Positions 1 to 64,000 of a stretch of 64,000 nucleotides of DNA are shown in pieces. Both the position numbers and the translations under genes were made by a program. This DNA comes from Candidatus Poribacteria bacterium (lineage in GTDB: Bacteria; Poribacteria; WGA-4E; PCPOR2b). The stretch is taken from NCBI GenBank assembly GCA_965208675.1, contig OZ242351.1, forward strand, positions 3,552,001-3,616,000, in the 5' to 3' direction. Within the stretch, counting starts at the first letter, position 1, and the number at the start of each line of letters is the position of its first letter. A model generated the notes under the pieces. The model ran no database searches, was not told the origin of the DNA, and was given only the letters and a program-made list of their open reading frames with translations.

Positions 1-3
1 ATT

Positions 4-75
4 GGTAACCGTTCAGAATTTTACGGCTATATCCTGACTGAACAGCATCAGCCCCTGAACGGTTACCTTTTTTTT
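4..75 (+). terminator. 13-bp inverted repeat followed by a T-run (terminator-like hairpin or small repeat element)
   Basis: GGTAACCGTTCAG (4-16) pairs with CTGAACGGTTACC (55-67), then a T tract; the loop is long (38 nt). Confidence 0.35.
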
Positions 76-306
76 GCCCTTTTCAATTAGAGATTAACAA
101 CCTGTTTGAAAGTTTATTTCTTACAGCACCAGTTGCCTTAAGCCAAAGCCCCAGAGGGGCGACAGATTATAACTCAAACGCCCAAGAATCGGTTTACCGC
201 CTATTTTTCAAACAGGCTCGAAGAGCAATCTTACTGCGTCGCTCAAGCACATTGAAACGGGAAACGGTGCTTTGCAGCACGGTACGTAACGCAGACAGGA
301 AAACCA

Positions 307-1056
307 ATGGAAACGGAAAAATTCTGGTATTTGAAGCACACTAACATCTTTGCCGGCATGACGGATGTGGACTACGGCGATCTGAATCGAATGGCGGACA
401 TGGTGCGCTACAATCGCCATGAGCAGGTCCGAGGCCAAGACGAATCGGAGGATGTCATCTATCTGATCAAGGAGGGGCGGGTCAAAATCTACAAGCCTTT
501 GCCGGAAGAAAAAGAACTGACGCTTGCGGTTCTTGAACCGGGGGAAATCTTCGGGGAGACGGCGATGTTTGAGGAGGAACCGGGTGGCGGAATCGCAGAG
601 ACATTAGATGACATGCTGCTTTGCGTCATACGCCGGCGAGACTTTGGAATCCTGCTGCGCAAAAAGCCGGAGTTGGCAATGCGTACCGCGATTATGGTTG
701 GAGTGAAAAGACGATGTATCGAAAACCGGCTTGAAAATTTGGTATTTCGCAGTGTGTCCTCGCGGCTGGCACTGCTGTTGATTGCCTTAGCGGAAAAAGA
801 CGGCATCCGCGAAAGCCGGGGAATCAGGTTGAGCGTAAAACTTTCAGAACAGAAATTGGCGCGTTTAACTGCAACTCCACGCGAGACAACGAGCCCGCTT
901 CTCAATGAAATTGAACGCTTGGGGTATATCGAAATCCGGCGTCGCCGAATCAAAATTTTGAATCAGTGGGCATTGAAAAAAATTGCAGATGATAGAATGA
1001 GAGAATTATCGATTCAAGAAGATCCAGAACCGACAGATGATTTTGCCGGTCTTTAA
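307..1056 (+). CDS. Crp/Fnr family transcriptional regulator
   Basis: cNMP-binding-like domain (YLIKEGRVKI, PGEIFGE) and C-terminal HTH (LSEQKLARL..TPRETTS); no N-terminal Fe-S Cys cluster; AGGA RBS. Confidence 0.9.
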   Translation: METEKFWYLKHTNIFAGMTDVDYGDLNRMADMVRYNRHEQVRGQDESEDVIYLIKEGRVKIYKPLPEEKELTLAVLEPGEIFGETAMFEEEPGGGIAETLDDMLLCVIRRRDFGILLRKKPELAMRTAIMVGVKRRCIENRLENLVFRSVSSRLALLLIALAEKDGIRESRGIRLSVKLSEQKLARLTATPRETTSPLLNEIERLGYIEIRRRRIKILNQWALKKIADDRMRELSIQEDPEPTDDFAGL

Positions 1057-1257
1057 GCCCACTAATTAACCCTTTTATCCAGGAGCTAGTTGGACAGATT
1101 TGCTTGTGTGGGAGTAGCGTAAGGTGATTTAATGGGTTCTGGCAGAAGATGTTCTGAACAAGGGGGTTGAATTAATCGTTAAACCAGAGGAGAGCAGACG
1201 CACAATGGTAATTCATGACGCCGCGATGTGTTCCGCCCAAAAAAAGAAAGATTTAAT

Positions 1258-1860
1258 TCAAACTCCGTTAGGTAGGCAACAGCTATTGTAGCGAGTGATA
1301 CCAACGGTTATACAAGAGAATGGGTTTAAATGGGAGTGGAAGCGAAATATTTCACCTCCACATCTCAGATGTTCAATGGGATTGCGCGTTACAGTTGTGT
1401 GCTGGTTGAAGGTTGTGTTGTTTTTTTTAATGAAGCGACAGTCTTCAAGTAACTTACTACGAGAATACGAATTTTCGAGTGATGAACTCAACGGTTGATC
1501 GGGGTTCCCGGTGTTTTTGGCAACATGTTGCGAGACTTCACACAAAGTAACTAGTTTGTTTTCCAACCGGCTCTCCGGTACCGTTTCCGAATCCTACTCC
1601 TGTTGGAATGCCTCAAAGACAATAGACAATCGCTCTATACACGAATCGCAATCGGAAACGTCCTCCACCAAAGTGGCGTGCATTCCGATTTGCGGATGGG
1701 TTGCAGGTACGGAGGGGTGTTGATCGAAGTCAAAGCGCGCGGAATCGACAGCCGCGGAAGTTGAATTTGGCATAGAAGATCGATCCATTTTATATGCAGA
1801 AAAGCAGAGCAGAATTGTGCAGACACAAAGTGACGATAACGTGACCCAATACGCCTTCAT
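1258..1860 (-). pseudogene. Putative exported protein interrupted by an in-frame TAG
   Basis: ORF 1594-1860 has a signal-like N-terminus and an ATGA overlap with the upstream gene; ORF 1258-1566 is in the same frame, separated only by TAG at 1594-1596. Confidence 0.4.
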
Positions 1861-3263
1861 CTAGGATCCTCCTCTTTGCTAAAGTCCTGCTCCACCGGCT
1901 CCGCGCCCTCCGGATCATCTTTACGTACGTCGTTGAGGTCCTTTGCCTCCGGCACGGACCGCGCGCTCTCAATATCTTCCACCGAAAACTGTTCTCTTAA
2001 CGTGGGTGCAAGTCGCGCGTCTACGGGGACGGAGGGAGCCACCGATGGCGCTTTCGATTTGAACTTTTCACTTTCAACCAACGGTGCAGTCCTGGCACGG
2101 TGGACTTCGGTGTTTGAGATTGTGGAATCTTCCCACGCTTCTGTCGGTTCAGATTCCGGTACAAAATCCGTAGGTTCGTTTTCAGTGGAGGGGGAAGGGT
2201 TTGTGATATTACGCAATTCGGAAGTAGGGGAAACGTCGAATGCGTCTTCTGACTCGATGCGTTTTCCCACCAAATTCATCCATTCACGGTATGCTTCTGG
2301 GTCCTCATGGAAACGCAACAACAACCAATCCGCATTTTCACGATTCGTCGAAAATACCTTCACGCCATCGACTCCCCCGAACTGATTGATCGCTACAGCG
2401 AAACGCTCTGCCATCTCATCGTCCTCTTCCTCTGGTGCTTGATTGGGATATTTCGCTTTGTACTCCGCTTCAAGGCTTCGTTGATGTTGAGCAATAATGT
2501 CAGCAACATCTATCTCTCCTGCTTCTGTCAAGCCGTGTGCAACAAAGAGTTGAAGCATATCGTCGAGCGTCTTTGGATTTTGTCGCTCCAATTGTTCTTG
2601 AAAAGACTCGGATTCCACGATCTTCATTAGTTTTTGGACAGTTGGGTCTTTAGCTTGATCGGGAGTAAAGAATTGAGTCATCAAATTAACCATTATTTTC
2701 ACGGAGGGGGAAGCAGATGTTGAGGCTTTCCTCTTTGGCCCCCTGTTATGAGTTGACGATTTATCCACGGTCATCCGCTGCACACCCGATTCTTTTCCTA
2801 CGGTATGTGATTTATCGCTGCTGATCTCCAGGTACTTCAGGTAAAAGAGAGGTCCAAAAGTAATTAGACTAGCGCCAATAGGGATGTAAGTCTGCCATAT
2901 TGGAGTTGACCACTTAGACCCCGCATTTTTTTGTGAATGCAATAAGTGTCCAAATATAAAAAAAACACCGACTAACATCGAAATGATGCTCAAATATATA
3001 TCACCGCTTATCAGAATATATAACGAGCCACAAAAAATCATCACGGCTACTACAATCACGTAACGGTTTTCATTTCCTGGAAATTTCCGGATTGCATTCA
3101 GAAAAACTTCAAGTAGCGTCAGGCCAATGCCGATTAATCCCATCGTTAAAGCACTCTGAATCCATCCTTCTATCCAAAAAGATAATGAAAAGCCAAAAAA
3201 TACAGCCGCTGGTAAATATCGTAGGATCACAGTAAGTTTTTTTCCAATATCCAAGATTGCCAT
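1857..3263 (-). CDS. Hypothetical membrane protein (about 5 N-terminal TM helices, acidic helical C-terminal domain)
   Basis: Long ORF; likely ATG at 3263 (MAILDIG); hydrophobic N-terminal third and a Pro/Ser/Glu-rich tail. Confidence 0.7.
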   Translation of the reverse strand: MAILDIGKKLTVILRYLPAAVFFGFSLSFWIEGWIQSALTMGLIGIGLTLLEVFLNAIRKFPGNENRYVIVVAVMIFCGSLYILISGDIYLSIISMLVGVFFIFGHLLHSQKNAGSKWSTPIWQTYIPIGASLITFGPLFYLKYLEISSDKSHTVGKESGVQRMTVDKSSTHNRGPKRKASTSASPSVKIMVNLMTQFFTPDQAKDPTVQKLMKIVESESFQEQLERQNPKTLDDMLQLFVAHGLTEAGEIDVADIIAQHQRSLEAEYKAKYPNQAPEEEDDEMAERFAVAINQFGGVDGVKVFSTNRENADWLLLRFHEDPEAYREWMNLVGKRIESEDAFDVSPTSELRNITNPSPSTENEPTDFVPESEPTEAWEDSTISNTEVHRARTAPLVESEKFKSKAPSVAPSVPVDARLAPTLREQFSVEDIESARSVPEAKDLNDVRKDDPEGAEPVEQDFSKEEDPR

Positions 3264-3353
3264 AGGAATGCCCCAGTGCTTCTGTGTAGGCGGATAGGGA
3301 AGCAACCTACCTCTATCCGCTTACGTTCGTACAATAATTAGAAATCAGATATA

Positions 3354-3662
3354 TCACGAAATTGCCGCGTGTTCCCTTTCGTGTGCATCTCGACAATCGT
3401 TTAAGGCCTGTCTCTTGCTATTTGCATCAAGTGTTGCGAGACCAACAGCAGCCGTTGCCGCGGCGCAAGCGATGCCACCCGGAATTGTGAAAACCTGTGG
3501 CGGTCTACAAAGCAACATCGCAAACGTGGTGGCAACACCCACTCTTCCCATCGCAGCCCAATATGCATCACTTTGGGACTTGCATGGATCGGTAGAATGG
3601 TCACAGTGCGCGTATACATCGCGTATACACAAGGAATAGCTAACCACTGACACAATTATCAT
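3354..3662 (-). CDS. Small Cys-containing, Ala/Gly-rich putative exported peptide
   Basis: Signal-like N-terminus ending VYA, 6 Cys, two hydrophobic Ala-rich segments; co-oriented with the downstream membrane protein. Confidence 0.45.
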   Translation of the reverse strand: MIIVSVVSYSLCIRDVYAHCDHSTDPCKSQSDAYWAAMGRVGVATTFAMLLCRPPQVFTIPGGIACAAATAAVGLATLDANSKRQALNDCRDAHEREHAAIS

Positions 3663-3883
3663 AAGCTATTTTGACGGAAAAGTAAAACGAATTCTAATCT
3701 TCTGATGCCTGTAATTCCGCAACTCTTTCAAACAATTTTAACCATTCCTCTGTTGTTTTTGGACAATTTTCCTGAAACCTTTGGTCATCGACATCATCGT
3801 CATTCGTATGCAAATCTTGTATTAGTGGTATTGTAATCACCTCCATTCATGGGGGTTTGGTTGAGCGCTGTGGTGGTGCTCAG

Positions 3884-4131
3884 CCACAAAGAGATTTGCA
3901 GCGTTTTCCATGAAGTGTTGGCGCCATTTGGACAGTAAGGTATCGCTGATTTGATATTCGTTACAAATTTCAACTGGGCGTTTCCGCCCACTGATGATAT
4001 TTAGCACACATTCGAGCTTAAATTCGGGTGTAAATTGCCGTCTTGACTTCGACATGATAGCCCCTTTCTGGACGGTTAGTTATTATAAAATCCTTACTTA
4101 GCTCACTGTCCAGTTTTTTGGGGTCATTTCA
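3884..4131 (-). mobile_element. Truncated IS3-family element (left end plus 5' part of orfA)
   Basis: Near-identical to 54623-54868, including the terminal TGAAATGACCCCAAAAAACTGGACAG and orfA MSKSRRQFTPEFKLECV; homology ends near 3884. Confidence 0.9.
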
Positions 4132-4133
4132 AT

Positions 4134-4262
4134 GATATCCCCTCTTCAATGCAAGGCAAATCTCTCGTAACAGGTCTCGGCGCACAAGATAGTTTGAATA
4201 ATCCGCTCGATGATGAGACGCTGATATCAGAGCGGCTCAAAGGGTTGGGATATATTTCCTAG
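4134..4262 (+). pseudogene. C-terminal remnant of an alkaline-phosphatase-superfamily (sulfatase/phosphodiesterase-like) gene
   Basis: Translates as DIPSSMQGKSL...DETLISERLKGLGYIS*, a typical C-terminal signature; it starts right at the IS3 end. Confidence 0.6.
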
Positions 4263-4384
4263 GGTATGCTTCCTGTCTTTTCCAACACTCATTCCTGGTT
4301 TTTTTATCGTCCTCCACGGCTCTATCCTACCATTCTCACCCAAAACCTAGACATTTCATTAAGGTGGCCCTCCCATTGGGTATT

Positions 4385-4487
4385 GCACAGTTTGTGGACA
4401 GCCCCGTTCATTTATTGGACAGTTTTTCAAGCAATGTTCGCTGTCACGCCATATTTTAAAACATTTCAAATTGGCACCATACTTGCT
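4385..4487 (+). promoter_or_regulatory. Sigma54-type promoter with two upstream palindromic boxes
   Basis: TTGGCACCATACTTGCT (4471-4487; GG-N10-GC); GCACAGTTTGTGGAC (4385) and GTTCATTTATTGGAC (4406) lie 21 bp apart. Confidence 0.6.
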
Positions 4488-4574
4488 ATAATTTATGCAA
4501 GCGTTTTACCTCAATTTGAGAAAGCACAGAATACAGTAAAAAAGCAGCCTATATACAAATGGGAGAATTAGTCC

Positions 4575-5315
4575 ATGCGTATAAAATCTTTAAGTAAATA
4601 TGAAAAGTTGGTCGTTGTATTTGCGATTATCGGATTTGTGGGTGCCGCCGCATATTTGATCGTTAGAGAAATGTACGTTGAAGATACCACGGTAACTGTC
4701 TATGAGGTTGGCGATCCAATTAAACCAGAATACCACTCGAACCGACATCTGGCGAGCGGACACTCGCCTAACCGCGCGACTAAGACAATCGAATCGAGTG
4801 GAAGCTCGATTACATCAGAGACGCCCCTAACAAATGATTACACAGGTGAGGTAGAAGTTCTTGATGGTAGCGGAAAAGCCGATTTGGCCCCACAAGATGT
4901 GGAAATTTCAAGTGCCGATTCATACATGCCCGTTGAAGGATCGCCGCAATATCGACCGAAATACTCTCACGTGCAGGGATATATAGTCGACCGCGATGAA
5001 CTCGTCAGACGGTTCGGAGATTTTCCACAAGTGCACACAGCATATGAGTACCTGCGAAAAGCTTCTATGGGGAAGGAAAAAACAACCAAAGAAGAGATTG
5101 CCGGGATAGAAGCATTGAAATATCTCTATCCTGAGCTACACACTCCGGTACATGAAGAGTTTTTGCAGGCACTAAAAGAAGATAGAGTTATCCCAATAGG
5201 GCAGTTGACTTCGCCTGAACTATTTGATGCCATAAATGCACTTCAAGGAGCTACCTTATCTCCTGAGATGTATGAAGCGTTAAAAAATGGTAGATTACCT
5301 TTGTACGGCCACTAA
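4575..5315 (+). CDS. Hypothetical protein with N-terminal membrane anchor
   Basis: GGAGA RBS, one TM helix, Ser/Thr-rich linker, helical C-terminal domain. Confidence 0.7.
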   Translation: MRIKSLSKYEKLVVVFAIIGFVGAAAYLIVREMYVEDTTVTVYEVGDPIKPEYHSNRHLASGHSPNRATKTIESSGSSITSETPLTNDYTGEVEVLDGSGKADLAPQDVEISSADSYMPVEGSPQYRPKYSHVQGYIVDRDELVRRFGDFPQVHTAYEYLRKASMGKEKTTKEEIAGIEALKYLYPELHTPVHEEFLQALKEDRVIPIGQLTSPELFDAINALQGATLSPEMYEALKNGRLPLYGH

Positions 5316-5408
5316 AGCAAGCACTTGAAACGGCTTTAGCTTGAGGCATTCTTCGGAACGATTTATTCGTCTCTTGCAGATAATAAATTCTAATCTCAAC
5401 ACAAAGTA

Positions 5409-6548
5409 ATGGAGGACACGTCAATGACATCGAAAAATCGACGCAAACACGCAACTATTGTATTGGGACTCATCATTTTTATCAGCCAGCCTTTTTATGG
5501 GGCAAGCCAAGCCGCGGATGCTTCAGAATACCGTGAGTTGAATCAGCAAGTGATAGAAGCGATTGATCGGGGGCTTAATTGGCTGAAACTACAGCAAGGG
5601 GAGGACGGGTTTTTTCGCGATCACCCCGGGTTAACCGCTCTGGCAATATCTGCGTTCTTGCGGCACCCTGAAAATAGGTTTAAGGAAGCCGAACATCCGT
5701 TTATCCAAAAGTCAATTGAGGCATTGCTCAAATTACAGCAACCCAATGGCGGGATTTATGATGTAGATAAACAGCCCGCGTTGCCGAACTACAATACCTC
5801 CGTCGCGTTACTAGCGCTGTCAGATACGAACAACCCCAAATACAAAGACGCGATTGAGAATGCGCAGAATTTTGTCAAAGGACTTCAAGTTCAGGATACG
5901 GAAAGCGTGTATTACGGCGGTATCGGTTATGGAAGCCGCGAGACCGTGCACGATTTATCCAATCTGAACTTTGCGCTTCAATCCTTAAAAGAGAGCGGTG
6001 TTGAAGATCAGGCTGTATGGGACAAAGCCATCAAGTTTCTCGAAAGGTGCCAAAATAACAGCGAAACCAATGATCAGCGTTGGGCTGGGAACGACGGCGG
6101 TTTTATTTATGCCCCTGACGGCGAGAGCAAAGCGGGGAGCAACAAATCCTATGCGAGCATGACGTATGCGGGGTTGTTGAGTTTTATCTACGCCAATGTT
6201 GAAAAAGACGACCCGCGTGTGCAGGCTGCCGTCAATTGGATAAAGCAGCACTTCACCGTTGAAGAAAACTACGGTATGGGCAAACAGGGACTTTACTATA
6301 ATTACCATACAATGGCAAAAGCGCTCAAAACCTACGATGAAGCTGTTATTGTCGATGCTAAAGGCATCTCTCACGATTGGTACAGGGTACTCGCCGAAAA
6401 ACTTATCTCCGAGCAGATTGTTTTAGATACGGAGCAATCCCAAGGGTACTGGCAGAACTCGGAAGCGAGATGGTGGGAACGCGATCCCGTACTGGTAACC
6501 TCCTATTCGGTATTGGCGCTCGCCGCAGCGTACCGACCGTCGTCATAG
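5409..6548 (+). CDS. Secreted prenyltransferase/squalene-oxidase-repeat (terpene cyclase/mutase-like) protein
   Basis: Signal peptide; QW-type repeats (WLKLQQGEDG, LLKLQQPNGG, FLERCQN..NDGGFIY); no DxDD motif. Confidence 0.8.
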   Translation: MEDTSMTSKNRRKHATIVLGLIIFISQPFYGASQAADASEYRELNQQVIEAIDRGLNWLKLQQGEDGFFRDHPGLTALAISAFLRHPENRFKEAEHPFIQKSIEALLKLQQPNGGIYDVDKQPALPNYNTSVALLALSDTNNPKYKDAIENAQNFVKGLQVQDTESVYYGGIGYGSRETVHDLSNLNFALQSLKESGVEDQAVWDKAIKFLERCQNNSETNDQRWAGNDGGFIYAPDGESKAGSNKSYASMTYAGLLSFIYANVEKDDPRVQAAVNWIKQHFTVEENYGMGKQGLYYNYHTMAKALKTYDEAVIVDAKGISHDWYRVLAEKLISEQIVLDTEQSQGYWQNSEARWWERDPVLVTSYSVLALAAAYRPSS

Positions 6549-6577
6549 CTAGCATATTTAATTGATTGTACTAACAT

Positions 6578-6606
6578 AGCCCAAGCTGTGCGCTTGGGCT
6601 TTTTTT
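6578..6606 (+). terminator. Rho-independent terminator
   Basis: Stem AGCCCAAGC/GCTTGGGCT followed by a T-run. Confidence 0.85.
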
Positions 6607-6696
6607 ATGTTAGCGCGGCGTTGACGGTCTTCTGTGGACAATCTTTTTGGGAAGGGTTTGTCAACTATGACCAGTCTCGGCAACACAGTTAGAAGA

Positions 6697-6760
6697 GTCA
6701 CGGATATCCGTGACCAGCTTTATTTTAACGCTTGATCTCTATTTGCGGGAATGCTATAAT
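6697..6760 (+). promoter_or_regulatory. Palindromic operator candidate and sigma70 promoter of the Rieske/cyt b operon
   Basis: GTCACGGATATCCGTGAC (6697-6714); TTGATC-17 bp-TATAAT with extended TG (6732-6760). Confidence 0.6.
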
Positions 6761-6801
6761 ACGCGCCGTGAATTCAATCTTTGAAGTGTGAGGTGGCAAA
6801 C

Positions 6802-7290
6802 GTGTTATCTCGACGCCAGTTTTTTCAATCGTCAGGCTGGGCGATTTTTACGGCTGCTTTAGGATTTGCCTTCGGTCCCGGATTAGTTAGGTATTTATAT
6901 CCGCGCGTCCTTTTTGAGCCGTCGTCCGTCTTTAAGGCGGGATTTCCGGCTGAATATCCCCCCGGCACTGTGAGCGAACGGTGGAAAAAAACGCCGTATG
7001 GGGTTTGGATCGCTCGAAAAGAAGATGGCGAGTTTTATGCGCTGTTAGCAATCTGCACTCATCTAGGTTGCACGCCGCGATGGTTCGGGGCGGAGAACAA
7101 GTTCAAGTGCCCCTGCCACGGGAGCGGTTTTGATCGGGAAGGCATTAACTATGAAGGGCCTGCGCCGCGTCCGCTTGAGCGTGTAAAAATTTCTCTGGCA
7201 GAGGACGGGCAACTGTTAATTGATAAATCCATCAAATTCCTATATGAGAAAGATCAGTGGGACAATCCGGGAGCGTCGTTAAAGGCTTAG
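6802..7290 (+). CDS. qcrA: Rieske 2Fe-2S subunit of a Rieske/cytochrome b complex
   Basis: Tat motif SRRQFF; CTHLGC and CPCHGS boxes; GPAPRPL; GTG start after GAGGTGG. Confidence 0.93.
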   Translation: MLSRRQFFQSSGWAIFTAALGFAFGPGLVRYLYPRVLFEPSSVFKAGFPAEYPPGTVSERWKKTPYGVWIARKEDGEFYALLAICTHLGCTPRWFGAENKFKCPCHGSGFDREGINYEGPAPRPLERVKISLAEDGQLLIDKSIKFLYEKDQWDNPGASLKA

Positions 7291-7399
7291 TTGAATTTGT
7301 TGTTCCAAAAGCATATTTCTGATAAAAGAAAGGGGTTATCCAGTTTCGCTAGACAGGACTGCAATAGGGTTCTGTACAGGCATGGGCTGCTGATTTCTA

Positions 7400-8170
7400 A
7401 TGGACGAAAAACGTAACGGACTCAAGGAAAAGATAACAAACTCCCAAATTTGGCGCTCCATGTTTCGGCATGGATACGAAAAGACCGGGAGGCGGTATAC
7501 CCTCCAAATTCTCCAGAACGTCTGGCTGCATTTGCACCCGCCTCGTGTGCCTCGGCACGGCATCAACTTCCGGTTTACATGGTGCATGGGCGGAATTACC
7601 TTCTTGATGTTTCTTGTCACTGCGGTGACAGGTGTATTGCTTATGTTTTACTACCGCCCCACGGCTGAATACGCCTTTCGGGATATCCAGTATCTTGAAT
7701 TTGATATTCCTTTCGGAATGCTGCTTCGGAATATGCACCGCTGGGCAGCGCACGGTATGGTCATCGCTGTGATGCTTCACATGTTCCGGGTTTTCCTGAC
7801 GGGTTCTTACAAAAAACCGCGCGAATTCAATTGGGCGGTTGGCGTTATCCTACTGGTTGTCACCCTCTTTCTCAGCTTTACCGGTTATCTGCTGCCTTGG
7901 GACCAGCTCGCATTATGGGCGGTAACCGTCGGCACAAATATGGCGCGCGCCACGCCGGTTTTGGGGCACGAGGGCCCGTTCGTTCCGCAAGCTATCACGC
8001 AGTCTAATGATGTCCGATTTGTGCTCCTTGGTGGCACGGAGGTAAGCCCTTCGACGCTATTGCGGTTTTATATTCTGCACTGCGTGGGTGTCCCGATTTT
8101 TGCCAGCGTGCTTATGGCACTGCACTTTTGGCGCGTCCGCAAAGACGGCGGAATTTCCGGTCCTCTGTAA
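7400..8170 (+). CDS. qcrB: Cytochrome b6-like (N-terminal cytochrome b) subunit
   Basis: Four heme His ligands (MHRW, MLHMFR, ILHC, ALHFW); heme ci-type Cys in WCMGG; GYLLPWDQ; GISGPL terminus. Confidence 0.93.
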   Translation: MDEKRNGLKEKITNSQIWRSMFRHGYEKTGRRYTLQILQNVWLHLHPPRVPRHGINFRFTWCMGGITFLMFLVTAVTGVLLMFYYRPTAEYAFRDIQYLEFDIPFGMLLRNMHRWAAHGMVIAVMLHMFRVFLTGSYKKPREFNWAVGVILLVVTLFLSFTGYLLPWDQLALWAVTVGTNMARATPVLGHEGPFVPQAITQSNDVRFVLLGGTEVSPSTLLRFYILHCVGVPIFASVLMALHFWRVRKDGGISGPL

Positions 8171-8218
8171 TCATCCAATTGTCTCATTCCAGTCGAAAAA
8201 GTAGAGAGGTAAAAGACT

Positions 8219-9085
8219 ATGGAACCTTTCCTTGCGCTTGTTAGTAAGCCTGATAATGTCCCAATTATTGCTATCATATTTCTCCTGCCATTTTTTACAT
8301 GGCTTGCATTTAGCCAAGGGCGAAGAAACGATAAAGCCGGTACACCCGCTGAGGCGGCGCTCAAAGACAAGGTCTATGTGTGGCCTTACCTTTGCCGCGC
8401 CGAATTCCTTTGCGCGATTATTGTAATGTTGATTCTCGGTGTATGGTCGATTGCGTTGGACGCGCCGTTGGAGGAAATGAGCGACCCGGCAAAGACCCCA
8501 AATCCTTCCAAAGCGCCGTGGTATTTTCTGGCGCTGCAAGAGATGTTAGTGTATTTCGACCCATGGATTGCGGGGGTGGTGCTGCCAGGCTTGATTATCG
8601 CAGGCCTTATCGCTATTCCTTACATAGATATCAATCCCAAGGGAAAAGGGTATTATACGTTGAAGGAACGGCCTTTTGCAATTGCCACCTTCTGTTTCGG
8701 ATTTTTCATGCTGTGGATTGTCTTGATGGTTGTCGGTACGTTCTTGAGGGGGCCCGGATGGAACTTCTTCGCACCATGGGTAAAGTGGGACCCGCACAAA
8801 GTTGTATCGCTGACCAACGTCAACCTGTCTTATAAATTTGGCATCCGCGGCGACCTAACGGCAAACATCTTCGGGTTCATTGTTGTCGCCGGTTACTTTT
8901 CGTTAGGTCCGCTCCTCTATTTCTGGAAGAGAAAGACAAGCCGATTCTTGCAGGAACTCGGGTTGATTCGGTATATTATCGTCTCATTCTTATTTCTGAC
9001 CATGATGGCATTGCCGATTAAAATGATTCTCCGCTGGGTTTGGAATATTAAATATATCTGGGTTTCTCCATGGTTCAATGTATAG
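8219..9085 (+). CDS. Cytochrome b C-terminal / subunit IV-like membrane protein
   Basis: APLEE..DP..TPNPSKAPWYFL (PEWY-equivalent loop), several TM helices, directly after cyt b6. Confidence 0.85.
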   Translation: MEPFLALVSKPDNVPIIAIIFLLPFFTWLAFSQGRRNDKAGTPAEAALKDKVYVWPYLCRAEFLCAIIVMLILGVWSIALDAPLEEMSDPAKTPNPSKAPWYFLALQEMLVYFDPWIAGVVLPGLIIAGLIAIPYIDINPKGKGYYTLKERPFAIATFCFGFFMLWIVLMVVGTFLRGPGWNFFAPWVKWDPHKVVSLTNVNLSYKFGIRGDLTANIFGFIVVAGYFSLGPLLYFWKRKTSRFLQELGLIRYIIVSFLFLTMMALPIKMILRWVWNIKYIWVSPWFNV

Positions 9086-9115
9086 GCGAAATAGGATAAG
9101 GAGGTCTACTGGTTC

Positions 9116-12100
9116 GTGAGAAGCAAAAAGGAAATCCCGGTCGAAGAAAAATCATATTCAGCTCTGTTTTTTATCCTTTCCGCTCTATTGGGGTTTGTGA
9201 CGCTGTGGGGATTCTGGAATGAAGCCATCACGAGACGGCCGTGGAAAGCGATTCAGCAACGGTTTTACCAATATGAATACGAGAAAACGAAAATTGCACT
9301 CGAAGGAGCTAAACAGGAGCTGCCAGAAATAGAAACGCCGGAACCTCTTGACGCTAAGCGCCTGAGCAAACTTGAACAAAACATCAACGATGCAACAATA
9401 AAACGTGATGAAGCCTTACAAGAACGTAAGTTTCTTCAGAGCGAGGCGGACGCGATAAACTACAAATATCAATTTGCTTTGCACCATTCAAAAGCAATTC
9501 ATGAGAAAGGCGACAAGAGCGATCCGGAGGTTGACAAATGGAAGAGTCGGCTAGACGACTATGACAGGCAAATCGAGGGCAAACTGACACAAGATGTCGT
9601 CGCAGCGGAACGTACGCTGGCTGACGCCTATCGCGAGTCGGCTTCATTTTATGAAACCGGCGGACACATTGAGGCTGCGTTGAGCCAGTTCTTGGTCGTC
9701 CAAAAATATGACCCCACATCCGAAGCCTTGCCGGCGAAAATAAAAAATCTCCGTTTACAGGTCGAGTCTCTTCGAGCAGACAGAGTTGCAAAGGCGGAAG
9801 TTGACAAACTCGAAGAGAAGCTTTCCTCATTGTCCCCCTTAAAGCGGAGTTTCTTGGGAAGTCTGTTGGAAAGTCCATTTAATAAGACACGATCACTGGT
9901 GCAATACTATCTTGAGGACTTTGAGTATACGGCTGACCGGTGTGCCACATGCCATTTTTCAGTGGACCGAAGCGGTTACGACCGTTTCGCCGTGGAATCA
10001 TTCGAGGTTGAAGGCGGCGAGGACGGGCAGAAGCCTTCTAAACAATTGATGCATCCGCTTGTAAAGGTAGGCAGCGAGAGCGTCTTGATTGATGATGAGG
10101 AGGCGGAAAGCGATCAGTACGTCCTGAACGAAAACGGTTTGCTTACTTTTGTAGACCCCGATATTGCCGATTTTGGCGCGGAAGTGGAAATCGAATACGA
10201 AACCGGTTACGACGCTGTACTGCGAACCCATCCTTACCGGGACGTGCTGCTCGGCAACCATCCTGTGGAGAGATTTGGCTGTACACCGTGCCACGGCGGG
10301 CAAGGGCAGGCCCTTACGGCGCAATCCGCTCACGCTTTGACGCACGCAGAGTTCTGGCTGGAACCCGTATTGGGATTGGATGAACATACGAGCGAGCTGT
10401 CAGGACAATTGTCGCGGGAAAGAAAGAAAGGCAAACGCGCCGACCAACACAAAATCGCGGATCTTGAGAATGAGTTGGAAGAGAAGCGATCTGAGCTTCG
10501 CGGCTATCTGTACACCAACTGCCGCCGCTGCCACAGTGAAGTAATGATGTTGGACTATCCTTCGCCTCCACCTGAAACGGCGGACGCGCGAGATTATGCG
10601 CCCGATCTCTCAAATGGGATGGCGCTGTTCGAAGATTTGGGTTGCCAAGGTTGCCACGCTGTCGACGGCTATCCTGCGCTCGAAAAATTGGCGAATGTTG
10701 GCCCTTCGCTCGCCAAAATTGGCAGTAAGGTGAACGGCACAGAATGGCTCGTAGGCTGGCTTAAAGACCCGCCATCGTATCTGCCTGACACCAAGATGCC
10801 TGTATTCTTCCCGACCGAAGACATGTCGAAATTGGTTTATCTGAAAAATGGGATGAAGCGCGAAGGCACGGTCAGAAGTGAAGCGGGGGCGATTATTGTA
10901 CGCACGGATGATGGGACAGAATACCCCTACCGAGAGGACGAAGTTGACCGCATTGTCGATATCGTTAAGTCTATCGCAGCCTACCTAGAGCAGCAGACGG
11001 ACGCCGCCATTGATGGAATTGAACCGAACTATTCGACATCGCCGAAGGCAATTGCGGCGGGCGAGGAGACCGTCAAATCGGTCGGATGTATTGCTTGCCA
11101 CGCCGTTGACGGATTAGGCAGCGACTTTGCGCCCAACCTTGATGATGTCGGCAATAAGCTCACCCCCAATTTCCTCCGCCAATGGGTTGACAATCCGAAG
11201 TCCTATGACCCTGATACCGTCATGCCGGACATGCGCCTTAGCGATACGGAGGTGGATAACGTCGTCGCCTATTTGATGAGCCTGAAATCGCCGGAATCTC
11301 CTGCTGTGAAAGTGACTGCGGATTCTTATGGAAATCTTGTCGAGGAGATTGACACCGAAGAAGGCGAGACGTTAGTGCGGCTTTACGGGTGCTTTGGTTG
11401 CCATACTATCCCGGGATTCGAAGACGAACCGAAGGTTGGTGCAGAACTTAGTGCATTCGGATCCAAGACCGTTGACGAATTCGATTTTGGCGATAGCGTA
11501 GGTGTTGAACATAGTTGGCACGGCTGGACGATCGGCAAACTCACCGATCCCAGGCGGTATCAAACACGCCGCATTATCCAACGTATGCCGGTGTTTCCGA
11601 TTGGCCAAGAAGACGCATATGCACTTGCGGTTTTGCTTAAGAGTTTCCAAGCTAAAAAGTTCCCTTTGAGCTATATCCACCAGCCAAGTGACACGCTTCG
11701 ATCGGTCGATGCCGGGCGCCGATTGGTTAAAAAATACAATTGCCAAGGGTGCCACGAGATTGAAGCGAAGGGCGGGGAATATGTCGAGTTCATCGACAGT
11801 CAACGCGATGACCTAGATTTGAATCAAGCGAAACAGTTTGCACCGCCGACGCTGCGTGCAGAAGGGGCAAAGGTTCATCCGGATTGGCTGTTTAGTTTCT
11901 TGAAGGGGCCGACGCTAATTCGCTACGGCCTTGATGTCCGCATGCCGACGTTTGGATTCTCGGACGAAGAAACCACTGCGCTTGTTCAGTATTTCTCGGC
12001 ACTTTCGGAAGAGCCGTTCCCCTATGAGACCATTGCATTGCCGCCAACGGCGCAAGCAGAGCTCAGAGTCGGCAAACAGATTTTTGACGCCCTGCAGTGT

Positions 12101-12370
12101 ATATCCTGCCACCCGGAGCAAGGTGAAGTTATCCCGGCAGGAAGCGATAAGACCGGCCGCCCCGACCTCTCTCTGGCTAAAGGCCGTCTCAAGGAGGATT
12201 GGCTGATTGACTGGATGAAAGATCCGGCATCATTCCAACCCGGAACCGCGATGCCTCAAGCTTGGCCGAAAATCGGCGGCGTGTATCAACCTGTCGACGG
12301 TTTCGCCATCCAAGACGCCGAGGAACAGATTCGGTTGGTCAGGGATTATCTCCTCTCGCTGAGCAAGTGA
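9116..12370 (+). CDS. Membrane-anchored octaheme cytochrome c
   Basis: 8 CxxCH motifs (CATCH, CTPCH, CRRCH, CQGCH, CIACH, CFGCH, CQGCH, CISCH); N-terminal TM and coiled coil; repeated distal MP motifs; GGAGG RBS. Confidence 0.9.
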   Translation: MRSKKEIPVEEKSYSALFFILSALLGFVTLWGFWNEAITRRPWKAIQQRFYQYEYEKTKIALEGAKQELPEIETPEPLDAKRLSKLEQNINDATIKRDEALQERKFLQSEADAINYKYQFALHHSKAIHEKGDKSDPEVDKWKSRLDDYDRQIEGKLTQDVVAAERTLADAYRESASFYETGGHIEAALSQFLVVQKYDPTSEALPAKIKNLRLQVESLRADRVAKAEVDKLEEKLSSLSPLKRSFLGSLLESPFNKTRSLVQYYLEDFEYTADRCATCHFSVDRSGYDRFAVESFEVEGGEDGQKPSKQLMHPLVKVGSESVLIDDEEAESDQYVLNENGLLTFVDPDIADFGAEVEIEYETGYDAVLRTHPYRDVLLGNHPVERFGCTPCHGGQGQALTAQSAHALTHAEFWLEPVLGLDEHTSELSGQLSRERKKGKRADQHKIADLENELEEKRSELRGYLYTNCRRCHSEVMMLDYPSPPPETADARDYAPDLSNGMALFEDLGCQGCHAVDGYPALEKLANVGPSLAKIGSKVNGTEWLVGWLKDPPSYLPDTKMPVFFPTEDMSKLVYLKNGMKREGTVRSEAGAIIVRTDDGTEYPYREDEVDRIVDIVKSIAAYLEQQTDAAIDGIEPNYSTSPKAIAAGEETVKSVGCIACHAVDGLGSDFAPNLDDVGNKLTPNFLRQWVDNPKSYDPDTVMPDMRLSDTEVDNVVAYLMSLKSPESPAVKVTADSYGNLVEEIDTEEGETLVRLYGCFGCHTIPGFEDEPKVGAELSAFGSKTVDEFDFGDSVGVEHSWHGWTIGKLTDPRRYQTRRIIQRMPVFPIGQEDAYALAVLLKSFQAKKFPLSYIHQPSDTLRSVDAGRRLVKKYNCQGCHEIEAKGGEYVEFIDSQRDDLDLNQAKQFAPPTLRAEGAKVHPDWLFSFLKGPTLIRYGLDVRMPTFGFSDEETTALVQYFSALSEEPFPYETIALPPTAQAELRVGKQIFDALQCISCHPEQGEVIPAGSDKTGRPDLSLAKGRLKEDWLIDWMKDPASFQPGTAMPQAWPKIGGVYQPVDGFAIQDAEEQIRLVRDYLLSLSK

Positions 12371-12383
12371 CACTGAGGCAATT

Positions 12384-12755
12384 ATGCGACACCTACTCAT
12401 CGTCGTTGGGATATTCGCTGCCAGCATGAGTGGTTTGATTTGGTTGTGCCGCACAGTGGATCCAAGTACGCGATACAGCTCCAAAGTCGAGTTCAATTAC
12501 GCGAGATATTGTGCGGGCTGCCATGGCGCCAACGGTGAAGGCAACGGACGGATTGGGCGGTTCAAAAAGTTAGAACCTGCAAATTTGACGACAGCCGATT
12601 TTTGGGACGGCAGCAGCGACGAAAAACTTATTCACAGTATTGACGCCGGCAAGGATGACATGCCGGCGTTTTTCTACTATCTGACACATGGTGAACAGCG
12701 GGAACTTCTCGATTTCATCAAAGAGAATTTTCGACCAACGCCGGCACACGATTGA
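12384..12755 (+). CDS. Monoheme class I cytochrome c
   Basis: Signal/anchor, CAGCH, MPAF. Confidence 0.85.
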   Translation: MRHLLIVVGIFAASMSGLIWLCRTVDPSTRYSSKVEFNYARYCAGCHGANGEGNGRIGRFKKLEPANLTTADFWDGSSDEKLIHSIDAGKDDMPAFFYYLTHGEQRELLDFIKENFRPTPAHD

Positions 12756-12788
12756 ATCAATAGCACACATTGGCACAGAGGCGGCATA

Positions 12789-12992
12789 ATGAGACAAGTG
12801 GTTGTTTATCCGGGTGAAGATAGCTACTGGGTTGCTGAATGCCCTAGCTTGCTAGGTTGCATAAGCCAAGGGAAAACGAAGCACGAAGCTATCGCGAATA
12901 TCAAAGAGGCAATTGAAGGATACATTTCGGCTCTTGAGGATGATGGGCTGCCGGTGCCGGGCAAAAAGAATTTGGAGCGAACGAGATTCTAA
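12789..12992 (+). CDS. hicB: HicB-family antitoxin (no adjacent HicA)
   Basis: YWVAECPSLLGCISQGKTKHEAIANIKEAI RNase-H-fold signature. Confidence 0.85.
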   Translation: MRQVVVYPGEDSYWVAECPSLLGCISQGKTKHEAIANIKEAIEGYISALEDDGLPVPGKKNLERTRF

Positions 12993-13028
12993 ACTAATAT
13001 TGCGGTCAGCCTAAGGCGCACTCATCCA

Positions 13029-13092
13029 GTCACGGATATCCGTGAGTTCTTCCTATTCAACCTTGATTCTTAGTGCCGTATACTGCTATCAT
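13029..13092 (+). promoter_or_regulatory. Second copy of the palindromic operator candidate and sigma70-like promoter
   Basis: TCACGGATATCCGTGA (13030-13045); TTGATT-18 bp-TATCAT with extended TG (13063-13092). Confidence 0.5.
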
Positions 13093-13148
13093 TGATGATT
13101 AAGACGTTCCATAATCGCATTTTAATAAAGAAAGGATTGGCCAAAACC

Positions 13149-13910
13149 ATGAAAACCGCAACGACCCTGACCGTATTCAGCTTTATTCTCATCGCAAGCC
13201 TCACTTATGCCGCCAACATCACTGGAACAGTTATGTACGACGGAGAAGCGCCGGCGCGTGCAGCGATGAAGGCCACCAAGGACCAACACTGCATTGATAA
13301 GCTCGCAAACGGTAAGTCCGAAGCGCTTGTAGTCTCTAAAGGTAAAGGAATTAAGAACGTTGTTGTCTATTTGCGTGCGCGAGGCGCGACACCCACACTG
13401 CCTGCCAAAAATCCGGTAATGGATCAGGTCGACTGTAAGTATTATCCGCACGTCCTCGTTGTAACTGAAGGCACCACAGTGGATGTAACCTCCAGCGACC
13501 CGGTTGCGCATAACGTCCATTCTCATGCCAAGAAGAATGAGGCGGTGAATTGGCAGATACCTGTTCCCGGGAAGGTGTTGCCCCTGAAATTAGAAAAGCG
13601 CGAGGCGATTAAATTTACCTGCGATATTCACAATTGGATGACGGGATATATATTTGTGGTGGACAATGACTACTATACCGTTACGGGGTATAAGGACAGC
13701 AAGGAAAACTGGATTACGTCTGACAGTTATGAGGCTTCGAGCGATAAGGGAGCATACACCATTAAAGATGTTCCCGCGGGGAAATACCGCATCCAGGCGT
13801 GGCACGAGGAGCTTGGAACGACTAAAGCAAAGACGATAGAAGTTTCTGAAAGTGAAGACCTTCAAGTCAACTTTACGAACGCTGATTTCAGGAAGAAAGC
13901 CGCGAAATAA
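13149..13910 (+). CDS. Secreted cupredoxin-like / carboxypeptidase-regulatory-like domain protein
   Basis: Signal peptide; DQVDCKYYPHV, HNVH, CDIHNWM (type-1 Cu-like ligand set), AWHE. Confidence 0.8.
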   Translation: MKTATTLTVFSFILIASLTYAANITGTVMYDGEAPARAAMKATKDQHCIDKLANGKSEALVVSKGKGIKNVVVYLRARGATPTLPAKNPVMDQVDCKYYPHVLVVTEGTTVDVTSSDPVAHNVHSHAKKNEAVNWQIPVPGKVLPLKLEKREAIKFTCDIHNWMTGYIFVVDNDYYTVTGYKDSKENWITSDSYEASSDKGAYTIKDVPAGKYRIQAWHEELGTTKAKTIEVSESEDLQVNFTNADFRKKAAK

Positions 13911-13985
13911 ACCACTGCATTGACGATTGACGAGACGCTATAAACATTGCACGTTTCGCCCGTCATGATTGCGAGACGCAAGATT

Positions 13986-15797
13986 ATGCGTTCCATACGG
14001 AATAGTTCCAAAAACAGGTTAGCTCTATTGTTCGGGCTGCTTGCCATCTATCTATTCTTGGCGATCGTACCTGTTGCATTCACCCAAGATGCGACCGACA
14101 CAGAATACCGCGCCTTCCCGAAGATTGGCAGCCGCAACGCCGCGTGGATAGCCGCCCAGTTGCATCTGTTGTTCGGGTCCTTTATCTTGGGTGTACCGAT
14201 GTTCGCGGTTGTCATTGAATATGTCGGGATGCGGACGAAGGACAAACGATACGACAAAATGGCGCAGGAGTTCATCAAGCTCTGCATGGGTGCGTTCTCG
14301 ACGACCGCGCTGATGGGCGGTGTGTTGGTTTTCGTTCTCATTTGGTGCTACCCCAAAGTGATGAACAAAATGACGGGAATCTTCGGACCGACGATGATTT
14401 TCTACGTCTTCTTGTTCTTCGGAGAGACTTTTACGCTCTATCTCTACTCCTACGGATGGGATCGGATGCAGGGCAAGGTATCAAAGATGTGGCACCTATT
14501 CCTCGGTGTGCTCTTGAACGTGTTCGGTACGGCAATTATGTTTGTTTCTAACGCGTGGCTGACGTACCAGACAAGTCCAGCAACAATGGATTCCGGCCAT
14601 AAGCCAATTCCGCTTCATAACGAAGAAACGGGCGAATTTATCGGTACGCTGTGGCAGGCGGTGAACAACTTCACGTGGATGCCCGTGAACATCCACCGCC
14701 TCATTGGGAATGTGGCTTTCGGCGGAGCAATCGTCGGCGCCTACGCCGCCTTTCGATTTTTGGTCGCCAAATCGAAAGAGGATAAGGCGCACTACGACTG
14801 GATGGGATATACGGGCAATTTCATCGCGTTATGCGGCTTAATTCCGCTGCCGTTCGCCGGATATTGGTTGGGACGCGACATCTACAAGTTCAATCAGACA
14901 ATGGGCATCAACATGATGGGGAGCCTCTTTTCGTGGTTGTTCATCATTCAGGCGGTGATGATTGGGGTGTTGTTCATCGGCGCGAACTACTATCTCTGGT
15001 CCGGCATGACCCGCATTAAAGGCGGTGAAGTTTACGCGCGTTTACGCCCCTATATGGTGGCAATCATTGTTGTCTGTGTCGCGGTGTGGATGACGCCGCG
15101 CACATTGATTGCTACTGCCGGTGAGAAAGCCGCAATGGGCGGTCCGAACCATCCACTAATCGGATATTTCGGTTTGATGACGGCGAAAAATACGGTCGTC
15201 AATCTCATCATTTTGACGACTTTTCTGAGTTTTCTGTTTTACCGCCGATCGGGGAAAACGCCGGCGGTCGGTTGGAGGAAAGCAGGAAATATCATCATCT
15301 CGGGAATTTTTGGACTTGCTGTCGCCGCGATTGTCACGATTGGTCTTATAGGTTTCAAAGTTGAGACCGATTTTCGCGTCGAAGTTCTAACGCCGGTTCA
15401 AGTGTTGATTGCGTTAGCTGTTTTGATTTTGGTTACGGCGATTGATTTAATCATGTACCGAAAAGCGATGCGTTCTAGCGACATCAACTGGGGGCAGATG
15501 TCCGACCGGTCGCAGTACGTGCTAATTCTTCTCGCAATCACCTTTACCTCCTTGATGGGATTGATGGGGTATGCGCGGTCTGGCCTCCGCGAGAATTGGC
15601 ACATTTTTGGTGTGATGCCCGACACCTCTCCGGATGCGTTTACACCTCTTCTTGCTGATGCCGTCAATGTCATCGCCGTTATCATAGTGATATTCTTCGC
15701 CTTGGTCGGCTTTATCTTCTGGATCGGTTTATGGGGCGACAAGAAGAAAGCAAAACTTGCAAATCTTGAAGCAGAAAATGCCGTGGGAGACGACTAA
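13986..15797 (+). CDS. Cytochrome bd-like oxidase subunit I (non-canonical CydA homolog)
   Basis: QLHLLFG and NIHRLIGN His motifs, GETF, MGYARSGLRENWHI; many TM helices; no evident Q-loop and no cydB. Confidence 0.85.
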   Translation: MRSIRNSSKNRLALLFGLLAIYLFLAIVPVAFTQDATDTEYRAFPKIGSRNAAWIAAQLHLLFGSFILGVPMFAVVIEYVGMRTKDKRYDKMAQEFIKLCMGAFSTTALMGGVLVFVLIWCYPKVMNKMTGIFGPTMIFYVFLFFGETFTLYLYSYGWDRMQGKVSKMWHLFLGVLLNVFGTAIMFVSNAWLTYQTSPATMDSGHKPIPLHNEETGEFIGTLWQAVNNFTWMPVNIHRLIGNVAFGGAIVGAYAAFRFLVAKSKEDKAHYDWMGYTGNFIALCGLIPLPFAGYWLGRDIYKFNQTMGINMMGSLFSWLFIIQAVMIGVLFIGANYYLWSGMTRIKGGEVYARLRPYMVAIIVVCVAVWMTPRTLIATAGEKAAMGGPNHPLIGYFGLMTAKNTVVNLIILTTFLSFLFYRRSGKTPAVGWRKAGNIIISGIFGLAVAAIVTIGLIGFKVETDFRVEVLTPVQVLIALAVLILVTAIDLIMYRKAMRSSDINWGQMSDRSQYVLILLAITFTSLMGLMGYARSGLRENWHIFGVMPDTSPDAFTPLLADAVNVIAVIIVIFFALVGFIFWIGLWGDKKKAKLANLEAENAVGDD

Positions 15798-15821
15798 GAA
15801 CCGCGCAGTTGGGATGAAACG

Positions 15822-17342
15822 ATGCAAAAACCGCATATTAGAATTGCCACCTTAATTTTAATGATTGTGAGTTTTATCGCCTACGTCGCGAAATTTCCTG
15901 CTTTTCCGATCGCGTCGGAAAACCTGCTGCCGTGGTCAGTGTGGTTTTTTATTCTTGCCTTGTCAAATGTTATACTTTGGCAGAGCGTGATAAAACTGCT
16001 GTCATTCTCATTGATGGTCATCTGGTTCTATGCGTTTGCTGCCAGTGTTGTTCCAGATACATCGACTGCCACGGTGGATTTGTCAAGCATTGAGCGAACA
16101 CCGGAGGCATTTGTTGAGGCAGGGGAGATAATTTTTAACGGAAAAGGAAAGTGCAACACCTGCCACACGCTCGATCCGTCCGCGCCAAAAGGCCGCTGTC
16201 CCGATTTATCGGTTATCGGCTCCCAAGCCGGGACGCGCAAACCCGGCGTTTCGGCAAAGGATTATCTAATCGAATCTACGTATGAACCGCATAAATTCCT
16301 CGTCACCGGCTACGGGAACATTATGCCGCCGGTCTGGAAACCGCCAATCAGTTTATCCGAGTTGGAGATTGAAACGGTAATTGCCTTTCTCCAAAATCAG
16401 GGCGGCGAAGTGGACTTGACGCCCTTTGATCCGCCTGTTGATATAGCAAGCGCGGAGGATTTGGTTGAGGAATTGCCGCCCCTCCTCAGCGGCGACGTTG
16501 AGCGCGGCAAACGGGTTTTTGTAGACGGTGCGAAATGTATCGCGTGCCACGCTGTTGCCGGAGTAGAGCAACCTGCCGGTCAAACGCTTGATGACGGCGT
16601 TGAAGTGGTCGCCGCCCCCGATTTGTCAGAGATTGCCGCATTAAACAGTCTCCGGTACATTGAAGAGTCCATCCTGTTACCAAATGCGCTAATTGTGAGC
16701 GGATACGGTTCCGTCACGGTGAAAACCGGTGGCGCATCAATTCAGGGGACGCTCGTATCCCAAGACAACGAGAATATTACCCTGCGGGTGAAAGATGCGG
16801 CAGGCGTTGAAACCGAACAGCAAATACGCTTGAGCGAACTCGATCCGGAACCGATTGAAGCGCTTGCCGATTTGAATGCAAACGGATACTTTTGGATCCA
16901 AGCGGCGCTCGCCGATACCGGAGAAACTATAAGCGGTGACCTTCTAGAAGAGGATGAGGAAAACATTACGCTGCAGGATGGTGGAGAAACGCTGACAGTT
17001 TCTAAATCGAACGTGAAGGTTCAGGCGACCATCATTGATTTTGATGAGAACGTCATCGTCGGGGAGTTGGTGGCGGAAAATGAAGACGAAATTACGTTAA
17101 ATGTTGACGGTGAAGAACAGACGATTGACAAGTTTGATATCGACGAGGGACCAACCTACAGCCGCGCCTTTGGGAAACGACTTTATGTGACCTCCCCGAT
17201 GCCGAACAACTTTCCGCTGTTGCTGTCGGTTGGGGACATGAGCGATCTGCTTGCATACTTATCAACCCTAACGGGCACAGTGGACGCGGCAGTGGCTGAA
17301 GGTGAATCCCAAGACGAAGGCGTGGAAGGAACCGCCGAATAA
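15822..17342 (+). CDS. Membrane-bound diheme cytochrome c
   Basis: N-terminal TM helices; CNTCH and CIACH; distal MP motifs; acidic repeated insert in the second domain. Confidence 0.87.
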   Translation: MQKPHIRIATLILMIVSFIAYVAKFPAFPIASENLLPWSVWFFILALSNVILWQSVIKLLSFSLMVIWFYAFAASVVPDTSTATVDLSSIERTPEAFVEAGEIIFNGKGKCNTCHTLDPSAPKGRCPDLSVIGSQAGTRKPGVSAKDYLIESTYEPHKFLVTGYGNIMPPVWKPPISLSELEIETVIAFLQNQGGEVDLTPFDPPVDIASAEDLVEELPPLLSGDVERGKRVFVDGAKCIACHAVAGVEQPAGQTLDDGVEVVAAPDLSEIAALNSLRYIEESILLPNALIVSGYGSVTVKTGGASIQGTLVSQDNENITLRVKDAAGVETEQQIRLSELDPEPIEALADLNANGYFWIQAALADTGETISGDLLEEDEENITLQDGGETLTVSKSNVKVQATIIDFDENVIVGELVAENEDEITLNVDGEEQTIDKFDIDEGPTYSRAFGKRLYVTSPMPNNFPLLLSVGDMSDLLAYLSTLTGTVDAAVAEGESQDEGVEGTAE

Positions 17343-17358
17343 GGAGCGTTGAGCCGAT

Positions 17359-18138
17359 ATGCCAAAATTATCGCTTTTCAGCAAATGCGTTATCCTATTT
17401 GCCGTGATTTGGCTATTCTTAGAGTTTTTCATCGGCGGCGTATGGTCCGTACCGCTGCCCGCCAGTATAATCGGTATGTATCTCGGTCTCATTCTATTGG
17501 CGATTCTGGTTCACGTATCCGTTGAAGATGACAGGTTTCGGGAATTTCTGCGCCCCATCAAAGAGACTTTGGCTGATGAAAAAAGAAGGACAAGATGTAC
17601 TGTATTGTTCGTCCTTATCCCGATGGTTATGCTCGTTTTCACCTTTTCAAAGGTATCGACGAAAGCAGAAGCGCCAGCATCGTTACGTACTGCCCATCCA
17701 GCCCCGCCTGATGAACTGACCTACGGTGACAAGGTAATCGGTCCCGTACAAGAGGTGGAGAACCCTTTCCGGCACCTTGAAAAAGACGACAAAGATGCGT
17801 TCCGGGCGCATGCAGAGAATGGACGCCGAGTCTACTATCAAAACTGCTTTTATTGCCACGGCGACGATCTTGACGGTGAAGGGCATTTCGCCCACGGATT
17901 GAACCCGCTGCCTGCCAACTTTCAAGACCCTGGCATCATCCCAAATTTCCAAGAATCATTCTTTTTCTGGCGTATCAGTAAAGGAGGGCCAGGTTTGCCG
18001 CCAGCCGCTACGCCGTGGGACTCCGCCATGCCGGTCTGGGAGGATTACTTGACTGAAGAGGAGATATGGGACGTCATTATCTTTTTGTCGGAATACACCG
18101 GCTATAAGCCGAGGACGTTTGGCGAGGCTGCCCACTAA
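17359..18138 (+). CDS. Membrane-bound monoheme cytochrome c
   Basis: 3 TM helices, CFYCH, SAMPVW; AAGGAG RBS. Confidence 0.87.
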   Translation: MPKLSLFSKCVILFAVIWLFLEFFIGGVWSVPLPASIIGMYLGLILLAILVHVSVEDDRFREFLRPIKETLADEKRRTRCTVLFVLIPMVMLVFTFSKVSTKAEAPASLRTAHPAPPDELTYGDKVIGPVQEVENPFRHLEKDDKDAFRAHAENGRRVYYQNCFYCHGDDLDGEGHFAHGLNPLPANFQDPGIIPNFQESFFFWRISKGGPGLPPAATPWDSAMPVWEDYLTEEEIWDVIIFLSEYTGYKPRTFGEAAH

Positions 18139-18168
18139 ACGCTGGTGAAGGGCCAATAAGGTGCTAAA

Positions 18169-18450
18169 ATGCAATTAGTTACGTGCTTGGTAAAAAGAGA
18201 AAGCAATCAATATGTTTCTCTGTGTGTTGAATTAGATGTAGCTTCGTGCGGCAAAACGAAAAGGGAAGCCATTGAAGGGTTAAAAAACGCAATTGAGGCG
18301 TATATCGAGTATATGTCCTCCGAAATGCGTGACAAAGAGATTTACAGGCCAGTTCCTATGCATGAGCTGCGAAATTTCCTTTTCGCAGGAGGTGTGGTGG
18401 AAGACGAACAAGCTGTAAAGGCAATTCCGTTAGAGTTTGAGTATGCCTAG
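18169..18450 (+). CDS. hicB: HicB-family antitoxin
   Basis: YVSLCVELDVASCGKTKREAIEGLKNAI signature. Confidence 0.8.
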   Translation: MQLVTCLVKRESNQYVSLCVELDVASCGKTKREAIEGLKNAIEAYIEYMSSEMRDKEIYRPVPMHELRNFLFAGGVVEDEQAVKAIPLEFEYA

Positions 18451-18682
18451 AAATCTGTCGAGTGACGATGTCACTTGGATATTGAGGCAAATCGGAATCA
18501 AGCTTAAAAGACGTGGCAAAGAGGATGTTTATTTTGGACAATCCGGTGGCCAAAATCGCGTTGTGATAATTCCTAGAAATAAAAGGAGTATTCCCGCTGG
18601 AACGTTGAGTTCAATTTGGCGGCAAGCAGGAATAACGAGTAAAATTGCTGATGAAATTTGGAACACGCGCAAAACTAAATAG
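18443..18682 (+). CDS. hicA: HicA-family toxin-like protein
   Basis: Basic 79-aa protein with VIIP and IPAGTLSSIWRQAGI; overlaps the hicB stop. Confidence 0.75.
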   Translation: MPRNLSSDDVTWILRQIGIKLKRRGKEDVYFGQSGGQNRVVIIPRNKRSIPAGTLSSIWRQAGITSKIADEIWNTRKTK

Positions 18683-18701
18683 AATCGTAATCCCGTAAAA
18701 A

Positions 18702-20432
18702 ATGTACCGACTTTTACTTAATAAATTTCTTACTAAATATATTGCAAGCTTCCTTCTGCTTCCTGTAATCATAACATGTCCGCTGTTTGCACAGGGCAAA
18801 TCTGCCCCCGCTGCTTCCGAGGCGGGAAAATTGCTCTATATAGATAAGTGTGGTCATTGCCACGGAATTGAAGGAGCCGGGGATGGGGATGCCGCTGAAA
18901 ACCTGTTGCCAAGGCCGAGGGATTTCACGTCAGGGCTTTACAAGATTCGCTCTACAGAGAGCGGCAATTTACCAACCGACCAGGACCTATTTGAGGTAAT
19001 CTCAAACGGTATGCCGGGATCGTCTATGCCCGCTTGGAAAGGGCTTCTCAGTGAGGACGAGCGATGGAGCCTCGTCGCCCAAATCAAGACATACTTTGAC
19101 GGTTTTGAAGAGGCGTCGCCGCGAGTAATTGACCTGTCAGGCAAAATACCCTATTCTGAGGAAAGCGTGGCTAAAGGGAAAGAGTTCTATGCCGAACTCG
19201 GGTGCGTCGAATGTCACGGGGTGCTTGGACGGGGAGACGGCACATCCGCGCCAGATCTCACCGACGAATCGGGATTTCGCTCATGGCCCGCGAATATGGA
19301 GCACAGTTGGAACTTCAGGGGCGGTTCAGCGACGGAGGAAATTTTCAAGCGGTTTATAGGCGGAATTGCCGGTTCGCCGATGCCGGCATTCGTGTCCTCA
19401 TTCCGACTCGGTTTAACCGACGCCGAGTCAGCGCGGATAATCGCGCTTGAAGATCAAGACGAAATGACTGAAGAGGAGGAAGCGGAGTATACGCAGTTAG
19501 AGGACAAAGCCTATGAGTATGAAGACATTATGCTCAGAATCGAGGAAGGCGAAGAAATCACACCCGAAGAGCAGAACAAACTCGACGAAGCCATGAAGCC
19601 AATATTTGAGAAGAGTTGGCACTTGGCAAACTATGTCAAATCGCTGGGGCGCGAAGGCCGCCCCCCAGCTGCGGTCGGTGATAAGGTCCTACGCTCCCAA
19701 TATTTTGTCGGTGACCTGCCGGGATTGAATGATGCCGCCTGGAGTGAAATCAAGGAGGCGAGCTACTTCCCACTTGTGGGTCAGGTCGTTATCGAACCGC
19801 GGCAGTTCAACCCTTCAATTGATTCCGTAACCGCCAAGTCTTTCTATAACGATAATGAAGCCGCGTTTCTCTTTGAGTGGGACGATCGGACGAAAACCCT
19901 TCCGCAAGCGGACGATGAGACGGGAGAAACTGTTGAGGACGCCATTGCGATTCAGTTCCCTGTGAAGGTGCCGAAGAGTCCGTCTGATCCCAGACCGTAC
20001 TTTATCTGGGGCGGACGCCGCCCCGTTTACCTCTGGCACTGGAAGGTTTCCGAACCAAACAAAATCACGGAGATGAATGCCAAGGGAATTGATAAAGCCA
20101 CTGTTCAGGCGTCACAAAGCCAGATGCAGGTTGAAGGTGTTTACGAAGACGGACGATACCGCCTGTGGGTTAAGCGAGCGTTGAAGACAGATGACAGGAA
20201 CGACCTTAAGTTTGAACCTGAAATTTTTATACCCATCGCTTTTTCCGCTTGGGACGGAGCCAACGGCGACGTGAAAACGAAGCGAGCCATTTCGACGTGG
20301 TATTCTTTCGTTCTAGATCCTGTTCCTTCAAATAAGCGTTTCGTGTATCCGCCGGTTGTAGCGCTTATCTCCGCCGGATTGCTTTTTGGCTTGAGAAAAA
20401 GCGTAAGAAATCGTGAGAAACTGAATCAATAG
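18702..20432 (+). CDS. Diheme cytochrome c fused to an ethylbenzene-dehydrogenase gamma (EbdC/NxrC-like) heme-b domain
   Basis: CGHCH and CVECH with PRPRDFT and MP motifs; C-terminal FEWDD, DAIAIQFP, LWHWK, AFSAWDG, ISTW motifs; C-terminal TM. Confidence 0.8.
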   Translation: MYRLLLNKFLTKYIASFLLLPVIITCPLFAQGKSAPAASEAGKLLYIDKCGHCHGIEGAGDGDAAENLLPRPRDFTSGLYKIRSTESGNLPTDQDLFEVISNGMPGSSMPAWKGLLSEDERWSLVAQIKTYFDGFEEASPRVIDLSGKIPYSEESVAKGKEFYAELGCVECHGVLGRGDGTSAPDLTDESGFRSWPANMEHSWNFRGGSATEEIFKRFIGGIAGSPMPAFVSSFRLGLTDAESARIIALEDQDEMTEEEEAEYTQLEDKAYEYEDIMLRIEEGEEITPEEQNKLDEAMKPIFEKSWHLANYVKSLGREGRPPAAVGDKVLRSQYFVGDLPGLNDAAWSEIKEASYFPLVGQVVIEPRQFNPSIDSVTAKSFYNDNEAAFLFEWDDRTKTLPQADDETGETVEDAIAIQFPVKVPKSPSDPRPYFIWGGRRPVYLWHWKVSEPNKITEMNAKGIDKATVQASQSQMQVEGVYEDGRYRLWVKRALKTDDRNDLKFEPEIFIPIAFSAWDGANGDVKTKRAISTWYSFVLDPVPSNKRFVYPPVVALISAGLLFGLRKSVRNREKLNQ

Positions 20433-20565
20433 ACTGTGGAAATGGCAACGGGCGGATGTGAACCGCTAATCCCTAGGTAGTTGGCAATTGAGCAATATTA
20501 ACTAGCAAACGCGACCATGCATCGAATAAATTTAAAACAAATCTATAAATAAAAGGAGTTCAATC

Positions 20566-21354
20566 ATGAAAACCCAAGTATTTACAATCCTAACATTAGT
20601 CATCGCGGGAATTTTTGCCGCAAGTGCCGCCGCTGCGGGTGATGATGAAGCCGCCGAGTCGCTTGTGTTCCCCGAAAGTTATGAAGCCGGAAGCGTTTCA
20701 AATGGGGGCACTATCACCGGTACCGTGACGTTTGAGGGTGAAGCCCCCGCAATGAAAAAGCTTGAAATCACGAAGAACCCGGAAGTCTGCGGTGTAACCG
20801 AAAAGTTTGATGAGTCGGTAGTGGTCGGCGAAGGAAACGGTTTGAAAAACGCCATCATTTATCTGATGGATATCTCGTCAGGCGCAGGTTTTCCGAAAGG
20901 CGCAAAGGTCAAACACCAGATTGATCAGAAAGGCTGTCAATTTAACCCGCATGTCAATTTGATTCCGGTGGGGAAGCGATTAACCATGCTCAACCCTGAC
21001 AAAATCATGCACAACGTTCATATTTTTAGCAAAGAGAACCCGCCCTACAACAAATCGCAGCCGGGCAGCAGGAGGAAGATGCCGGTTAAAGCTGTCAAAA
21101 AGGCGGAAGGGCCGGTGGCTGTCAAATGCGATGTGCACGGTTGGATGAAAGCCTGGATCGCTTACATTCCACATCCATACTTTGCCGTCAGCGATGAGAA
21201 CGGGCAATACAAGCTGGAAAACGTGCCGCCGGGAACGTATAAGCTTGGCTATTGGCACGAAGCCTGCGGGACGAATACGGAATCACCCGAGACTGTGACC
21301 GTTGACGCCGGCGGCGCAGCCACAAAAGACTTCGCCCTTTCACTCAAAAACTGA
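20566..21354 (+). CDS. Secreted cupredoxin-like / carboxypeptidase-regulatory-like protein (paralog of 13149-13910)
   Basis: Signal peptide; DQKGCQFNPHV, HNVH, CDVHGWM, YWHE; AAGGAG RBS. Confidence 0.82.
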   Translation: MKTQVFTILTLVIAGIFAASAAAAGDDEAAESLVFPESYEAGSVSNGGTITGTVTFEGEAPAMKKLEITKNPEVCGVTEKFDESVVVGEGNGLKNAIIYLMDISSGAGFPKGAKVKHQIDQKGCQFNPHVNLIPVGKRLTMLNPDKIMHNVHIFSKENPPYNKSQPGSRRKMPVKAVKKAEGPVAVKCDVHGWMKAWIAYIPHPYFAVSDENGQYKLENVPPGTYKLGYWHEACGTNTESPETVTVDAGGAATKDFALSLKN

Positions 21355-21444
21355 AGCACCCTATTCGGTTTTGCCATATGGTCGCCGTTTTTGGCGACCT
21401 ATGGAAATCATGGATTTGTGTGGTGATTGCAGGTCATCAAGTGG

Positions 21445-22407
21445 ATGAAAAAAATGCATCCGATTGAAGTCGAGAATCTCCACCACGCTTATGGTGATCG
21501 GCAAGCGCTGGTTGGCGTGACTCTTGATGTGCCGCAAGGTGAAATTTTTGGCGTCCTTGGACCGAATGGCGGCGGCAAAACTACACTTTTTAAGATTCTT
21601 TCGACACTTATCACCGCTAACAACGGAACGGTGCGATTGTTCGGTTATGATCAGACCGACAAACCGCACGAAGTTAGAAAACACTTGGGGGTGGTTTTTC
21701 AGCATCCTAGTTTGGATTTGAAGCTTACGGCGGTTGAAAATCTTCGTCATCACGGGCACCTCTACGGGCTGTGGGGTAAAGCGCTCAATCGAAGAATCCA
21801 AGTTGTGCTTGACCAACTGGGACTTTCCGAGCGCGGGGCAGATTTGGTAGAAGCGCTCTCCGGCGGTTTGCGAAGGCGGGTTGAACTCGCGAAGGCAATC
21901 CTCCATCAACCCAACTTACTGTTGCTTGATGAACCGAGCACCGGCCTCGATCCTGGGATTCGTCAACAGTTTAGATTGCATCTTCAATATCTGCGAGAAC
22001 AGGATGGTACGACCATCGTGCTGACAACCCACATTCTGGATGAAGCCGAGTGGTGCGATCGTGTCGGTATTCTTGATGAGGGTAGGTTGGTTGCCATAGG
22101 AACGCCGGCGGCGTTGAAAGAACAGGTGGGCGCGGACGTTGTCATTATTGATGCGTCGAATCCAGAAACGTTAGCCGAAAGGATCAATCAGCGCTTTGGG
22201 TACGGTTATACCTTGGTTGACCGATCGCTGCGCGTAGAATGCGCTCAAGGGCATGAATTTGCTCGAGACGTTGTCGCTGCGTTTCCGCAAGAGATTCAAT
22301 CGGTGCGATTTGGAAAACCGACGTTAGAAGATGTATTTGTGAAAGCGACCGGGCATCGCTTCGCGGAATCAGCCATCAACGAAAATAGGGATCAACTGAG
22401 CGGATAG
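21445..22407 (+). CDS. ABC-2 transporter ATP-binding protein
   Basis: GPNGGGKT, LSGG, LLLDEP, TTH. Confidence 0.92.
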   Translation: MKKMHPIEVENLHHAYGDRQALVGVTLDVPQGEIFGVLGPNGGGKTTLFKILSTLITANNGTVRLFGYDQTDKPHEVRKHLGVVFQHPSLDLKLTAVENLRHHGHLYGLWGKALNRRIQVVLDQLGLSERGADLVEALSGGLRRRVELAKAILHQPNLLLLDEPSTGLDPGIRQQFRLHLQYLREQDGTTIVLTTHILDEAEWCDRVGILDEGRLVAIGTPAALKEQVGADVVIIDASNPETLAERINQRFGYGYTLVDRSLRVECAQGHEFARDVVAAFPQEIQSVRFGKPTLEDVFVKATGHRFAESAINENRDQLSG

Positions 22408-22476
22408 CGAAGGCGATAGTCTTTACCGACATTGGAAACTATCGCACTCACTATCCGTTCGCTTAATCTTACCGTC

Positions 22477-23250
22477 ATGAGAAGACTTTTACTCCCCGTG
22501 ATGACCTTATGGCGGCGTGAGGTCATAAGGTTTATCCGGCAGCGAAGCCGCTTAATCAGTGCATTTGCGCAGCCCTTAGTCTTCTGGCTGCTGTTGGGAG
22601 CGGGATTGGGACAATCGTTTCACCCATCTGGCGCACCAGCGACAACACGATATTTTGAATATTTGTTCGCCGGCATAATTGTGCTGGTACTCTTGTTTAC
22701 CGCAATTTTCGCAACCATTTCGATTGTTCAAGACCGGCGCGAAGGGTTTCTTCAGGGCGTGCTTGTCGCACCGGTTTCAAGGGGTTCTATCGTTCTCGGG
22801 CAAGCGCTTGGCGGTACATCCTTAGCCCTGCTGCAAGGTGTTCTTTTTCTTTGCCTGGCGCCCGTAGTGGGAGTGAGCTTGAGCATCTCCTCCACCGCCG
22901 CAACAATAGGGATAATTGCTTTACTTGCGTTTGGGTTGACAAACCTCGGCTTGATGATTGCTTGGCGAATGGATTCGCCGCAAGGTTTTCACGCGATAAT
23001 GAATTTAATTCTATTTCCAATTTGGATTCTCTCCGGCGCTTTTTTCCCTATTTCCGGAGTACCCGCGTTTTTTGAATGGGTGATGAAACTCAATCCGTTA
23101 ACCTACGGCGTTGCAGCGCTGCGCCGATGTTTGTATTTACATGACGCTGCAGGAGTCGGAGAGATACCTCAACTAACACTGTCTTTGTTAATAACCAGCT
23201 TGTTCTGTATTTTGACCTATGTAGGCGCCGCTCGAACAGCGGCAAGTTAG
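22477..23250 (+). CDS. ABC-2 transporter permease
   Basis: 6 TM helices, DRREGFL, LSGAFFP, NPLTY. Confidence 0.9.
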   Translation: MRRLLLPVMTLWRREVIRFIRQRSRLISAFAQPLVFWLLLGAGLGQSFHPSGAPATTRYFEYLFAGIIVLVLLFTAIFATISIVQDRREGFLQGVLVAPVSRGSIVLGQALGGTSLALLQGVLFLCLAPVVGVSLSISSTAATIGIIALLAFGLTNLGLMIAWRMDSPQGFHAIMNLILFPIWILSGAFFPISGVPAFFEWVMKLNPLTYGVAALRRCLYLHDAAGVGEIPQLTLSLLITSLFCILTYVGAARTAAS

Positions 23251-23351
23251 GATCGGGCGAACGAATATTTAGCGCAATAGTCTTCACCGTCGGTTAGAAC
23301 TATTGCCATCGTAATTCACTCGGTTGATCTTATAAATAAAGAAAGGAGATT

Positions 23352-24065
23352 TTGATGCTTAAATGGCTGAATTTTCCTGAGTGGCTTCCTGAAAACGTAT
23401 CAACCTTCGGTAAAGGGGTTGACAACTTGTTTGTCGCTATTTACTGGATAACTTCAATTGCGTTTCTGGGTGTGATGATTACTTTGATTGTGTTTCTCAT
23501 CAAATACCGCTATCAGGAAGGCCGTAGTGCAGGGTACATCCACGGCAATACGACGCTAGAATATGTGTGGACGATTGCGACCGCTGTAATTGTGTTCGGA
23601 CTCGCGATGTTCAGCCTGCCGCAATGGAACAAGATTAAATTCCCTTCCCAATTTCCCGGGGACCCCGGTGCTGTGGTTCAAGTGAACGGAAAGCAGTTCA
23701 ACTGGGATATGACCTACCCCGGACCTGATGGCGAATGGGAAACTGACGATGACCTGCAACTCGAGAACCAACTTCATGTCCCCGTTAACGAGGTGGTGCA
23801 TATCAGGCTGACGTCGGACGATGTAATTCATAGCTTCTTTGTGCCTCAACTCCGTCTCAAACAGGACGCCCTTCCCGGTAGGTTTATCAACGTTTGGTTC
23901 GAAGCAACGAAGCCCGGCACATATGAGATTCCGTGTGCGGAACTTTGCGGTTTTGGGCATTCCGGGATGCTCGGATACCTTACTGTCCACACGGAAGAAG
24001 ATTACGAAGCGTGGAAGAGTGAGCGGTGGCCAGAACCTGAAACGAAAGGAGTCAACGTAGAATGA
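23352..24065 (+). CDS. coxB: Cytochrome c oxidase subunit II
   Basis: DVIHSF and the CuA motif CAELCGFGHSGM; 2 TM helices. Confidence 0.95.
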   Translation: MMLKWLNFPEWLPENVSTFGKGVDNLFVAIYWITSIAFLGVMITLIVFLIKYRYQEGRSAGYIHGNTTLEYVWTIATAVIVFGLAMFSLPQWNKIKFPSQFPGDPGAVVQVNGKQFNWDMTYPGPDGEWETDDDLQLENQLHVPVNEVVHIRLTSDDVIHSFFVPQLRLKQDALPGRFINVWFEATKPGTYEIPCAELCGFGHSGMLGYLTVHTEEDYEAWKSERWPEPETKGVNVE

Positions 24066-25909
24066 ACGAACACACACAGGAATCGCATGATCATCACCAT
24101 GAAGAGAGTTTTGTCAGCAAATATATCTTTTCGCTGGATCATAAAACAATAGGCAAGCAGTTCCTCATCTTCGGCCTGATTATGTTCATTGTCGGGGGCG
24201 GGCTGGCGCTGCTTTTCCGTTGGCAACTCGCCTGGCCCGACAGGCCGCTGCCGATAATTGGGGCTTCCCAAACCTATTTGGAGGAGGGCGAACCTGTAAC
24301 TGCTGCAGACCGGAAGTGGGAAGAACGTTACGATGACGATAAAGACTCTTGGTTAGAGACGAACATGCCCAGCGGGATTATAGACCCGAACTTTTATAAT
24401 TCGCTGTTTACGATGCACGCCACCATTATGGTTTTCTTCGTGGTTGTACCACTGCTTGTTGGTGCGTTTGGTAATTTTCTCATCCCGCTGATGATTGGCA
24501 CCAGAGATATGGCATTCCCAGTGCTGAATATGCTGTCATTCTGGTCCAATATGCTCGGAACGATTATAATGATTGCGGGGTTCTTTGTGCCCGATGGACA
24601 CGCTGCCGCGGGCTGGACTGGCTACGCACCGCTTTCTTCAGACCCTGAGCTTAGCGGTGTAAATTGGGGACAGAATCTCTGGTGCATCAGCCTTATTGTC
24701 ATGGGTATCTCCTCGCTGATGGGGTCTATCAACTATATTACGACGATCATCAACATGCGTGCGCCGGGGATGACTTGGTTCCGTCTCCCGCTTGCGATTT
24801 GGGCGCTGTTTATCGTCGCGATTCTTCTTCTGCTCGCATTTCCTGTCGTGGCTTCTGCGCTCGGGCTAATCCTCTTCGACCGCATGGCGGGAACGTCCTT
24901 CTTTTCCGCCGCAGGCGGCGGCGATGCCTTATTATGGCAACACCTTTTCTGGTTCTTCGCGCATCCGGAGGTTTATATCCTCATTTTGCCCGGCATGGGT
25001 ATGGCGTCAGAGATGCTCCCCGTTTTTGCCAGAAAGCCCATCTTCGGGTATAAATCAATGGTTTTTGCCATGATAGCGATTGCTTTTCTGAGTTGGATTG
25101 TGTGGGGACACCACATGTTCCAGAGTGGGATGAACCCTGCATTGGGAATGGCCTTCATGACCACCACCATGATAATCGCTGTCCCGTCAGCAATCAAAAC
25201 CTTCAACTGGATCGGCACGCTTTACCGTGCATCAATCCGATTCACAGTGCCGATGTTAAACTCGCTTGCCTTTGTCTCGATGTTCGTCATTGGCGGCCTC
25301 AGCGGCATATATATGGCAAATTCGCCGGTGGACATCTACATCCACGATACATACTACATCGTAGCGCATATTCATTATGTCGTTTTCGGCGGCAGCGTCT
25401 TCGCCATTTTTGGAGGTGTCTTCTACTGGTTCCCCAAAATGTTTGGGCGGCACATGAATGCGATCCTTGGCAAGATTCATTTCTGGGTGTCGTTCATCGC
25501 CTTTAACGGCGTCTTTTTCCCGATGCACATCCTCGGTGTAGGGGGGCACATGCGGCGCATCGCCAACCCGACGCAGTACGAATTACTGCATCACCTACAG
25601 CCAATAAATGTGTTCATTACGGTCTGTGCATTTATCTTGGGCGCAGCTCAAATTCTGCTGCTCATCAACGTATTTTGGAGTATATTCCGCGGGAAGGTGG
25701 CTGAGCAGAATCCGTGGCAGGCAACCACCTTAGAATGGCAAGCACCGACGCCTGTCCCGCATGGCAACTTCGGAGCAATTCCGCACGTATACCACGGCCC
25801 CTATGAATACAGCGTCCCTGGAGCTGAATCGGACTGGATCCCACAGACGCAGCCGAACGGCGAATCGCTGCCCGACGAACCGGTACCGGCAGGAGCCGCC
25901 GCGGATTAA
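24062..25909 (+). CDS. coxA: Cytochrome c oxidase subunit I (A1 type)
   Basis: TMHA, DMAFP (D-channel Asp), HPEVY, WGHH, AIKTF (K channel), AHIHY, MRR. Confidence 0.97.
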   Translation: MNEHTQESHDHHHEESFVSKYIFSLDHKTIGKQFLIFGLIMFIVGGGLALLFRWQLAWPDRPLPIIGASQTYLEEGEPVTAADRKWEERYDDDKDSWLETNMPSGIIDPNFYNSLFTMHATIMVFFVVVPLLVGAFGNFLIPLMIGTRDMAFPVLNMLSFWSNMLGTIIMIAGFFVPDGHAAAGWTGYAPLSSDPELSGVNWGQNLWCISLIVMGISSLMGSINYITTIINMRAPGMTWFRLPLAIWALFIVAILLLLAFPVVASALGLILFDRMAGTSFFSAAGGGDALLWQHLFWFFAHPEVYILILPGMGMASEMLPVFARKPIFGYKSMVFAMIAIAFLSWIVWGHHMFQSGMNPALGMAFMTTTMIIAVPSAIKTFNWIGTLYRASIRFTVPMLNSLAFVSMFVIGGLSGIYMANSPVDIYIHDTYYIVAHIHYVVFGGSVFAIFGGVFYWFPKMFGRHMNAILGKIHFWVSFIAFNGVFFPMHILGVGGHMRRIANPTQYELLHHLQPINVFITVCAFILGAAQILLLINVFWSIFRGKVAEQNPWQATTLEWQAPTPVPHGNFGAIPHVYHGPYEYSVPGAESDWIPQTQPNGESLPDEPVPAGAAAD

Positions 25910-25963
25910 AGATTTGTCCACCGCTCTAAACACCACCGAAACGGTTGGAAGGAAACCGATTCA

Positions 25964-27106
25964 ATGTATCGTCGATGGCTCTATGGACTTGCTGTCCTCA
26001 CTGCTGTGATGACGTTTATCCTGATTTGCATGGGCGGACTTGTGACGAGTACGGATTCAGGGCTGGCTGTCCCCGATTGGCCGACGACCTTTGGATACAA
26101 CATGTTTCTCTATCCGTTATCGAAAACGGTCAGCGGTTTTCTCTTCAGCATTGACTCAAACCTCCAAGCTAATTTGGATGACAGTGACCCTTCGGTAGAG
26201 TTGCGGATGGCGCTTGAAAAAAACGAGATTCCGGTGTCCGAGGATGTTATAATTTCAGTCGTCCAGCCAGGCAGCAGGTGGAAGCTAACAGATGACGAGA
26301 ACGGGCGCACCTATTCGCTGATTAAAACGGGGGATCGGCTCGATGTTTACGTTCACGGCATTCTGTACGAGCACAGCCATCGCTTGATCGGGTCGATCGT
26401 CGGACTGCTGACGATTGGGTTGATGGTATCACTCTTGGCGAAGGACGATCGGAATTGGATGAAATGGCTTGGATTTATTGCACTTGCCGCGGTGATTGCG
26501 CAGGGAGTGATGGGCGGCATGCGTGTCACAAACCTTAGCAGAATACTCGCTATCATACACGCCTGTTTTGCCCAAGCATTTTTCGCACTGACTGCAAGCC
26601 TCGCGTTATTTACCTCACGCGGATGGCTGGGGGCATCGGAGCAAATTGAAGCGGCAAATACTTCTCGCTTGAGAAAATTGAGCATCATCACGGTGTGTCT
26701 CATCTATGTCCAATTCATCTTCGGCGCCGTGTTGAGGCATACCGGGAATCGGCTGGACGCCCATCTGCTTTTCGCCGGTTTAGTAACTATTCACATATTT
26801 TTGCTCTTGAGGCGAATCTTGCTAGATTATCTGGAGAACCGGATTCTTGTTCGTCTAATTCTGCTATCGAGCGGCCTGCTCGCCGTACAATTGGTGTTGG
26901 GATTTGGGGCATTCGTCACCGAGTTCACAGCTCTCGGTAAAGGCGTGTCTCCTGTCGCCGGCGTAGCAATCACCACCGCCCATGTTGCGATTGGTGCTTT
27001 AATGATGGCCAGTTCCGTCCTGCTGGCTTTGAATGTGTTTCGTTTCACAATGGGTTCAGAACCTGTTGCGAATCGAGGGCTTGTTTCCGACGAGGTATCC
27101 GCATGA
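25964..27106 (+). CDS. ctaA: Heme A synthase (COX15/CtaA)
   Basis: GLAVPDWP, EHSHR, IHACFAQ, GAVLRH, TAHVA. Confidence 0.88.
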   Translation: MYRRWLYGLAVLTAVMTFILICMGGLVTSTDSGLAVPDWPTTFGYNMFLYPLSKTVSGFLFSIDSNLQANLDDSDPSVELRMALEKNEIPVSEDVIISVVQPGSRWKLTDDENGRTYSLIKTGDRLDVYVHGILYEHSHRLIGSIVGLLTIGLMVSLLAKDDRNWMKWLGFIALAAVIAQGVMGGMRVTNLSRILAIIHACFAQAFFALTASLALFTSRGWLGASEQIEAANTSRLRKLSIITVCLIYVQFIFGAVLRHTGNRLDAHLLFAGLVTIHIFLLLRRILLDYLENRILVRLILLSSGLLAVQLVLGFGAFVTEFTALGKGVSPVAGVAITTAHVAIGALMMASSVLLALNVFRFTMGSEPVANRGLVSDEVSA

Positions 27107-28005
27107 TGCCAATAACAAACACACTAGACATCGGCTTATCCCAGATGAGCCGCCGACTATCAATCTTTGTTGAGTTGACAAAGCCGCGGCTGGTTTCGAT
27201 GATACTGGTTACAACTTCAGCCGGCTTCTACCTCGCCTCTCCCCATCCGCTAAATTGGCTGCAGTTCATTCACGCCGTTATCGGCACGGGTTTATCGGCA
27301 GCGGGAGTATTAGCCCTGAATCAGTACCTTGAACGCGACTTAGATGCCCAAATGGTGCGGACATGCCACCGACCATTGCCGGATCGTCGGCTTCAACCGA
27401 CGACAGCGCTTTCGTTTGGAGTTTTGTTGACGGCTAGCGGGTTGCTCTACATGGCGTTTGCCGTAAACGCCTTGAGCGCACTAGTCACGTCAGCCATTGT
27501 TGTGACTTATCTGTTCGTCTATACCCCGCTGAAGCAGAAGACATCGCTCTGTACTGTGGTGGGCGCAGTCCCGGGTGCATTACCGCCTGTAATCGGTTGG
27601 GTTGCGGCACGGGGTACGCTCAATATTGAGGCGTGTGTGCTTTTCGCAATTCTGTTTCTCTGGCAACTGCCCCACTCGCTGTCGATTGCGTATATCTACC
27701 GCGATGAATACGCAAAGGCTGGATTCCGCTTGCTGCCGGTAATTCACCCGGACGGCAAGAGCACGGGAAGGCAGATTGTCAGCAACTGTCTAGGCCTTCT
27801 CTTTGCGGCGCTGCTGCCCACGTTAATCGGCATAGCGGGTATAGTCTATTTTTTCGCCGCACTGGCGTTGAGCATCGGCTTTCTCGGGTTCGGCATCAGC
27901 CTCTCAATTTCTCGATCGACAGCGGCAGCAAAACGGCTGTTGTACGCTTCATTGATATACTTGCCGCTTGTTTTTCTAGTGATGGCACTTGACAAGATGG
28001 CGTAA
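27103..28005 (+). CDS. ctaB: Protoheme IX farnesyltransferase (heme O synthase)
   Basis: LTKPR, NQYLERDLDAQMVRT..RPL, YTPLK, WQLPH. Confidence 0.95.
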   Translation: MMPITNTLDIGLSQMSRRLSIFVELTKPRLVSMILVTTSAGFYLASPHPLNWLQFIHAVIGTGLSAAGVLALNQYLERDLDAQMVRTCHRPLPDRRLQPTTALSFGVLLTASGLLYMAFAVNALSALVTSAIVVTYLFVYTPLKQKTSLCTVVGAVPGALPPVIGWVAARGTLNIEACVLFAILFLWQLPHSLSIAYIYRDEYAKAGFRLLPVIHPDGKSTGRQIVSNCLGLLFAALLPTLIGIAGIVYFFAALALSIGFLGFGISLSISRSTAAAKRLLYASLIYLPLVFLVMALDKMA

Positions 28006-28028
28006 CGGACTGGGAGAATAAAATTCGG

Positions 28029-28139
28029 ATGAACAACGACGAAAAGCGGCGGCGCAACCGACGTGTCGGCTGGTTCTTATTCGGAATATTCATCGTCTTG
28101 TTTTTTCTGGCAACGCTGCTCGCACTCTTTAAAAACTGA
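28029..28139 (+). CDS. Small single-TM protein (36 aa) in the oxidase operon
   Basis: MNNDEKRRRNRRVGWFLFGIFIVLFFLATLLALFKN; GGGAGA RBS; below the ORF-track cutoff. Confidence 0.65.
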   Translation: MNNDEKRRRNRRVGWFLFGIFIVLFFLATLLALFKN

Positions 28140-28229
28140 TGCATTACATCTTTTAGACGAGGTTTCCCAGCCGCTATTGTTCGGTAATGGGGCTTGTCTT
28201 CTTTAACTATGTTTTAAACAAAATCTTCA

Positions 28230-28835
28230 ATGAATGAATTAGAACACCCCTCATACGCTAGCGCCGAAGGCGAAAACAGACCGATAAGCAATGCGCGTTT
28301 AGCTGTACTGGTACTGTTGGGCGCCGAAATCATGTTTTTCGCCGGGCTGATTGGGACGTTTCTAGTGTTCCGCTTGGGCAGTACAACATGGCCTCCGCCG
28401 TCACAGGTAGACGTTCGCTTGCCCGTGGGTGTGACAGGACTGAACACAATCGTCCTGCTCTTGAGCGGATTTACAATGTTCAAGGCGCAGCAAGCTATTA
28501 GGCATGGCCTTCAGAATGCGCTTAGAAACAGGCTTTTCCTGACGGGGCTTCTTGGCGTAATCTTCCTCGCTGTACAGGGTTACGAATGGGTGCGCTTGGT
28601 GCATCACGGATTCACGCTTTCATCGGGAGTGTACGGCTCAATATTTTATGTCCTTATCGGTTGCCATGCGCTGCACGTACTAGTGGCAGTATTTTGGCTG
28701 TTAGCCGTTTTCATTGGGGCGACAGCCGGACGGTTTTCTGTTGATCGCCACGTTGGTGTTGAGGTCTGCGCTATTTACTGGGTGTTTGTTGTGTGCCTGT
28801 GGCCCGTTCTTTACGTACTTGTGTATCTAATCTGA
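28230..28835 (+). CDS. coxC: Cytochrome c oxidase subunit III-like protein
   Basis: EIMFF, NTIVLLLS, QGYEW, GCHALHV, YW. Confidence 0.88.
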   Translation: MNELEHPSYASAEGENRPISNARLAVLVLLGAEIMFFAGLIGTFLVFRLGSTTWPPPSQVDVRLPVGVTGLNTIVLLLSGFTMFKAQQAIRHGLQNALRNRLFLTGLLGVIFLAVQGYEWVRLVHHGFTLSSGVYGSIFYVLIGCHALHVLVAVFWLLAVFIGATAGRFSVDRHVGVEVCAIYWVFVVCLWPVLYVLVYLI

Positions 28836-28847
28836 CATGGGGTTTTA

Positions 28848-29102
28848 ATGATGCGTCGATACATTCTAATGTTATTCACAGCGCTGGCTATTGCGCTGGT
28901 TTTTCCAGCCATCGGCAACGCGTGCCCTTCATGTAAAACGATTGATGACCCAATTGTTCAAGGTTTTAAGTGGAGCATCTTATTCCTTATGGCGATGCCT
29001 TATATTGTTTCCGGTCTGATTGGTGGCAGTGTATTCTATATTTACAAACACACACATCGGGCCAATAATCATAAACCATCTTCAAATGTGAAAGGAGTGT
29101 GA
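28848..29102 (+). CDS. Small membrane protein with CxxC
   Basis: Signal peptide, ACPSC, one TM helix; a position typical of oxidase operons. Confidence 0.65.
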   Translation: MMRRYILMLFTALAIALVFPAIGNACPSCKTIDDPIVQGFKWSILFLMAMPYIVSGLIGGSVFYIYKHTHRANNHKPSSNVKGV

Positions 29103-29105
29103 AAA

Positions 29106-29750
29106 TTGGAAGACACTGCAACGCTCGATCATTCCGCAGATGTCTATGAACCGTCCCTCACGCCTGACAGTCTGGGAAAGTTGGGGATGTGGCTCTTTCT
29201 TATTAGCGATGCGATGTCGTTTGGCGCGTTGTTGGCTGCCTACGGCGCTATCCGTGCTGGTGCAGCGGAGTGGGCGCCCCCAGCCGAAATTCTCGGCATT
29301 GAACTCACAGCGGTTATGACCTTTCTGTTAATCTGTAGTAGTGTCACGATGGTCAAAGCGCTAGAATCAATCCAGAACGGCAACCAAAGGAGGATGTGTG
29401 CCTTCCTTGGTTTGACTATCCTAGGCGGCGTAATCTTCTTGGGACTACAAGCGTATGAATGGGCAGAACTAATCAAGCACGGGCTCACTCTCACCTCAAT
29501 CCCCCATCGCGGGTTGTCAGGTGCTGAGATTTCCGGCTCGGTGCTTTTTGGTCCGACCTTCTACACAATTACAGGTTTCCACGGTGCCCACGTTACCGGC
29601 GGCGTCATATACCTCATCGTTATCTTGATTCAGGGGATGCGGGGGACGTACACAGCCGAATATAACCACAAGGTCGAGATTTTGGGATTGTATTGGCACT
29701 TCGTTGACCTAATCTGGATAATGGTCTTTACCTTTGTCTATCTATTGTAA
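29106..29750 (+). CDS. coxC: Cytochrome c oxidase subunit III (second copy)
   Basis: GMWLFL, QAYEW, TGFHGAHV, GLYWHFVD. Confidence 0.9.
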   Translation: MEDTATLDHSADVYEPSLTPDSLGKLGMWLFLISDAMSFGALLAAYGAIRAGAAEWAPPAEILGIELTAVMTFLLICSSVTMVKALESIQNGNQRRMCAFLGLTILGGVIFLGLQAYEWAELIKHGLTLTSIPHRGLSGAEISGSVLFGPTFYTITGFHGAHVTGGVIYLIVILIQGMRGTYTAEYNHKVEILGLYWHFVDLIWIMVFTFVYLL

Positions 29751-29769
29751 ACTCTAATGGAGAATCGAG

Positions 29770-30102
29770 ATGGAACACGCTCATAAAGAACACCCGAGAT
29801 ACATAAGAATATTTGTGATTCTCATCATACTTACCGTCGCTGAAGTTGCTGTGGTCTACATGCCGTTTCCGACGATTGTGACTGCACTCCTGCTGATTGG
29901 CATGGCATGTTCTAAAGCAGCTTACGTTGCGCTCTATTTCATGCACTTGAAATTTGAGAAGAAAACCTTGACGGTCATTGCATTAACACCGTTTATCATC
30001 TGTGTTTTTCTCGTGTTTATGCTGCTTCCGGATTTGATGGAAGACGCTCGCCACGCAGGAATGGAAACATCCGCATCTCAAACTGTTGAATCCTCACATT
30101 GA
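29770..30102 (+). CDS. coxD: Cytochrome c oxidase subunit IV
   Basis: LTVAEV, KA...YFMHLKFE. Confidence 0.88.
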   Translation: MEHAHKEHPRYIRIFVILIILTVAEVAVVYMPFPTIVTALLLIGMACSKAAYVALYFMHLKFEKKTLTVIALTPFIICVFLVFMLLPDLMEDARHAGMETSASQTVESSH

Positions 30103-30134
30103 TGTGGATTTTTAGGTGTTCAACCTAATACCTG

Positions 30135-30255
30135 TGATATTACGCAATAAGTTCAAGAGTCCCCCTGATAAGGGGGATTTAGGGGGTTAAAAACACTGAA
30201 ATAGCGACTTTTTAAGTCCAATATTTCTTTTTTCTGTTCAATTTTCGCAAGTTCT
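30135..30255. repeat. 121-bp MITE-like repeat, copy 1
   Basis: Highly similar to 51207-51327; degenerate AGGACTTACGCA/TGCGTAAGTCCT ends; internal CCCCCTGATAAGGGGG hairpin. Confidence 0.8.
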
Positions 30256-30271
30256 GAATTAAATTACATTT

Positions 30272-30919
30272 ATGGAAACAGAAACACCGGATCAGAATCC
30301 CAAACCGAGGGAACGCCTGCGGCATGGCATGTTGTGGGGGGCGTTGATTGCCGTCATCGTCGGTATAGTTGGCGCCAATATTTGGTCACCGCATCATCAA
30401 GATTCAGGCGACGACACCGAACCAGATCTTGCCGTGCATCACCGGGTACCTGATTTCTCTTTGATTGATCAGCGAGGTACACCAATTGCCCCTTCGAATC
30501 TCCTCGGCAAGATTTGGGTTGCGGATTTTATCTTCACCCGCTGTGTTGCGGCTTGTCCGCTAATGACAGACAAAATGAAGAAACTTCAAGAAGAATTCGC
30601 GGAGTCAGGTGTTTACTTCGTCTCGGTTTCTGTCGATCCGGAATATGACACGCCGGACGTTCTCTTTCAGTACGCTAATCGCTTCGGCGTGGATGAAAGC
30701 ACATGGTTGTTTCTAACAGGAGAAAAGGAAACTATCTATCACCTCACACAAGAAGGCTTCGGCTTAGCCGTCGGGCAGCAAGAATCCGAAGTTCTTCATA
30801 GCGCTCGGTTTGTCTTGGTTGATCGCCGCGGACAAATACGCGGATTCTACGACAGCAATGAAGATGAGGCGCTTCAAAAGCTTCGCCGCGATATACCGCA
30901 ATTACTCATCGAATCGTGA
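30272..30919 (+). CDS. sco: SCO1/SenC copper chaperone
   Basis: FTRCVAACP (CxxxC), SVDPEYD, LHS. Confidence 0.93.
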   Translation: METETPDQNPKPRERLRHGMLWGALIAVIVGIVGANIWSPHHQDSGDDTEPDLAVHHRVPDFSLIDQRGTPIAPSNLLGKIWVADFIFTRCVAACPLMTDKMKKLQEEFAESGVYFVSVSVDPEYDTPDVLFQYANRFGVDESTWLFLTGEKETIYHLTQEGFGLAVGQQESEVLHSARFVLVDRRGQIRGFYDSNEDEALQKLRRDIPQLLIES

Positions 30920-31206
30920 ACCTTGATGCAGTACGACTCGGCGTTTCGCTGGCAGTTCTTATCATCAATCTGCCATTTGGATATTTTCGTGTTCGTCACA
31001 AGAGGTTCACCCGCCCTTGGGGGCGGTGTATCTACATCCCCATTCTTATTAACATAGTCCTCCGCCGCTTAATCCTGCACTGGGATTGGGGCGGGGCGCT
31101 CTTCCTCTTTTCAGCCGCGATTCTTGGACACATTTTAGGCGGACTCTGGGGTAGGCGCCAGCAGAAAAAGCGGGAAGCGGTGCCGGAATTAAACCTTGAG
31201 AGTTGA
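30916..31206 (+). CDS. Small hypothetical membrane protein
   Basis: GTGA overlap with sco; 3 hydrophobic segments; NLPFGYFR. Confidence 0.7.
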   Translation: MNLDAVRLGVSLAVLIINLPFGYFRVRHKRFTRPWGRCIYIPILINIVLRRLILHWDWGGALFLFSAAILGHILGGLWGRRQQKKREAVPELNLES

Positions 31207-31297
31207 AGATAAGATTTGTCAGTTCGGCGGTTGTCGATTGGAGATGGGTCAAACGACCCATTGAGGGAATTGCGAAGGCGGCAGTCTTAGTAATCCG

Positions 31298-31336
31298 TTA
31301 CGTATTACGCGTTACGTATTACGCATCACGCATTAC
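31298..31336. repeat. Heptamer tandem repeat (TTACGYR)
   Basis: TTACGTA TTACGCG TTACGTA TTACGCA TCACGCA TTAC. Confidence 0.75.
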
Positions 31337-31389
31337 TAAATCCGTTCGCTTGATTGATGGTTTTAACTGACAGTCAAGGAAAAGCAACG

Positions 31390-33318
31390 ATGTTCAAAAA
31401 AATCCACGTGCCTGTTGACAATTCGGATTATTCTGACGCGAGCGTCCATCTTGCTGTCGCGTTTGCCAAGAAATTCGCTTCGCAGCTTGTTGGCTCTCAT
31501 GTCTACGCAGCGAAGATGCACGACGTTCGCTTCAAACAGATGGAGTACACCCTGCCGGAGGAATATCAGGACGAAGTCGAACTCGAAAAACAGCGCCGCA
31601 TCCATGACACCTTGATTACGATGGGGCTTCAACTTATTTCGGATTCGTATCTTGATGTCATGCAGAAAATATGTTTGAAAGAGAATATCCCTTTTGAAGC
31701 AAAAATGCCGGAGGGCAAGCATTTCATCAAGATGGTGGAGGATATTCAATCTAGCGGCTACGATCTGGTTATTATGGGCGCTCTCGGTATGGGAGCCGTC
31801 AAAGACAGCCTGCTCGGCGGCGTGTGCGAACGGGTTGTCCGCCGAATCCAAACCGATGTACTCGTGGTCAGAAACATTCGGCCCGTCGAAGAGCAGCGCG
31901 GACATATTCTCGTAGGCATTGACGGCAGCCCTGAATCATTCGCCGGCTTGAAAACGGCGATTCAGATCGGTAAAGCATTTAATCGGCACGTCGAGGCGGT
32001 TGGTGTCTACGATCCATATCTCCATTATGTGGTATTTAATTCAGTCGTCAATGTGCTGACGGAACGCGCATCTAAAACCTTTCGATTCAAAGAGCAGGAG
32101 CAGTTACACGAGGAGGTAATCGACACTGGGCTCGCAAAGATTTATCAGTCCCATTTAGAGGTGGCGCGTACAATCGCGAAAGAAGACCACAACTACGACC
32201 TCAAGATTACGCTGCTTGACGGCAAAGCCTTTGAAAAAATCTTGCAATACACGCGTAAGACCCAACCGTGGCTGCTGGTGCTTGGTCGAATTGGCGTGCA
32301 CAGCGAATCCGACATGGACATTGGCAGCAACACCGAAAATCTACTGCGGCTCGCCCCTTGCAACGTCCTGTTATCGAGCCAGCGATATGTCCCCAAGGTT
32401 GATGTCAAGGCGGAAGAGACTGTCGTTTGGACGCAGGAAGCCTTAGACCGTATGGAGAAAGCGCCGCCGCTAATCAAAGGGATTGCCAGGACGGCAGTCC
32501 ACCGCTTTGCGCTTGAGCGCGGGCACTCGGTCATTACCGAAAGCGTCATTGAGGGCGCTATGGAGACGTTTATGCCGGGGCGCTCTGCAGAACGGATGAC
32601 GCGAGTCGCCAAAGAGGTCGCGGCGCAGACGGTTCTTGAGGCAAATGCTATCCAGACATACATCTGTGAAGATTGCGGCTATGCCGCCCGTGAACAGCAA
32701 CCTGTGAAATGTCCGGTCTGCGGTGTCGGCAGCGACCGCTTCCAAATGGTTGATAAAGACTCGCTGCAGAAAATTGCGGCTCAAGAGGGCGGCGTCAGCG
32801 AAGAACGTACCTTTGACGGCGTCCGCCTCCAGTGGTCGGATCAGGCAAAGAAGGCGTTGCGGAATGTGCCGCGCGGTTATATGCGGCGTAATGTCAAGGC
32901 GCGAATCGAAAAATCGGCGCGGACGCAGAAAATCGACACTATCACGAATGAATTTGCCATGCTGATTGTCAACGAGAGCATCGATGACGCTTCCGCTATC
33001 CGAGAAGACGCGCCTGAACTAAGGGCTGTGTCTCAATCGCGCGGCAACGCCGACACCGCCCAAGGGGAGGCATTTGAAAGTCGGTTTGAATGGACAACAG
33101 ACGCCCGTGAGCGATTGAATCTCGTACCCGCAGGATTTATGAGGAACATCACGCAGTCTCGCGTCGAGCAGCGGGCACAGGAAGCCGACCTTGAAACAAT
33201 CAACCTCGATTTTGCGGCACAGGTAATTGAAGACGGACGGAGTCTGGCTAACGAGGTGCTTGGCAGCTATTATCAACAGGATGAACAGGCTAGCGAGGTA
33301 GGCGCACAGGCAAAATGA
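31390..33318 (+). CDS. Tandem USP-domain protein with a rubredoxin-like module and three PCP_red-like domains
   Basis: Two USP domains (KKIHVPVDNS..DLVIMGALG; ILVGIDGS..LVLGRIG); CEDC...CPVC; three W[TS]xxA..L..[VA]P repeats. Confidence 0.85.
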   Translation: MFKKIHVPVDNSDYSDASVHLAVAFAKKFASQLVGSHVYAAKMHDVRFKQMEYTLPEEYQDEVELEKQRRIHDTLITMGLQLISDSYLDVMQKICLKENIPFEAKMPEGKHFIKMVEDIQSSGYDLVIMGALGMGAVKDSLLGGVCERVVRRIQTDVLVVRNIRPVEEQRGHILVGIDGSPESFAGLKTAIQIGKAFNRHVEAVGVYDPYLHYVVFNSVVNVLTERASKTFRFKEQEQLHEEVIDTGLAKIYQSHLEVARTIAKEDHNYDLKITLLDGKAFEKILQYTRKTQPWLLVLGRIGVHSESDMDIGSNTENLLRLAPCNVLLSSQRYVPKVDVKAEETVVWTQEALDRMEKAPPLIKGIARTAVHRFALERGHSVITESVIEGAMETFMPGRSAERMTRVAKEVAAQTVLEANAIQTYICEDCGYAAREQQPVKCPVCGVGSDRFQMVDKDSLQKIAAQEGGVSEERTFDGVRLQWSDQAKKALRNVPRGYMRRNVKARIEKSARTQKIDTITNEFAMLIVNESIDDASAIREDAPELRAVSQSRGNADTAQGEAFESRFEWTTDARERLNLVPAGFMRNITQSRVEQRAQEADLETINLDFAAQVIEDGRSLANEVLGSYYQQDEQASEVGAQAK

Positions 33319-33482
33319 CTTAATTGGCTCAGAACGATCAAATGAGCGGAAAGTGAAGGGATGGTTTACTGCGAATCCCAACGCATTTGAAAACTTCGTC
33401 AATCCAAATACAAAAAACTGTCGCGATTACTATCTTGTCTCTAATTTGGCGGATTGTTTAGGAATTTGGGAGGCTTTATCCC

Positions 33483-34766
33483 ATGGGCTACGCGCGGAAA
33501 AAACAGTGGACAATTGTAATACTTTCCGTAATTTTGCTTTCGGCTGTGGGCGTTGCCGCAGCGGAAAACTGGCCGCATTGGCGCGGACCGCGCAACGATG
33601 GCACCAGTCTCGAAACCGGCCTCCCAATCCAATGGAGTAGCACTGAAAACGTCCTGTGGCGGCTTCCGCTTCCGGGCGCCGCCGGTGCAACACCGGTCGT
33701 GTGGGATGACCGCATCTTCCTGACTTCGGCAGAGAGCAGCGATCTGGTACTGTTGTGCATCGGAACAGATGGCGAGTTACTCTGGAAACGCACCTTGGGA
33801 ACCGGCAATCGCAACGTCCACGGCGGAGAGGGAAACGCCGCCTCCCCTTCCCCATCCACCGACGGCAAACATGTCTGGGCATTCATCAGCACTGGAGACT
33901 TAGCCTGTTATGACTTCGACGGCAACGAGGTCTGGAAGACTAATCTGGAAGACCGGTACGGCGGCTTCAATCTCTACTTCGTCATGGCATCCACTCCGCT
34001 CCTTGACGGTGACCGGCTTTATCTCCAGTTAATTCACAGCAATGCATGGCTCGTGCTGGCATTGGACAAATCGACCGGCCGTGAGATTTGGAAACACAAT
34101 CGTAAAAGCGATGCATACGCGGAGTGCGAACATTCTTACGCCTCCCCTTCGCTCTATCGAGACGATAAACGTGAATTCTTGCTCGTTCACGGTGCGGACT
34201 ACATCACCGCCCACCATCTCACGGACGGAAGCGAGATTTGGCGCTGCGGAAACCTTAATCCGAAGAATAGCTACAACACCTCCCTGCGGTTGGTTGCCTC
34301 CCCTGTAGCCGTTCCCGGTCTCGTCGTCGTTCCTTCCGCGAAGAATGGGCCGGTCATCGGCCTGCGTCCCGGCGGCAAGGGAGATATAACCGGCTCAATG
34401 CGATGGCAGCACTGGCGGCGAGCGGATGGCACGCCGGATGTTCCGTCTCCACTCATCCATGAAGGACTTGTCTATCTATGCCGGGAAAACGGCGATCTAA
34501 TTTGTTTGGACGCCGAAACCGGTAAGCAAGTGTACAAAGAGCGGACGCACCGTCACAGGCACCGTGCATCCCCCGTTTCCGGTGGCGGCAACATCTACTT
34601 GACTTCGAGGGACGGACGTGTAACCGTTGTAAAATCTGGGCGGAATTTTGAGATTCTTGCCTCCAACGACATTGAAGAGACGATCTCCGCGTCCCCCGTC
34701 ATCTCGAACGGCAAGTTCTATCTACGGAGCTACAAAGCGCTGTATGCCATCGGTGTTGCGGAGTGA
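33483..34766 (+). CDS. Secreted PQQ-binding-like beta-propeller protein
   Basis: Signal peptide, ENWPHWRGP, repeated SP..G..W blades. Confidence 0.88.
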   Translation: MGYARKKQWTIVILSVILLSAVGVAAAENWPHWRGPRNDGTSLETGLPIQWSSTENVLWRLPLPGAAGATPVVWDDRIFLTSAESSDLVLLCIGTDGELLWKRTLGTGNRNVHGGEGNAASPSPSTDGKHVWAFISTGDLACYDFDGNEVWKTNLEDRYGGFNLYFVMASTPLLDGDRLYLQLIHSNAWLVLALDKSTGREIWKHNRKSDAYAECEHSYASPSLYRDDKREFLLVHGADYITAHHLTDGSEIWRCGNLNPKNSYNTSLRLVASPVAVPGLVVVPSAKNGPVIGLRPGGKGDITGSMRWQHWRRADGTPDVPSPLIHEGLVYLCRENGDLICLDAETGKQVYKERTHRHRHRASPVSGGGNIYLTSRDGRVTVVKSGRNFEILASNDIEETISASPVISNGKFYLRSYKALYAIGVAE

Positions 34767-34805
34767 ATTGCCAAGCACGGAGAATTGTGAAGTCGGGTGC
34801 CGCGC

Positions 34806-35723
34806 ATGAAAACCTACAAAGACCTACCCTCCGACGGCGGTTCTGATATCGTCGGGCAGGTGACTCAACAGGTCAACCGCCTGCAGAAACGGTTTGCATC
34901 GGTGCGTCATACCGTCGCTATCATGAGCGGAAAGGGCGGGGTAGGCAAGAGTTTGTTGACGGCAAATCTCGCTTCAGCGCTTAGATTGCGCGGATACGAT
35001 GTTGGGATAGTTGACGCTGATATCAATGGCCCGTCAATCGCCAAAATGACGGGAGTGCGGTCGGCAAAGATTAATTACGACGCTGCTGGTGTGAAACCCG
35101 CAGTGAGTCCATCGGGCGTCAAGGTGATGTCGATGGATCTGTTCCTCAAGAACGACGAATCCCCCGTGCTTTGGGAAGCCCAAACGCAGAAGGACGCTTA
35201 CACTTGGCGCGGGACGATGGAGGTGACGGCACTCCGCGAATTCCTATCTGATACCGAATGGGGCGCGCTTGACTATCTACTTATCGATCTGCCGCCCGGT
35301 TCGGACCGGCTGCCGAATCTCGCCGATTTGCTGCCGACGCTCGGCGGCGCCATCGTGGTCACCATTCCTTCCGGCGTCTCGCAGCTTGTGGTAAAGAAAT
35401 CGTTGACGATGGCAAAGGCAGCACTCAACATACCGGTGATTGGTATCGTCGAAAACATGAGCGCATACATCTGCGCCAGTTGCGGCAAGACGGAAGGCTT
35501 GTTCCCGACTGGGAATACGGAGGAGACGGCGCATCAATTCAACATTCCGTTACTCCCCAAAATTCCGTTCGATCCACGTCTTTCAATCGCCGCTGACGAC
35601 GGTGAGAACTTTTTAGAACAAAACGCCGAAACACCAGCCGCAAAGGCGATAATCGAAGTTGGCAATAAAATCGAGACGTTTTTTGAGAACAACACTGCAA
35701 GTGTGCCACGGAGCGACTCATGA
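34806..35723 (+). CDS. mrp: Mrp/NBP35 (ApbC) Fe-S cluster carrier ATPase
   Basis: SGKGGVGKS, DADINGPS, DLPPG, VENMS..CASC. Confidence 0.92.
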   Translation: MKTYKDLPSDGGSDIVGQVTQQVNRLQKRFASVRHTVAIMSGKGGVGKSLLTANLASALRLRGYDVGIVDADINGPSIAKMTGVRSAKINYDAAGVKPAVSPSGVKVMSMDLFLKNDESPVLWEAQTQKDAYTWRGTMEVTALREFLSDTEWGALDYLLIDLPPGSDRLPNLADLLPTLGGAIVVTIPSGVSQLVVKKSLTMAKAALNIPVIGIVENMSAYICASCGKTEGLFPTGNTEETAHQFNIPLLPKIPFDPRLSIAADDGENFLEQNAETPAAKAIIEVGNKIETFFENNTASVPRSDS

Positions 35724-36235
35724 AATTTCTATGCCTCGAATGCAACACGGCTATGCAGTTTAAGGAAGCCGCAAAGCCCGATCAAGGTTCATTAACGGCA
35801 ATTTTCGAGTGTCCGGACTGTTTTGCCGAGTTTGCAATGCACATGAACCCGTGGGAAACCCAAATGCTGAAGTCCCTCAACGTTCAGCTCGGCGGCAAAA
35901 GCGAAGCGGCGCAGCCGATGCAGATGGTACGCTCCTTTTTAAGCGAGCAAGGCGGCGCAACCGCCGCAACAGATCAGAACACGCAGACAACAACCATGAC
36001 GCCAGAGTCGGAAGGCGGCAAGTGTCCGTTTACATCAGTTGTCGCAGAAGCATTTCAAGAACCGGATTCGTCCGGACCGGTATGGACGCCGGAAGCCTTA
36101 GCGCGTTTGGAGCGTGTGCCTAGCTTCGTCCGTCCGATGGCAAAGACTAGCATTGAAGAGTTCGCACGTGAAAATGGGCACACCGAAATCACCACCGACA
36201 TCATGGATTCTGCACGCGGCAGTTTTGGGATGTAG
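35720..36235 (+). CDS. Zn-finger protein with a C-terminal PCP_red-like domain
   Basis: CLEC...CPDC, NPWETQM, GKCPF, VWTPEALARLERVPSFVR; ATGA overlap with mrp. Confidence 0.8.
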   Translation: MKFLCLECNTAMQFKEAAKPDQGSLTAIFECPDCFAEFAMHMNPWETQMLKSLNVQLGGKSEAAQPMQMVRSFLSEQGGATAATDQNTQTTTMTPESEGGKCPFTSVVAEAFQEPDSSGPVWTPEALARLERVPSFVRPMAKTSIEEFARENGHTEITTDIMDSARGSFGM

Positions 36236-36381
36236 GAGTATGTCGCAGCAATTACGGAAGAAATCTTCTTACACAAGTATTGGCAGACCAGTGTGAGGCG
36301 TTAATGTAGAACATTTCATTCTGCAGATTGTATTTACTTTTCTCGGCGGGACCGCTTCTATGTTTCACGGTACACTTATCC

Positions 36382-36879
36382 ATGCGCCAATTCGTCGAAC
36401 TTGTCATTCGTTGGATACACCTAATCGCCGCAATCGTCTGGTTCGGCAGCGTCTTTTTTTCAGTCAGCATCGCTACACCGGTATTGAGGAAGCATTTCCA
36501 AATCGTTGAAAGTGTCCGGCATACCGCCGAGATTCTGGAGCGCTTACGGCATATTATCCGTTTCACGATTCACGTGCTTCTAATCACCGGTGCGATGAAC
36601 GTGTTCATCGTTGGATTGAACACGCAGATGCGCTTTTCTCAGGACTACGGCTATTTTGTTGTTTTTATCGCGAAACTCGCTTTTGTTGGATTGATGACGC
36701 TGTTCCATAGCCTGCATATCGCCGTTTTCAACCGAAGATTGGAATCCGCGGCGGCAAACCCAGATTTTGACGCTTCAGAGGTCTCCAAACTCCAAAAGCG
36801 GGTGGACCTATTTGGAATTTTTACGATACTCACCGGGCTTGTTGTCTTTGCGTTATCGTTGCGTTTGAGAGTGGATTGA
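36382..36879 (+). CDS. CopD/DUF4149-like 4-TM membrane protein
   Basis: WIHLIAAIVWFGS, LITG, AKL...H pattern. Confidence 0.7.
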   Translation: MRQFVELVIRWIHLIAAIVWFGSVFFSVSIATPVLRKHFQIVESVRHTAEILERLRHIIRFTIHVLLITGAMNVFIVGLNTQMRFSQDYGYFVVFIAKLAFVGLMTLFHSLHIAVFNRRLESAAANPDFDASEVSKLQKRVDLFGIFTILTGLVVFALSLRLRVD

Positions 36880-36916
36880 TAAACTAAGTGAAGCGTGTCA
36901 TTAGGGAAGTAAATAC

Positions 36917-38218
36917 ATGGAAACGAAAATCCAAGCCGTCTCATGGAATATCACACGGTTATGCAATCTCAAATGCACACACTGTTATCTCCCCGCCGGC
37001 TTTGTGGATACGAACGAGTTTCCAAACGGGTATTATCGAGACGCGGAACTGACGCAGCCCGAGTGTTTCCGCGTGATTGATGAGATTGCCGAGGTCAATC
37101 CCAACATCCTCCTGATACTCACGGGCGGCGAACCGTTGCTGCGCCCTGACATTTTGAAAATCTCGGATTATGCGGCTCAAACCGGATTCTTGGTAGTGAT
37201 GGGTACGAACGGCGTCCTGCTGAACGATGAAACGGTTCAGCGGATGAGCGATCACGGTGTTGCCGGCGCAGGCATCAGTTTGGATGCTGTGGACGCGGTT
37301 AATCACGACAAGTTCCGGGGGATGGAGGGCGCTTGGGAAGGCACGATGAACGGGGTCGAAGCCCTCAAGCGGGCAAACCTCGATTTCCTTGTGCAAACCT
37401 CTGTGACACAGTGGAATTACGATGAGATTCCGCAAATCGTTGATTTTGCCTATGAACTCGGCGCGAAAGTGTTCAACCTCTATTTCCTTGTGAGAACCGG
37501 CAGGGGGAAAACGGTGATGGATATCACACCGGCTCAATATGAACAGATGCTCTCGACGCTTTTTGAGATACAGTCGAAATACCGCGGCAAGATGTTGGTT
37601 GCAGCAAAATGCGCGCCGCACTACAAACGGGTCATTTATGAACAGCAATCAGATTCGCCCTTCCTGCAAGCCTATCCGAGCGGTACGTGTCCCTGCGGCA
37701 TCTATTACTGCCGGATCACGCCGGAAGGCGATTTGACACCGTGCCCCTACATGCCGGTGAGCGTCGGCAACCTGAAGACGGATAGTTTCCAGACGCTCTG
37801 GAACCAGTCGAAAGTCTTTCGCGAACTGCGAAATCGGGAACTGTTGGAAGGCAAGTGCGGCGCCTGCGAATTTCGAGACGTTTGCGGTGGTTGCCGCGCC
37901 CGCGCCTATGCCCAAACCGGTAACTATCTCGCTGAAGATGCGTCCTGCGAATACCAACCCGGACAGGTTGGCGGTCAAAACGTCCGGTTCGAAAAGACTA
38001 CCCCCTTTGCGGCCGAAACCGATTACGAGTTACAGTGGACGGATGCCGCACAGAAAAGATTGCAGCGTGTGCCCTCCTTTGCACGCGGGATGGTTACCAA
38101 AAGCGTCGAGAATTACGCCCGCGAACACGGTTGCCATGAAATTACACCGGAAATCATGAAAGCTGTCAAGAATCGATTTGACAAAACAGGTATCCCGTCG
38201 TTTAGACCTCGGCCGTAA
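36917..38218 (+). CDS. Radical SAM/SPASM protein (AhbC/AhbD/NirJ-like) with a C-terminal PCP_red-like domain
   Basis: WNITRLCNLKCTHCY, TGGEPL, CAPHY, PCPY, GKCGACEFRDVCGGCRARA, QWTDAAQKRLQRVPSFAR. Confidence 0.88.
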   Translation: METKIQAVSWNITRLCNLKCTHCYLPAGFVDTNEFPNGYYRDAELTQPECFRVIDEIAEVNPNILLILTGGEPLLRPDILKISDYAAQTGFLVVMGTNGVLLNDETVQRMSDHGVAGAGISLDAVDAVNHDKFRGMEGAWEGTMNGVEALKRANLDFLVQTSVTQWNYDEIPQIVDFAYELGAKVFNLYFLVRTGRGKTVMDITPAQYEQMLSTLFEIQSKYRGKMLVAAKCAPHYKRVIYEQQSDSPFLQAYPSGTCPCGIYYCRITPEGDLTPCPYMPVSVGNLKTDSFQTLWNQSKVFRELRNRELLEGKCGACEFRDVCGGCRARAYAQTGNYLAEDASCEYQPGQVGGQNVRFEKTTPFAAETDYELQWTDAAQKRLQRVPSFARGMVTKSVENYAREHGCHEITPEIMKAVKNRFDKTGIPSFRPRP

Positions 38219-38279
38219 AACACGGTTAACGAAGGTAAATTTCGCGCATGACGCCCGCACACTTTGAGGAGAAAAAACT

Positions 38280-38693
38280 ATGAATAGTGAAAACCGAGTT
38301 GAAGACCGGCTATCCGCCGTTGAAGACCGATTAAACCGCTTGGAAGATTTGCTGGTCGGTATCAGTCAAAAACTGGATCAGAAACCCCAGCCGACTGCGA
38401 TTGATGAGGAGAAAGGCGAAGCGTTCAAAGAGTGGGTGACCGATTACGTTTCAATGCGCTTGCAGCAGCTTGTGCCCGAAACATGCGATCATCCGGATGC
38501 CACAAATTCGCACGAAGGTCCGTTCTTGGATAACACCTCAGTCCGCTGCACTGAGGAAGTTGTTCACCGCGTCAAACGCATCCCGATTCCATTTGTTCGG
38601 GAGATGGTGGTTCAACGTGTGGCGGAAAATGCCCGCCGTGCAGAGGTTGATGTGGTCGACGTGGAATTCTTTGAGAGTGCGGCGACCTTTTGA
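38280..38693 (+). CDS. Small coiled-coil protein with a degenerate PCP_red-like domain
   Basis: GAGGAG RBS; coiled-coil N-terminus; PETCDH; CTEEVVHRVKRIPIPFVR. Confidence 0.7.
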   Translation: MNSENRVEDRLSAVEDRLNRLEDLLVGISQKLDQKPQPTAIDEEKGEAFKEWVTDYVSMRLQQLVPETCDHPDATNSHEGPFLDNTSVRCTEEVVHRVKRIPIPFVREMVVQRVAENARRAEVDVVDVEFFESAATF

Positions 38694-39169
38694 CAGTGCA
38701 AAGCCACGGAGGAGTTTCCTCTGCCGCATTTCCACTGGGAGGATTTTTTAACGACTCCGCTCTGAACCAAGATTCAAAAGTCTTCAATCTAAAAATGGAT
38801 TGGGTGTTTAATCTTTTCTCAGAGTATCTTGAGAACGATTTCAAGAAGCGGCTAGGCATTCCCAAGCCGACAGTGGACCAGCTTTGGGACGCCTTCAAAG
38901 TCATGTTCCCGGCGACTTCGGCGCGACTCCTGGTGCAAGAGCCGGTTGGGAACACGGTCCGATTCAAACCGCTCGCCTTTTATTATGCGGACGAAATGGG
39001 ACCGCTGATTGAAGATGCGATGGGCTATATCAAGCAAAATTTCGGCGGGGGCAAATTCAAAATCAATTTCTACCAAGGGATGCAGTTCATTGCAACAATC
39101 AACTTTAAGCCCGAAGGCCCCGAAATTTGGCGCGATTTGCCGGAACTTGATGGGGCGGGGGTATCATGA
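38690..39169 (+). CDS. Hypothetical protein
   Basis: Overlaps the neighbours at both ends; GGGKFKINFY..TINFK. Confidence 0.65.
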   Translation: MTVQSHGGVSSAAFPLGGFFNDSALNQDSKVFNLKMDWVFNLFSEYLENDFKKRLGIPKPTVDQLWDAFKVMFPATSARLLVQEPVGNTVRFKPLAFYYADEMGPLIEDAMGYIKQNFGGGKFKINFYQGMQFIATINFKPEGPEIWRDLPELDGAGVS

Positions 39170-39588
39170 CACTTCAGCAGACCGTTACGGTATGCCCCGC
39201 GTGCAACAGCAAAAACGTGGAAGCCGTCGACCAAAATTCGTCGTTCTGCCTCGATTGCGATTGGGACAATTTACCGTTCGTCTCGAAAAGAACTGACGCA
39301 CTGATTTCTGCACTGCGGCACGGCGGTCCGGAGGCGCGGCGGGAAGCGGCGCAGACGCTAATCAATATCGGCGATGCGAACCGGCACGTCGCAACGCCCG
39401 ACGACCTCAATCCCCTGCTCGAAGCCCTTGATGATACAGATGACGATGTCCGCTATTTTGCTGCCGTGGCGCTGGGAAAGCTTCGGGATACGCGTGCACT
39501 GGCAAGGCTTGAGCGCATCGTGCATAACGACCCCTCTGGACTCGTGCGCGAAGGCGCCAAAAGCGCAATCGAATGGATTGAAGATTGA
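39166..39588 (+). CDS. Zn-ribbon plus HEAT-repeat protein
   Basis: CPAC...CLDC; DDVRYFAAVALGKL HEAT repeats. Confidence 0.8.
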   Translation: MTLQQTVTVCPACNSKNVEAVDQNSSFCLDCDWDNLPFVSKRTDALISALRHGGPEARREAAQTLINIGDANRHVATPDDLNPLLEALDDTDDDVRYFAAVALGKLRDTRALARLERIVHNDPSGLVREGAKSAIEWIED

Positions 39589-39648
39589 TTCGGCGGCTTA
39601 TGCCCTACTTCAGTACCAACCTCAAAATCCTGCGTCAAAATAGTCCTT

Positions 39649-40068
39649 GTGATTGCCATTTCTAACCTACCCATGATAAATGCCGCGCTCAACTCAATTA
39701 GCGCGGCTCTGCTGACTGCCGGATATTTGATGGTTCGGAGACGCAGGATTGAAGCCCATAGAAAGTGCATGATTGCGGCTTTCGCGGTCTCCGCGCTATT
39801 TCTTACCAGTTATCTCGTCTACCACTACCACGCCGGATCCAAGAATTTTACCCTGTACGGCTGGATTCGCCCGGTTTACTTTACGATTCTCATCTCCCAT
39901 ATTATCCTCGCCGCGCTTATCCTCCCGCTCGCCTTAAGAACCCTCTACCTTGCCTGGCGCAAACAGTTTGCTAAACACCGCCGTATCGCGCGTCTGACGC
40001 TACCGTTGTGGCTATATGTTTCTGTCACCGGTGTAATCATCTATTTCATGCTATACCATCTCCAATGA
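39649..40068 (+). CDS. DUF420 (CtaM-like) oxidase assembly membrane protein
   Basis: NAALN, HRKCM, FLTSYLVYH, ISHIIL, WLYVSVTGV. Confidence 0.88.
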   Translation: MIAISNLPMINAALNSISAALLTAGYLMVRRRRIEAHRKCMIAAFAVSALFLTSYLVYHYHAGSKNFTLYGWIRPVYFTILISHIILAALILPLALRTLYLAWRKQFAKHRRIARLTLPLWLYVSVTGVIIYFMLYHLQ

Positions 40069-40142
40069 TGGGTTGGTATGCTGCCGATATTCAGCAGCAA
40101 TTTGGTTTGAAATTGCCGAGGGCGGTGTAGTATACTGTCTGT

Positions 40143-40260
40143 TATAGTCATTGCGACTAAAAATCATACATTTACTCATTGGTTTGTAGGAGAGGCTTCC
40201 TAGCCTCGATTATTAATCAGTCAATTACTCCTTGTGTAAATATGAACCGAATTGACTATA
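40143..40260. repeat. MITE-like element with TATAGTCA/TGACTATA ends and an internal GTAG-REP
   Basis: Terminal inverted repeats; internal GTAGGAGAGGCTTCCTAGCCTCGA also found at about 55357. Confidence 0.6.
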
Positions 40261-40318
40261 AAGCCAAACCCTGTCCCGAATTAGCGCAATCTTAAAAACG
40301 AGTAAGGTAAATCAACAC

Positions 40319-41074
40319 ATGCGTCCCCAGAGTTCAACGCAGACAGAAAAAAGAGCACAATCCCCGGATACTTTAGACCTATCTGAAATTGGTGCATCCA
40401 AAGATGGCGTACCTCAAGTCAGTGAACGGCGGTTGTTTGTGCAACTTCAGGTGTTCGATGGGTGTGTTCAACCGCAAGAACTGGTTGCAGCTTTAGAAGG
40501 CAGCGGTCTGGAGTGTGTCCTGTATCAAGATGTGCACGATTCGTCCGGCGTGGGGCTGCTCTATATGACGGAAAACCCTAACGATCTGGTGACCGAACTC
40601 GGGATCCTACTAAGGCGGGGTCCGTTTGCATCGTTGCGTCGAAAACCTGAATTTACCATGATTGGCAGGACATATTCTTCCGGACGCGAACCAAATTTAG
40701 AAGAATGGCTGCTCCGCAAGCCGCGCCGGAACATGCTGAACCCAGAATTTTCATGGGCGATGTGGTATCCGCTCCGACGGAAACCCGAGTTTTATCTGCT
40801 TCCAAGATCGGATCAGGGCAAGATTCTAGGCGAACACGCCATGATTGGCCGAGCCTACGCACAAGCGGGACATGCGCAGGATATCCGTCTGGCGTGTTTC
40901 GGACTCGATCCGCATGATAATGAGTTTGTGATTGGATTAGTAGGACCAGAGCTGTACCCGCTTTCTCGGCTTGTGCAAGACATGAGGAAAACTCAGCAAA
41001 CCGCCAAATACATCGACTCGCTTGGGCCATTTTTTGTGGGCAAAGTCTGCTGGCAAAAACCGTTGGCGTTGTGA
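40319..41074 (+). CDS. Chlorite dismutase / coproheme decarboxylase (ChdC/HemQ) family heme protein
   Basis: WYPLRRKPEFY, proximal His in GEHAMIG, FGLD..DNEF, LVQDMR, GPFFVG. Confidence 0.8.
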   Translation: MRPQSSTQTEKRAQSPDTLDLSEIGASKDGVPQVSERRLFVQLQVFDGCVQPQELVAALEGSGLECVLYQDVHDSSGVGLLYMTENPNDLVTELGILLRRGPFASLRRKPEFTMIGRTYSSGREPNLEEWLLRKPRRNMLNPEFSWAMWYPLRRKPEFYLLPRSDQGKILGEHAMIGRAYAQAGHAQDIRLACFGLDPHDNEFVIGLVGPELYPLSRLVQDMRKTQQTAKYIDSLGPFFVGKVCWQKPLAL

Positions 41075-41240
41075 GATTAGAAGCGAAGTGCGTGAAACCA
41101 CGCGTCGGTTCGCCGAGCGATTTCTAATCGCATCGACAATGAGTGCCGTGAAATACCGGCGTCTCGAACCGTTTGGCGGCCATGCCTCCATTCCAGTTGG
41201 CCTCCGGCTTTTGATAATTTTCCAAACTCAAAGGCACATT

Positions 41241-41966
41241 ATGAAGAACATCGCTGCAATTGCGTTGAAAGAGTTGTACACCTATTTTGTTTCACCGGTA
41301 GCTTACTTTGTGTTCTTTATCTTCACGGCGGTCTCTGGCGTTTTCTTTATTTTCATCTTTTACCATGTGTTTCGTTCCCAAATGCCAATCGACGAAGTTA
41401 TGGGGAGTTTATTCCCGACTATGAGCGTTATTCTCCTCTTCTTCACGCCCGCCCTGACCATGAAACTCTTCGCGGAAGAGCGGAAAAGCGGAACCATTGA
41501 ACTGATGTCGACTTCGCCCGTGAGAGACTCGGAGATGGTGTTCGGAAAGTTTTTGGCAAGTTTGGTGCTGACGCTATTCATGTTGGTGCTGACGCTGCTG
41601 TTTCCAATCCTCATTGCCGCATTCGGCGAAATCGATACGGGCAAAATCGCCAGCGGGTATTTCGGTCTTATCCTGCTGGCATCCACATTTCTCGCGCTCG
41701 GTCTCCTCATCTCCTCAATGAGCAAGAATCAAATTGTCGCGGCGTTGACCAGTTTCGGGATTCTGTTAGCCCTCTGGATAATTGGTTTTCTATCAAATTT
41801 TGCGGGACAGTTAGGTGGATTTTTGGCGTATTTCTCGCTCAGTGAGCATTCCCAGGGCTTCGCGCGCGGGGTGGTCGGCGTCAAACATGTTGTATATTTT
41901 CTGAGTTTCACAACCGTCTGCCTGTTCGCGACTGTTAAATCCGTAGAATCATCAAAATGGAGGTAA
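41241..41966 (+). CDS. ABC transporter permease (GldF-like)
   Basis: KELYTYFVSPVAY, EERKSGTIEL, GKF, KNQIVAA. Confidence 0.88.
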   Translation: MKNIAAIALKELYTYFVSPVAYFVFFIFTAVSGVFFIFIFYHVFRSQMPIDEVMGSLFPTMSVILLFFTPALTMKLFAEERKSGTIELMSTSPVRDSEMVFGKFLASLVLTLFMLVLTLLFPILIAAFGEIDTGKIASGYFGLILLASTFLALGLLISSMSKNQIVAALTSFGILLALWIIGFLSNFAGQLGGFLAYFSLSEHSQGFARGVVGVKHVVYFLSFTTVCLFATVKSVESSKWR

Positions 41967-41969
41967 TCC

Positions 41970-43634
41970 TTGATGCCAGTTGAACCGAGCGGACTCCCAA
42001 ATCACGAACCGGTGAATGGCGCAAACACCCAAACGAGCGACAAGCTGGGACCGCTGTTCGGCTTTTTCAGCCTCATTTTTCTATTCGCAACACTCGTTAT
42101 CCTGTTTCTCTCCAATAACCGTACATCCACTGTCTTCTGGATCTCCCTCGTGCTTGGAATCGCTGCATTTAGCGTTTTCGCTGCCAAGCGTTTTCAGGCA
42201 ATATTGCACTTCTTTGTTAGCCGCCAAGCCCGCTACGGTGCAAACGTCGCAATTAGCATACTGGCAACCCTTGGAATTGCAATCATCCTAAATGTTGTCG
42301 TTGCTCAACGATTCGATAAGGCTGCCGATTGGACAGCCGATAAAACCTTCACCCTATCGGATCAGACGAAGAACATCCTGCACGGATTGGACCGCGAGGT
42401 TAAGGTGATAGCCTTTTTCAGTAACTCTCCAAACAATCCACGGTCGCAACAGCAATATGGACTCGCTAAAGATATGTTGGAAAGGTACAAGCGAGAAACG
42501 GACAAACTCACGGTTGAATTCGTTGATCCCTACGCAGATCCGCTGAAGAAAGAGGAGCATGGTGTTCGACTCGATGAAACAACCGTCTTTGAGAGCAGCG
42601 GTGAACGGGAGCGGGTAACAGCCGTTGATGAACAAATGTATACAAGCGCAATCATGAAGGTGGTTCGCGACGAGATTAAGACAATCTACTTTCTGACAGG
42701 CCATGAAGAGCAGTCAATTGACGACTTTGAGCAGGGCGGCTATTCCCAAGCCAAAGAGGAATTAGAGACGCAGAACTATCTTGTTAAAACACTGGTTTTG
42801 ACAACCGAGCCGCAAGTCCCCGCCGATTGCGCGCTGCTCGTTATTCCCGGTCCAATATCGCCGCTCGCATTACACGAGATTAACGCGATTTCAAAATACC
42901 TAGATAATAACGGCAAATTACTTGTCATGTTTGAACCTTCGATAACACGATCGGAAGATCCGAATTGGAACCTGGTTCGCTTAATGGACCGATGGGGAAT
43001 TTCGGTTGGCAATAACCTCGTGGTAGATTTATCCGATTTCCTGTTTATTGGCGGCATTACTGCACCCGCTGTCACTAGATTTGAATTCCATCAGATAGTG
43101 CGCCACATGCGTCAACCTGTTTCGTTTTTGACCGCCCGTTCCGTGGCGCCAAAGGAAGGCGCAAGACCACAACTCAACGCCAAATCGCTCGCCAAGACGA
43201 CGGATGCGGTTGGCGATAGTTGGGGGGAAACTGCGCGGAAAGAAGACGGCACTTTCGCCGATCCTGAATACACACCGAACGAGGATGCGCCGCCGCCGGT
43301 CTCGCTCGCTGCCGCGGTCGAATTGATGAACGATGAGGAAATATCCGTCGATGAACCAAAGAAAACGAACACTCGTATCGTTGCTGTAGGCGACGCCGAC
43401 TTCGCCTCAAATTTCTTATTTGAAAGAACCGGCGGCGGCGATCTATTTCTGAATGCGGTGAACTGGCTCACGCAGGAAGAAGACCTGATTGCCATCCGCC
43501 CGAGAGACCCAAACGAGCGAACCCTGCGCTTTATGACACCCGGCGAATTTGCATTCGTGCAGATTGCATCAATTTTTCTTATCCCCTTAATTATCTTCTT
43601 TGTCGGGTTGGTCGTCTGGTGGCGGCGGCGGTAG
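41970..43634 (+). CDS. GldG-like ABC transporter auxiliary component
   Basis: FTLSDQT, YFLTGHEE, VGDADF, LNAVNWL, C-terminal TM ending WWRRR. Confidence 0.88.
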   Translation: MMPVEPSGLPNHEPVNGANTQTSDKLGPLFGFFSLIFLFATLVILFLSNNRTSTVFWISLVLGIAAFSVFAAKRFQAILHFFVSRQARYGANVAISILATLGIAIILNVVVAQRFDKAADWTADKTFTLSDQTKNILHGLDREVKVIAFFSNSPNNPRSQQQYGLAKDMLERYKRETDKLTVEFVDPYADPLKKEEHGVRLDETTVFESSGERERVTAVDEQMYTSAIMKVVRDEIKTIYFLTGHEEQSIDDFEQGGYSQAKEELETQNYLVKTLVLTTEPQVPADCALLVIPGPISPLALHEINAISKYLDNNGKLLVMFEPSITRSEDPNWNLVRLMDRWGISVGNNLVVDLSDFLFIGGITAPAVTRFEFHQIVRHMRQPVSFLTARSVAPKEGARPQLNAKSLAKTTDAVGDSWGETARKEDGTFADPEYTPNEDAPPPVSLAAAVELMNDEEISVDEPKKTNTRIVAVGDADFASNFLFERTGGGDLFLNAVNWLTQEEDLIAIRPRDPNERTLRFMTPGEFAFVQIASIFLIPLIIFFVGLVVWWRRR

Positions 43635-43711
43635 CGCAATAAATGCAGTCTGAACCGCGCCGCGCTGGAAACGTCAAACGTTTTCAGATTGGACTGAGAT
43701 GAGACAAACTC

Positions 43712-45487
43712 ATGAACTTCAAAACTACGCTGATAATACTCCTAATATTCATCGTCTTTGGCGGGTCGTACCTGCTGTTTTTTCAGGACAAACCTGCTGA
43801 TGATTCGGACGCCGACCAACCGAAAATCGGCGACGCCTACGCACTGGCCAAAGACGACATCCGTCGAGTGCGCATCTCATTCAACGATACCGCCTATGCC
43901 CCGCTTTCACTTACAAAAGACGTTGACAGCGCTTGGCAGTTAACAGAACCAATTGCCGCAGACGCGCAGGGCGCAAAGATTAACGAGATGCTTGGCGACC
44001 TGCTAAACAAGAAAATCAAGCGCACCCTTGAAGTGGCCACGCTGACGGAGTACGAACTCGATCCGCCCAAGATACAGATTCAACTCTGGACGACAGGCGA
44101 ATCGCCCGCAAAGACCTTTCTCATCGGCAAGAGGACAGTCAACTACTCCGTCTACGCAAAGGAGGGATCCGAGCCTCACATCTTCCTAATCGAATCGAGC
44201 GCGCTCGAAGATTTCACGAAATCGGCGTCAGATTTCCGGGATCGATCGGCTTTAAAATTCGATGCGGAAGAAGTTACAGGGTTGACACTGCGGGTCATGG
44301 ACGAGAGTGCGATTCGTTGCCATAAGCGTGAGTCGAACCTCTGGCAGATGGACGAACCTGTGGAGGCAGCGGCGGACGCCAAAGAGATCGAGTCAATCCT
44401 GACGGCGCTCAACGCCTTGAAGGTCGTCGTTTTTGCGGAGGATGGCGCGGAGGATGTCACCCCGTATGGACTCGATACGCCGCGAATCCAAGTCCGCCTC
44501 GACCTATCAGACGGCGACACTCAGACGCTGCTAATCGGCGGCGACGATAAGGCAACCGGCCGCATCTACACAAAAAGTGCGGACCTCGACGCAGTCTACG
44601 CTGTCAACAGCGAAATTTACGCCAGTCTCAATAAGTCTGTTTTCGATCTCCGAAGCAAGCGCGTTATCGACTTCCAGCGAACCGCGGCAATCCGATTTGA
44701 GATTGAACGGCAAGGCAAAAAAAAGGTTGTTTGCGAGAAAAACAGCGGCGGCGAATGGGAAATCAGTGCGCCGGTTGTGTTGAAAGCGGATGCATCCGCA
44801 GTCGACGATCTGCTGTTCGGCGTTGATTCGCTGAAGGCGGTCGAATTTGCCGCCGATTCGCCCAAAAACCTTCAACCGTACGGACTAGATGCCCCGTCAA
44901 TCAAAGTTTTATTCACAACGACCGGCGAGGATTCAGTTGCTCTCCTTATCGGGAATTTAAAGGGTGAGACTGTCTACGTAAAATCTCAAAACGCCGAACC
45001 TGTCTACGGGGTGAAGAAAAATCTCATTGACCTCGTTGGGGTGGGAGTCGCATCGTTGCGCGACAAACAGATTCTCGACTTCGACAGCGATTCCGCGGTT
45101 AAGCTCACGCTTCGGCATGGCGATGCCAACTTAACCTGCCAGAAACAGGGGACGAACTGGCGGCTGATTCATCCGGTGCAGGAGGATGCAAAAAATGGAA
45201 CCGTCAACACTATCCTTTATCAGATTGGCGAGCTGAAAGTCGAGGAGTTTTTGGCGGATACGCCCGATGCAGCCAGTACCGGCTTGGATGCGCCTGCAAT
45301 TCAGGTCAACGTCACGTTGAAGGATGGAACCGAGCATGTGCTGCAAATCGGCAAACCTGCAGAATCCGAACACCTCCACGCCCGGGTGTGGCGTTTGCCG
45401 GACACAGTTTTTTTGCTCAGATCGGATATCGCCGAAACGCTCAAGAAAACAGTGGAGGATTTCCGAGCGATTCCCGATGAGGCTTAA
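43712..45487 (+). CDS. DUF4340-repeat protein
   Basis: Repeated W.L..P...A.....YGL..P...L.IG...Y units; follows GldG. Confidence 0.82.
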   Translation: MNFKTTLIILLIFIVFGGSYLLFFQDKPADDSDADQPKIGDAYALAKDDIRRVRISFNDTAYAPLSLTKDVDSAWQLTEPIAADAQGAKINEMLGDLLNKKIKRTLEVATLTEYELDPPKIQIQLWTTGESPAKTFLIGKRTVNYSVYAKEGSEPHIFLIESSALEDFTKSASDFRDRSALKFDAEEVTGLTLRVMDESAIRCHKRESNLWQMDEPVEAAADAKEIESILTALNALKVVVFAEDGAEDVTPYGLDTPRIQVRLDLSDGDTQTLLIGGDDKATGRIYTKSADLDAVYAVNSEIYASLNKSVFDLRSKRVIDFQRTAAIRFEIERQGKKKVVCEKNSGGEWEISAPVVLKADASAVDDLLFGVDSLKAVEFAADSPKNLQPYGLDAPSIKVLFTTTGEDSVALLIGNLKGETVYVKSQNAEPVYGVKKNLIDLVGVGVASLRDKQILDFDSDSAVKLTLRHGDANLTCQKQGTNWRLIHPVQEDAKNGTVNTILYQIGELKVEEFLADTPDAASTGLDAPAIQVNVTLKDGTEHVLQIGKPAESEHLHARVWRLPDTVFLLRSDIAETLKKTVEDFRAIPDEA

Positions 45488-45697
45488 CTCGATATTGCAT
45501 CGATGTTTCCGGCTGGAGACATCCCATCGGTTCATGCATCTTTGGCGCAACGGAACCCGATATCGCCTTCAACCTGCGTTGCGCTGACCCGCTCGCGGTA
45601 CGAAACCCGCAACGGCGGCCCAAAACCTCCCGCTCCCATCCACCCTCAAAACATCACACGCAACTGACGCCACACGGAGTGTGCCTACTACTTTAAA

Positions 45698-45733
45698 CAA
45701 AAAGAGGGGGTTGCTAAACTAGCAACCCCCTCT
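45698..45733 (-). terminator. Rho-independent terminator downstream of tRNA-Leu
   Basis: 14-bp stem AGAGGGGGTTGCTA/TAGCAACCCCCTCT with an A-run on the plus side. Confidence 0.8.
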
Positions 45734-45747
45734 ATCGTGTCCTTTCA

Positions 45748-45830
45748 TGCCCCCGACTGGACTCGAACCAGCATGCCCGTTAAGGCACAGGCCCTCAACC
45801 TGCCGTGTATACCAATTCCACCACAGGGGC
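45748..45830 (-). tRNA. tRNA-Leu(GAG)
   Basis: GCCCCTG acceptor stem, anticodon loop TTGAGGG, long variable arm, GGTTCGAGTCC; CCA not encoded. Confidence 0.93.
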
Positions 45831-45931
45831 ACATAAACTTGCAAACATCAAAAAAATTATATCATCGGCAATCTGGGAATGTCAAGTGGAATCACTCGGT
45901 TGGCAATGCGGATTTGGAGGCTGGAAAGGGT

Positions 45932-46417
45932 CTACTTTCTCCGCAGGAATAGGAAGCTATACGAGTACGGGTTGTCTTCATCAGGCTGACAGTCGACGCG
46001 CTTGTCCTCGTGCCAGTCTTCCAAATTAAACGCTGGAAAATAGGTGTTGCCTTCAAAGCAGTGATGTATCAGCGTCATATAGATTCGTTCTGCCCGCGGC
46101 AAGAACTGCGCGTAGATTGGTGCGCCGCCGCATATCATCACCTCTTCGTGTGTCTTAACAACATCCAAAGCCTCTTCCACGGAATTCACCACGACGCATC
46201 CTTCCGCCCGATAACCGCGGTTGCGCGTCAACACAATATTAATACGGTTCTTCAGCGGTTCCCCAACGGTTTCATAAGTCCTGCGCCCCATCACCACAGG
46301 CTTGTGCAAGGTCTTTCGGAAGAAATGTTTCAAATCGGCAGGTAGATTCCAAGGCAGCCCGTCGCCCGTGCCAATCAGGCGGTTTTTATCCATTGCTGTG
46401 ATGATGGAGATAATCAT
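45932..46417 (-). CDS. folA: Dihydrofolate reductase
   Basis: IG..LPW.LPADLKHF, MGRRTY, PLKNR, CGG. Confidence 0.96.
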   Translation of the reverse strand: MIISIITAMDKNRLIGTGDGLPWNLPADLKHFFRKTLHKPVVMGRRTYETVGEPLKNRINIVLTRNRGYRAEGCVVVNSVEEALDVVKTHEEVMICGGAPIYAQFLPRAERIYMTLIHHCFEGNTYFPAFNLEDWHEDKRVDCQPDEDNPYSYSFLFLRRK

Positions 46418-46429
46418 CGGCGCGCCCCT

Positions 46430-47251
46430 TCACACCACCATCGGTGCTTTTATAACGCCGTGAGCATTATAATTGCGCAGTTCGATATCCTGCATCTTGA
46501 AGTTGTCAATCGATGTAATCTCTGGATTCAAGTAGAGTTCAGGCAGTCCAAGTGGTTCGCGCCCCAACTGCATCTCTACCTGTTCGAAATGGAGGTGGTA
46601 GATGTGGGCATCGCCCAAAGTGTGGACAAACTCGCCCGGCGCCAGGTCCGTTATTTGTGCGACCATGTGCAGCAGCAAGGCGTATGAGGCGATATTGAAC
46701 GGCACACCAAGAAACATATCACAGCTCCGCTGATACAACTGCAGCGACAGTTTTCCGTCAGCCACGAAGAACTGGAAAAGTGTGTGGCAGGGTTCAAGAG
46801 CCATCTGATCCAATTCACCCGGATTCCAAGCCGTTACCACATGGCGGCGGCTGTAGGGTTGAGATTTAATGCCTTCGATAGCGTTGGAAAGCTGGTCTAT
46901 GGATTGCCCGTCGCCAGTTTTCCAAGACCGCCACTGCACACCGTAAATTCGCCCAAGATCGCCATCAAACCGCGCCTTGGGCTTCCAGTAATCCGCATCC
47001 GCATTTGCGTCCCAGATGCGGCAACCTAGTTTCTGAAAATCTTTTACATCGGAGTAGCCCCTTAAGAAACCCAGCAGCTCGGCTTTCACGCCGGTTTTGA
47101 ACGCAAGTTTTTTGGTCGTGACGGCTGGAAAACCGTCCGCCATATCGTAGCGCATCTGCATACCGAACAGTGCGCGCGAGAAACCGTTGCGGCCGTGGCG
47201 ATCCACGCCGTTATCCATAATCTGCTTCAGCGCATCTAAATACTGCTTCAT
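46430..47251 (-). CDS. thyA: Thymidylate synthase
   Basis: PCH, YQRSCDMFLGVPFN, DAHIY. Confidence 0.97.
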   Translation of the reverse strand: MKQYLDALKQIMDNGVDRHGRNGFSRALFGMQMRYDMADGFPAVTTKKLAFKTGVKAELLGFLRGYSDVKDFQKLGCRIWDANADADYWKPKARFDGDLGRIYGVQWRSWKTGDGQSIDQLSNAIEGIKSQPYSRRHVVTAWNPGELDQMALEPCHTLFQFFVADGKLSLQLYQRSCDMFLGVPFNIASYALLLHMVAQITDLAPGEFVHTLGDAHIYHLHFEQVEMQLGREPLGLPELYLNPEITSIDNFKMQDIELRNYNAHGVIKAPMVV

Positions 47252-47289
47252 CGTCTCCCGTTCGTATGTGCGTGGGTTTGAAAATTACG

Positions 47290-47733
47290 CTACGAATTGC
47301 TCGCTTCATCGGTGCTTCCAAATCCACCGCGCGTCTTCGAGTGGGTCTCAGACACTTCCATCCAATCTACCTGATCGACCCGCACGAAAATCGCCTGCGC
47401 AATCCTATCGCCGCGCTCAATCGTTGCCGGCTGTTCTGAAAAATTGTAGATTTGAATCTTTACCTCATCGTCTTCGCCGCAGTAATCCTGATCGATGACG
47501 CCAACCCCGTGCGGGATGAGCAGCCCGTGTTTGCGGGGCGTGCTGCTTCGGAGTGTCACCATCAACATATACCCCGGCGGGGTTTCAACGATGACATTCG
47601 CGGGTACTAGCCCCAATGTGCGCGGTTCAATCGCCACCGATTCTCGGCACACCAAATCAAAGCCGACGGAACCGGCGGTTGCATATTGCGGTAGCGGAAG
47701 ATTCTTGTCCTGCCGTTTGATTTTAACTTTCAT
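47290..47733 (-). CDS. dut: dUTP diphosphatase
   Basis: GFDL, RSS, GVIDQDYCG, RIAQ, RGGFGST. Confidence 0.95.
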   Translation of the reverse strand: MKVKIKRQDKNLPLPQYATAGSVGFDLVCRESVAIEPRTLGLVPANVIVETPPGYMLMVTLRSSTPRKHGLLIPHGVGVIDQDYCGEDDEVKIQIYNFSEQPATIERGDRIAQAIFVRVDQVDWMEVSETHSKTRGGFGSTDEASNS

Positions 47734-47834
47734 CAAATACCAATGAATCAAAGGTTGCCGTTAAAGGGAATGAACCCAATTTATTGATGAGAAACCGAGT
47801 TTTTTTCTTCAAAACTCGGTTTCTTTGAGGCGCG

Positions 47835-48719
47835 TTAAGGCACTGGAATTCCCGATACCTTGCACTCCACACGATAAATCGAGGTAGACGCCGTGATGAA
47901 AAGCGATTTCCAATCACCGCCGCCCCAAGCCAGATTGGCTGTAATTTCCGGTGTTTTTATGATGCCGAGGTGTTTACCCGACGGATCGGAAATCCAAACG
48001 CCGCCAGGCCCCGTCGCATAAATGTTTCCAAGCACGTCAACCTTCATTCCGTCCGGTACACCATTTTCTCCGGATTCCTCTGCGAAAACTCGGCCTTTTC
48101 CAAGCGTGCCGTCGAGTTGAAGGTCAAAGGCGCGAATGTGCATTCGGGCGGTATCATCTACGTAAAGAACCGATTCGTCCGGCGAGAAGCAAAGTCCGTT
48201 CGGGCCGTCAAAATCATCGGCGAGAAGCGTCAGAGTCCGGCAATCAGCGGACAGTCGGTAGACGCCTTGGAAACCGAGTTCTTGCCCTTTGATTTCCCCA
48301 TCATCATCCATGATGCCGTAAGGCGGGTCGGTAAAGTAGATGCTCCCATCCGATTTCACGACCACATCGTTCGGGCTGTTCAACCGCTTTCCGTTATAAT
48401 GCGCGGCAATTGCGATGATTGTCCCATCGGCTTCCGTTCGTGAGACTCGCCGGTTCCCATGTTCGCATGCAATCAGCCGCCCCTGTTTATCATAAGTCAA
48501 TCCGTTCGAGCGGCCCGATGGAGGCCGGAAGTTTGTGATTCCGGAATCGGGGCGCCACCGTTTAATCTGATTTGCCGGAATGTCGCTGAACAACAGATAC
48601 CCCGCCGCGGCATTCCAGAGCGGACCCTCGGTAAACTGGCATCCTGACCCAAGCCGCTCAGCCTGAGCGTCAGCGTCAACCAAATCCAACAGTTCTGGAG
48701 ATCGAACTTCAATGCTCAA
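47835..48719 (-). CDS. SMP-30/gluconolactonase family protein
   Basis: TEGP, SNG, NSPND, PNG, PDG motifs. Confidence 0.92.
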   Translation of the reverse strand: MSIEVRSPELLDLVDADAQAERLGSGCQFTEGPLWNAAAGYLLFSDIPANQIKRWRPDSGITNFRPPSGRSNGLTYDKQGRLIACEHGNRRVSRTEADGTIIAIAAHYNGKRLNSPNDVVVKSDGSIYFTDPPYGIMDDDGEIKGQELGFQGVYRLSADCRTLTLLADDFDGPNGLCFSPDESVLYVDDTARMHIRAFDLQLDGTLGKGRVFAEESGENGVPDGMKVDVLGNIYATGPGGVWISDPSGKHLGIIKTPEITANLAWGGGDWKSLFITASTSIYRVECKVSGIPVP

Positions 48720-49057
48720 TACAATACTCCTTCACGAGGCAGTGTAACATTGACTATGTTCTGTTGACATTTTGAGGCTACTGATTCGGCAAAGGTTGTC
48801 ACCATTGGATAATCTGATATAAGTAGCGCAAACTGTTAGTTTGCGGGCTCGCATCACAATCTAACAGATTGTGTTACAAAAGATTCCTTTGTACTTGATA
48901 GGGACTGCCGTTTAACCGTTCAATTCAACCTACGGGATGCCAAATGTCAACACGCCCTAGTGCATTTGTCATAAAGTTAGCACACCCCAAAAAAATTTAC
49001 AAGCCCAAACTTGATGCAGTGACGGGCATGTAACGGCGCAAACTCCACAACAAATGA

Positions 49058-49086
49058 TTGACAGAATTTTTATATAAGGGTATAAT
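49058..49086 (+). promoter_or_regulatory. Perfect-consensus sigma70 promoter
   Basis: TTGACA-17 bp-TATAAT. Confidence 0.7.
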
Positions 49087-49159
49087 GGTTTTGATTTTTG
49101 AATCGGCGGGTCGGTCCATGCTTATGCAGACCGCGAGGCGGTAGTGTATTGAGAAAGGC

Positions 49160-49236
<77 letters not shown>

Positions 49237-49252
49237 ACCTTAGAAGCATTTT

Positions 49253-49281
49253 ATGATAAAATACCCGCTGATAATTGTCAA
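49253..49281 (-). promoter_or_regulatory. Sigma70 promoter of tRNA-Arg
   Basis: TTGACA-17 bp-TATCAT on the minus strand. Confidence 0.6.
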
Positions 49282-49360
49282 GTGAATTTCTCGCAAATCG
49301 AGCACCGTCCCCAACCTGCAGGCTAGTAAATGGTCATCTAAATGTGAGGAGGAATGTAAA

Positions 49361-50476
49361 ATGCGCCGAACTGTCCAACGCCTGTCCATCTCGATTATCA
49401 TCGCTTTATTCTTGTTCAGTCTAAACGCCGAGGTCTTTTCGAAGGGCGGCGGAGGGTTCGGCCGATCATTCGGCAGAAGCTACAGCAGCCGCAGTTCTAG
49501 CAAATCCTACAGCCGGACGGCGTCTCGCTCGTCCACCAGCCGTTCATGGTGGGGCGGCTCTCGCGCATCTACTTCCACAAGCCGGCGAGCCGCTGCACCT
49601 GCCGGTCAACGCAGCGCGGGCAAGAGTTACGGTCAAAGCACAAGTCGGCGTTCAAGCAACACTGCCACGCGGCAAAGCAGCGCGGTACGCCAAAAACAGG
49701 GCGCTATGAGCGGCGCCAGAACTTCATCCGCAGTCTCAACGAGAAACATGACCGGCAGCCAGAAACGCTCGTTGCGAGGCCAACGCCGCACAGAAGCGCG
49801 AAACCTTAAAGCAGAAAACCGCAGCCTCAAACGCCAGACACGGCAGGCGCGGCGGGAAACTGCCCGCGAGCGGCGCCGAACCGCTGAAGCCGCTTCGCCT
49901 ATTACAGTCAACAATTTCGGCGGCTTCTACCCGCTTGGAGGCTATTCCACCTTCGGTCTTGCTGCAAGCATGATGTACGGGAATATGATGGCTGGTATCT
50001 ATTTCCACGACCACTATAACCATATGATGCACCGCAGCTGGCTATGGCACTATCATCACCATGACTATGACCGGTCGCACTGGTCGAAGGACAAGCAAGG
50101 GGAGTACGAGAAATGGCGCGCCTATTACGACAGCCAAGGTGTTGAAAAAAACCCGAATTATGTCGACCCGGGCACTAGCCGCGATGAAGACTACACCGAA
50201 TCGTATGTCGAGAAAAATAGCGACAAGTTTTACGGTCCCAATGCCGCTGAAGCCGTGACCGTCGAAGAGCTCCCCAACGAAAAGGAACTCCGCGAAACGG
50301 TATTGGCGGGCGGCGCTGACGCCGCCATTCAGTCACAACCGCAGCGGGTTACGGTCGAAAGAAAGGTCGTCGTTCAGAAAAAGACATCCGGCGGCGCTTG
50401 GTTCCTCATGGTGTTCGGCAGCCTAATCGTCGTCGGCATCGTGGTTTTGGTGCTGTATAACAAGGGGTACTTCTAG
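49361..50476 (+). CDS. Exported low-complexity (Ser/Arg/Gly-rich) protein with a His-rich patch and C-terminal TM anchor
   Basis: GAGGAGG RBS; signal peptide; KGGGGFG start; HDHYNHMMH..HYHHH; C-terminal TM. Confidence 0.75.
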   Translation: MRRTVQRLSISIIIALFLFSLNAEVFSKGGGGFGRSFGRSYSSRSSSKSYSRTASRSSTSRSWWGGSRASTSTSRRAAAPAGQRSAGKSYGQSTSRRSSNTATRQSSAVRQKQGAMSGARTSSAVSTRNMTGSQKRSLRGQRRTEARNLKAENRSLKRQTRQARRETARERRRTAEAASPITVNNFGGFYPLGGYSTFGLAASMMYGNMMAGIYFHDHYNHMMHRSWLWHYHHHDYDRSHWSKDKQGEYEKWRAYYDSQGVEKNPNYVDPGTSRDEDYTESYVEKNSDKFYGPNAAEAVTVEELPNEKELRETVLAGGADAAIQSQPQRVTVERKVVVQKKTSGGAWFLMVFGSLIVVGIVVLVLYNKGYF

Positions 50477-50498
50477 GTTCAGATAGGGGTGAAGGCAC

Positions 50499-51203
50499 AT
50501 GGGGTTATTTGCGCGTAAACGCAAAACTCAACAACCGAATCGGCACGAGTTGGTAGAAATTCCTATCGGCAGTATGATTGAACTCACCGATCCAACCACG
50601 TTTGAAACCAGCGACACGCCGTCACGCACGTTTGAACTCATAGAGCGCAAAAAGTATGAAGGCGAAGGGCTCATGCGCTTTATGTATACGCTTAAAGATG
50701 GGAACGAGGTCGTGATTTTAGGCGTTGACCAAATCGGGGGCACCGATGAGTTTGAAGTCACGCGATGGATTATTGACAGTGAAGAGGAGATTGATAACGG
50801 CGGCGGCAGCCCTGAAGACGAGGATGATGACGAGGATGAATATTACTTCGACGACGATGACGACGACGATGCAGGTTTTATCATAGATGAAGGCGGCGGC
50901 GATTCTGAATCAAGCGCCGATCTGCCGGATAGCATCACGCTCCACTACACCGACCCCGACGACGAAGATTTGGAGTTTTCGGTCGAGTACCTTCGCCAAG
51001 TGGTCACGCCGGCAAACATGACCGTCGCCAACCTGAAAACGTTAGAAGAGTACGATGTCGAACTACACGATTATAACGCCGAAGAGGGGGGATTGATGTG
51101 TGTGGAGCACTGCGGCAATTGGTTGACCTTCTATGTCGGCGAGTTAATCTCCCAATCCGATGTAAATGTCTATCCTGCCGAGGAGGAGGCAGAATATATA
51201 TAA
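50499..51203 (+). CDS. DUF4178-like protein with an acidic insertion
   Basis: IPIGS..., Y.L.DG, LPDSIT, DY....LMCVE...FYVGE pattern; adjacent to DUF350. Confidence 0.55.
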   Translation: MGLFARKRKTQQPNRHELVEIPIGSMIELTDPTTFETSDTPSRTFELIERKKYEGEGLMRFMYTLKDGNEVVILGVDQIGGTDEFEVTRWIIDSEEEIDNGGGSPEDEDDDEDEYYFDDDDDDDAGFIIDEGGGDSESSADLPDSITLHYTDPDDEDLEFSVEYLRQVVTPANMTVANLKTLEEYDVELHDYNAEEGGLMCVEHCGNWLTFYVGELISQSDVNVYPAEEEAEYI

Positions 51204-51206
51204 ATT

Positions 51207-51327
51207 AAGACTTTCGCAGTGAGTTCAAAAGTCCCCCTGATAAGGGGGATTTAGGGGGTTAAAAGCACTGAATTAGCGACTTTTTAAGCCCAATATTTCC
51301 TTTTTCTGCTCAATTTGCGTAAGTCCT
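51207..51327. repeat. 121-bp MITE-like repeat, copy 2
   Basis: AAGACTTTCGCA...TGCGTAAGTCCT ends; matches 30135-30255. Confidence 0.8.
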
Positions 51328-51419
51328 ACAATTTGTTAACCCCAATAACGAAGTAACATGTCCGCGAACCCGCAATTTTAGTCACAAACATCACCTTCAA
51401 CGAAGGAGGAATTTAGCAA

Positions 51420-51764
51420 ATGGCAAAAAAAATCGTTATTCTCAGTTTCTGTGTCGCAATCGCTTTTATCCTCGCTGCGTCGTTCCTATCGACGACGGTT
51501 GACGCTCAAGGTGAAACATCTGAAGCGGTAGACAGCGGGGCATTTATCGACTTCAAACACCTCGCGCTGCTCATCGTTGAGAGCGTCATTTTCAGCATTG
51601 TCGGTATGATAGTCTTGGTGATTGGATATAAAATCTTCGACGCCGTCACACCGTACGATCTGAACCACGAGATTGCCGAGGATGATAATGCCGCGGCTGG
51701 AATTTCTATCGCAGGGCTGCTCATTGCTCTGGGACTGATTGTGGCAGCGGCGATATCAGGCTAA
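51420..51764 (+). CDS. DUF350 domain membrane protein
   Basis: FDAVTPYDLNHEIAEDDNAAAGI signature. Confidence 0.85.
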   Translation: MAKKIVILSFCVAIAFILAASFLSTTVDAQGETSEAVDSGAFIDFKHLALLIVESVIFSIVGMIVLVIGYKIFDAVTPYDLNHEIAEDDNAAAGISIAGLLIALGLIVAAAISG

Positions 51765-51800
51765 TTGGTCAGCAGCCGACCAATCCGTTATTAGGTCGTT

Positions 51801-52390
51801 TATAGTCATGTAGATATATATTTACACACATTCAGATACCCCCTGATAAGGGAGGCTAGGGGGGTTGACACCCCTTTTTGATGGCCGCAAGATTGAGCGG
51901 TGATGTGTAATTCATAGTCGAAGTGACTATAGCAGAAGATACTAGGGGCAATCTGCGCACTCGCGCGGATTGCCTCTTTTCAATTGTGTTAATGTAGGTT
52001 GGGTTAAGCGATCAATCGACTGAACGGTTTAATGTAGGTTGGGTTAAGCGGTGTTGACGAAAAAAGTATGTATGCCCCATGCGTATTCAAGGTTTGATTG
52101 CGTACGAAGTTTTGTTTGATGTAGCGAACCCAACGCTTTTTGGTAATTGCGGATGTGGTTCGTTGAACGGACGCGGCGCCGGTTTCGGAAAAAACTATCG
52201 CTGTCCACCAGTTTCGGGAGTTGATTCAGTTTGAAATCAGTAGGAGTTACGCAGTTGAACGTCCAAAGGTTCGTAGTAGGGCAATTTATTGCCCGTTCCT
52301 TCATAAAACAACATGTCAGGTCAAGGACGTGAACGACCTGCCGGACGCGCAATAAATTGCGCTACTACAAACTGAACTGCGTAAGTCCTA
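51801..52390. repeat. Cluster of REP/MITE-like repeats
   Basis: TATAGTCA..TGACTATA shell (51801-51931); two GTAGGTTGGGTTAAGCG; GTAGGGCAATTTATTGCCC; TGCGTAAGTCCT. Confidence 0.75.
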
Positions 52391-52471
52391 ATCAGTTATG
52401 ATGTAACGTAATCCAATGTTTTTTTGTTTATCAATGCGATCGAATTGAGAGTCGCATTGACCTAGAAACCG

Positions 52472-52747
52472 ATGCTATTTCCCATCATTTTCTTCATCTT
52501 AATCCCCCTCGTCGTCTGGATTGTCTTGCACACGGTTTCCAAACGGCGGGAAAAGCAAGACCCAACCGAGCAAATCGCCATGGAGGAGTGCGCGCTCTGC
52601 CACGAGGAATTTCCCGTCGACGAACTGATGGAAAAAGAGGTCGGCGGATACAGCAGAGTTTACTGTTTCTGCGGCGGTTGTATCGAAGGACTTTTCAGCG
52701 AATATCAGGCAAAACGAGAAGCCTCGATAGACGAATCGGGAAACTGA
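52472..52747 (+). CDS. Small membrane-anchored Zn-finger protein
   Basis: N-terminal TM; CALC...CGGC; abuts trpC. Confidence 0.65.
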   Translation: MLFPIIFFILIPLVVWIVLHTVSKRREKQDPTEQIAMEECALCHEEFPVDELMEKEVGGYSRVYCFCGGCIEGLFSEYQAKREASIDESGN

Positions 52748-53548
52748 ATGAAAGAAAAAACGCCTTCAATCCTGCACACCATTGTCACCCACAAACACAA
52801 AGAACTCAAACAAGATCAGTGCCGCCTCCCGTTGGCTGCGTTGAAAGAGAGACTCACGAATCAGCCGCCTACGCGGGATTTCCGATCCGCACTGTCCTCT
52901 CCAAGCCGCATCAATCTCATCGCTGAAGTTAAGAAAAAATCGCCAAGCAAAGGCGTTTTGCGCGAAGATTTCGATCCGGTTGCGATTGCCGGAACCTATG
53001 CCGCAGCCGGCGCATCTGCGGTTTCCGTGCTGACGGATGCTCAGTTTTTCGACGGTCATCTCATGTATCTCACCGCGATTCGCCGTGCGGTGGATATTCC
53101 GCTGCTGCGAAAAGATTTCACCGTCGGCCCATACCAGATTTATCAAGCCCGCCTCGCCGGCGCAGACGCAATTCTGCTGATTGCGGCAATCCTGACGTTA
53201 GCGCAACTGCGCGAATTTACCCAAATTGCTAAAACCCTCAACCTCGCCAGCCTTGTCGAAGTGCATACCGAGAAAGAATTAGAACTCGCGCTGCGCGCAG
53301 ACGCAGAAATCATCGGCGTCAACAACCGCAACCTCGAAACCTTCGAGACGGACATCGCAACTACTTTCCGCTTGATTGAATCCATCCCAACGGATAAAAT
53401 TGTCGTGAGCGAAAGCGGCATCTACACCCGAGAGGACGTTGAAGCGCTGCGCGACGCCGGCGTCAACGCCATTCTAGTCGGCGAGTCGTTGATGCGCTCT
53501 CCAGATATCGAGCACAAAATCAAGGAACTATTGGGAGACTGGCAGTGA
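52748..53548 (+). CDS. trpC: Indole-3-glycerol-phosphate synthase
   Basis: IAEVKKKSPSKG, SVLTD, LRKDF, LVEVH, GVNNRNL, SESGI, LVGESLM. Confidence 0.97.
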   Translation: MKEKTPSILHTIVTHKHKELKQDQCRLPLAALKERLTNQPPTRDFRSALSSPSRINLIAEVKKKSPSKGVLREDFDPVAIAGTYAAAGASAVSVLTDAQFFDGHLMYLTAIRRAVDIPLLRKDFTVGPYQIYQARLAGADAILLIAAILTLAQLREFTQIAKTLNLASLVEVHTEKELELALRADAEIIGVNNRNLETFETDIATTFRLIESIPTDKIVVSESGIYTREDVEALRDAGVNAILVGESLMRSPDIEHKIKELLGDWQ

Positions 53549-53665
53549 CCCCAATTGTTTGGACACGAAATTGCGGATGTTAAGGAGGTATTTTGAAGTT
53601 TAGGACTCACGTACAACTGTGTTAGTGCTGCGTTGTTAATTCAAGATTAAATATCGATTGGTGTT

Positions 53666-54485
53666 CTAGTGTGCATTATACGCGGCCTCGAATTCAGCGG
53701 GTGTCCTATAGCCTAGCGCTGAATGAGGCCTTTTCTGATTATACACGACATCTAATACTGGACTAAGTTGGTTGTATGCATCCCGGAAATCCTGATACTC
53801 GGAGTCAACGATATACTCGTCTTTGATTCTGCCAATCGTACTCTCAACGTATGGATTCTGCCACGGTTTGCCACGGTCCGTCATGGAAATGCGACACGCT
53901 ATCGCTCTCAATTGCTGGCAATACTTCTCAGCAATGTACTGTCCACCTCGGTCTGAATGATGGATTTGCGGACGATGCTGTCTTGCTAATGCTTTTCTCA
54001 AAGCCCCAGACAGCAGGTTAACTGACATGTTTTTTTGATCAGCCCCTTATGGTTCGAGTAAAAACATCAAACAATAATGCCAGATAAGCCATTTGACCAC
54101 TAGCCAGTGGAATATAGGTGATATCTGCACACCAAATCTGGTCAGGATAAGAGACCGATAAATCTTTGAGCAAATTCGGATACGCATATCGTCCGGGTTG
54201 ACTGTTGGTGGTAATCACCCGCTTTCGCCTAGGACGTACCTGAAGCCCTAGTGCGCCAACCAGACGTTGCACCCGTTTTCGGTTGACAACCAATCCTTGA
54301 CGATGCAGTTCATTTGTGATTCTGCGATACCCATAGCGGTGATGTGATAAGCGTATTTGCTCGATATGCCGGCAAAGCTGAGCATCACCATCGGCTTTGG
54401 AATCGTAATAGAAACTGCTTCGAGACAAACCTAGCACATTACACAGTAGGCTAATGGGAAATGCTTTGCTGCCGCGTTTCGCCAA
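53666..54485 (-). pseudogene. IS3 transposase OrfB (DDE), disrupted
   Basis: YGYRRI, WCADITY, HHSDRGGQY, NPYVES, YNQKRPHSALGY; broken by TGA at 54039-54041 and a frameshift in an A7 run. Confidence 0.88.
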
Positions 54486-54499
54486 TTCCCGTTTCTGCT

Positions 54500-54793
54500 T
54501 TATCGAGAGTCGAAGTAACTCAATACTTTTTTTGAGGCAGACAGCTCCAGTGTCAATTGCCCGACGAGACGCTCCAGTTCAGCGATGCGCGCATTGGAGG
54601 CGTTCTTGTGGTTCTGTTCACCCACAAAGAGATTTGCGGCGTTTTCCATGAAGTGTTGGCGCCATTTGGACAGTAAGGTATCGCTGATTTGATATTCGTT
54701 ACAAATTTCAACTGGGCGTTTCCGCCCACTGATGATATCTAGTACACATTCGAGCTTAAATTCGGGTGTAAATTGCCGTCTTGTCTTCGACAT
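54500..54793 (-). CDS. IS3 transposase OrfA
   Basis: RRQFTPEFK HTH, leucine zipper IAELERLVGQLTLE; A7G frameshift site at 54526-54533. Confidence 0.9.
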   Translation of the reverse strand: MSKTRRQFTPEFKLECVLDIISGRKRPVEICNEYQISDTLLSKWRQHFMENAANLFVGEQNHKNASNARIAELERLVGQLTLELSASKKVLSYFDSR

Positions 54794-54889
54794 GATAGCC
54801 CCTTTCTGGACGGTTAGTCATTATAAAATCCTTCTTAGCTCACTGTCCAGTTTTTTGGGGTCATTCCAACTAGGACTACTAAATAGCAG

Positions 54890-55810
54890 TTTTTGTAGGT
54901 TGGGTTAAGCGATCAACTGACCGAATAGGGAAGGCGGTAGTCTTCTCAAATCCTCCCCTTTGACAAGGGGGAGCTAGAGGGGGTCGAGTTATTGTAGGTT
55001 GGGTTAAGCGATGATCGCCAAAAAATGTAGGAATGTCATGTGCGTTCGAGATTTGATTGTGGTAGAAAATTTGTTAGAGGTAGCGAACCCAACGCTTTTT
55101 GGTTATTGGCATGTGTTCAGATTACCGGAGTCGGTTCGGGCTTACGAAAAGCGTTGGGTTACGCTTTATTGATTTTTGCAATCGCGCGGCGCAATATCAG
55201 TGGCATTTTTATTCCGTCTTTACGAATTTGATACAAGTTGCTTTACCCAACCTACAGGACTATTGGAAGCGTAGGCACCTCAAAAAGCAGTGGAAAACAA
55301 CCCTTACATTAGGACCCCAACCGCATCGGCGGGCGGTAAAAACACTCATTGGTTTGTGGGAGAGGCTTCCTAGCCTCGATTATTAATTCGTTTTTGTAGG
55401 TTGGGTTAAGCGATCAACTGAGCGAATAGCGGGTGCCATAGAGATTCTCAGGTCTATTCAACGCGGATTCTCCACGCACGAAAGCGCTAGCGGGGCGACA
55501 GGTATATTTACTTTGGAATGAACCAATGACCGCCGATTATGCTCAGTTCTTGTAGGTCGAGTTAAGCCAACGGCGAAGCCCAACGATCGAGCGACTGAAT
55601 AAGGAGCGCGATAGTCTTCTCCCAAATCCAATTCCGTCCCTCCCAGAATACACCGCAACGTACTCCATACGATTAATCGAGTTCATGTTAACGATGCTAG
55701 ACGATAGGAATCCCCCTCCTTACCAAGGAGGAAGGAGGTTGTCCTTGTAGTCTGAGTTAAAATCAACCAATCATCGAACAGATTTGCGAAGGCGATAGTC
55801 TTCACCAACC
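54890..55810. repeat. Cluster of GTAG-type REP repeats
   Basis: GTAGGTTGGGTTAAGCG at about 54896, 54994 and 55396; variants at about 55552 and 55748; inverse ACCCAACCTAC at about 55245; CCCCT..AGGGG hairpins. Confidence 0.75.
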
Positions 55811-56065
55811 CACGCCAAATTCCCGTCTTATCATTACCGCAAAATCAAATTATCGATTCCCCCACCTCGCATTCTTCCAAAGACCCAAAATCAACATTAC
55901 GGTGTCGAGAGGTGAATATAGACCTATACCCTTCCGCGGCCCTCGATGAATCCGGACATTCTCTTGAATTTTTTTTGATTTCGACGCTTAATTGAAAAAA
56001 ACTTTCACCTGCCAAGAAAAACAGTTACGCATAAACGCCCCCGCCGCCTCAAACCCTAATCGGCT

Positions 56066-56315
56066 GTCCCAAAATGGGACGGATTCCCATTTTGGGAAAA
56101 ACGCCCGCATCCCGCTCCATTACTGGATTTGCGCCGATTTTCTTCCATTTTTCCCTTTTTAAAAAGTCTCATTTTGGGACACATGCCCCCATCCACCATC
56201 GCACATCTCTGCCCGACCGAACCCGCCGAACCCTATAAAGATCAGTCTATGACAGGGTTTATCCGTCTGTAAGCCCTAACACGCGCCTTCAACTACGCGT
56301 TGGCATGGTTTTTGC
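56066..56315 (+). promoter_or_regulatory. Sigma54-type promoter with three palindromic upstream boxes
   Basis: TTGGCATGGTTTTTGC (56300-56315); GTCCCAAAATGGGAC (56066), TTCCCATTTTGGGAA (56084), GTCTCATTTTGGGAC (56166). Confidence 0.65.
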
Positions 56316-56588
56316 CTAGTAATAAAGCGTCTGAAGACCATGGTGTAAATAGATTTCACTTACTTGATACGAAACCGCATCAAATGACTTTTCAAACAAT
56401 TTCTAACGAATAAACCAATCATGAATTCGTAAATCCTTTTTCGCAAAAAATCTTCGGATTCATAATAAAGGAAATGAACCCCGTACCAATTGAAACACAA
56501 CAATTAGTTTAGACCTTCTCCAATCTGGGGCGGGTCTAATTTATAGAAATTCAAGAAACTGGTAGTAGGTCCGATTCAGGAGGCAAAA

Positions 56589-56939
56589 ATGGAAGTGGAT
56601 AAGGATATCGTCATCGGCATAGCAATTGAGTCGTGGCGGTTAAGACGGGTCTTTGAACGTTTGCTCACCAAGCTTGAAATCGAAGAGCAGCATCGATACA
56701 AAAACCAGTTGCGATGGTTTGAAAAGAAATTGGAGGAGTTTCTTACGCAAATCGGTTGGCAGGTTGTTGATGTCGAAGGACAACCGTTCGATCCGGGCAT
56801 GGCTGCCACGCCGTTAAACATTGAGGATTTTGACTCTAAAGATTCCTTGATGGTTGATCAGATGCTTGAGCCGATTATCATGGGGAAAGTCGGATTGGTA
56901 AAAACAGGCACAGTCATTCTAAAAAGGGAGGAATTATGA
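56589..56939 (+). CDS. Short GrpE-like protein
   Basis: EGQPFDPG..., MLEP..MG..VKTG.V resembles the GrpE beta head; AGGAGG RBS; ATGA overlap with Hsp70. Confidence 0.6.
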   Translation: MEVDKDIVIGIAIESWRLRRVFERLLTKLEIEEQHRYKNQLRWFEKKLEEFLTQIGWQVVDVEGQPFDPGMAATPLNIEDFDSKDSLMVDQMLEPIIMGKVGLVKTGTVILKREEL

Positions 56940-59545
56940 AAAATTTTGTCGGTATTGACCTAGGAACGACAAACAGCGCCATCTGCTCCTACGATGGCTC
57001 CGAAACGCGAATCTGGAAGAGTCCCGAGACAAACGACGTAACACCTTCTGCAATCTATATTGACCGCCGTGGAAATAAGTATTTCGGCCAAAGGGCTTAC
57101 AATTCTGCGCCTAGGAGCCCAGATAACGCCGCAACGCTGTTCAAACGCCTCATGGGTACGAGCACGCCCGTTGAACTTTCCGCAGCCGGCGTTACCCTAA
57201 CCCCAGAGGAGTGCTCTGCAGAAATATTGAAGGTGCTGTTTGGTTATCTGCCAGAAGAAATCCGGAATGACTCTGATACAGGCACTGTCATCACGGTACC
57301 TGCGGCATTTAATCAGATGCAGAAAGATGCCACTATGCAGGCTGCAAATATGGCTGGCATAGGCAAAGTCGCGCTCATGCAAGAACCGGTCGCGGCCGTG
57401 ATGAGCGTTATGCGAACGCGAAAAACCGATGGTATGTTCCTCATTTATGACATTGGAGGAGGTACGACCGACATAGCTATCGCTGAAAGTATCGGTGGGA
57501 GAGTGAACCTTCTCGCCCACGGCGGGATTCAAATGTGTGGAGGACGCGACTTCGATCGCGCGCTCGTTGACAACGTTGTTCGTCCTTGGTTGCTTGCGAC
57601 CTGTGAATTACCTGAAGACTTCTCCGTAAACCCGACCTTCAAATCGCTCATCCGCCTAGCCACTTGGGCAACCGAGCGCGCCAAGATTGAACTCTCGTCA
57701 CGTGAGGAGGCGGTGATTAGACTTGATGAAATGGATGCGAGGACACAAGATTTAAACGGTGATGAAATCTACCTTGATATTCCACTGTCCCGGGAAACTC
57801 TCGACCATCTGATTTCCGAGCGTGAAAGCGAAACCATTGACGCCGCTCGTGAGGCCCTCTCGCAAGCCGGCCTCACGCCCCACGATATGGAATGCATCGT
57901 GTGGGTCGGCGGTCCAACTAATTACAAACCCTTGCGGGACAAAGTTACTTTTGAATTAGGAATTGCTGGTCACATGGATGTGAACCCAATGACCGCCGTG
58001 GCTGAAGGGGCGAGTCTTTTTGCTGAATCCATTGACTGGAGTTCCCGAAGCCGCTCGCGGAAGGATATTCGCGGACAGATTTCCGCGCAAGGTGAACTCG
58101 AATTGAATTTCAGGTACATCGCCCGCACACCGACAGACAACACCCAGATTGGTGTTCAACTGGCGGGACAAGTAGCTCCTGGTTCTGAATTTCAGATCGA
58201 CAGTGTTGATACCGGATGGACTTCCGGTCGCTTGCGACTAGTACACGGCGTAACCATAGACGTAGCTTTAACACAGGACGGGATGAACACCTTTGCGGTG
58301 TCCGCTTTCGATGCTGTGGGCGAACCCATAGCCCTTGAACAGAATGAGATTGTTATCTCGAAAACTGCTGCTACCGTTGACGCCATTCCGGCGTCGCACT
58401 CAATGGCGCTAGAGGTCCTGGACAAGCTTGGGGGGCAGCCGGTACTCAAATATCTGGTTCGGAAGGGCGACCCACTGCCCAAAAAAGGCAAAATGGTGGT
58501 TAAGGCCGGTGAACCGCTTAAAGCTGGATCATCCGGCTATCTCAATTTTAAGCTGTGGGAGGGTGAAATTCAGAATCCCATTAAGGACAACCGCTGGATT
58601 GGTGCGATTATAATAACTGGAGAAGACTTCGATTACGGTGTGATTCCTACTGGCGCCGACCTTGTCTGTGATTATGAGATTTCCGACTCAGGGAATCTCG
58701 GGATTGAAGTCTCCGTTCCAAGTATCGGCGCAACTTTCAGCTCGGATAAGAACTTCTATTCAAGCGAGGACGCGAAAATCAACAACAAATCGGTTTCTGT
58801 TCGGACAGCTGTTGCCGATGAAGTGGCGGACACGATGAACCGGATTGATGAAATCAAGAAATCCGTAGATGACACGAAACTGGAGCAAGCTAGACAAAAA
58901 CTTGTATCCGCTGCGGCACTCAATCCCGATGAAACGGACGCTGAAAATGTGCAAGAGGCAAGCGAAAGGGTGTTGGAGGCAAAGAAACTCCTTGCTCAAG
59001 TTAGAGAAGCGAACCTCAAGGAATTTCGTCAAGCCGAACTTTCCAGGGTGGTTGGATCATTTGAGCATGTCCGCCGATTTGCCCGCACATCAGAGTCGGA
59101 AGCATTCGACAAGCTAACGGCAACTGCGCAGCACGCTATTGACAGCAATGACAACAACTTCGAAGGGTATTTAGATGAGCTTAAGGGAAAGAACTTTGAC
59201 CTGTGGTGGCGCCAACCATGGTTTATTATTGAACAGTTCAAGCGATTTGCGAGTTCGCCTGAGCGATTTGCGAGTTCGCCTGAGCGATTTGCGAGTTCGC
59301 CTGAGCGATTTGCGAGTTCGCCTGAGCGATTTGCCGACAAGGGACGTTTCGAGGAACTTGTCACAATCGGATCGCAATTCCTGCCGAAAGACATCAGCCC
59401 TGACGGGAAGGGTACTGGATTTATAGATCCCGAAGACATTAAGCGACTGCGTCCTGTTGTCGCCGAAATGTACCAGCTTCAATATGAAGGAGGTCCAGGT
59501 ACGAAGGGCATTGAGGATTTGGTGGTCAACATCATCGGAGGTTGA
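56936..59545 (+). CDS. Atypical Hsp70 family protein
   Basis: [42 protein letters not shown]; extra beta domain and a divergent C-terminus. Confidence 0.92.
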   Translation: MKNFVGIDLGTTNSAICSYDGSETRIWKSPETNDVTPSAIYIDRRGNKYFGQRAYNSAPRSPDNAATLFKRLMGTSTPVELSAAGVTLTPEECSAEILKVLFGYLPEEIRNDSDTGTVITVPAAFNQMQKDATMQAANMAGIGKVALMQEPVAAVMSVMRTRKTDGMFLIYDIGGGTTDIAIAESIGGRVNLLAHGGIQMCGGRDFDRALVDNVVRPWLLATCELPEDFSVNPTFKSLIRLATWATERAKIELSSREEAVIRLDEMDARTQDLNGDEIYLDIPLSRETLDHLISERESETIDAAREALSQAGLTPHDMECIVWVGGPTNYKPLRDKVTFELGIAGHMDVNPMTAVAEGASLFAESIDWSSRSRSRKDIRGQISAQGELELNFRYIARTPTDNTQIGVQLAGQVAPGSEFQIDSVDTGWTSGRLRLVHGVTIDVALTQDGMNTFAVSAFDAVGEPIALEQNEIVISKTAATVDAIPASHSMALEVLDKLGGQPVLKYLVRKGDPLPKKGKMVVKAGEPLKAGSSGYLNFKLWEGEIQNPIKDNRWIGAIIITGEDFDYGVIPTGADLVCDYEISDSGNLGIEVSVPSIGATFSSDKNFYSSEDAKINNKSVSVRTAVADEVADTMNRIDEIKKSVDDTKLEQARQKLVSAAALNPDETDAENVQEASERVLEAKKLLAQVREANLKEFRQAELSRVVGSFEHVRRFARTSESEAFDKLTATAQHAIDSNDNNFEGYLDELKGKNFDLWWRQPWFIIEQFKRFASSPERFASSPERFASSPERFASSPERFADKGRFEELVTIGSQFLPKDISPDGKGTGFIDPEDIKRLRPVVAEMYQLQYEGGPGTKGIEDLVVNIIGG
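59241..59334 (+). repeat. Perfect in-frame 21-bp tandem repeat (RFASSPE x4.5)
   Basis: AGCGATTTGCGAGTTCGCCTG four times plus a partial copy. Confidence 0.95.
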
Positions 59546-59678
59546 TTAGTAAGATGGCATTACACTTTTTGGGCGTCGTTCGGAGAAATCTACAACCGTG
59601 TATTGCCTACCGCCAAATAACAATTGCGAGAAGTGTCGATACATCACATTCGTCAATCATTCTCAACCGGAAAAGTGC

Positions 59679-61428
<1,750 letters not shown>

Positions 61429-61489
61429 GTAACACCGAAGGCGAAACCCAACCTACAGAACCTTGTCCGTGGCTACAAGTTGTCGGACT

Positions 61490-61955
61490 AGAGCAACCTC
61501 TAAATTGAGGTTTTTGTTCCGAGTATCGGTGCCACATTCATCTCGGCGAAGAACCTTCATTCAAACAAGGTCGGGAGAATCAACAACAAATCAGTATCTG
61601 CTCAGTCAATTGTTGCTGATGAGGTAGCGCAAACGATGAAACGCGTTGATGAAATCAAGGGAACCGAAGATGAGGCGAAACTAGAACAGGTTAGACAATG
61701 AATAGTATCCGCTGCGACATTTGATCCCGATGAAACGGACGCTGAGAATGAGCGTATTGAAGAACTTGTCGCATTTGGATTGCAATTCTTGCCGAAAGAC
61801 ATCAGCCCTGACGGGATAGGACTGGGTTTATTGAGTCCGAAGACATTAAAAGACTGCGTCCTGTTGCCGCCGAAATGTACCAGCTTCAATATGAAGGAGA
61901 CCCAGGCACGAAGGGCATTGAGGATTGGGCGGTCAACATCATCAGGGGTTGAATA
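61490..61955 (+). pseudogene. Decayed duplicate of the atypical Hsp70 3' end
   Basis: Aligns to about 58690-58950 and 59345-59545, with stops, frameshifts and an internal deletion of about 0.4 kb. Confidence 0.85.
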
Positions 61956-62085
61956 GTAAAATTGAATTACATTTGGTAGGCTTCGTTCCGCATAATCTTC
62001 AATCGTGTAATGAGTACCGCTGAATAGTATTAGCGAGAAGTTTCGATACATTGCATTCGTGAATCATTCACAACTGGACAAGTAC

Positions 62086-63990
62086 ATGGATTTCTTTCAG
62101 AATCCCTTTTATATCCTTAATGCTACGCCACAGGACAATCGCCGAAGGATTATGGAACTAGCAGATTCACGCAGTCTGGTTCACGATCCCGACGAGTGTA
62201 GAGAAGCGGCTGCTACTCTTACACATCCCCGACGACGGCTCTCCGCCGAAATGGCGTGGATGCTAGGTGTCCTCCCAAAACATGTTAATTCAGTGTTGTG
62301 GTACCTGGAATCGTCGGTACGAAATTTAATCGGAACGGACAAACTGGCGCAATTCAGAAACTGTCTAGGCATAAGCAAAATGACGCCCATCGCTAGCGCT
62401 AACTTGCTAGCTGCCGGCCTATCTCGCCTACCTGATTACCCATCGGACGTTGTCGCAAGTTGGATTGTTGAAGTTTCAGCGACATCTGAGGAAGTCAACC
62501 TAGAACAGGTTCGCGCGGTCATCAACTTGGAACGAAAGGTGTCCGGTTTCCCAACAGTGGACCTGTCCAATATAGAAGTGGAAATTCAAAATCTTTGGGA
62601 ATATTATCGGCAGGTCATGACATCCGCTTTGAATCATCTATCTCCCAAAGAACGCGCCGGAGTGATAACCAAAGTAGTTGAAGCGGTTACTGATGATGAA
62701 AAGCATTTACCGCGTTTGATTGATCGCTTGGTCGACTGGTATGAATTAGACGCTCAAGAATCTCTTGAGGAACACGAAAGGAAGATTGAAGAATTAGACG
62801 AGAAACTTCGATCTGAAGCTGATGACGAAGGTCCAGACTCAGCCTTGGCTACTATTGTCGACCAGCTAATTCAGAAGGTTAAAATCTGGGATGTCATTGC
62901 GCAACCAATTCAGGTTAGCAAAAAAAGTCAAGGGTTACCCCACGATGCAAGCAGCCGCGTAGCAAGACGTGTGCGCGAATTGGCAGTCCACCTATTTAAC
63001 GAATTTGACAAGCTCAATTTCTCACAAAAACTGACTAATATGCTCCGAGAAGTATTTGCAGAGGTTGCTGAAGTTGCTGAGCTACTTGAGGAGGACGCAA
63101 GAACTCTAGCCGAAGTCGCCAACAACCGTGCGCGCCTAAATGAAGGCTTGGAACAATACGAAAAGATTAAGGAACTGGTCGAAAAACTGCGAGCCGAGGC
63201 TGATGCGGAACGTCCTGATTCCATTTTGAGTCCGATGGTAAACCGACTCATTCAGACTGTCAAAAAATGGGATGTCTCCATACAACCCAATGAGGCAAAC
63301 ATTGCTGTAGCGAATCTTTTGCGGGAATCGGCACTTCACCTTTGGAATGAACATAGCAAGCTTGATTTTTCTCGGAAACTCACGGGTACGCTCCAGAAGG
63401 TGTTTGCTGCGGTTGATGAAGTTGCCCAGCGACTCGCCGAAGACGCAAAAACCCTAGCTGACATCGCCGCTCGGCGTGCACAACTGCTTAATATTGAGTC
63501 TCTAATAGAGAACCTACGCAAGGCGGCAAATCGGCAAAGCCCAAGTTCAATTTTGGCACCGATGGTTAATCAACTTATCCAAGCCATCAAAAATTGGGAT
63601 ATCACCGCGCATCCAACGGAAAGCCATGTGATGGCCGGGATCGTGCGAAACTTGGCGGTTGACCTTTTTAACGAACACAATATGTTGGACTTCTCTCGAC
63701 AACTCATATATGTACTCAAGGAGATGTTTGCTGACGGTAGCGAAGTTGCTGATCGAATTGCGGAAGATGTAAGAATCATAGATGAAATTGCTGTACGGCG
63801 TGCAGCAGACTATTTTGACTATGCTGGCATCATAGATCAGTTGAGACCAGAGACTGAACAATCGGAAACGAGTGCGACTCCAGAGAGTTTCACTATCCAG
63901 ACTAAACAAAGGGATGAAAATGGGTGTCTTGCAGTGTTCTTGATTGTAATTGGATTAATCGCATTTTTTGCGCTAATCATTAGCTTTTAG
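62086..63990 (+). CDS. Paralogous degenerate J-like helical-repeat protein with a C-terminal TM anchor
   Basis: N-terminal ~350 aa closely match 59679-; three repeats of L..MV.QL.Q..K.WD...R.LA..LFNE..KLDFS; C-terminal GCL plus TM. Confidence 0.85.
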   Translation: MDFFQNPFYILNATPQDNRRRIMELADSRSLVHDPDECREAAATLTHPRRRLSAEMAWMLGVLPKHVNSVLWYLESSVRNLIGTDKLAQFRNCLGISKMTPIASANLLAAGLSRLPDYPSDVVASWIVEVSATSEEVNLEQVRAVINLERKVSGFPTVDLSNIEVEIQNLWEYYRQVMTSALNHLSPKERAGVITKVVEAVTDDEKHLPRLIDRLVDWYELDAQESLEEHERKIEELDEKLRSEADDEGPDSALATIVDQLIQKVKIWDVIAQPIQVSKKSQGLPHDASSRVARRVRELAVHLFNEFDKLNFSQKLTNMLREVFAEVAEVAELLEEDARTLAEVANNRARLNEGLEQYEKIKELVEKLRAEADAERPDSILSPMVNRLIQTVKKWDVSIQPNEANIAVANLLRESALHLWNEHSKLDFSRKLTGTLQKVFAAVDEVAQRLAEDAKTLADIAARRAQLLNIESLIENLRKAANRQSPSSILAPMVNQLIQAIKNWDITAHPTESHVMAGIVRNLAVDLFNEHNMLDFSRQLIYVLKEMFADGSEVADRIAEDVRIIDEIAVRRAADYFDYAGIIDQLRPETEQSETSATPESFTIQTKQRDENGCLAVFLIVIGLIAFFALIISF

Positions 63991-64000
63991 CAAGTTGTTG

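Follow-up and report, generated by a model that had tools for sequence, protein, structure and literature searches.

A PCP_red-sharing gene cluster of Poribacteria as a possible accessory module for oxygen-independent haem synthesis

The window analyzed here is a stretch of 64,000 nucleotides from contig OZ242351.1 of a Candidatus Poribacteria genome, that of a sponge symbiont. Near its middle, four neighboring genes carry matches to the PCP_red family (PF08369), and they are interleaved with genes for an Fe-S carrier, membrane proteins and small conserved proteins. The features are as follows, in window coordinates:

23352..31206, + strand: CoxII, CoxI, CtaA, CtaB, CoxIII, an 84-aa protein, a second CoxIII, CoxIV, SCO1 and a 96-aa membrane protein (Pfam)
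31354..33318, + strand: USP_PCP, a USP-USP-PCP_red-rubredoxin-like-PCP_red-PCP_red protein, 654 aa (Usp 119.3, PCP_red 96.1 summed over three stretches, RUBY_RBDX 28.6 bits)
32428-32556, 32833-32952 and 33091-33213, + strand: PCP_red copies in USP_PCP (genome scan)
about 32659-32742, + strand: Cys4 rubredoxin-like knuckle in USP_PCP
33483..34766, + strand: PQQ/BamB-type beta-propeller, 427 aa (PF13360, 93 bits)
34797..35723, + strand: divergent Mrp/ApbC-type P-loop Fe-S carrier paralog, 308 aa (PF10609, 249.8 bits)
35720..36235, + strand: Zn_PCP, a Zn-ribbon / G-x-C-P-F / PCP_red protein, 171 aa (PF08369, 68.6 bits)
36023-36031, + strand: C-P-F motif of Zn_PCP
36083-36217, + strand: PCP_red domain of Zn_PCP
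36328..36879, + strand: CopD/DUF4149/HemJ-clan membrane protein, 183 aa (PF05425, 32.9 bits; borderline, cut-off 32.1)
36917..38218, + strand: rSAM_PCP, an AhbD/NirJ2-like radical SAM/SPASM enzyme, 433 aa (TIGR04545 331.4, TIGR04055 307.7 bits)
38036-38170, + strand: C-terminal PCP_red domain of rSAM_PCP
38280..38693, + strand: cc_PCP, a coiled-coil protein, 137 aa (PF08369, 20.8 bits, below cut-off)
38553-38681, + strand: divergent C-terminal PCP_red-like domain of cc_PCP
38795..39169, + strand: unk159, a small conserved protein of about 124 aa from the conserved Met (open reading frame listed from 38690)
39166..39588, + strand: ZnHEAT, a Zn-ribbon and HEAT (PBS-lyase-type) repeat protein, 140 aa (PF13646 56.3, HEAT_PBS 28.5 bits)
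39649..40068, + strand: DUF420 membrane protein (PF04238, 155.3 bits)
40319..41074, + strand: divergent ChdC/Cld-family protein (PF06778, 62.4 bits, profile positions 88-188 only)

An initial annotation, made by reading the sequence, had proposed that one short helical motif occurs six times in four of these genes. A Pfam-A search of the cluster proteins returned six PF08369 matches at the places it had noted, of which five exceed the curated cut-off of 32.5 bits: the three in USP_PCP and the single domains of Zn_PCP and rSAM_PCP (57.4 bits for the latter). The sixth, in cc_PCP, is below the cut-off (E 4e-4) and has Cys in place of the leading Trp. Its comparison with the Zn_PCP family by hhalign gave E 0.0013 and a probability of 18%, and blastp against other PCP_red representatives gave E-values down to 1.9e-9; it is probably a divergent copy of the domain. 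The six segments are 25-45% identical to the first copy and have the residues W, A, L, P, F, R and E in common. In the alignments of the cluster segments and Zn_PCP sequences, no His, Cys or Met is conserved that might serve as an iron ligand. In a six-frame scan of the whole genome (4,892,038 bases), which also supplied the starts of the six matches given above, these were the only PCP_red copies; all lie in the cluster and span 6.3 kb. None is in a BchB-sized frame, and chlorophyll genes are not implied.

The remaining gene calls of the initial annotation (Usp twice, rubredoxin-like, propeller, Mrp, HEAT, DUF420, Chlor_dismutase and, at a borderline score, CopD-like) were confirmed by Pfam. 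The adjacent oxidase genes are of the haem-copper type (CoxI-CoxIV) and not bd-like. The CopD-like protein scores 18.3 bits against HemJ (TIGR00701), below the cut-off, and its H31, which lies in transmembrane helix 1, does not vary among 11 sequences that represent two phyla. Full-length relatives of USP_PCP, at 35-54% identity, were found among library representatives. The second Usp domain, as read from its sequence, contains a stretch with the motif G-2x-G-9x-G-S.

An AlphaFold2 model of Zn_PCP predicts a Zn ribbon (residues 1-45) that matches the NrdR Zn ribbon in structure, a disordered linker (residues 54-102) and a three-helix PCP_red domain (pLDDT about 95). The modeled domain matches the solved PCP_red structures 2kru (Z 8.6) and 2l09 (Z 6.1), as well as residues 479-528 of 2ynm_D (Z 6.1, rmsd 1.0 A), which bears out the suggested likeness to the C-terminus of BchB/ChlB. 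Among the matches listed, 2ynm, an L-protein complex, is the sole BchB/ChlB entry that shows a PCP_red domain.

The cluster genes form a real, co-conserved unit, as had been anticipated. PCP_red is present in 152 of 176 poribacterial genomes, mostly in 5-6 copies, and its carriers are distributed by family (27/28 in f1, 11/11 in f2, 112/112 in f4 and 0/7 in f3). In each of five Nitrospirales genomes, members of the same families carry 12-13 PCP_red domains in all. The Mrp paralog adjoins Zn_PCP in 10/10 poribacterial loci and is directly upstream of it in 76/80 Nitrospirales loci, the other four having less than 210 bp of upstream sequence. rSAM_PCP adjoins the CopD-like gene in 9/9 poribacterial and 3/3 Nitrospirales loci, and in all three of the latter it also adjoins the USP_PCP orthologue, so that the three genes follow one another directly. 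These two poribacterial sub-blocks are retained even when megabases apart: in two poribacterial genomes (G151, G167), megabases separate Mrp from the block made up of USP_PCP, rSAM_PCP and the CopD-like gene, and in Nitrospira moscoviensis the distance is about 135 kb. In the last organism, the second gene downstream of the trio encodes a PAS response regulator.

The smaller genes are also conserved. cc_PCP is 64-85% identical across three poribacterial families. The 124-aa protein has no Pfam or NCBIfam match; tblastn identity of 76-83% begins at query residues 23-36 in 6/7 poribacterial loci, and homologues (E 1e-10 to 1e-14) are located elsewhere in the genome in 5/5 Nitrospirales genomes. 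ZnHEAT follows this gene in all 7 poribacterial loci that cover ZnHEAT. The beta-propeller, found between USP_PCP and Mrp in some loci (L008, L009, L011, L013, L016) and absent from others (L007, L015, L018), is a variable neighbor outside the core.

Joint loss delimits the unit further. In 12 PCP_red-less genomes examined, the Mrp paralog is intact in none (it is missing or pseudogenised), and no CopD-like orthologue was found in any. One poribacterial genome (G029) retains only fragments, which correspond to USP_PCP residues 8-56, Mrp residues 4-136 and rSAM residues 1-229, and nothing is left at this locus of Zn_PCP, the CopD-like gene, cc_PCP, unk159 or ZnHEAT. That genome has kept its DUF420 and ChdC-like genes and the orthologous aa3 operon intact. 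The ChdC-like gene, which is single-copy in our genome, is a neighbor of the module only in families f1 and f2, and is present in 7/7 f3 genomes, which lack PCP_red. DUF420 and the ChdC-like gene, which had been noted as following the cluster, are thus outside the co-lost set, and are neighbors rather than core components, DUF420 being one linked to oxidases.

The proposed link to oxidases has evidence on both sides. The module follows the aa3 operon in this genome, and the 96-aa membrane gene is upstream of USP_PCP in 5 of 8 poribacterial loci holding USP_PCP, 4 of these 5 also having SCO1 and cox genes. In Nitrospirales, a gene with two PCP_red domains is at most 1.5 kb from a bd-like oxidase gene in 4/5 genomes and 6.9 kb from it in the fifth; in N. 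moscoviensis, DUF420 and HEAT genes are beside it. Oxidase neighborhoods therefore recur, with two unrelated oxidase types. However, the aa3 operon is intact where the module has decayed (G029), and the f3 family has a haem-copper oxidase without the module, with a different CoxI (49-51% identity), so haem-copper oxidases can do without the module.

The radical SAM enzyme had been suspected to act on haem, and its best NCBIfam matches are indeed AhbD (331.4 bits) and NirJ2 (307.7 bits), with PqqE at 123.8 bits. It contains CX3CX2C and CX2CX5CX2CX17C (C314, C317, C323, C326, C344), invariant in the family alignment, and the second motif is an exact match to that quoted for the auxiliary cluster of AhbD (PMC10114771). 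It is the genome's sole AhbD-like gene, the next best scoring 47.6 bits. AlphaFold2 models it with pLDDT 79.7 and places its PCP_red domain on a low-confidence linker. Judging from these profiles and motifs, rSAM_PCP is a haem-type, AhbD-like enzyme. Because its score is below the AhbD equivalog cut-off of 500 and nearly ties with that for NirJ2, the substrate is not settled.

The haem-pathway background is consistent with such an enzyme. Ferrochelatase and CgoX/HemY are each encoded once in the genome, 2 kb apart, and profile searches of this genome and five Nitrospirales genomes found no HemF and no HemN above the cut-off. The carrier genomes thus seem to use the coproporphyrin pathway. However, a ChdC-family gene is present in 161/176 poribacterial genomes; it is so nearly universal that an AhbD-type enzyme would be redundant unless the two function under different conditions.

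The Mrp paralog retains a Walker A motif (GKGGVGKS) and a CxxC pair (C226, C229), both invariant in 19 sequences from two phyla; the genome encodes a second, more canonical Mrp (346.5 bits). The stop codon of the paralog overlaps the start of Zn_PCP (ATGA), and in Zn_PCP C5, C8, C31, C34 and C102-P103-F104 are invariant in 19/19 poribacterial and Nitrospirales sequences. The Gly-x-Cys-Pro-Phe of Zn_PCP resembles Cys-Pro haem regulatory motifs such as the Gly-Cys-Pro-Trp of Irr (PMC11442138), which, for so short a motif, is a hint of haem handling; the invariant His of the CopD/HemJ-clan protein is another such hint. Against a haem-related role, in 21-26 of the 80 Nitrospirales loci the Mrp-Zn_PCP pair closes a sulfate-assimilation operon (sulfite reductase, CysH, CysD, CysNC) rather than a haem or oxidase operon. 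Complex prediction for the Mrp dimer and whole Zn_PCP weakly supports docking: the score was 0.53 versus 0.01 for the best of 3 controls, in a range (0.60 or lower among passes) that holds only 7 of 80 solved complexes and both passing mismatches, the pass mark being met by 58/80 solved complexes and 2/110 mismatched pairs. Contact agreement between runs was at least 56% and partner pLDDT at least 62. Since the whole protein was used and the interface returned was none, this prediction says nothing on PCP_red as the Mrp contact.

Our tentative interpretation is that the cluster acts as an accessory module in the oxygen-independent synthesis of haem b and in its hand-off close to terminal oxidases, with a dedicated Mrp paralog and with PCP_red as a shared docking domain. 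At its center, in organisms that use the coproporphyrin route, rSAM_PCP would produce haem b from coprohaem with neither oxygen nor peroxide, or might alter the side chains of an iron tetrapyrrole in a closely related reaction. For an anaerobic coproporphyrin pathway, it has been suggested that an AhbD-like enzyme "might be responsible" for this step, and AhbD requires an electron acceptor (PMC10114771). The USP-rubredoxin protein could gate rSAM_PCP by nucleotide sensing, or could supply or accept electrons. The Mrp paralog and its obligate Zn-ribbon/Cys-Pro-motif partner may load or repair the Fe-S clusters of rSAM_PCP, and the CopD/HemJ-clan protein may carry the product to the membrane terminal oxidases; in Poribacteria, the small PCP_red, HEAT and 124-aa proteins might join in this transfer. 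The three-helix PCP_red domain would tie the parts together. The homology of the domains, the conserved and jointly lost set of genes, the motifs of AhbD type and the background of haem genes are observed; the substrate, the direction of hand-off and the binding partner of PCP_red we infer.

It is important to consider rival explanations. In one, the core of the initial interpretation, haem is incidental: PCP_red could be a client tag for the ATP-bound Mrp dimer in an Fe-S delivery line, as the C-terminal domain of BchB would be on BchL, and the module would serve chiefly to insert Fe-S clusters into rSAM_PCP and other clients. The near-constant adjacency and overlapping frames of Mrp and Zn_PCP, the loss of the Mrp paralog along with PCP_red genes, the complex score, the sulfur and Fe-S context of the Nitrospira pair and the appearance of PCP_red in the L-protein complex 2ynm_D all fit this idea. 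However, only Zn_PCP consistently adjoins Mrp, with USP_PCP, rSAM_PCP and the CopD-like gene in a separate block; the contact, if real, could be the Zn ribbon; and the PCP_red-only proteins of Nitrospirales are beside bd-like oxidases, far from Mrp. We therefore consider it unlikely. It is quite unlikely that PCP_red itself handles the tetrapyrrole, as a lid over substrate or product or a hand-off module, with the carriers passing haem along. Tetrapyrrole enzymes of two unrelated classes (BchB of DPOR and AhbD-like) carry the domain as a fusion, it has haem-related gene neighbors, and its tandem arrays of 2-6 copies would suit a relay. Among 116 multi-copy representatives, its partners include radical SAM (5), SPASM (6) and Haem_oxygenas_2 (1), but the commonest is Usp (40/116), which is no tetrapyrrole enzyme. 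PCP_red also lacks conserved iron ligands, and the helix of BchB described as capping Pchlide (residues 398-420; PMC12022308) is a separate segment from the PCP_red region (residues 469-522).

The same Usp count, with RUBY_RBDX second (18/116), could suggest that USP_PCP is a stress or redox sensor that switches partners or oxidase biogenesis via PCP_red, with rSAM_PCP as one client of several. The glycine-rich stretch of its second Usp domain and the PAS regulator of N. moscoviensis would accord with this. We nonetheless give it little credence: Pfam and NCBIfam searches found no DNA-binding or signaling output domain in the module, and USP_PCP is inherited strictly together with a membrane protein, an Fe-S carrier and an enzyme, which points to a unit for biosynthesis more than to a lone regulator. 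SPASM enzymes frequently modify peptides, and the best solved sequence relatives of rSAM_PCP are PqqE (E 5e-21) and SkfB, so one might suppose that a small conserved protein encoded downstream is the substrate of RiPP-type modification, recognized through PCP_red. This is very improbable, given the wide lead of the tetrapyrrole clade over PqqE and the exact auxiliary motif; moreover, the small proteins are away from the enzyme gene in Nitrospirales and, unlike leader-core peptides, are conserved at 64-85% over their full length.

The initial interpretation, an assembly line for Fe-S delivery and haem synthesis or modification, is thus partly supported. We found no published description of the module in the literature. 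If the cluster does serve the synthesis of haem b without oxygen and its hand-off, which we propose with reserve, it would be the form taken in Poribacteria by an undescribed accessory module that occurs in several phyla.

The cluster in the window is one instance of a real module that occurs in several phyla, and the literature we searched held no published description of a module built on PCP_red (PF08369). An initial annotation of this DNA had marked six positions with a shared motif. When the 4.89-Mb genome is scanned in six frames, these prove to be its full set of PF08369 matches, six in all, and they lie in four of the following genes.

Upstream of USP_PCP, + strand: haem-copper oxidase operon encoding CoxII, CoxI, CtaA, CtaB, CoxIII, an 84-aa protein, a second CoxIII, CoxIV, SCO1 and a 96-aa membrane protein
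31354..33318, + strand: USP_PCP, 654 aa, with domain order Usp-Usp-PCP_red-rubredoxin-like-PCP_red-PCP_red
Between USP_PCP and the Mrp paralog, + strand: PQQ/BamB-type propeller
34797..35723, + strand: Mrp-type P-loop protein (Mrp paralog)
35720..36235, + strand: Zn_PCP, 171 aa, Zn-ribbon/PCP_red protein; its start overlaps with the stop of Mrp
36328..36879, + strand: CopD-like membrane protein
36917..38218, + strand: rSAM_PCP, radical SAM/SPASM/PCP_red enzyme
38280..38693, + strand: cc_PCP, 137 aa, coiled coil with a weak PCP_red match
38795..39169, + strand: small protein without a family
39166..39588, + strand: Zn-ribbon HEAT protein (ZnHEAT)
39649..40068, + strand: DUF420 protein
40319..41074, + strand: Chlor_dismutase-family protein (ChdC-like)

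The Usp part of USP_PCP matches the universal stress protein family (PF00582) with 119.3 bits over two stretches. Two features of the surrounding respiratory genes are recorded here as separate observations. The two CoxIII-family genes (28230-29750; 201 and 214 aa) are ~32% identical, as judged by tblastn cross-matches, and the 84-aa membrane protein between them has a CxxC pair; the four other poribacterial loci spanning this stretch (L008, L009, L016 and L108) show the same arrangement. Upstream of an ABC transporter and the cox genes, at 18702-20432, a 576-aa protein has two cytochrome c domains together with an EB_dh haem-binding domain of the ethylbenzene-dehydrogenase type.

Five of the six PCP_red copies score above the curated gathering cut-off of PF08369 (32.5 bits), at 34.6-71.1 bits in the six-frame scan, with whole-protein scores of 96.1, 68.6 and 57.4 bits. 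The sixth copy, in cc_PCP, falls under the cut-off (20.8-22.5 bits, E 4e-4 to 7e-4) and was aligned by other means: profile-profile comparison with hhalign gave E 0.0013 and a probability of 18%, and blastp against other PCP_red proteins gave values down to 1.9e-9. All six segments have the motif W-T-x-x-A-x-x-R-L-x-x-(V/I)-P-x-F in common, and the sixth copy is probably a divergent member of the family. The structural search used one copy, that of Zn_PCP, whose AlphaFold2 model contains a three-helix PCP_red domain with pLDDT about 95. Residues 117-171 of this model align with 2kru (Z 8.6, rmsd 1.8, 55 aligned), with 2ynm chain D 479-528 (Z 6.1, rmsd 1.0 A, 50 aligned) and with 2l09 (Z 6.1), so that, as modelled, the Zn_PCP copy has the three-helix fold of the solved PCP_red domains.

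A known setting of this domain is the C-terminus of BchB/ChlB in DPOR. The five copies above the Pfam cut-off are homologous to that domain, and the fold is the same as in the complex (2ynm D 479-528) and in the isolated domains (2kru and 2l09). However, the copies described here lack the nitrogenase-like BchB body and are instead fused to Usp, Zn-ribbon, radical SAM or coiled-coil parts, often in tandem arrays. The six-frame PF08369 scan found no BchB-sized frame in the genome; all matches lie in frames of 141-654 aa that have other domains. BchB equivalog models match only through their last 60-90 positions, with 48.8-53.5 bits where the cut-offs are 490-509. Identity with BchB/ChlB is thus ruled out, since no nitrogenase-like catalytic body precedes PCP_red. 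In 3aek numbering the domain maps to BchB residues 469-522, and the BchB helix reaching the substrate in trans comprises residues 398-420 according to the accessible part of PMC12022308; PCP_red is therefore not the known substrate lid. Among the 50 structural matches listed, the sole BchB/ChlB entry is 2ynm, a complex with the L protein, which is compatible with PCP_red becoming ordered in the complex, the listing being no proof of absence elsewhere. The portions available of PMC7317204, PMC13474568, PMC13297055 and the preprint 10.1101/2025.02.17.634645 do not discuss the C-terminal domain of BchB, and the titles and abstract openings returned for PCP_red or PF08369 contained nothing on the domain's role.

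Within Poribacteria, whose families we label f1 to f8, PCP_red is present in 152 of 176 genomes, nearly always with 5-6 matches. Its distribution follows families: 27/28 genomes in f1, 11/11 in f2, 112/112 in f4 and 0/7 in f3, with one match among the 17 genomes of the rest. In 12 loci from three families, the module genes fall into two blocks. Block A consists of USP_PCP, Mrp and Zn_PCP, in some cases with the cox genes through SCO1 and the 96-aa gene ahead of USP_PCP and the propeller after it; block B consists of the CopD-like gene, rSAM_PCP, cc_PCP, the small family-less gene and ZnHEAT. The blocks are megabases apart in two genomes (G151 and G167) and 11 kb apart in a third (G110). Mrp adjoins Zn_PCP in all ten poribacterial loci holding Zn_PCP, and the CopD-like gene adjoins rSAM_PCP in 9/9. 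DUF420 and ChdC-like follow block B in f1 and f2 only. The propeller was considered as a core component and rejected, as it is missing from 3 of the 8 loci that hold USP_PCP.

The genomes without PCP_red show which genes belong together. This set (n=12, analyzed alongside two positive controls) comprises one f1 genome with a decayed module (G029), seven f3 genomes, one from f5 and three from f8. A housekeeping Mrp is kept in 12/12 (35-43% identity), while an intact orthologue of the cluster Mrp was found in 0/12, as was an orthologue of the CopD-like protein. At the G029 locus, the cox operon, CtaB, DUF420 and ChdC-like are intact, and three genes survive as fragments: residues 8-56 in the case of USP_PCP, residues 4-136 (with stops) for Mrp, and residues 1-229 for rSAM_PCP; there is no trace at this locus of Zn_PCP, the CopD-like gene, cc_PCP, the small family-less gene or ZnHEAT. 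The pattern represents at least two separate absence events, in f3 and in G029, and carries no statistic because kin genomes are not independent. The PCP_red proteins, Mrp paralog and CopD-like protein are kept or lost as a set, on which the aa3 oxidase, DUF420 and ChdC-like do not depend. DUF420, which we take to be CtaM, the aa3 oxidase assembly factor of Firmicutes, and the haem a genes CtaA/CtaB are therefore neighbours here but outside the co-lost unit. ChdC-like is likewise rejected as a module part, being also present in 7/7 f3 genomes that lack PCP_red. Two details of the G029 locus (L108, C10:33363-34277) are noted separately. CtaA matches in two pieces, query residues 2-71 and 106-380, and may be frameshifted; SCO1 was not matched in the 5.5 kb that separate CoxIV from the 96-aa gene.

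Word-index protein searches returned poribacterial orthologues only (64 and 903 matches). A profile of the six copies, run against a library of 1.84 billion proteins, retrieved 1,783 representative clusters at E up to 0.001, and the best 150 of these all have 2-6 PCP_red copies. Partner domains in the top 116 are Usp (40), RUBY_RBDX (18), SPASM (6), Radical_SAM (5) and Haem_oxygenas_2 (1). Members with a named source belong to Nitrospinota, Myxococcota, Candidatus Anammoxibacter and Deltaproteobacteria, and their annotation goes no further than 'universal stress protein' or 'PCP reductase family protein'; the library representatives include full-length relatives of USP_PCP, rSAM_PCP and Zn_PCP. 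Scanning a genome collection with non-poribacterial Zn_PCP relatives yielded 80 loci, almost all from Nitrospirales, with Nitrospira moscoviensis NSP M-1 among them. Immediately upstream of Zn_PCP, 76 of these loci have an Mrp orthologue that shares 41-45% identity with that of the window; the remaining four have <210 bp of contig upstream. Five Nitrospirales genomes each encode 12-13 PCP_red domains in five proteins: Zn_PCP (two copies), a 330-aa protein (four), rSAM_PCP (one), a 700-aa USP_PCP (three) and a 166-180-aa protein (two). In the three Nitrospirales loci fetched (3/3), USP_PCP and rSAM_PCP form an uninterrupted run with a CopD/DUF4149-type gene.

Further observations concern individual genes in these lineages. 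In N. moscoviensis, a 336-aa protein with four PCP_red copies and little else (L101, G176:C1:344113-344811) is encoded ~19 kb downstream of the Mrp-Zn_PCP pair. The small family-less protein (38795-39169) is 76-83% identical across poribacterial families, above most of its neighbours, and has homologues in 5/5 Nitrospirales genomes (L105-L107; E 1e-10 to 1e-14) that share a C-terminal stretch, K-I-x-(V/I)-N-F-Y ... T-I-N-F-K. This 124-aa protein was rejected as part of a cross-phylum core, because its Nitrospirales homologues lie between malate dehydrogenase-like and VWA-domain genes.

The presumed enzymatic centre of the module is rSAM_PCP. Its best NCBIfam families are AhbD (TIGR04545, 331.4 bits, which does not reach the 500-bit equivalog cut-off) and then NirJ2 (TIGR04055, 307.7 bits); peptide-modifying SPASM families score much lower, e.g., PqqE at 123.8 bits. 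The AhbD match spans the whole catalytic part (residues 8-348). The CX3CX2C radical SAM motif is CNLKCTHC, near the N-terminus, and the auxiliary motif CX2CX5CX2CX17C is exact (C314, C317, C323, C326 and C344); these cluster motifs do not vary among 18 sequences drawn from several lineages. The same auxiliary motif is given for AhbD in the accessible text of PMC10114771. The protein thus resembles AhbD, the coprohaem decarboxylase or haem b synthase, and NirJ2, both radical SAM/SPASM enzymes, in CX3CX2C, SPASM domain and auxiliary motif. It differs from AhbD in its C-terminal PCP_red, of which relatives have up to three copies, and in its partners, as neither USP-PCP_red, CopD-like nor Mrp/Zn_PCP proteins are described for AhbD. 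No AhbD or NirJ structure was found among solved sequences. The rSAM_PCP model has a low-confidence linker before PCP_red and so does not give the packing site of that domain.

The haem pathway of the host provides context for this likeness. A single ferrochelatase gene and a single CgoX/HemY-type oxidase gene lie 2 kb from each other in the genome, which also has one ChdC-family gene and, as the sole strong match, one AhbD-like gene; HemF was not found in it, and no HemN scored above the cut-off. Five Nitrospirales genomes each have a 250-aa ChdC-type protein, and neither HemF nor a true HemN was found in them. By this gene content, both lineages look like coproporphyrin-pathway organisms. 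The ChdC-like gene of the window is, by its profile scores, a superfamily member only: its PF06778 match is limited to positions 88-188 of 189 (62.4 bits), and against the HemQ equivalogs, whose cut-offs are 235-253, it scores 43-45 bits. The consulted portions of PMC10114771 say only that an AhbD-like enzyme "might" finish haem synthesis in the coproporphyrin pathway without oxygen or peroxide, and, like those of PMC7242693, that AhbD requires an acceptor for the remaining electron. Literature on AhbD and Nitrospira, as far as the part seen of PMC5095920 extends, contained nothing bearing on the module.

The Mrp paralog has the hallmarks of the Mrp/ApbC/NBP35 P-loop Fe-S carriers, with a strong family score (PF10609, 249.8 bits, cut-off 27.1), a deviant Walker A motif GKGGVGKS and a CxxC (C226 and C229), all invariant. 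It differs from them in always being paired with a Zn-ribbon/PCP_red protein. Equivalog cut-offs are not reached, either for ApbC (176.5, cut-off 348) or for MrpORP (254.7, cut-off 450, covering positions 2-251 of 365 only). The genome also encodes a more canonical Mrp (346.5 bits versus 244.3 for the cluster copy), so that we regard the cluster Mrp as a dedicated, divergent paralog. The Mrp alignment leaves out one row, L007, on account of an in-frame stop. This orthologue (C1:2421381-2422289 of genome G022) has one in-frame TAA, which may be a sequencing error or mark a recent pseudogene; the rest of that module looks intact.

The initial annotation had proposed that PCP_red is a docking tag that recruits clients to the Mrp ATPase or to each other. 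A single complex prediction, of the Mrp dimer with Zn_PCP and with a 19-row alignment for each, scored 0.53 (runs 0.51-0.55) versus 0.01 for the best of three controls. The pass mark was cleared by 58 of the 80 solved complexes and by two of the 110 mismatched pairs, and at scores of 0.60 or less, 7 of the 80 solved complexes and both mismatches passed. Contact agreement between runs was at least 56% and partner pLDDT at least 62, with no interface reported. Combined with the strong prior from gene order, the score gives modest support to the prediction that the Mrp paralog and Zn_PCP bind each other. It is no evidence that PCP_red is the contact. The idea of docking to Mrp stays viable, with evidence at the level of the gene pair and not of the PCP_red domain itself.

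Zn_PCP and the CopD-like protein have features that may relate to haem. The N-terminal four-Cys Zn ribbon of Zn_PCP resembles the NrdR ribbon (Z 5.2-5.4 in a search with the model), and the linker between ribbon and PCP_red is disordered (pLDDT 31-50). Within this linker, a Gly-x-Cys-Pro-Phe motif (C102-P103-F104) is invariant in 19/19 sequences from two phyla and is duplicated in the protein P0149. Cys-Pro is the classical haem regulatory motif, with Gly-Cys-Pro-Trp in Irr, according to the accessible part of PMC11442138. Zn_PCP has such a motif, i.e., a conserved dipeptide in a flexible region, and we infer from it that Zn_PCP may bind haem. The CopD-like protein scores a borderline 32.9 bits for CopD (cut-off 32.1) and falls short of both HemJ (TIGR00701, 18.3 versus 138) and the CopD equivalog (35.8 versus 195); its Nitrospira orthologue matches DUF4149. 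It has one invariant His, in the first helix, at what we take to be the position of a haem ligand in HemJ.

A role in serving the adjacent oxidases had also been proposed. In the five Nitrospirales genomes, the small gene with two PCP_red copies has a bd-like (CydA-partial) oxidase gene in its vicinity, at a distance of 1.3-1.4 kb in four of them and 6.9 kb in the fifth. The order in N. moscoviensis is HEAT ... O-methyltransferase, DUF420, 2xPCP_red, a 357-aa protein of no known family, bd-like oxidase, DUF3047, two FGE-sulfatase genes and a bd-like oxidase. Taking the window operon and this locus together, small PCP_red, HEAT and DUF420 genes recur by two unrelated oxidase types. On the other side, G029 keeps its oxidase without the module. 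A strict oxidase role is also argued against by the pairing of Mrp-Zn_PCP with sulfate assimilation, as the Nitrospira pair ends a sulfate-assimilation operon in 21-26 of the 80 loci, and by the setting of the USP-rSAM-CopD trio in N. moscoviensis, near a B12-radical SAM gene, UbiE and a PAS response regulator. As to the contents of these loci, the sulfate operon (L075 1918-8914 and 25 other Nitrospira loci) begins with a sulfite reductase gene that includes fused TusA and HEPN-like parts, continues with CysH, a family-3 glycosyltransferase-like gene, CysD and CysNC, and ends with Mrp-Zn_PCP and a 270-aa family-less protein. The bd-like oxidase locus of N. moscoviensis (L102 3826-9769), with its two bd-like subunit genes, includes the two formylglycine-generating-enzyme-like (FGE-sulfatase) genes, DUF3047 and the 357-aa family-less protein.

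Our tentative reading, the best supported and one to which we give slightly less than an even chance, is that the module would perform radical SAM chemistry of the haem type, most likely the decarboxylation of coprohaem independently of oxygen, with a dedicated Fe-S supply, a membrane hand-off near terminal oxidases, and PCP_red as a shared docking domain. A more far-reaching reading, which we consider improbable, is that PCP_red serves P-loop ATPases of the SIMIBI class in general as a docking tag. In that case, the domain that ends BchB in BchL-bound DPOR would have been re-used for an ATP-gated Mrp machine, which would load Fe-S clusters or pass electrons into an oxygen-independent haem synthase, and the haem would be handed to unrelated terminal oxidases.

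If this SIMIBI docking-tag reading were true, the module would represent a previously unseen step in respiratory-enzyme biogenesis in Poribacteria, Nitrospirota, Nitrospinota and others. Should the reading of the module hold, it would become testable how coproporphyrin-pathway bacteria complete haem without oxygen or peroxide, what electron partner AhbD-type enzymes use, and what role the widespread PCP_red has outside chlorophyll synthesis. The carriers include globally important nitrite oxidisers (Nitrospira and Nitrospinota) and dominant sponge symbionts, and one of them, Nitrospira moscoviensis, is in culture and offers a route to experiments.
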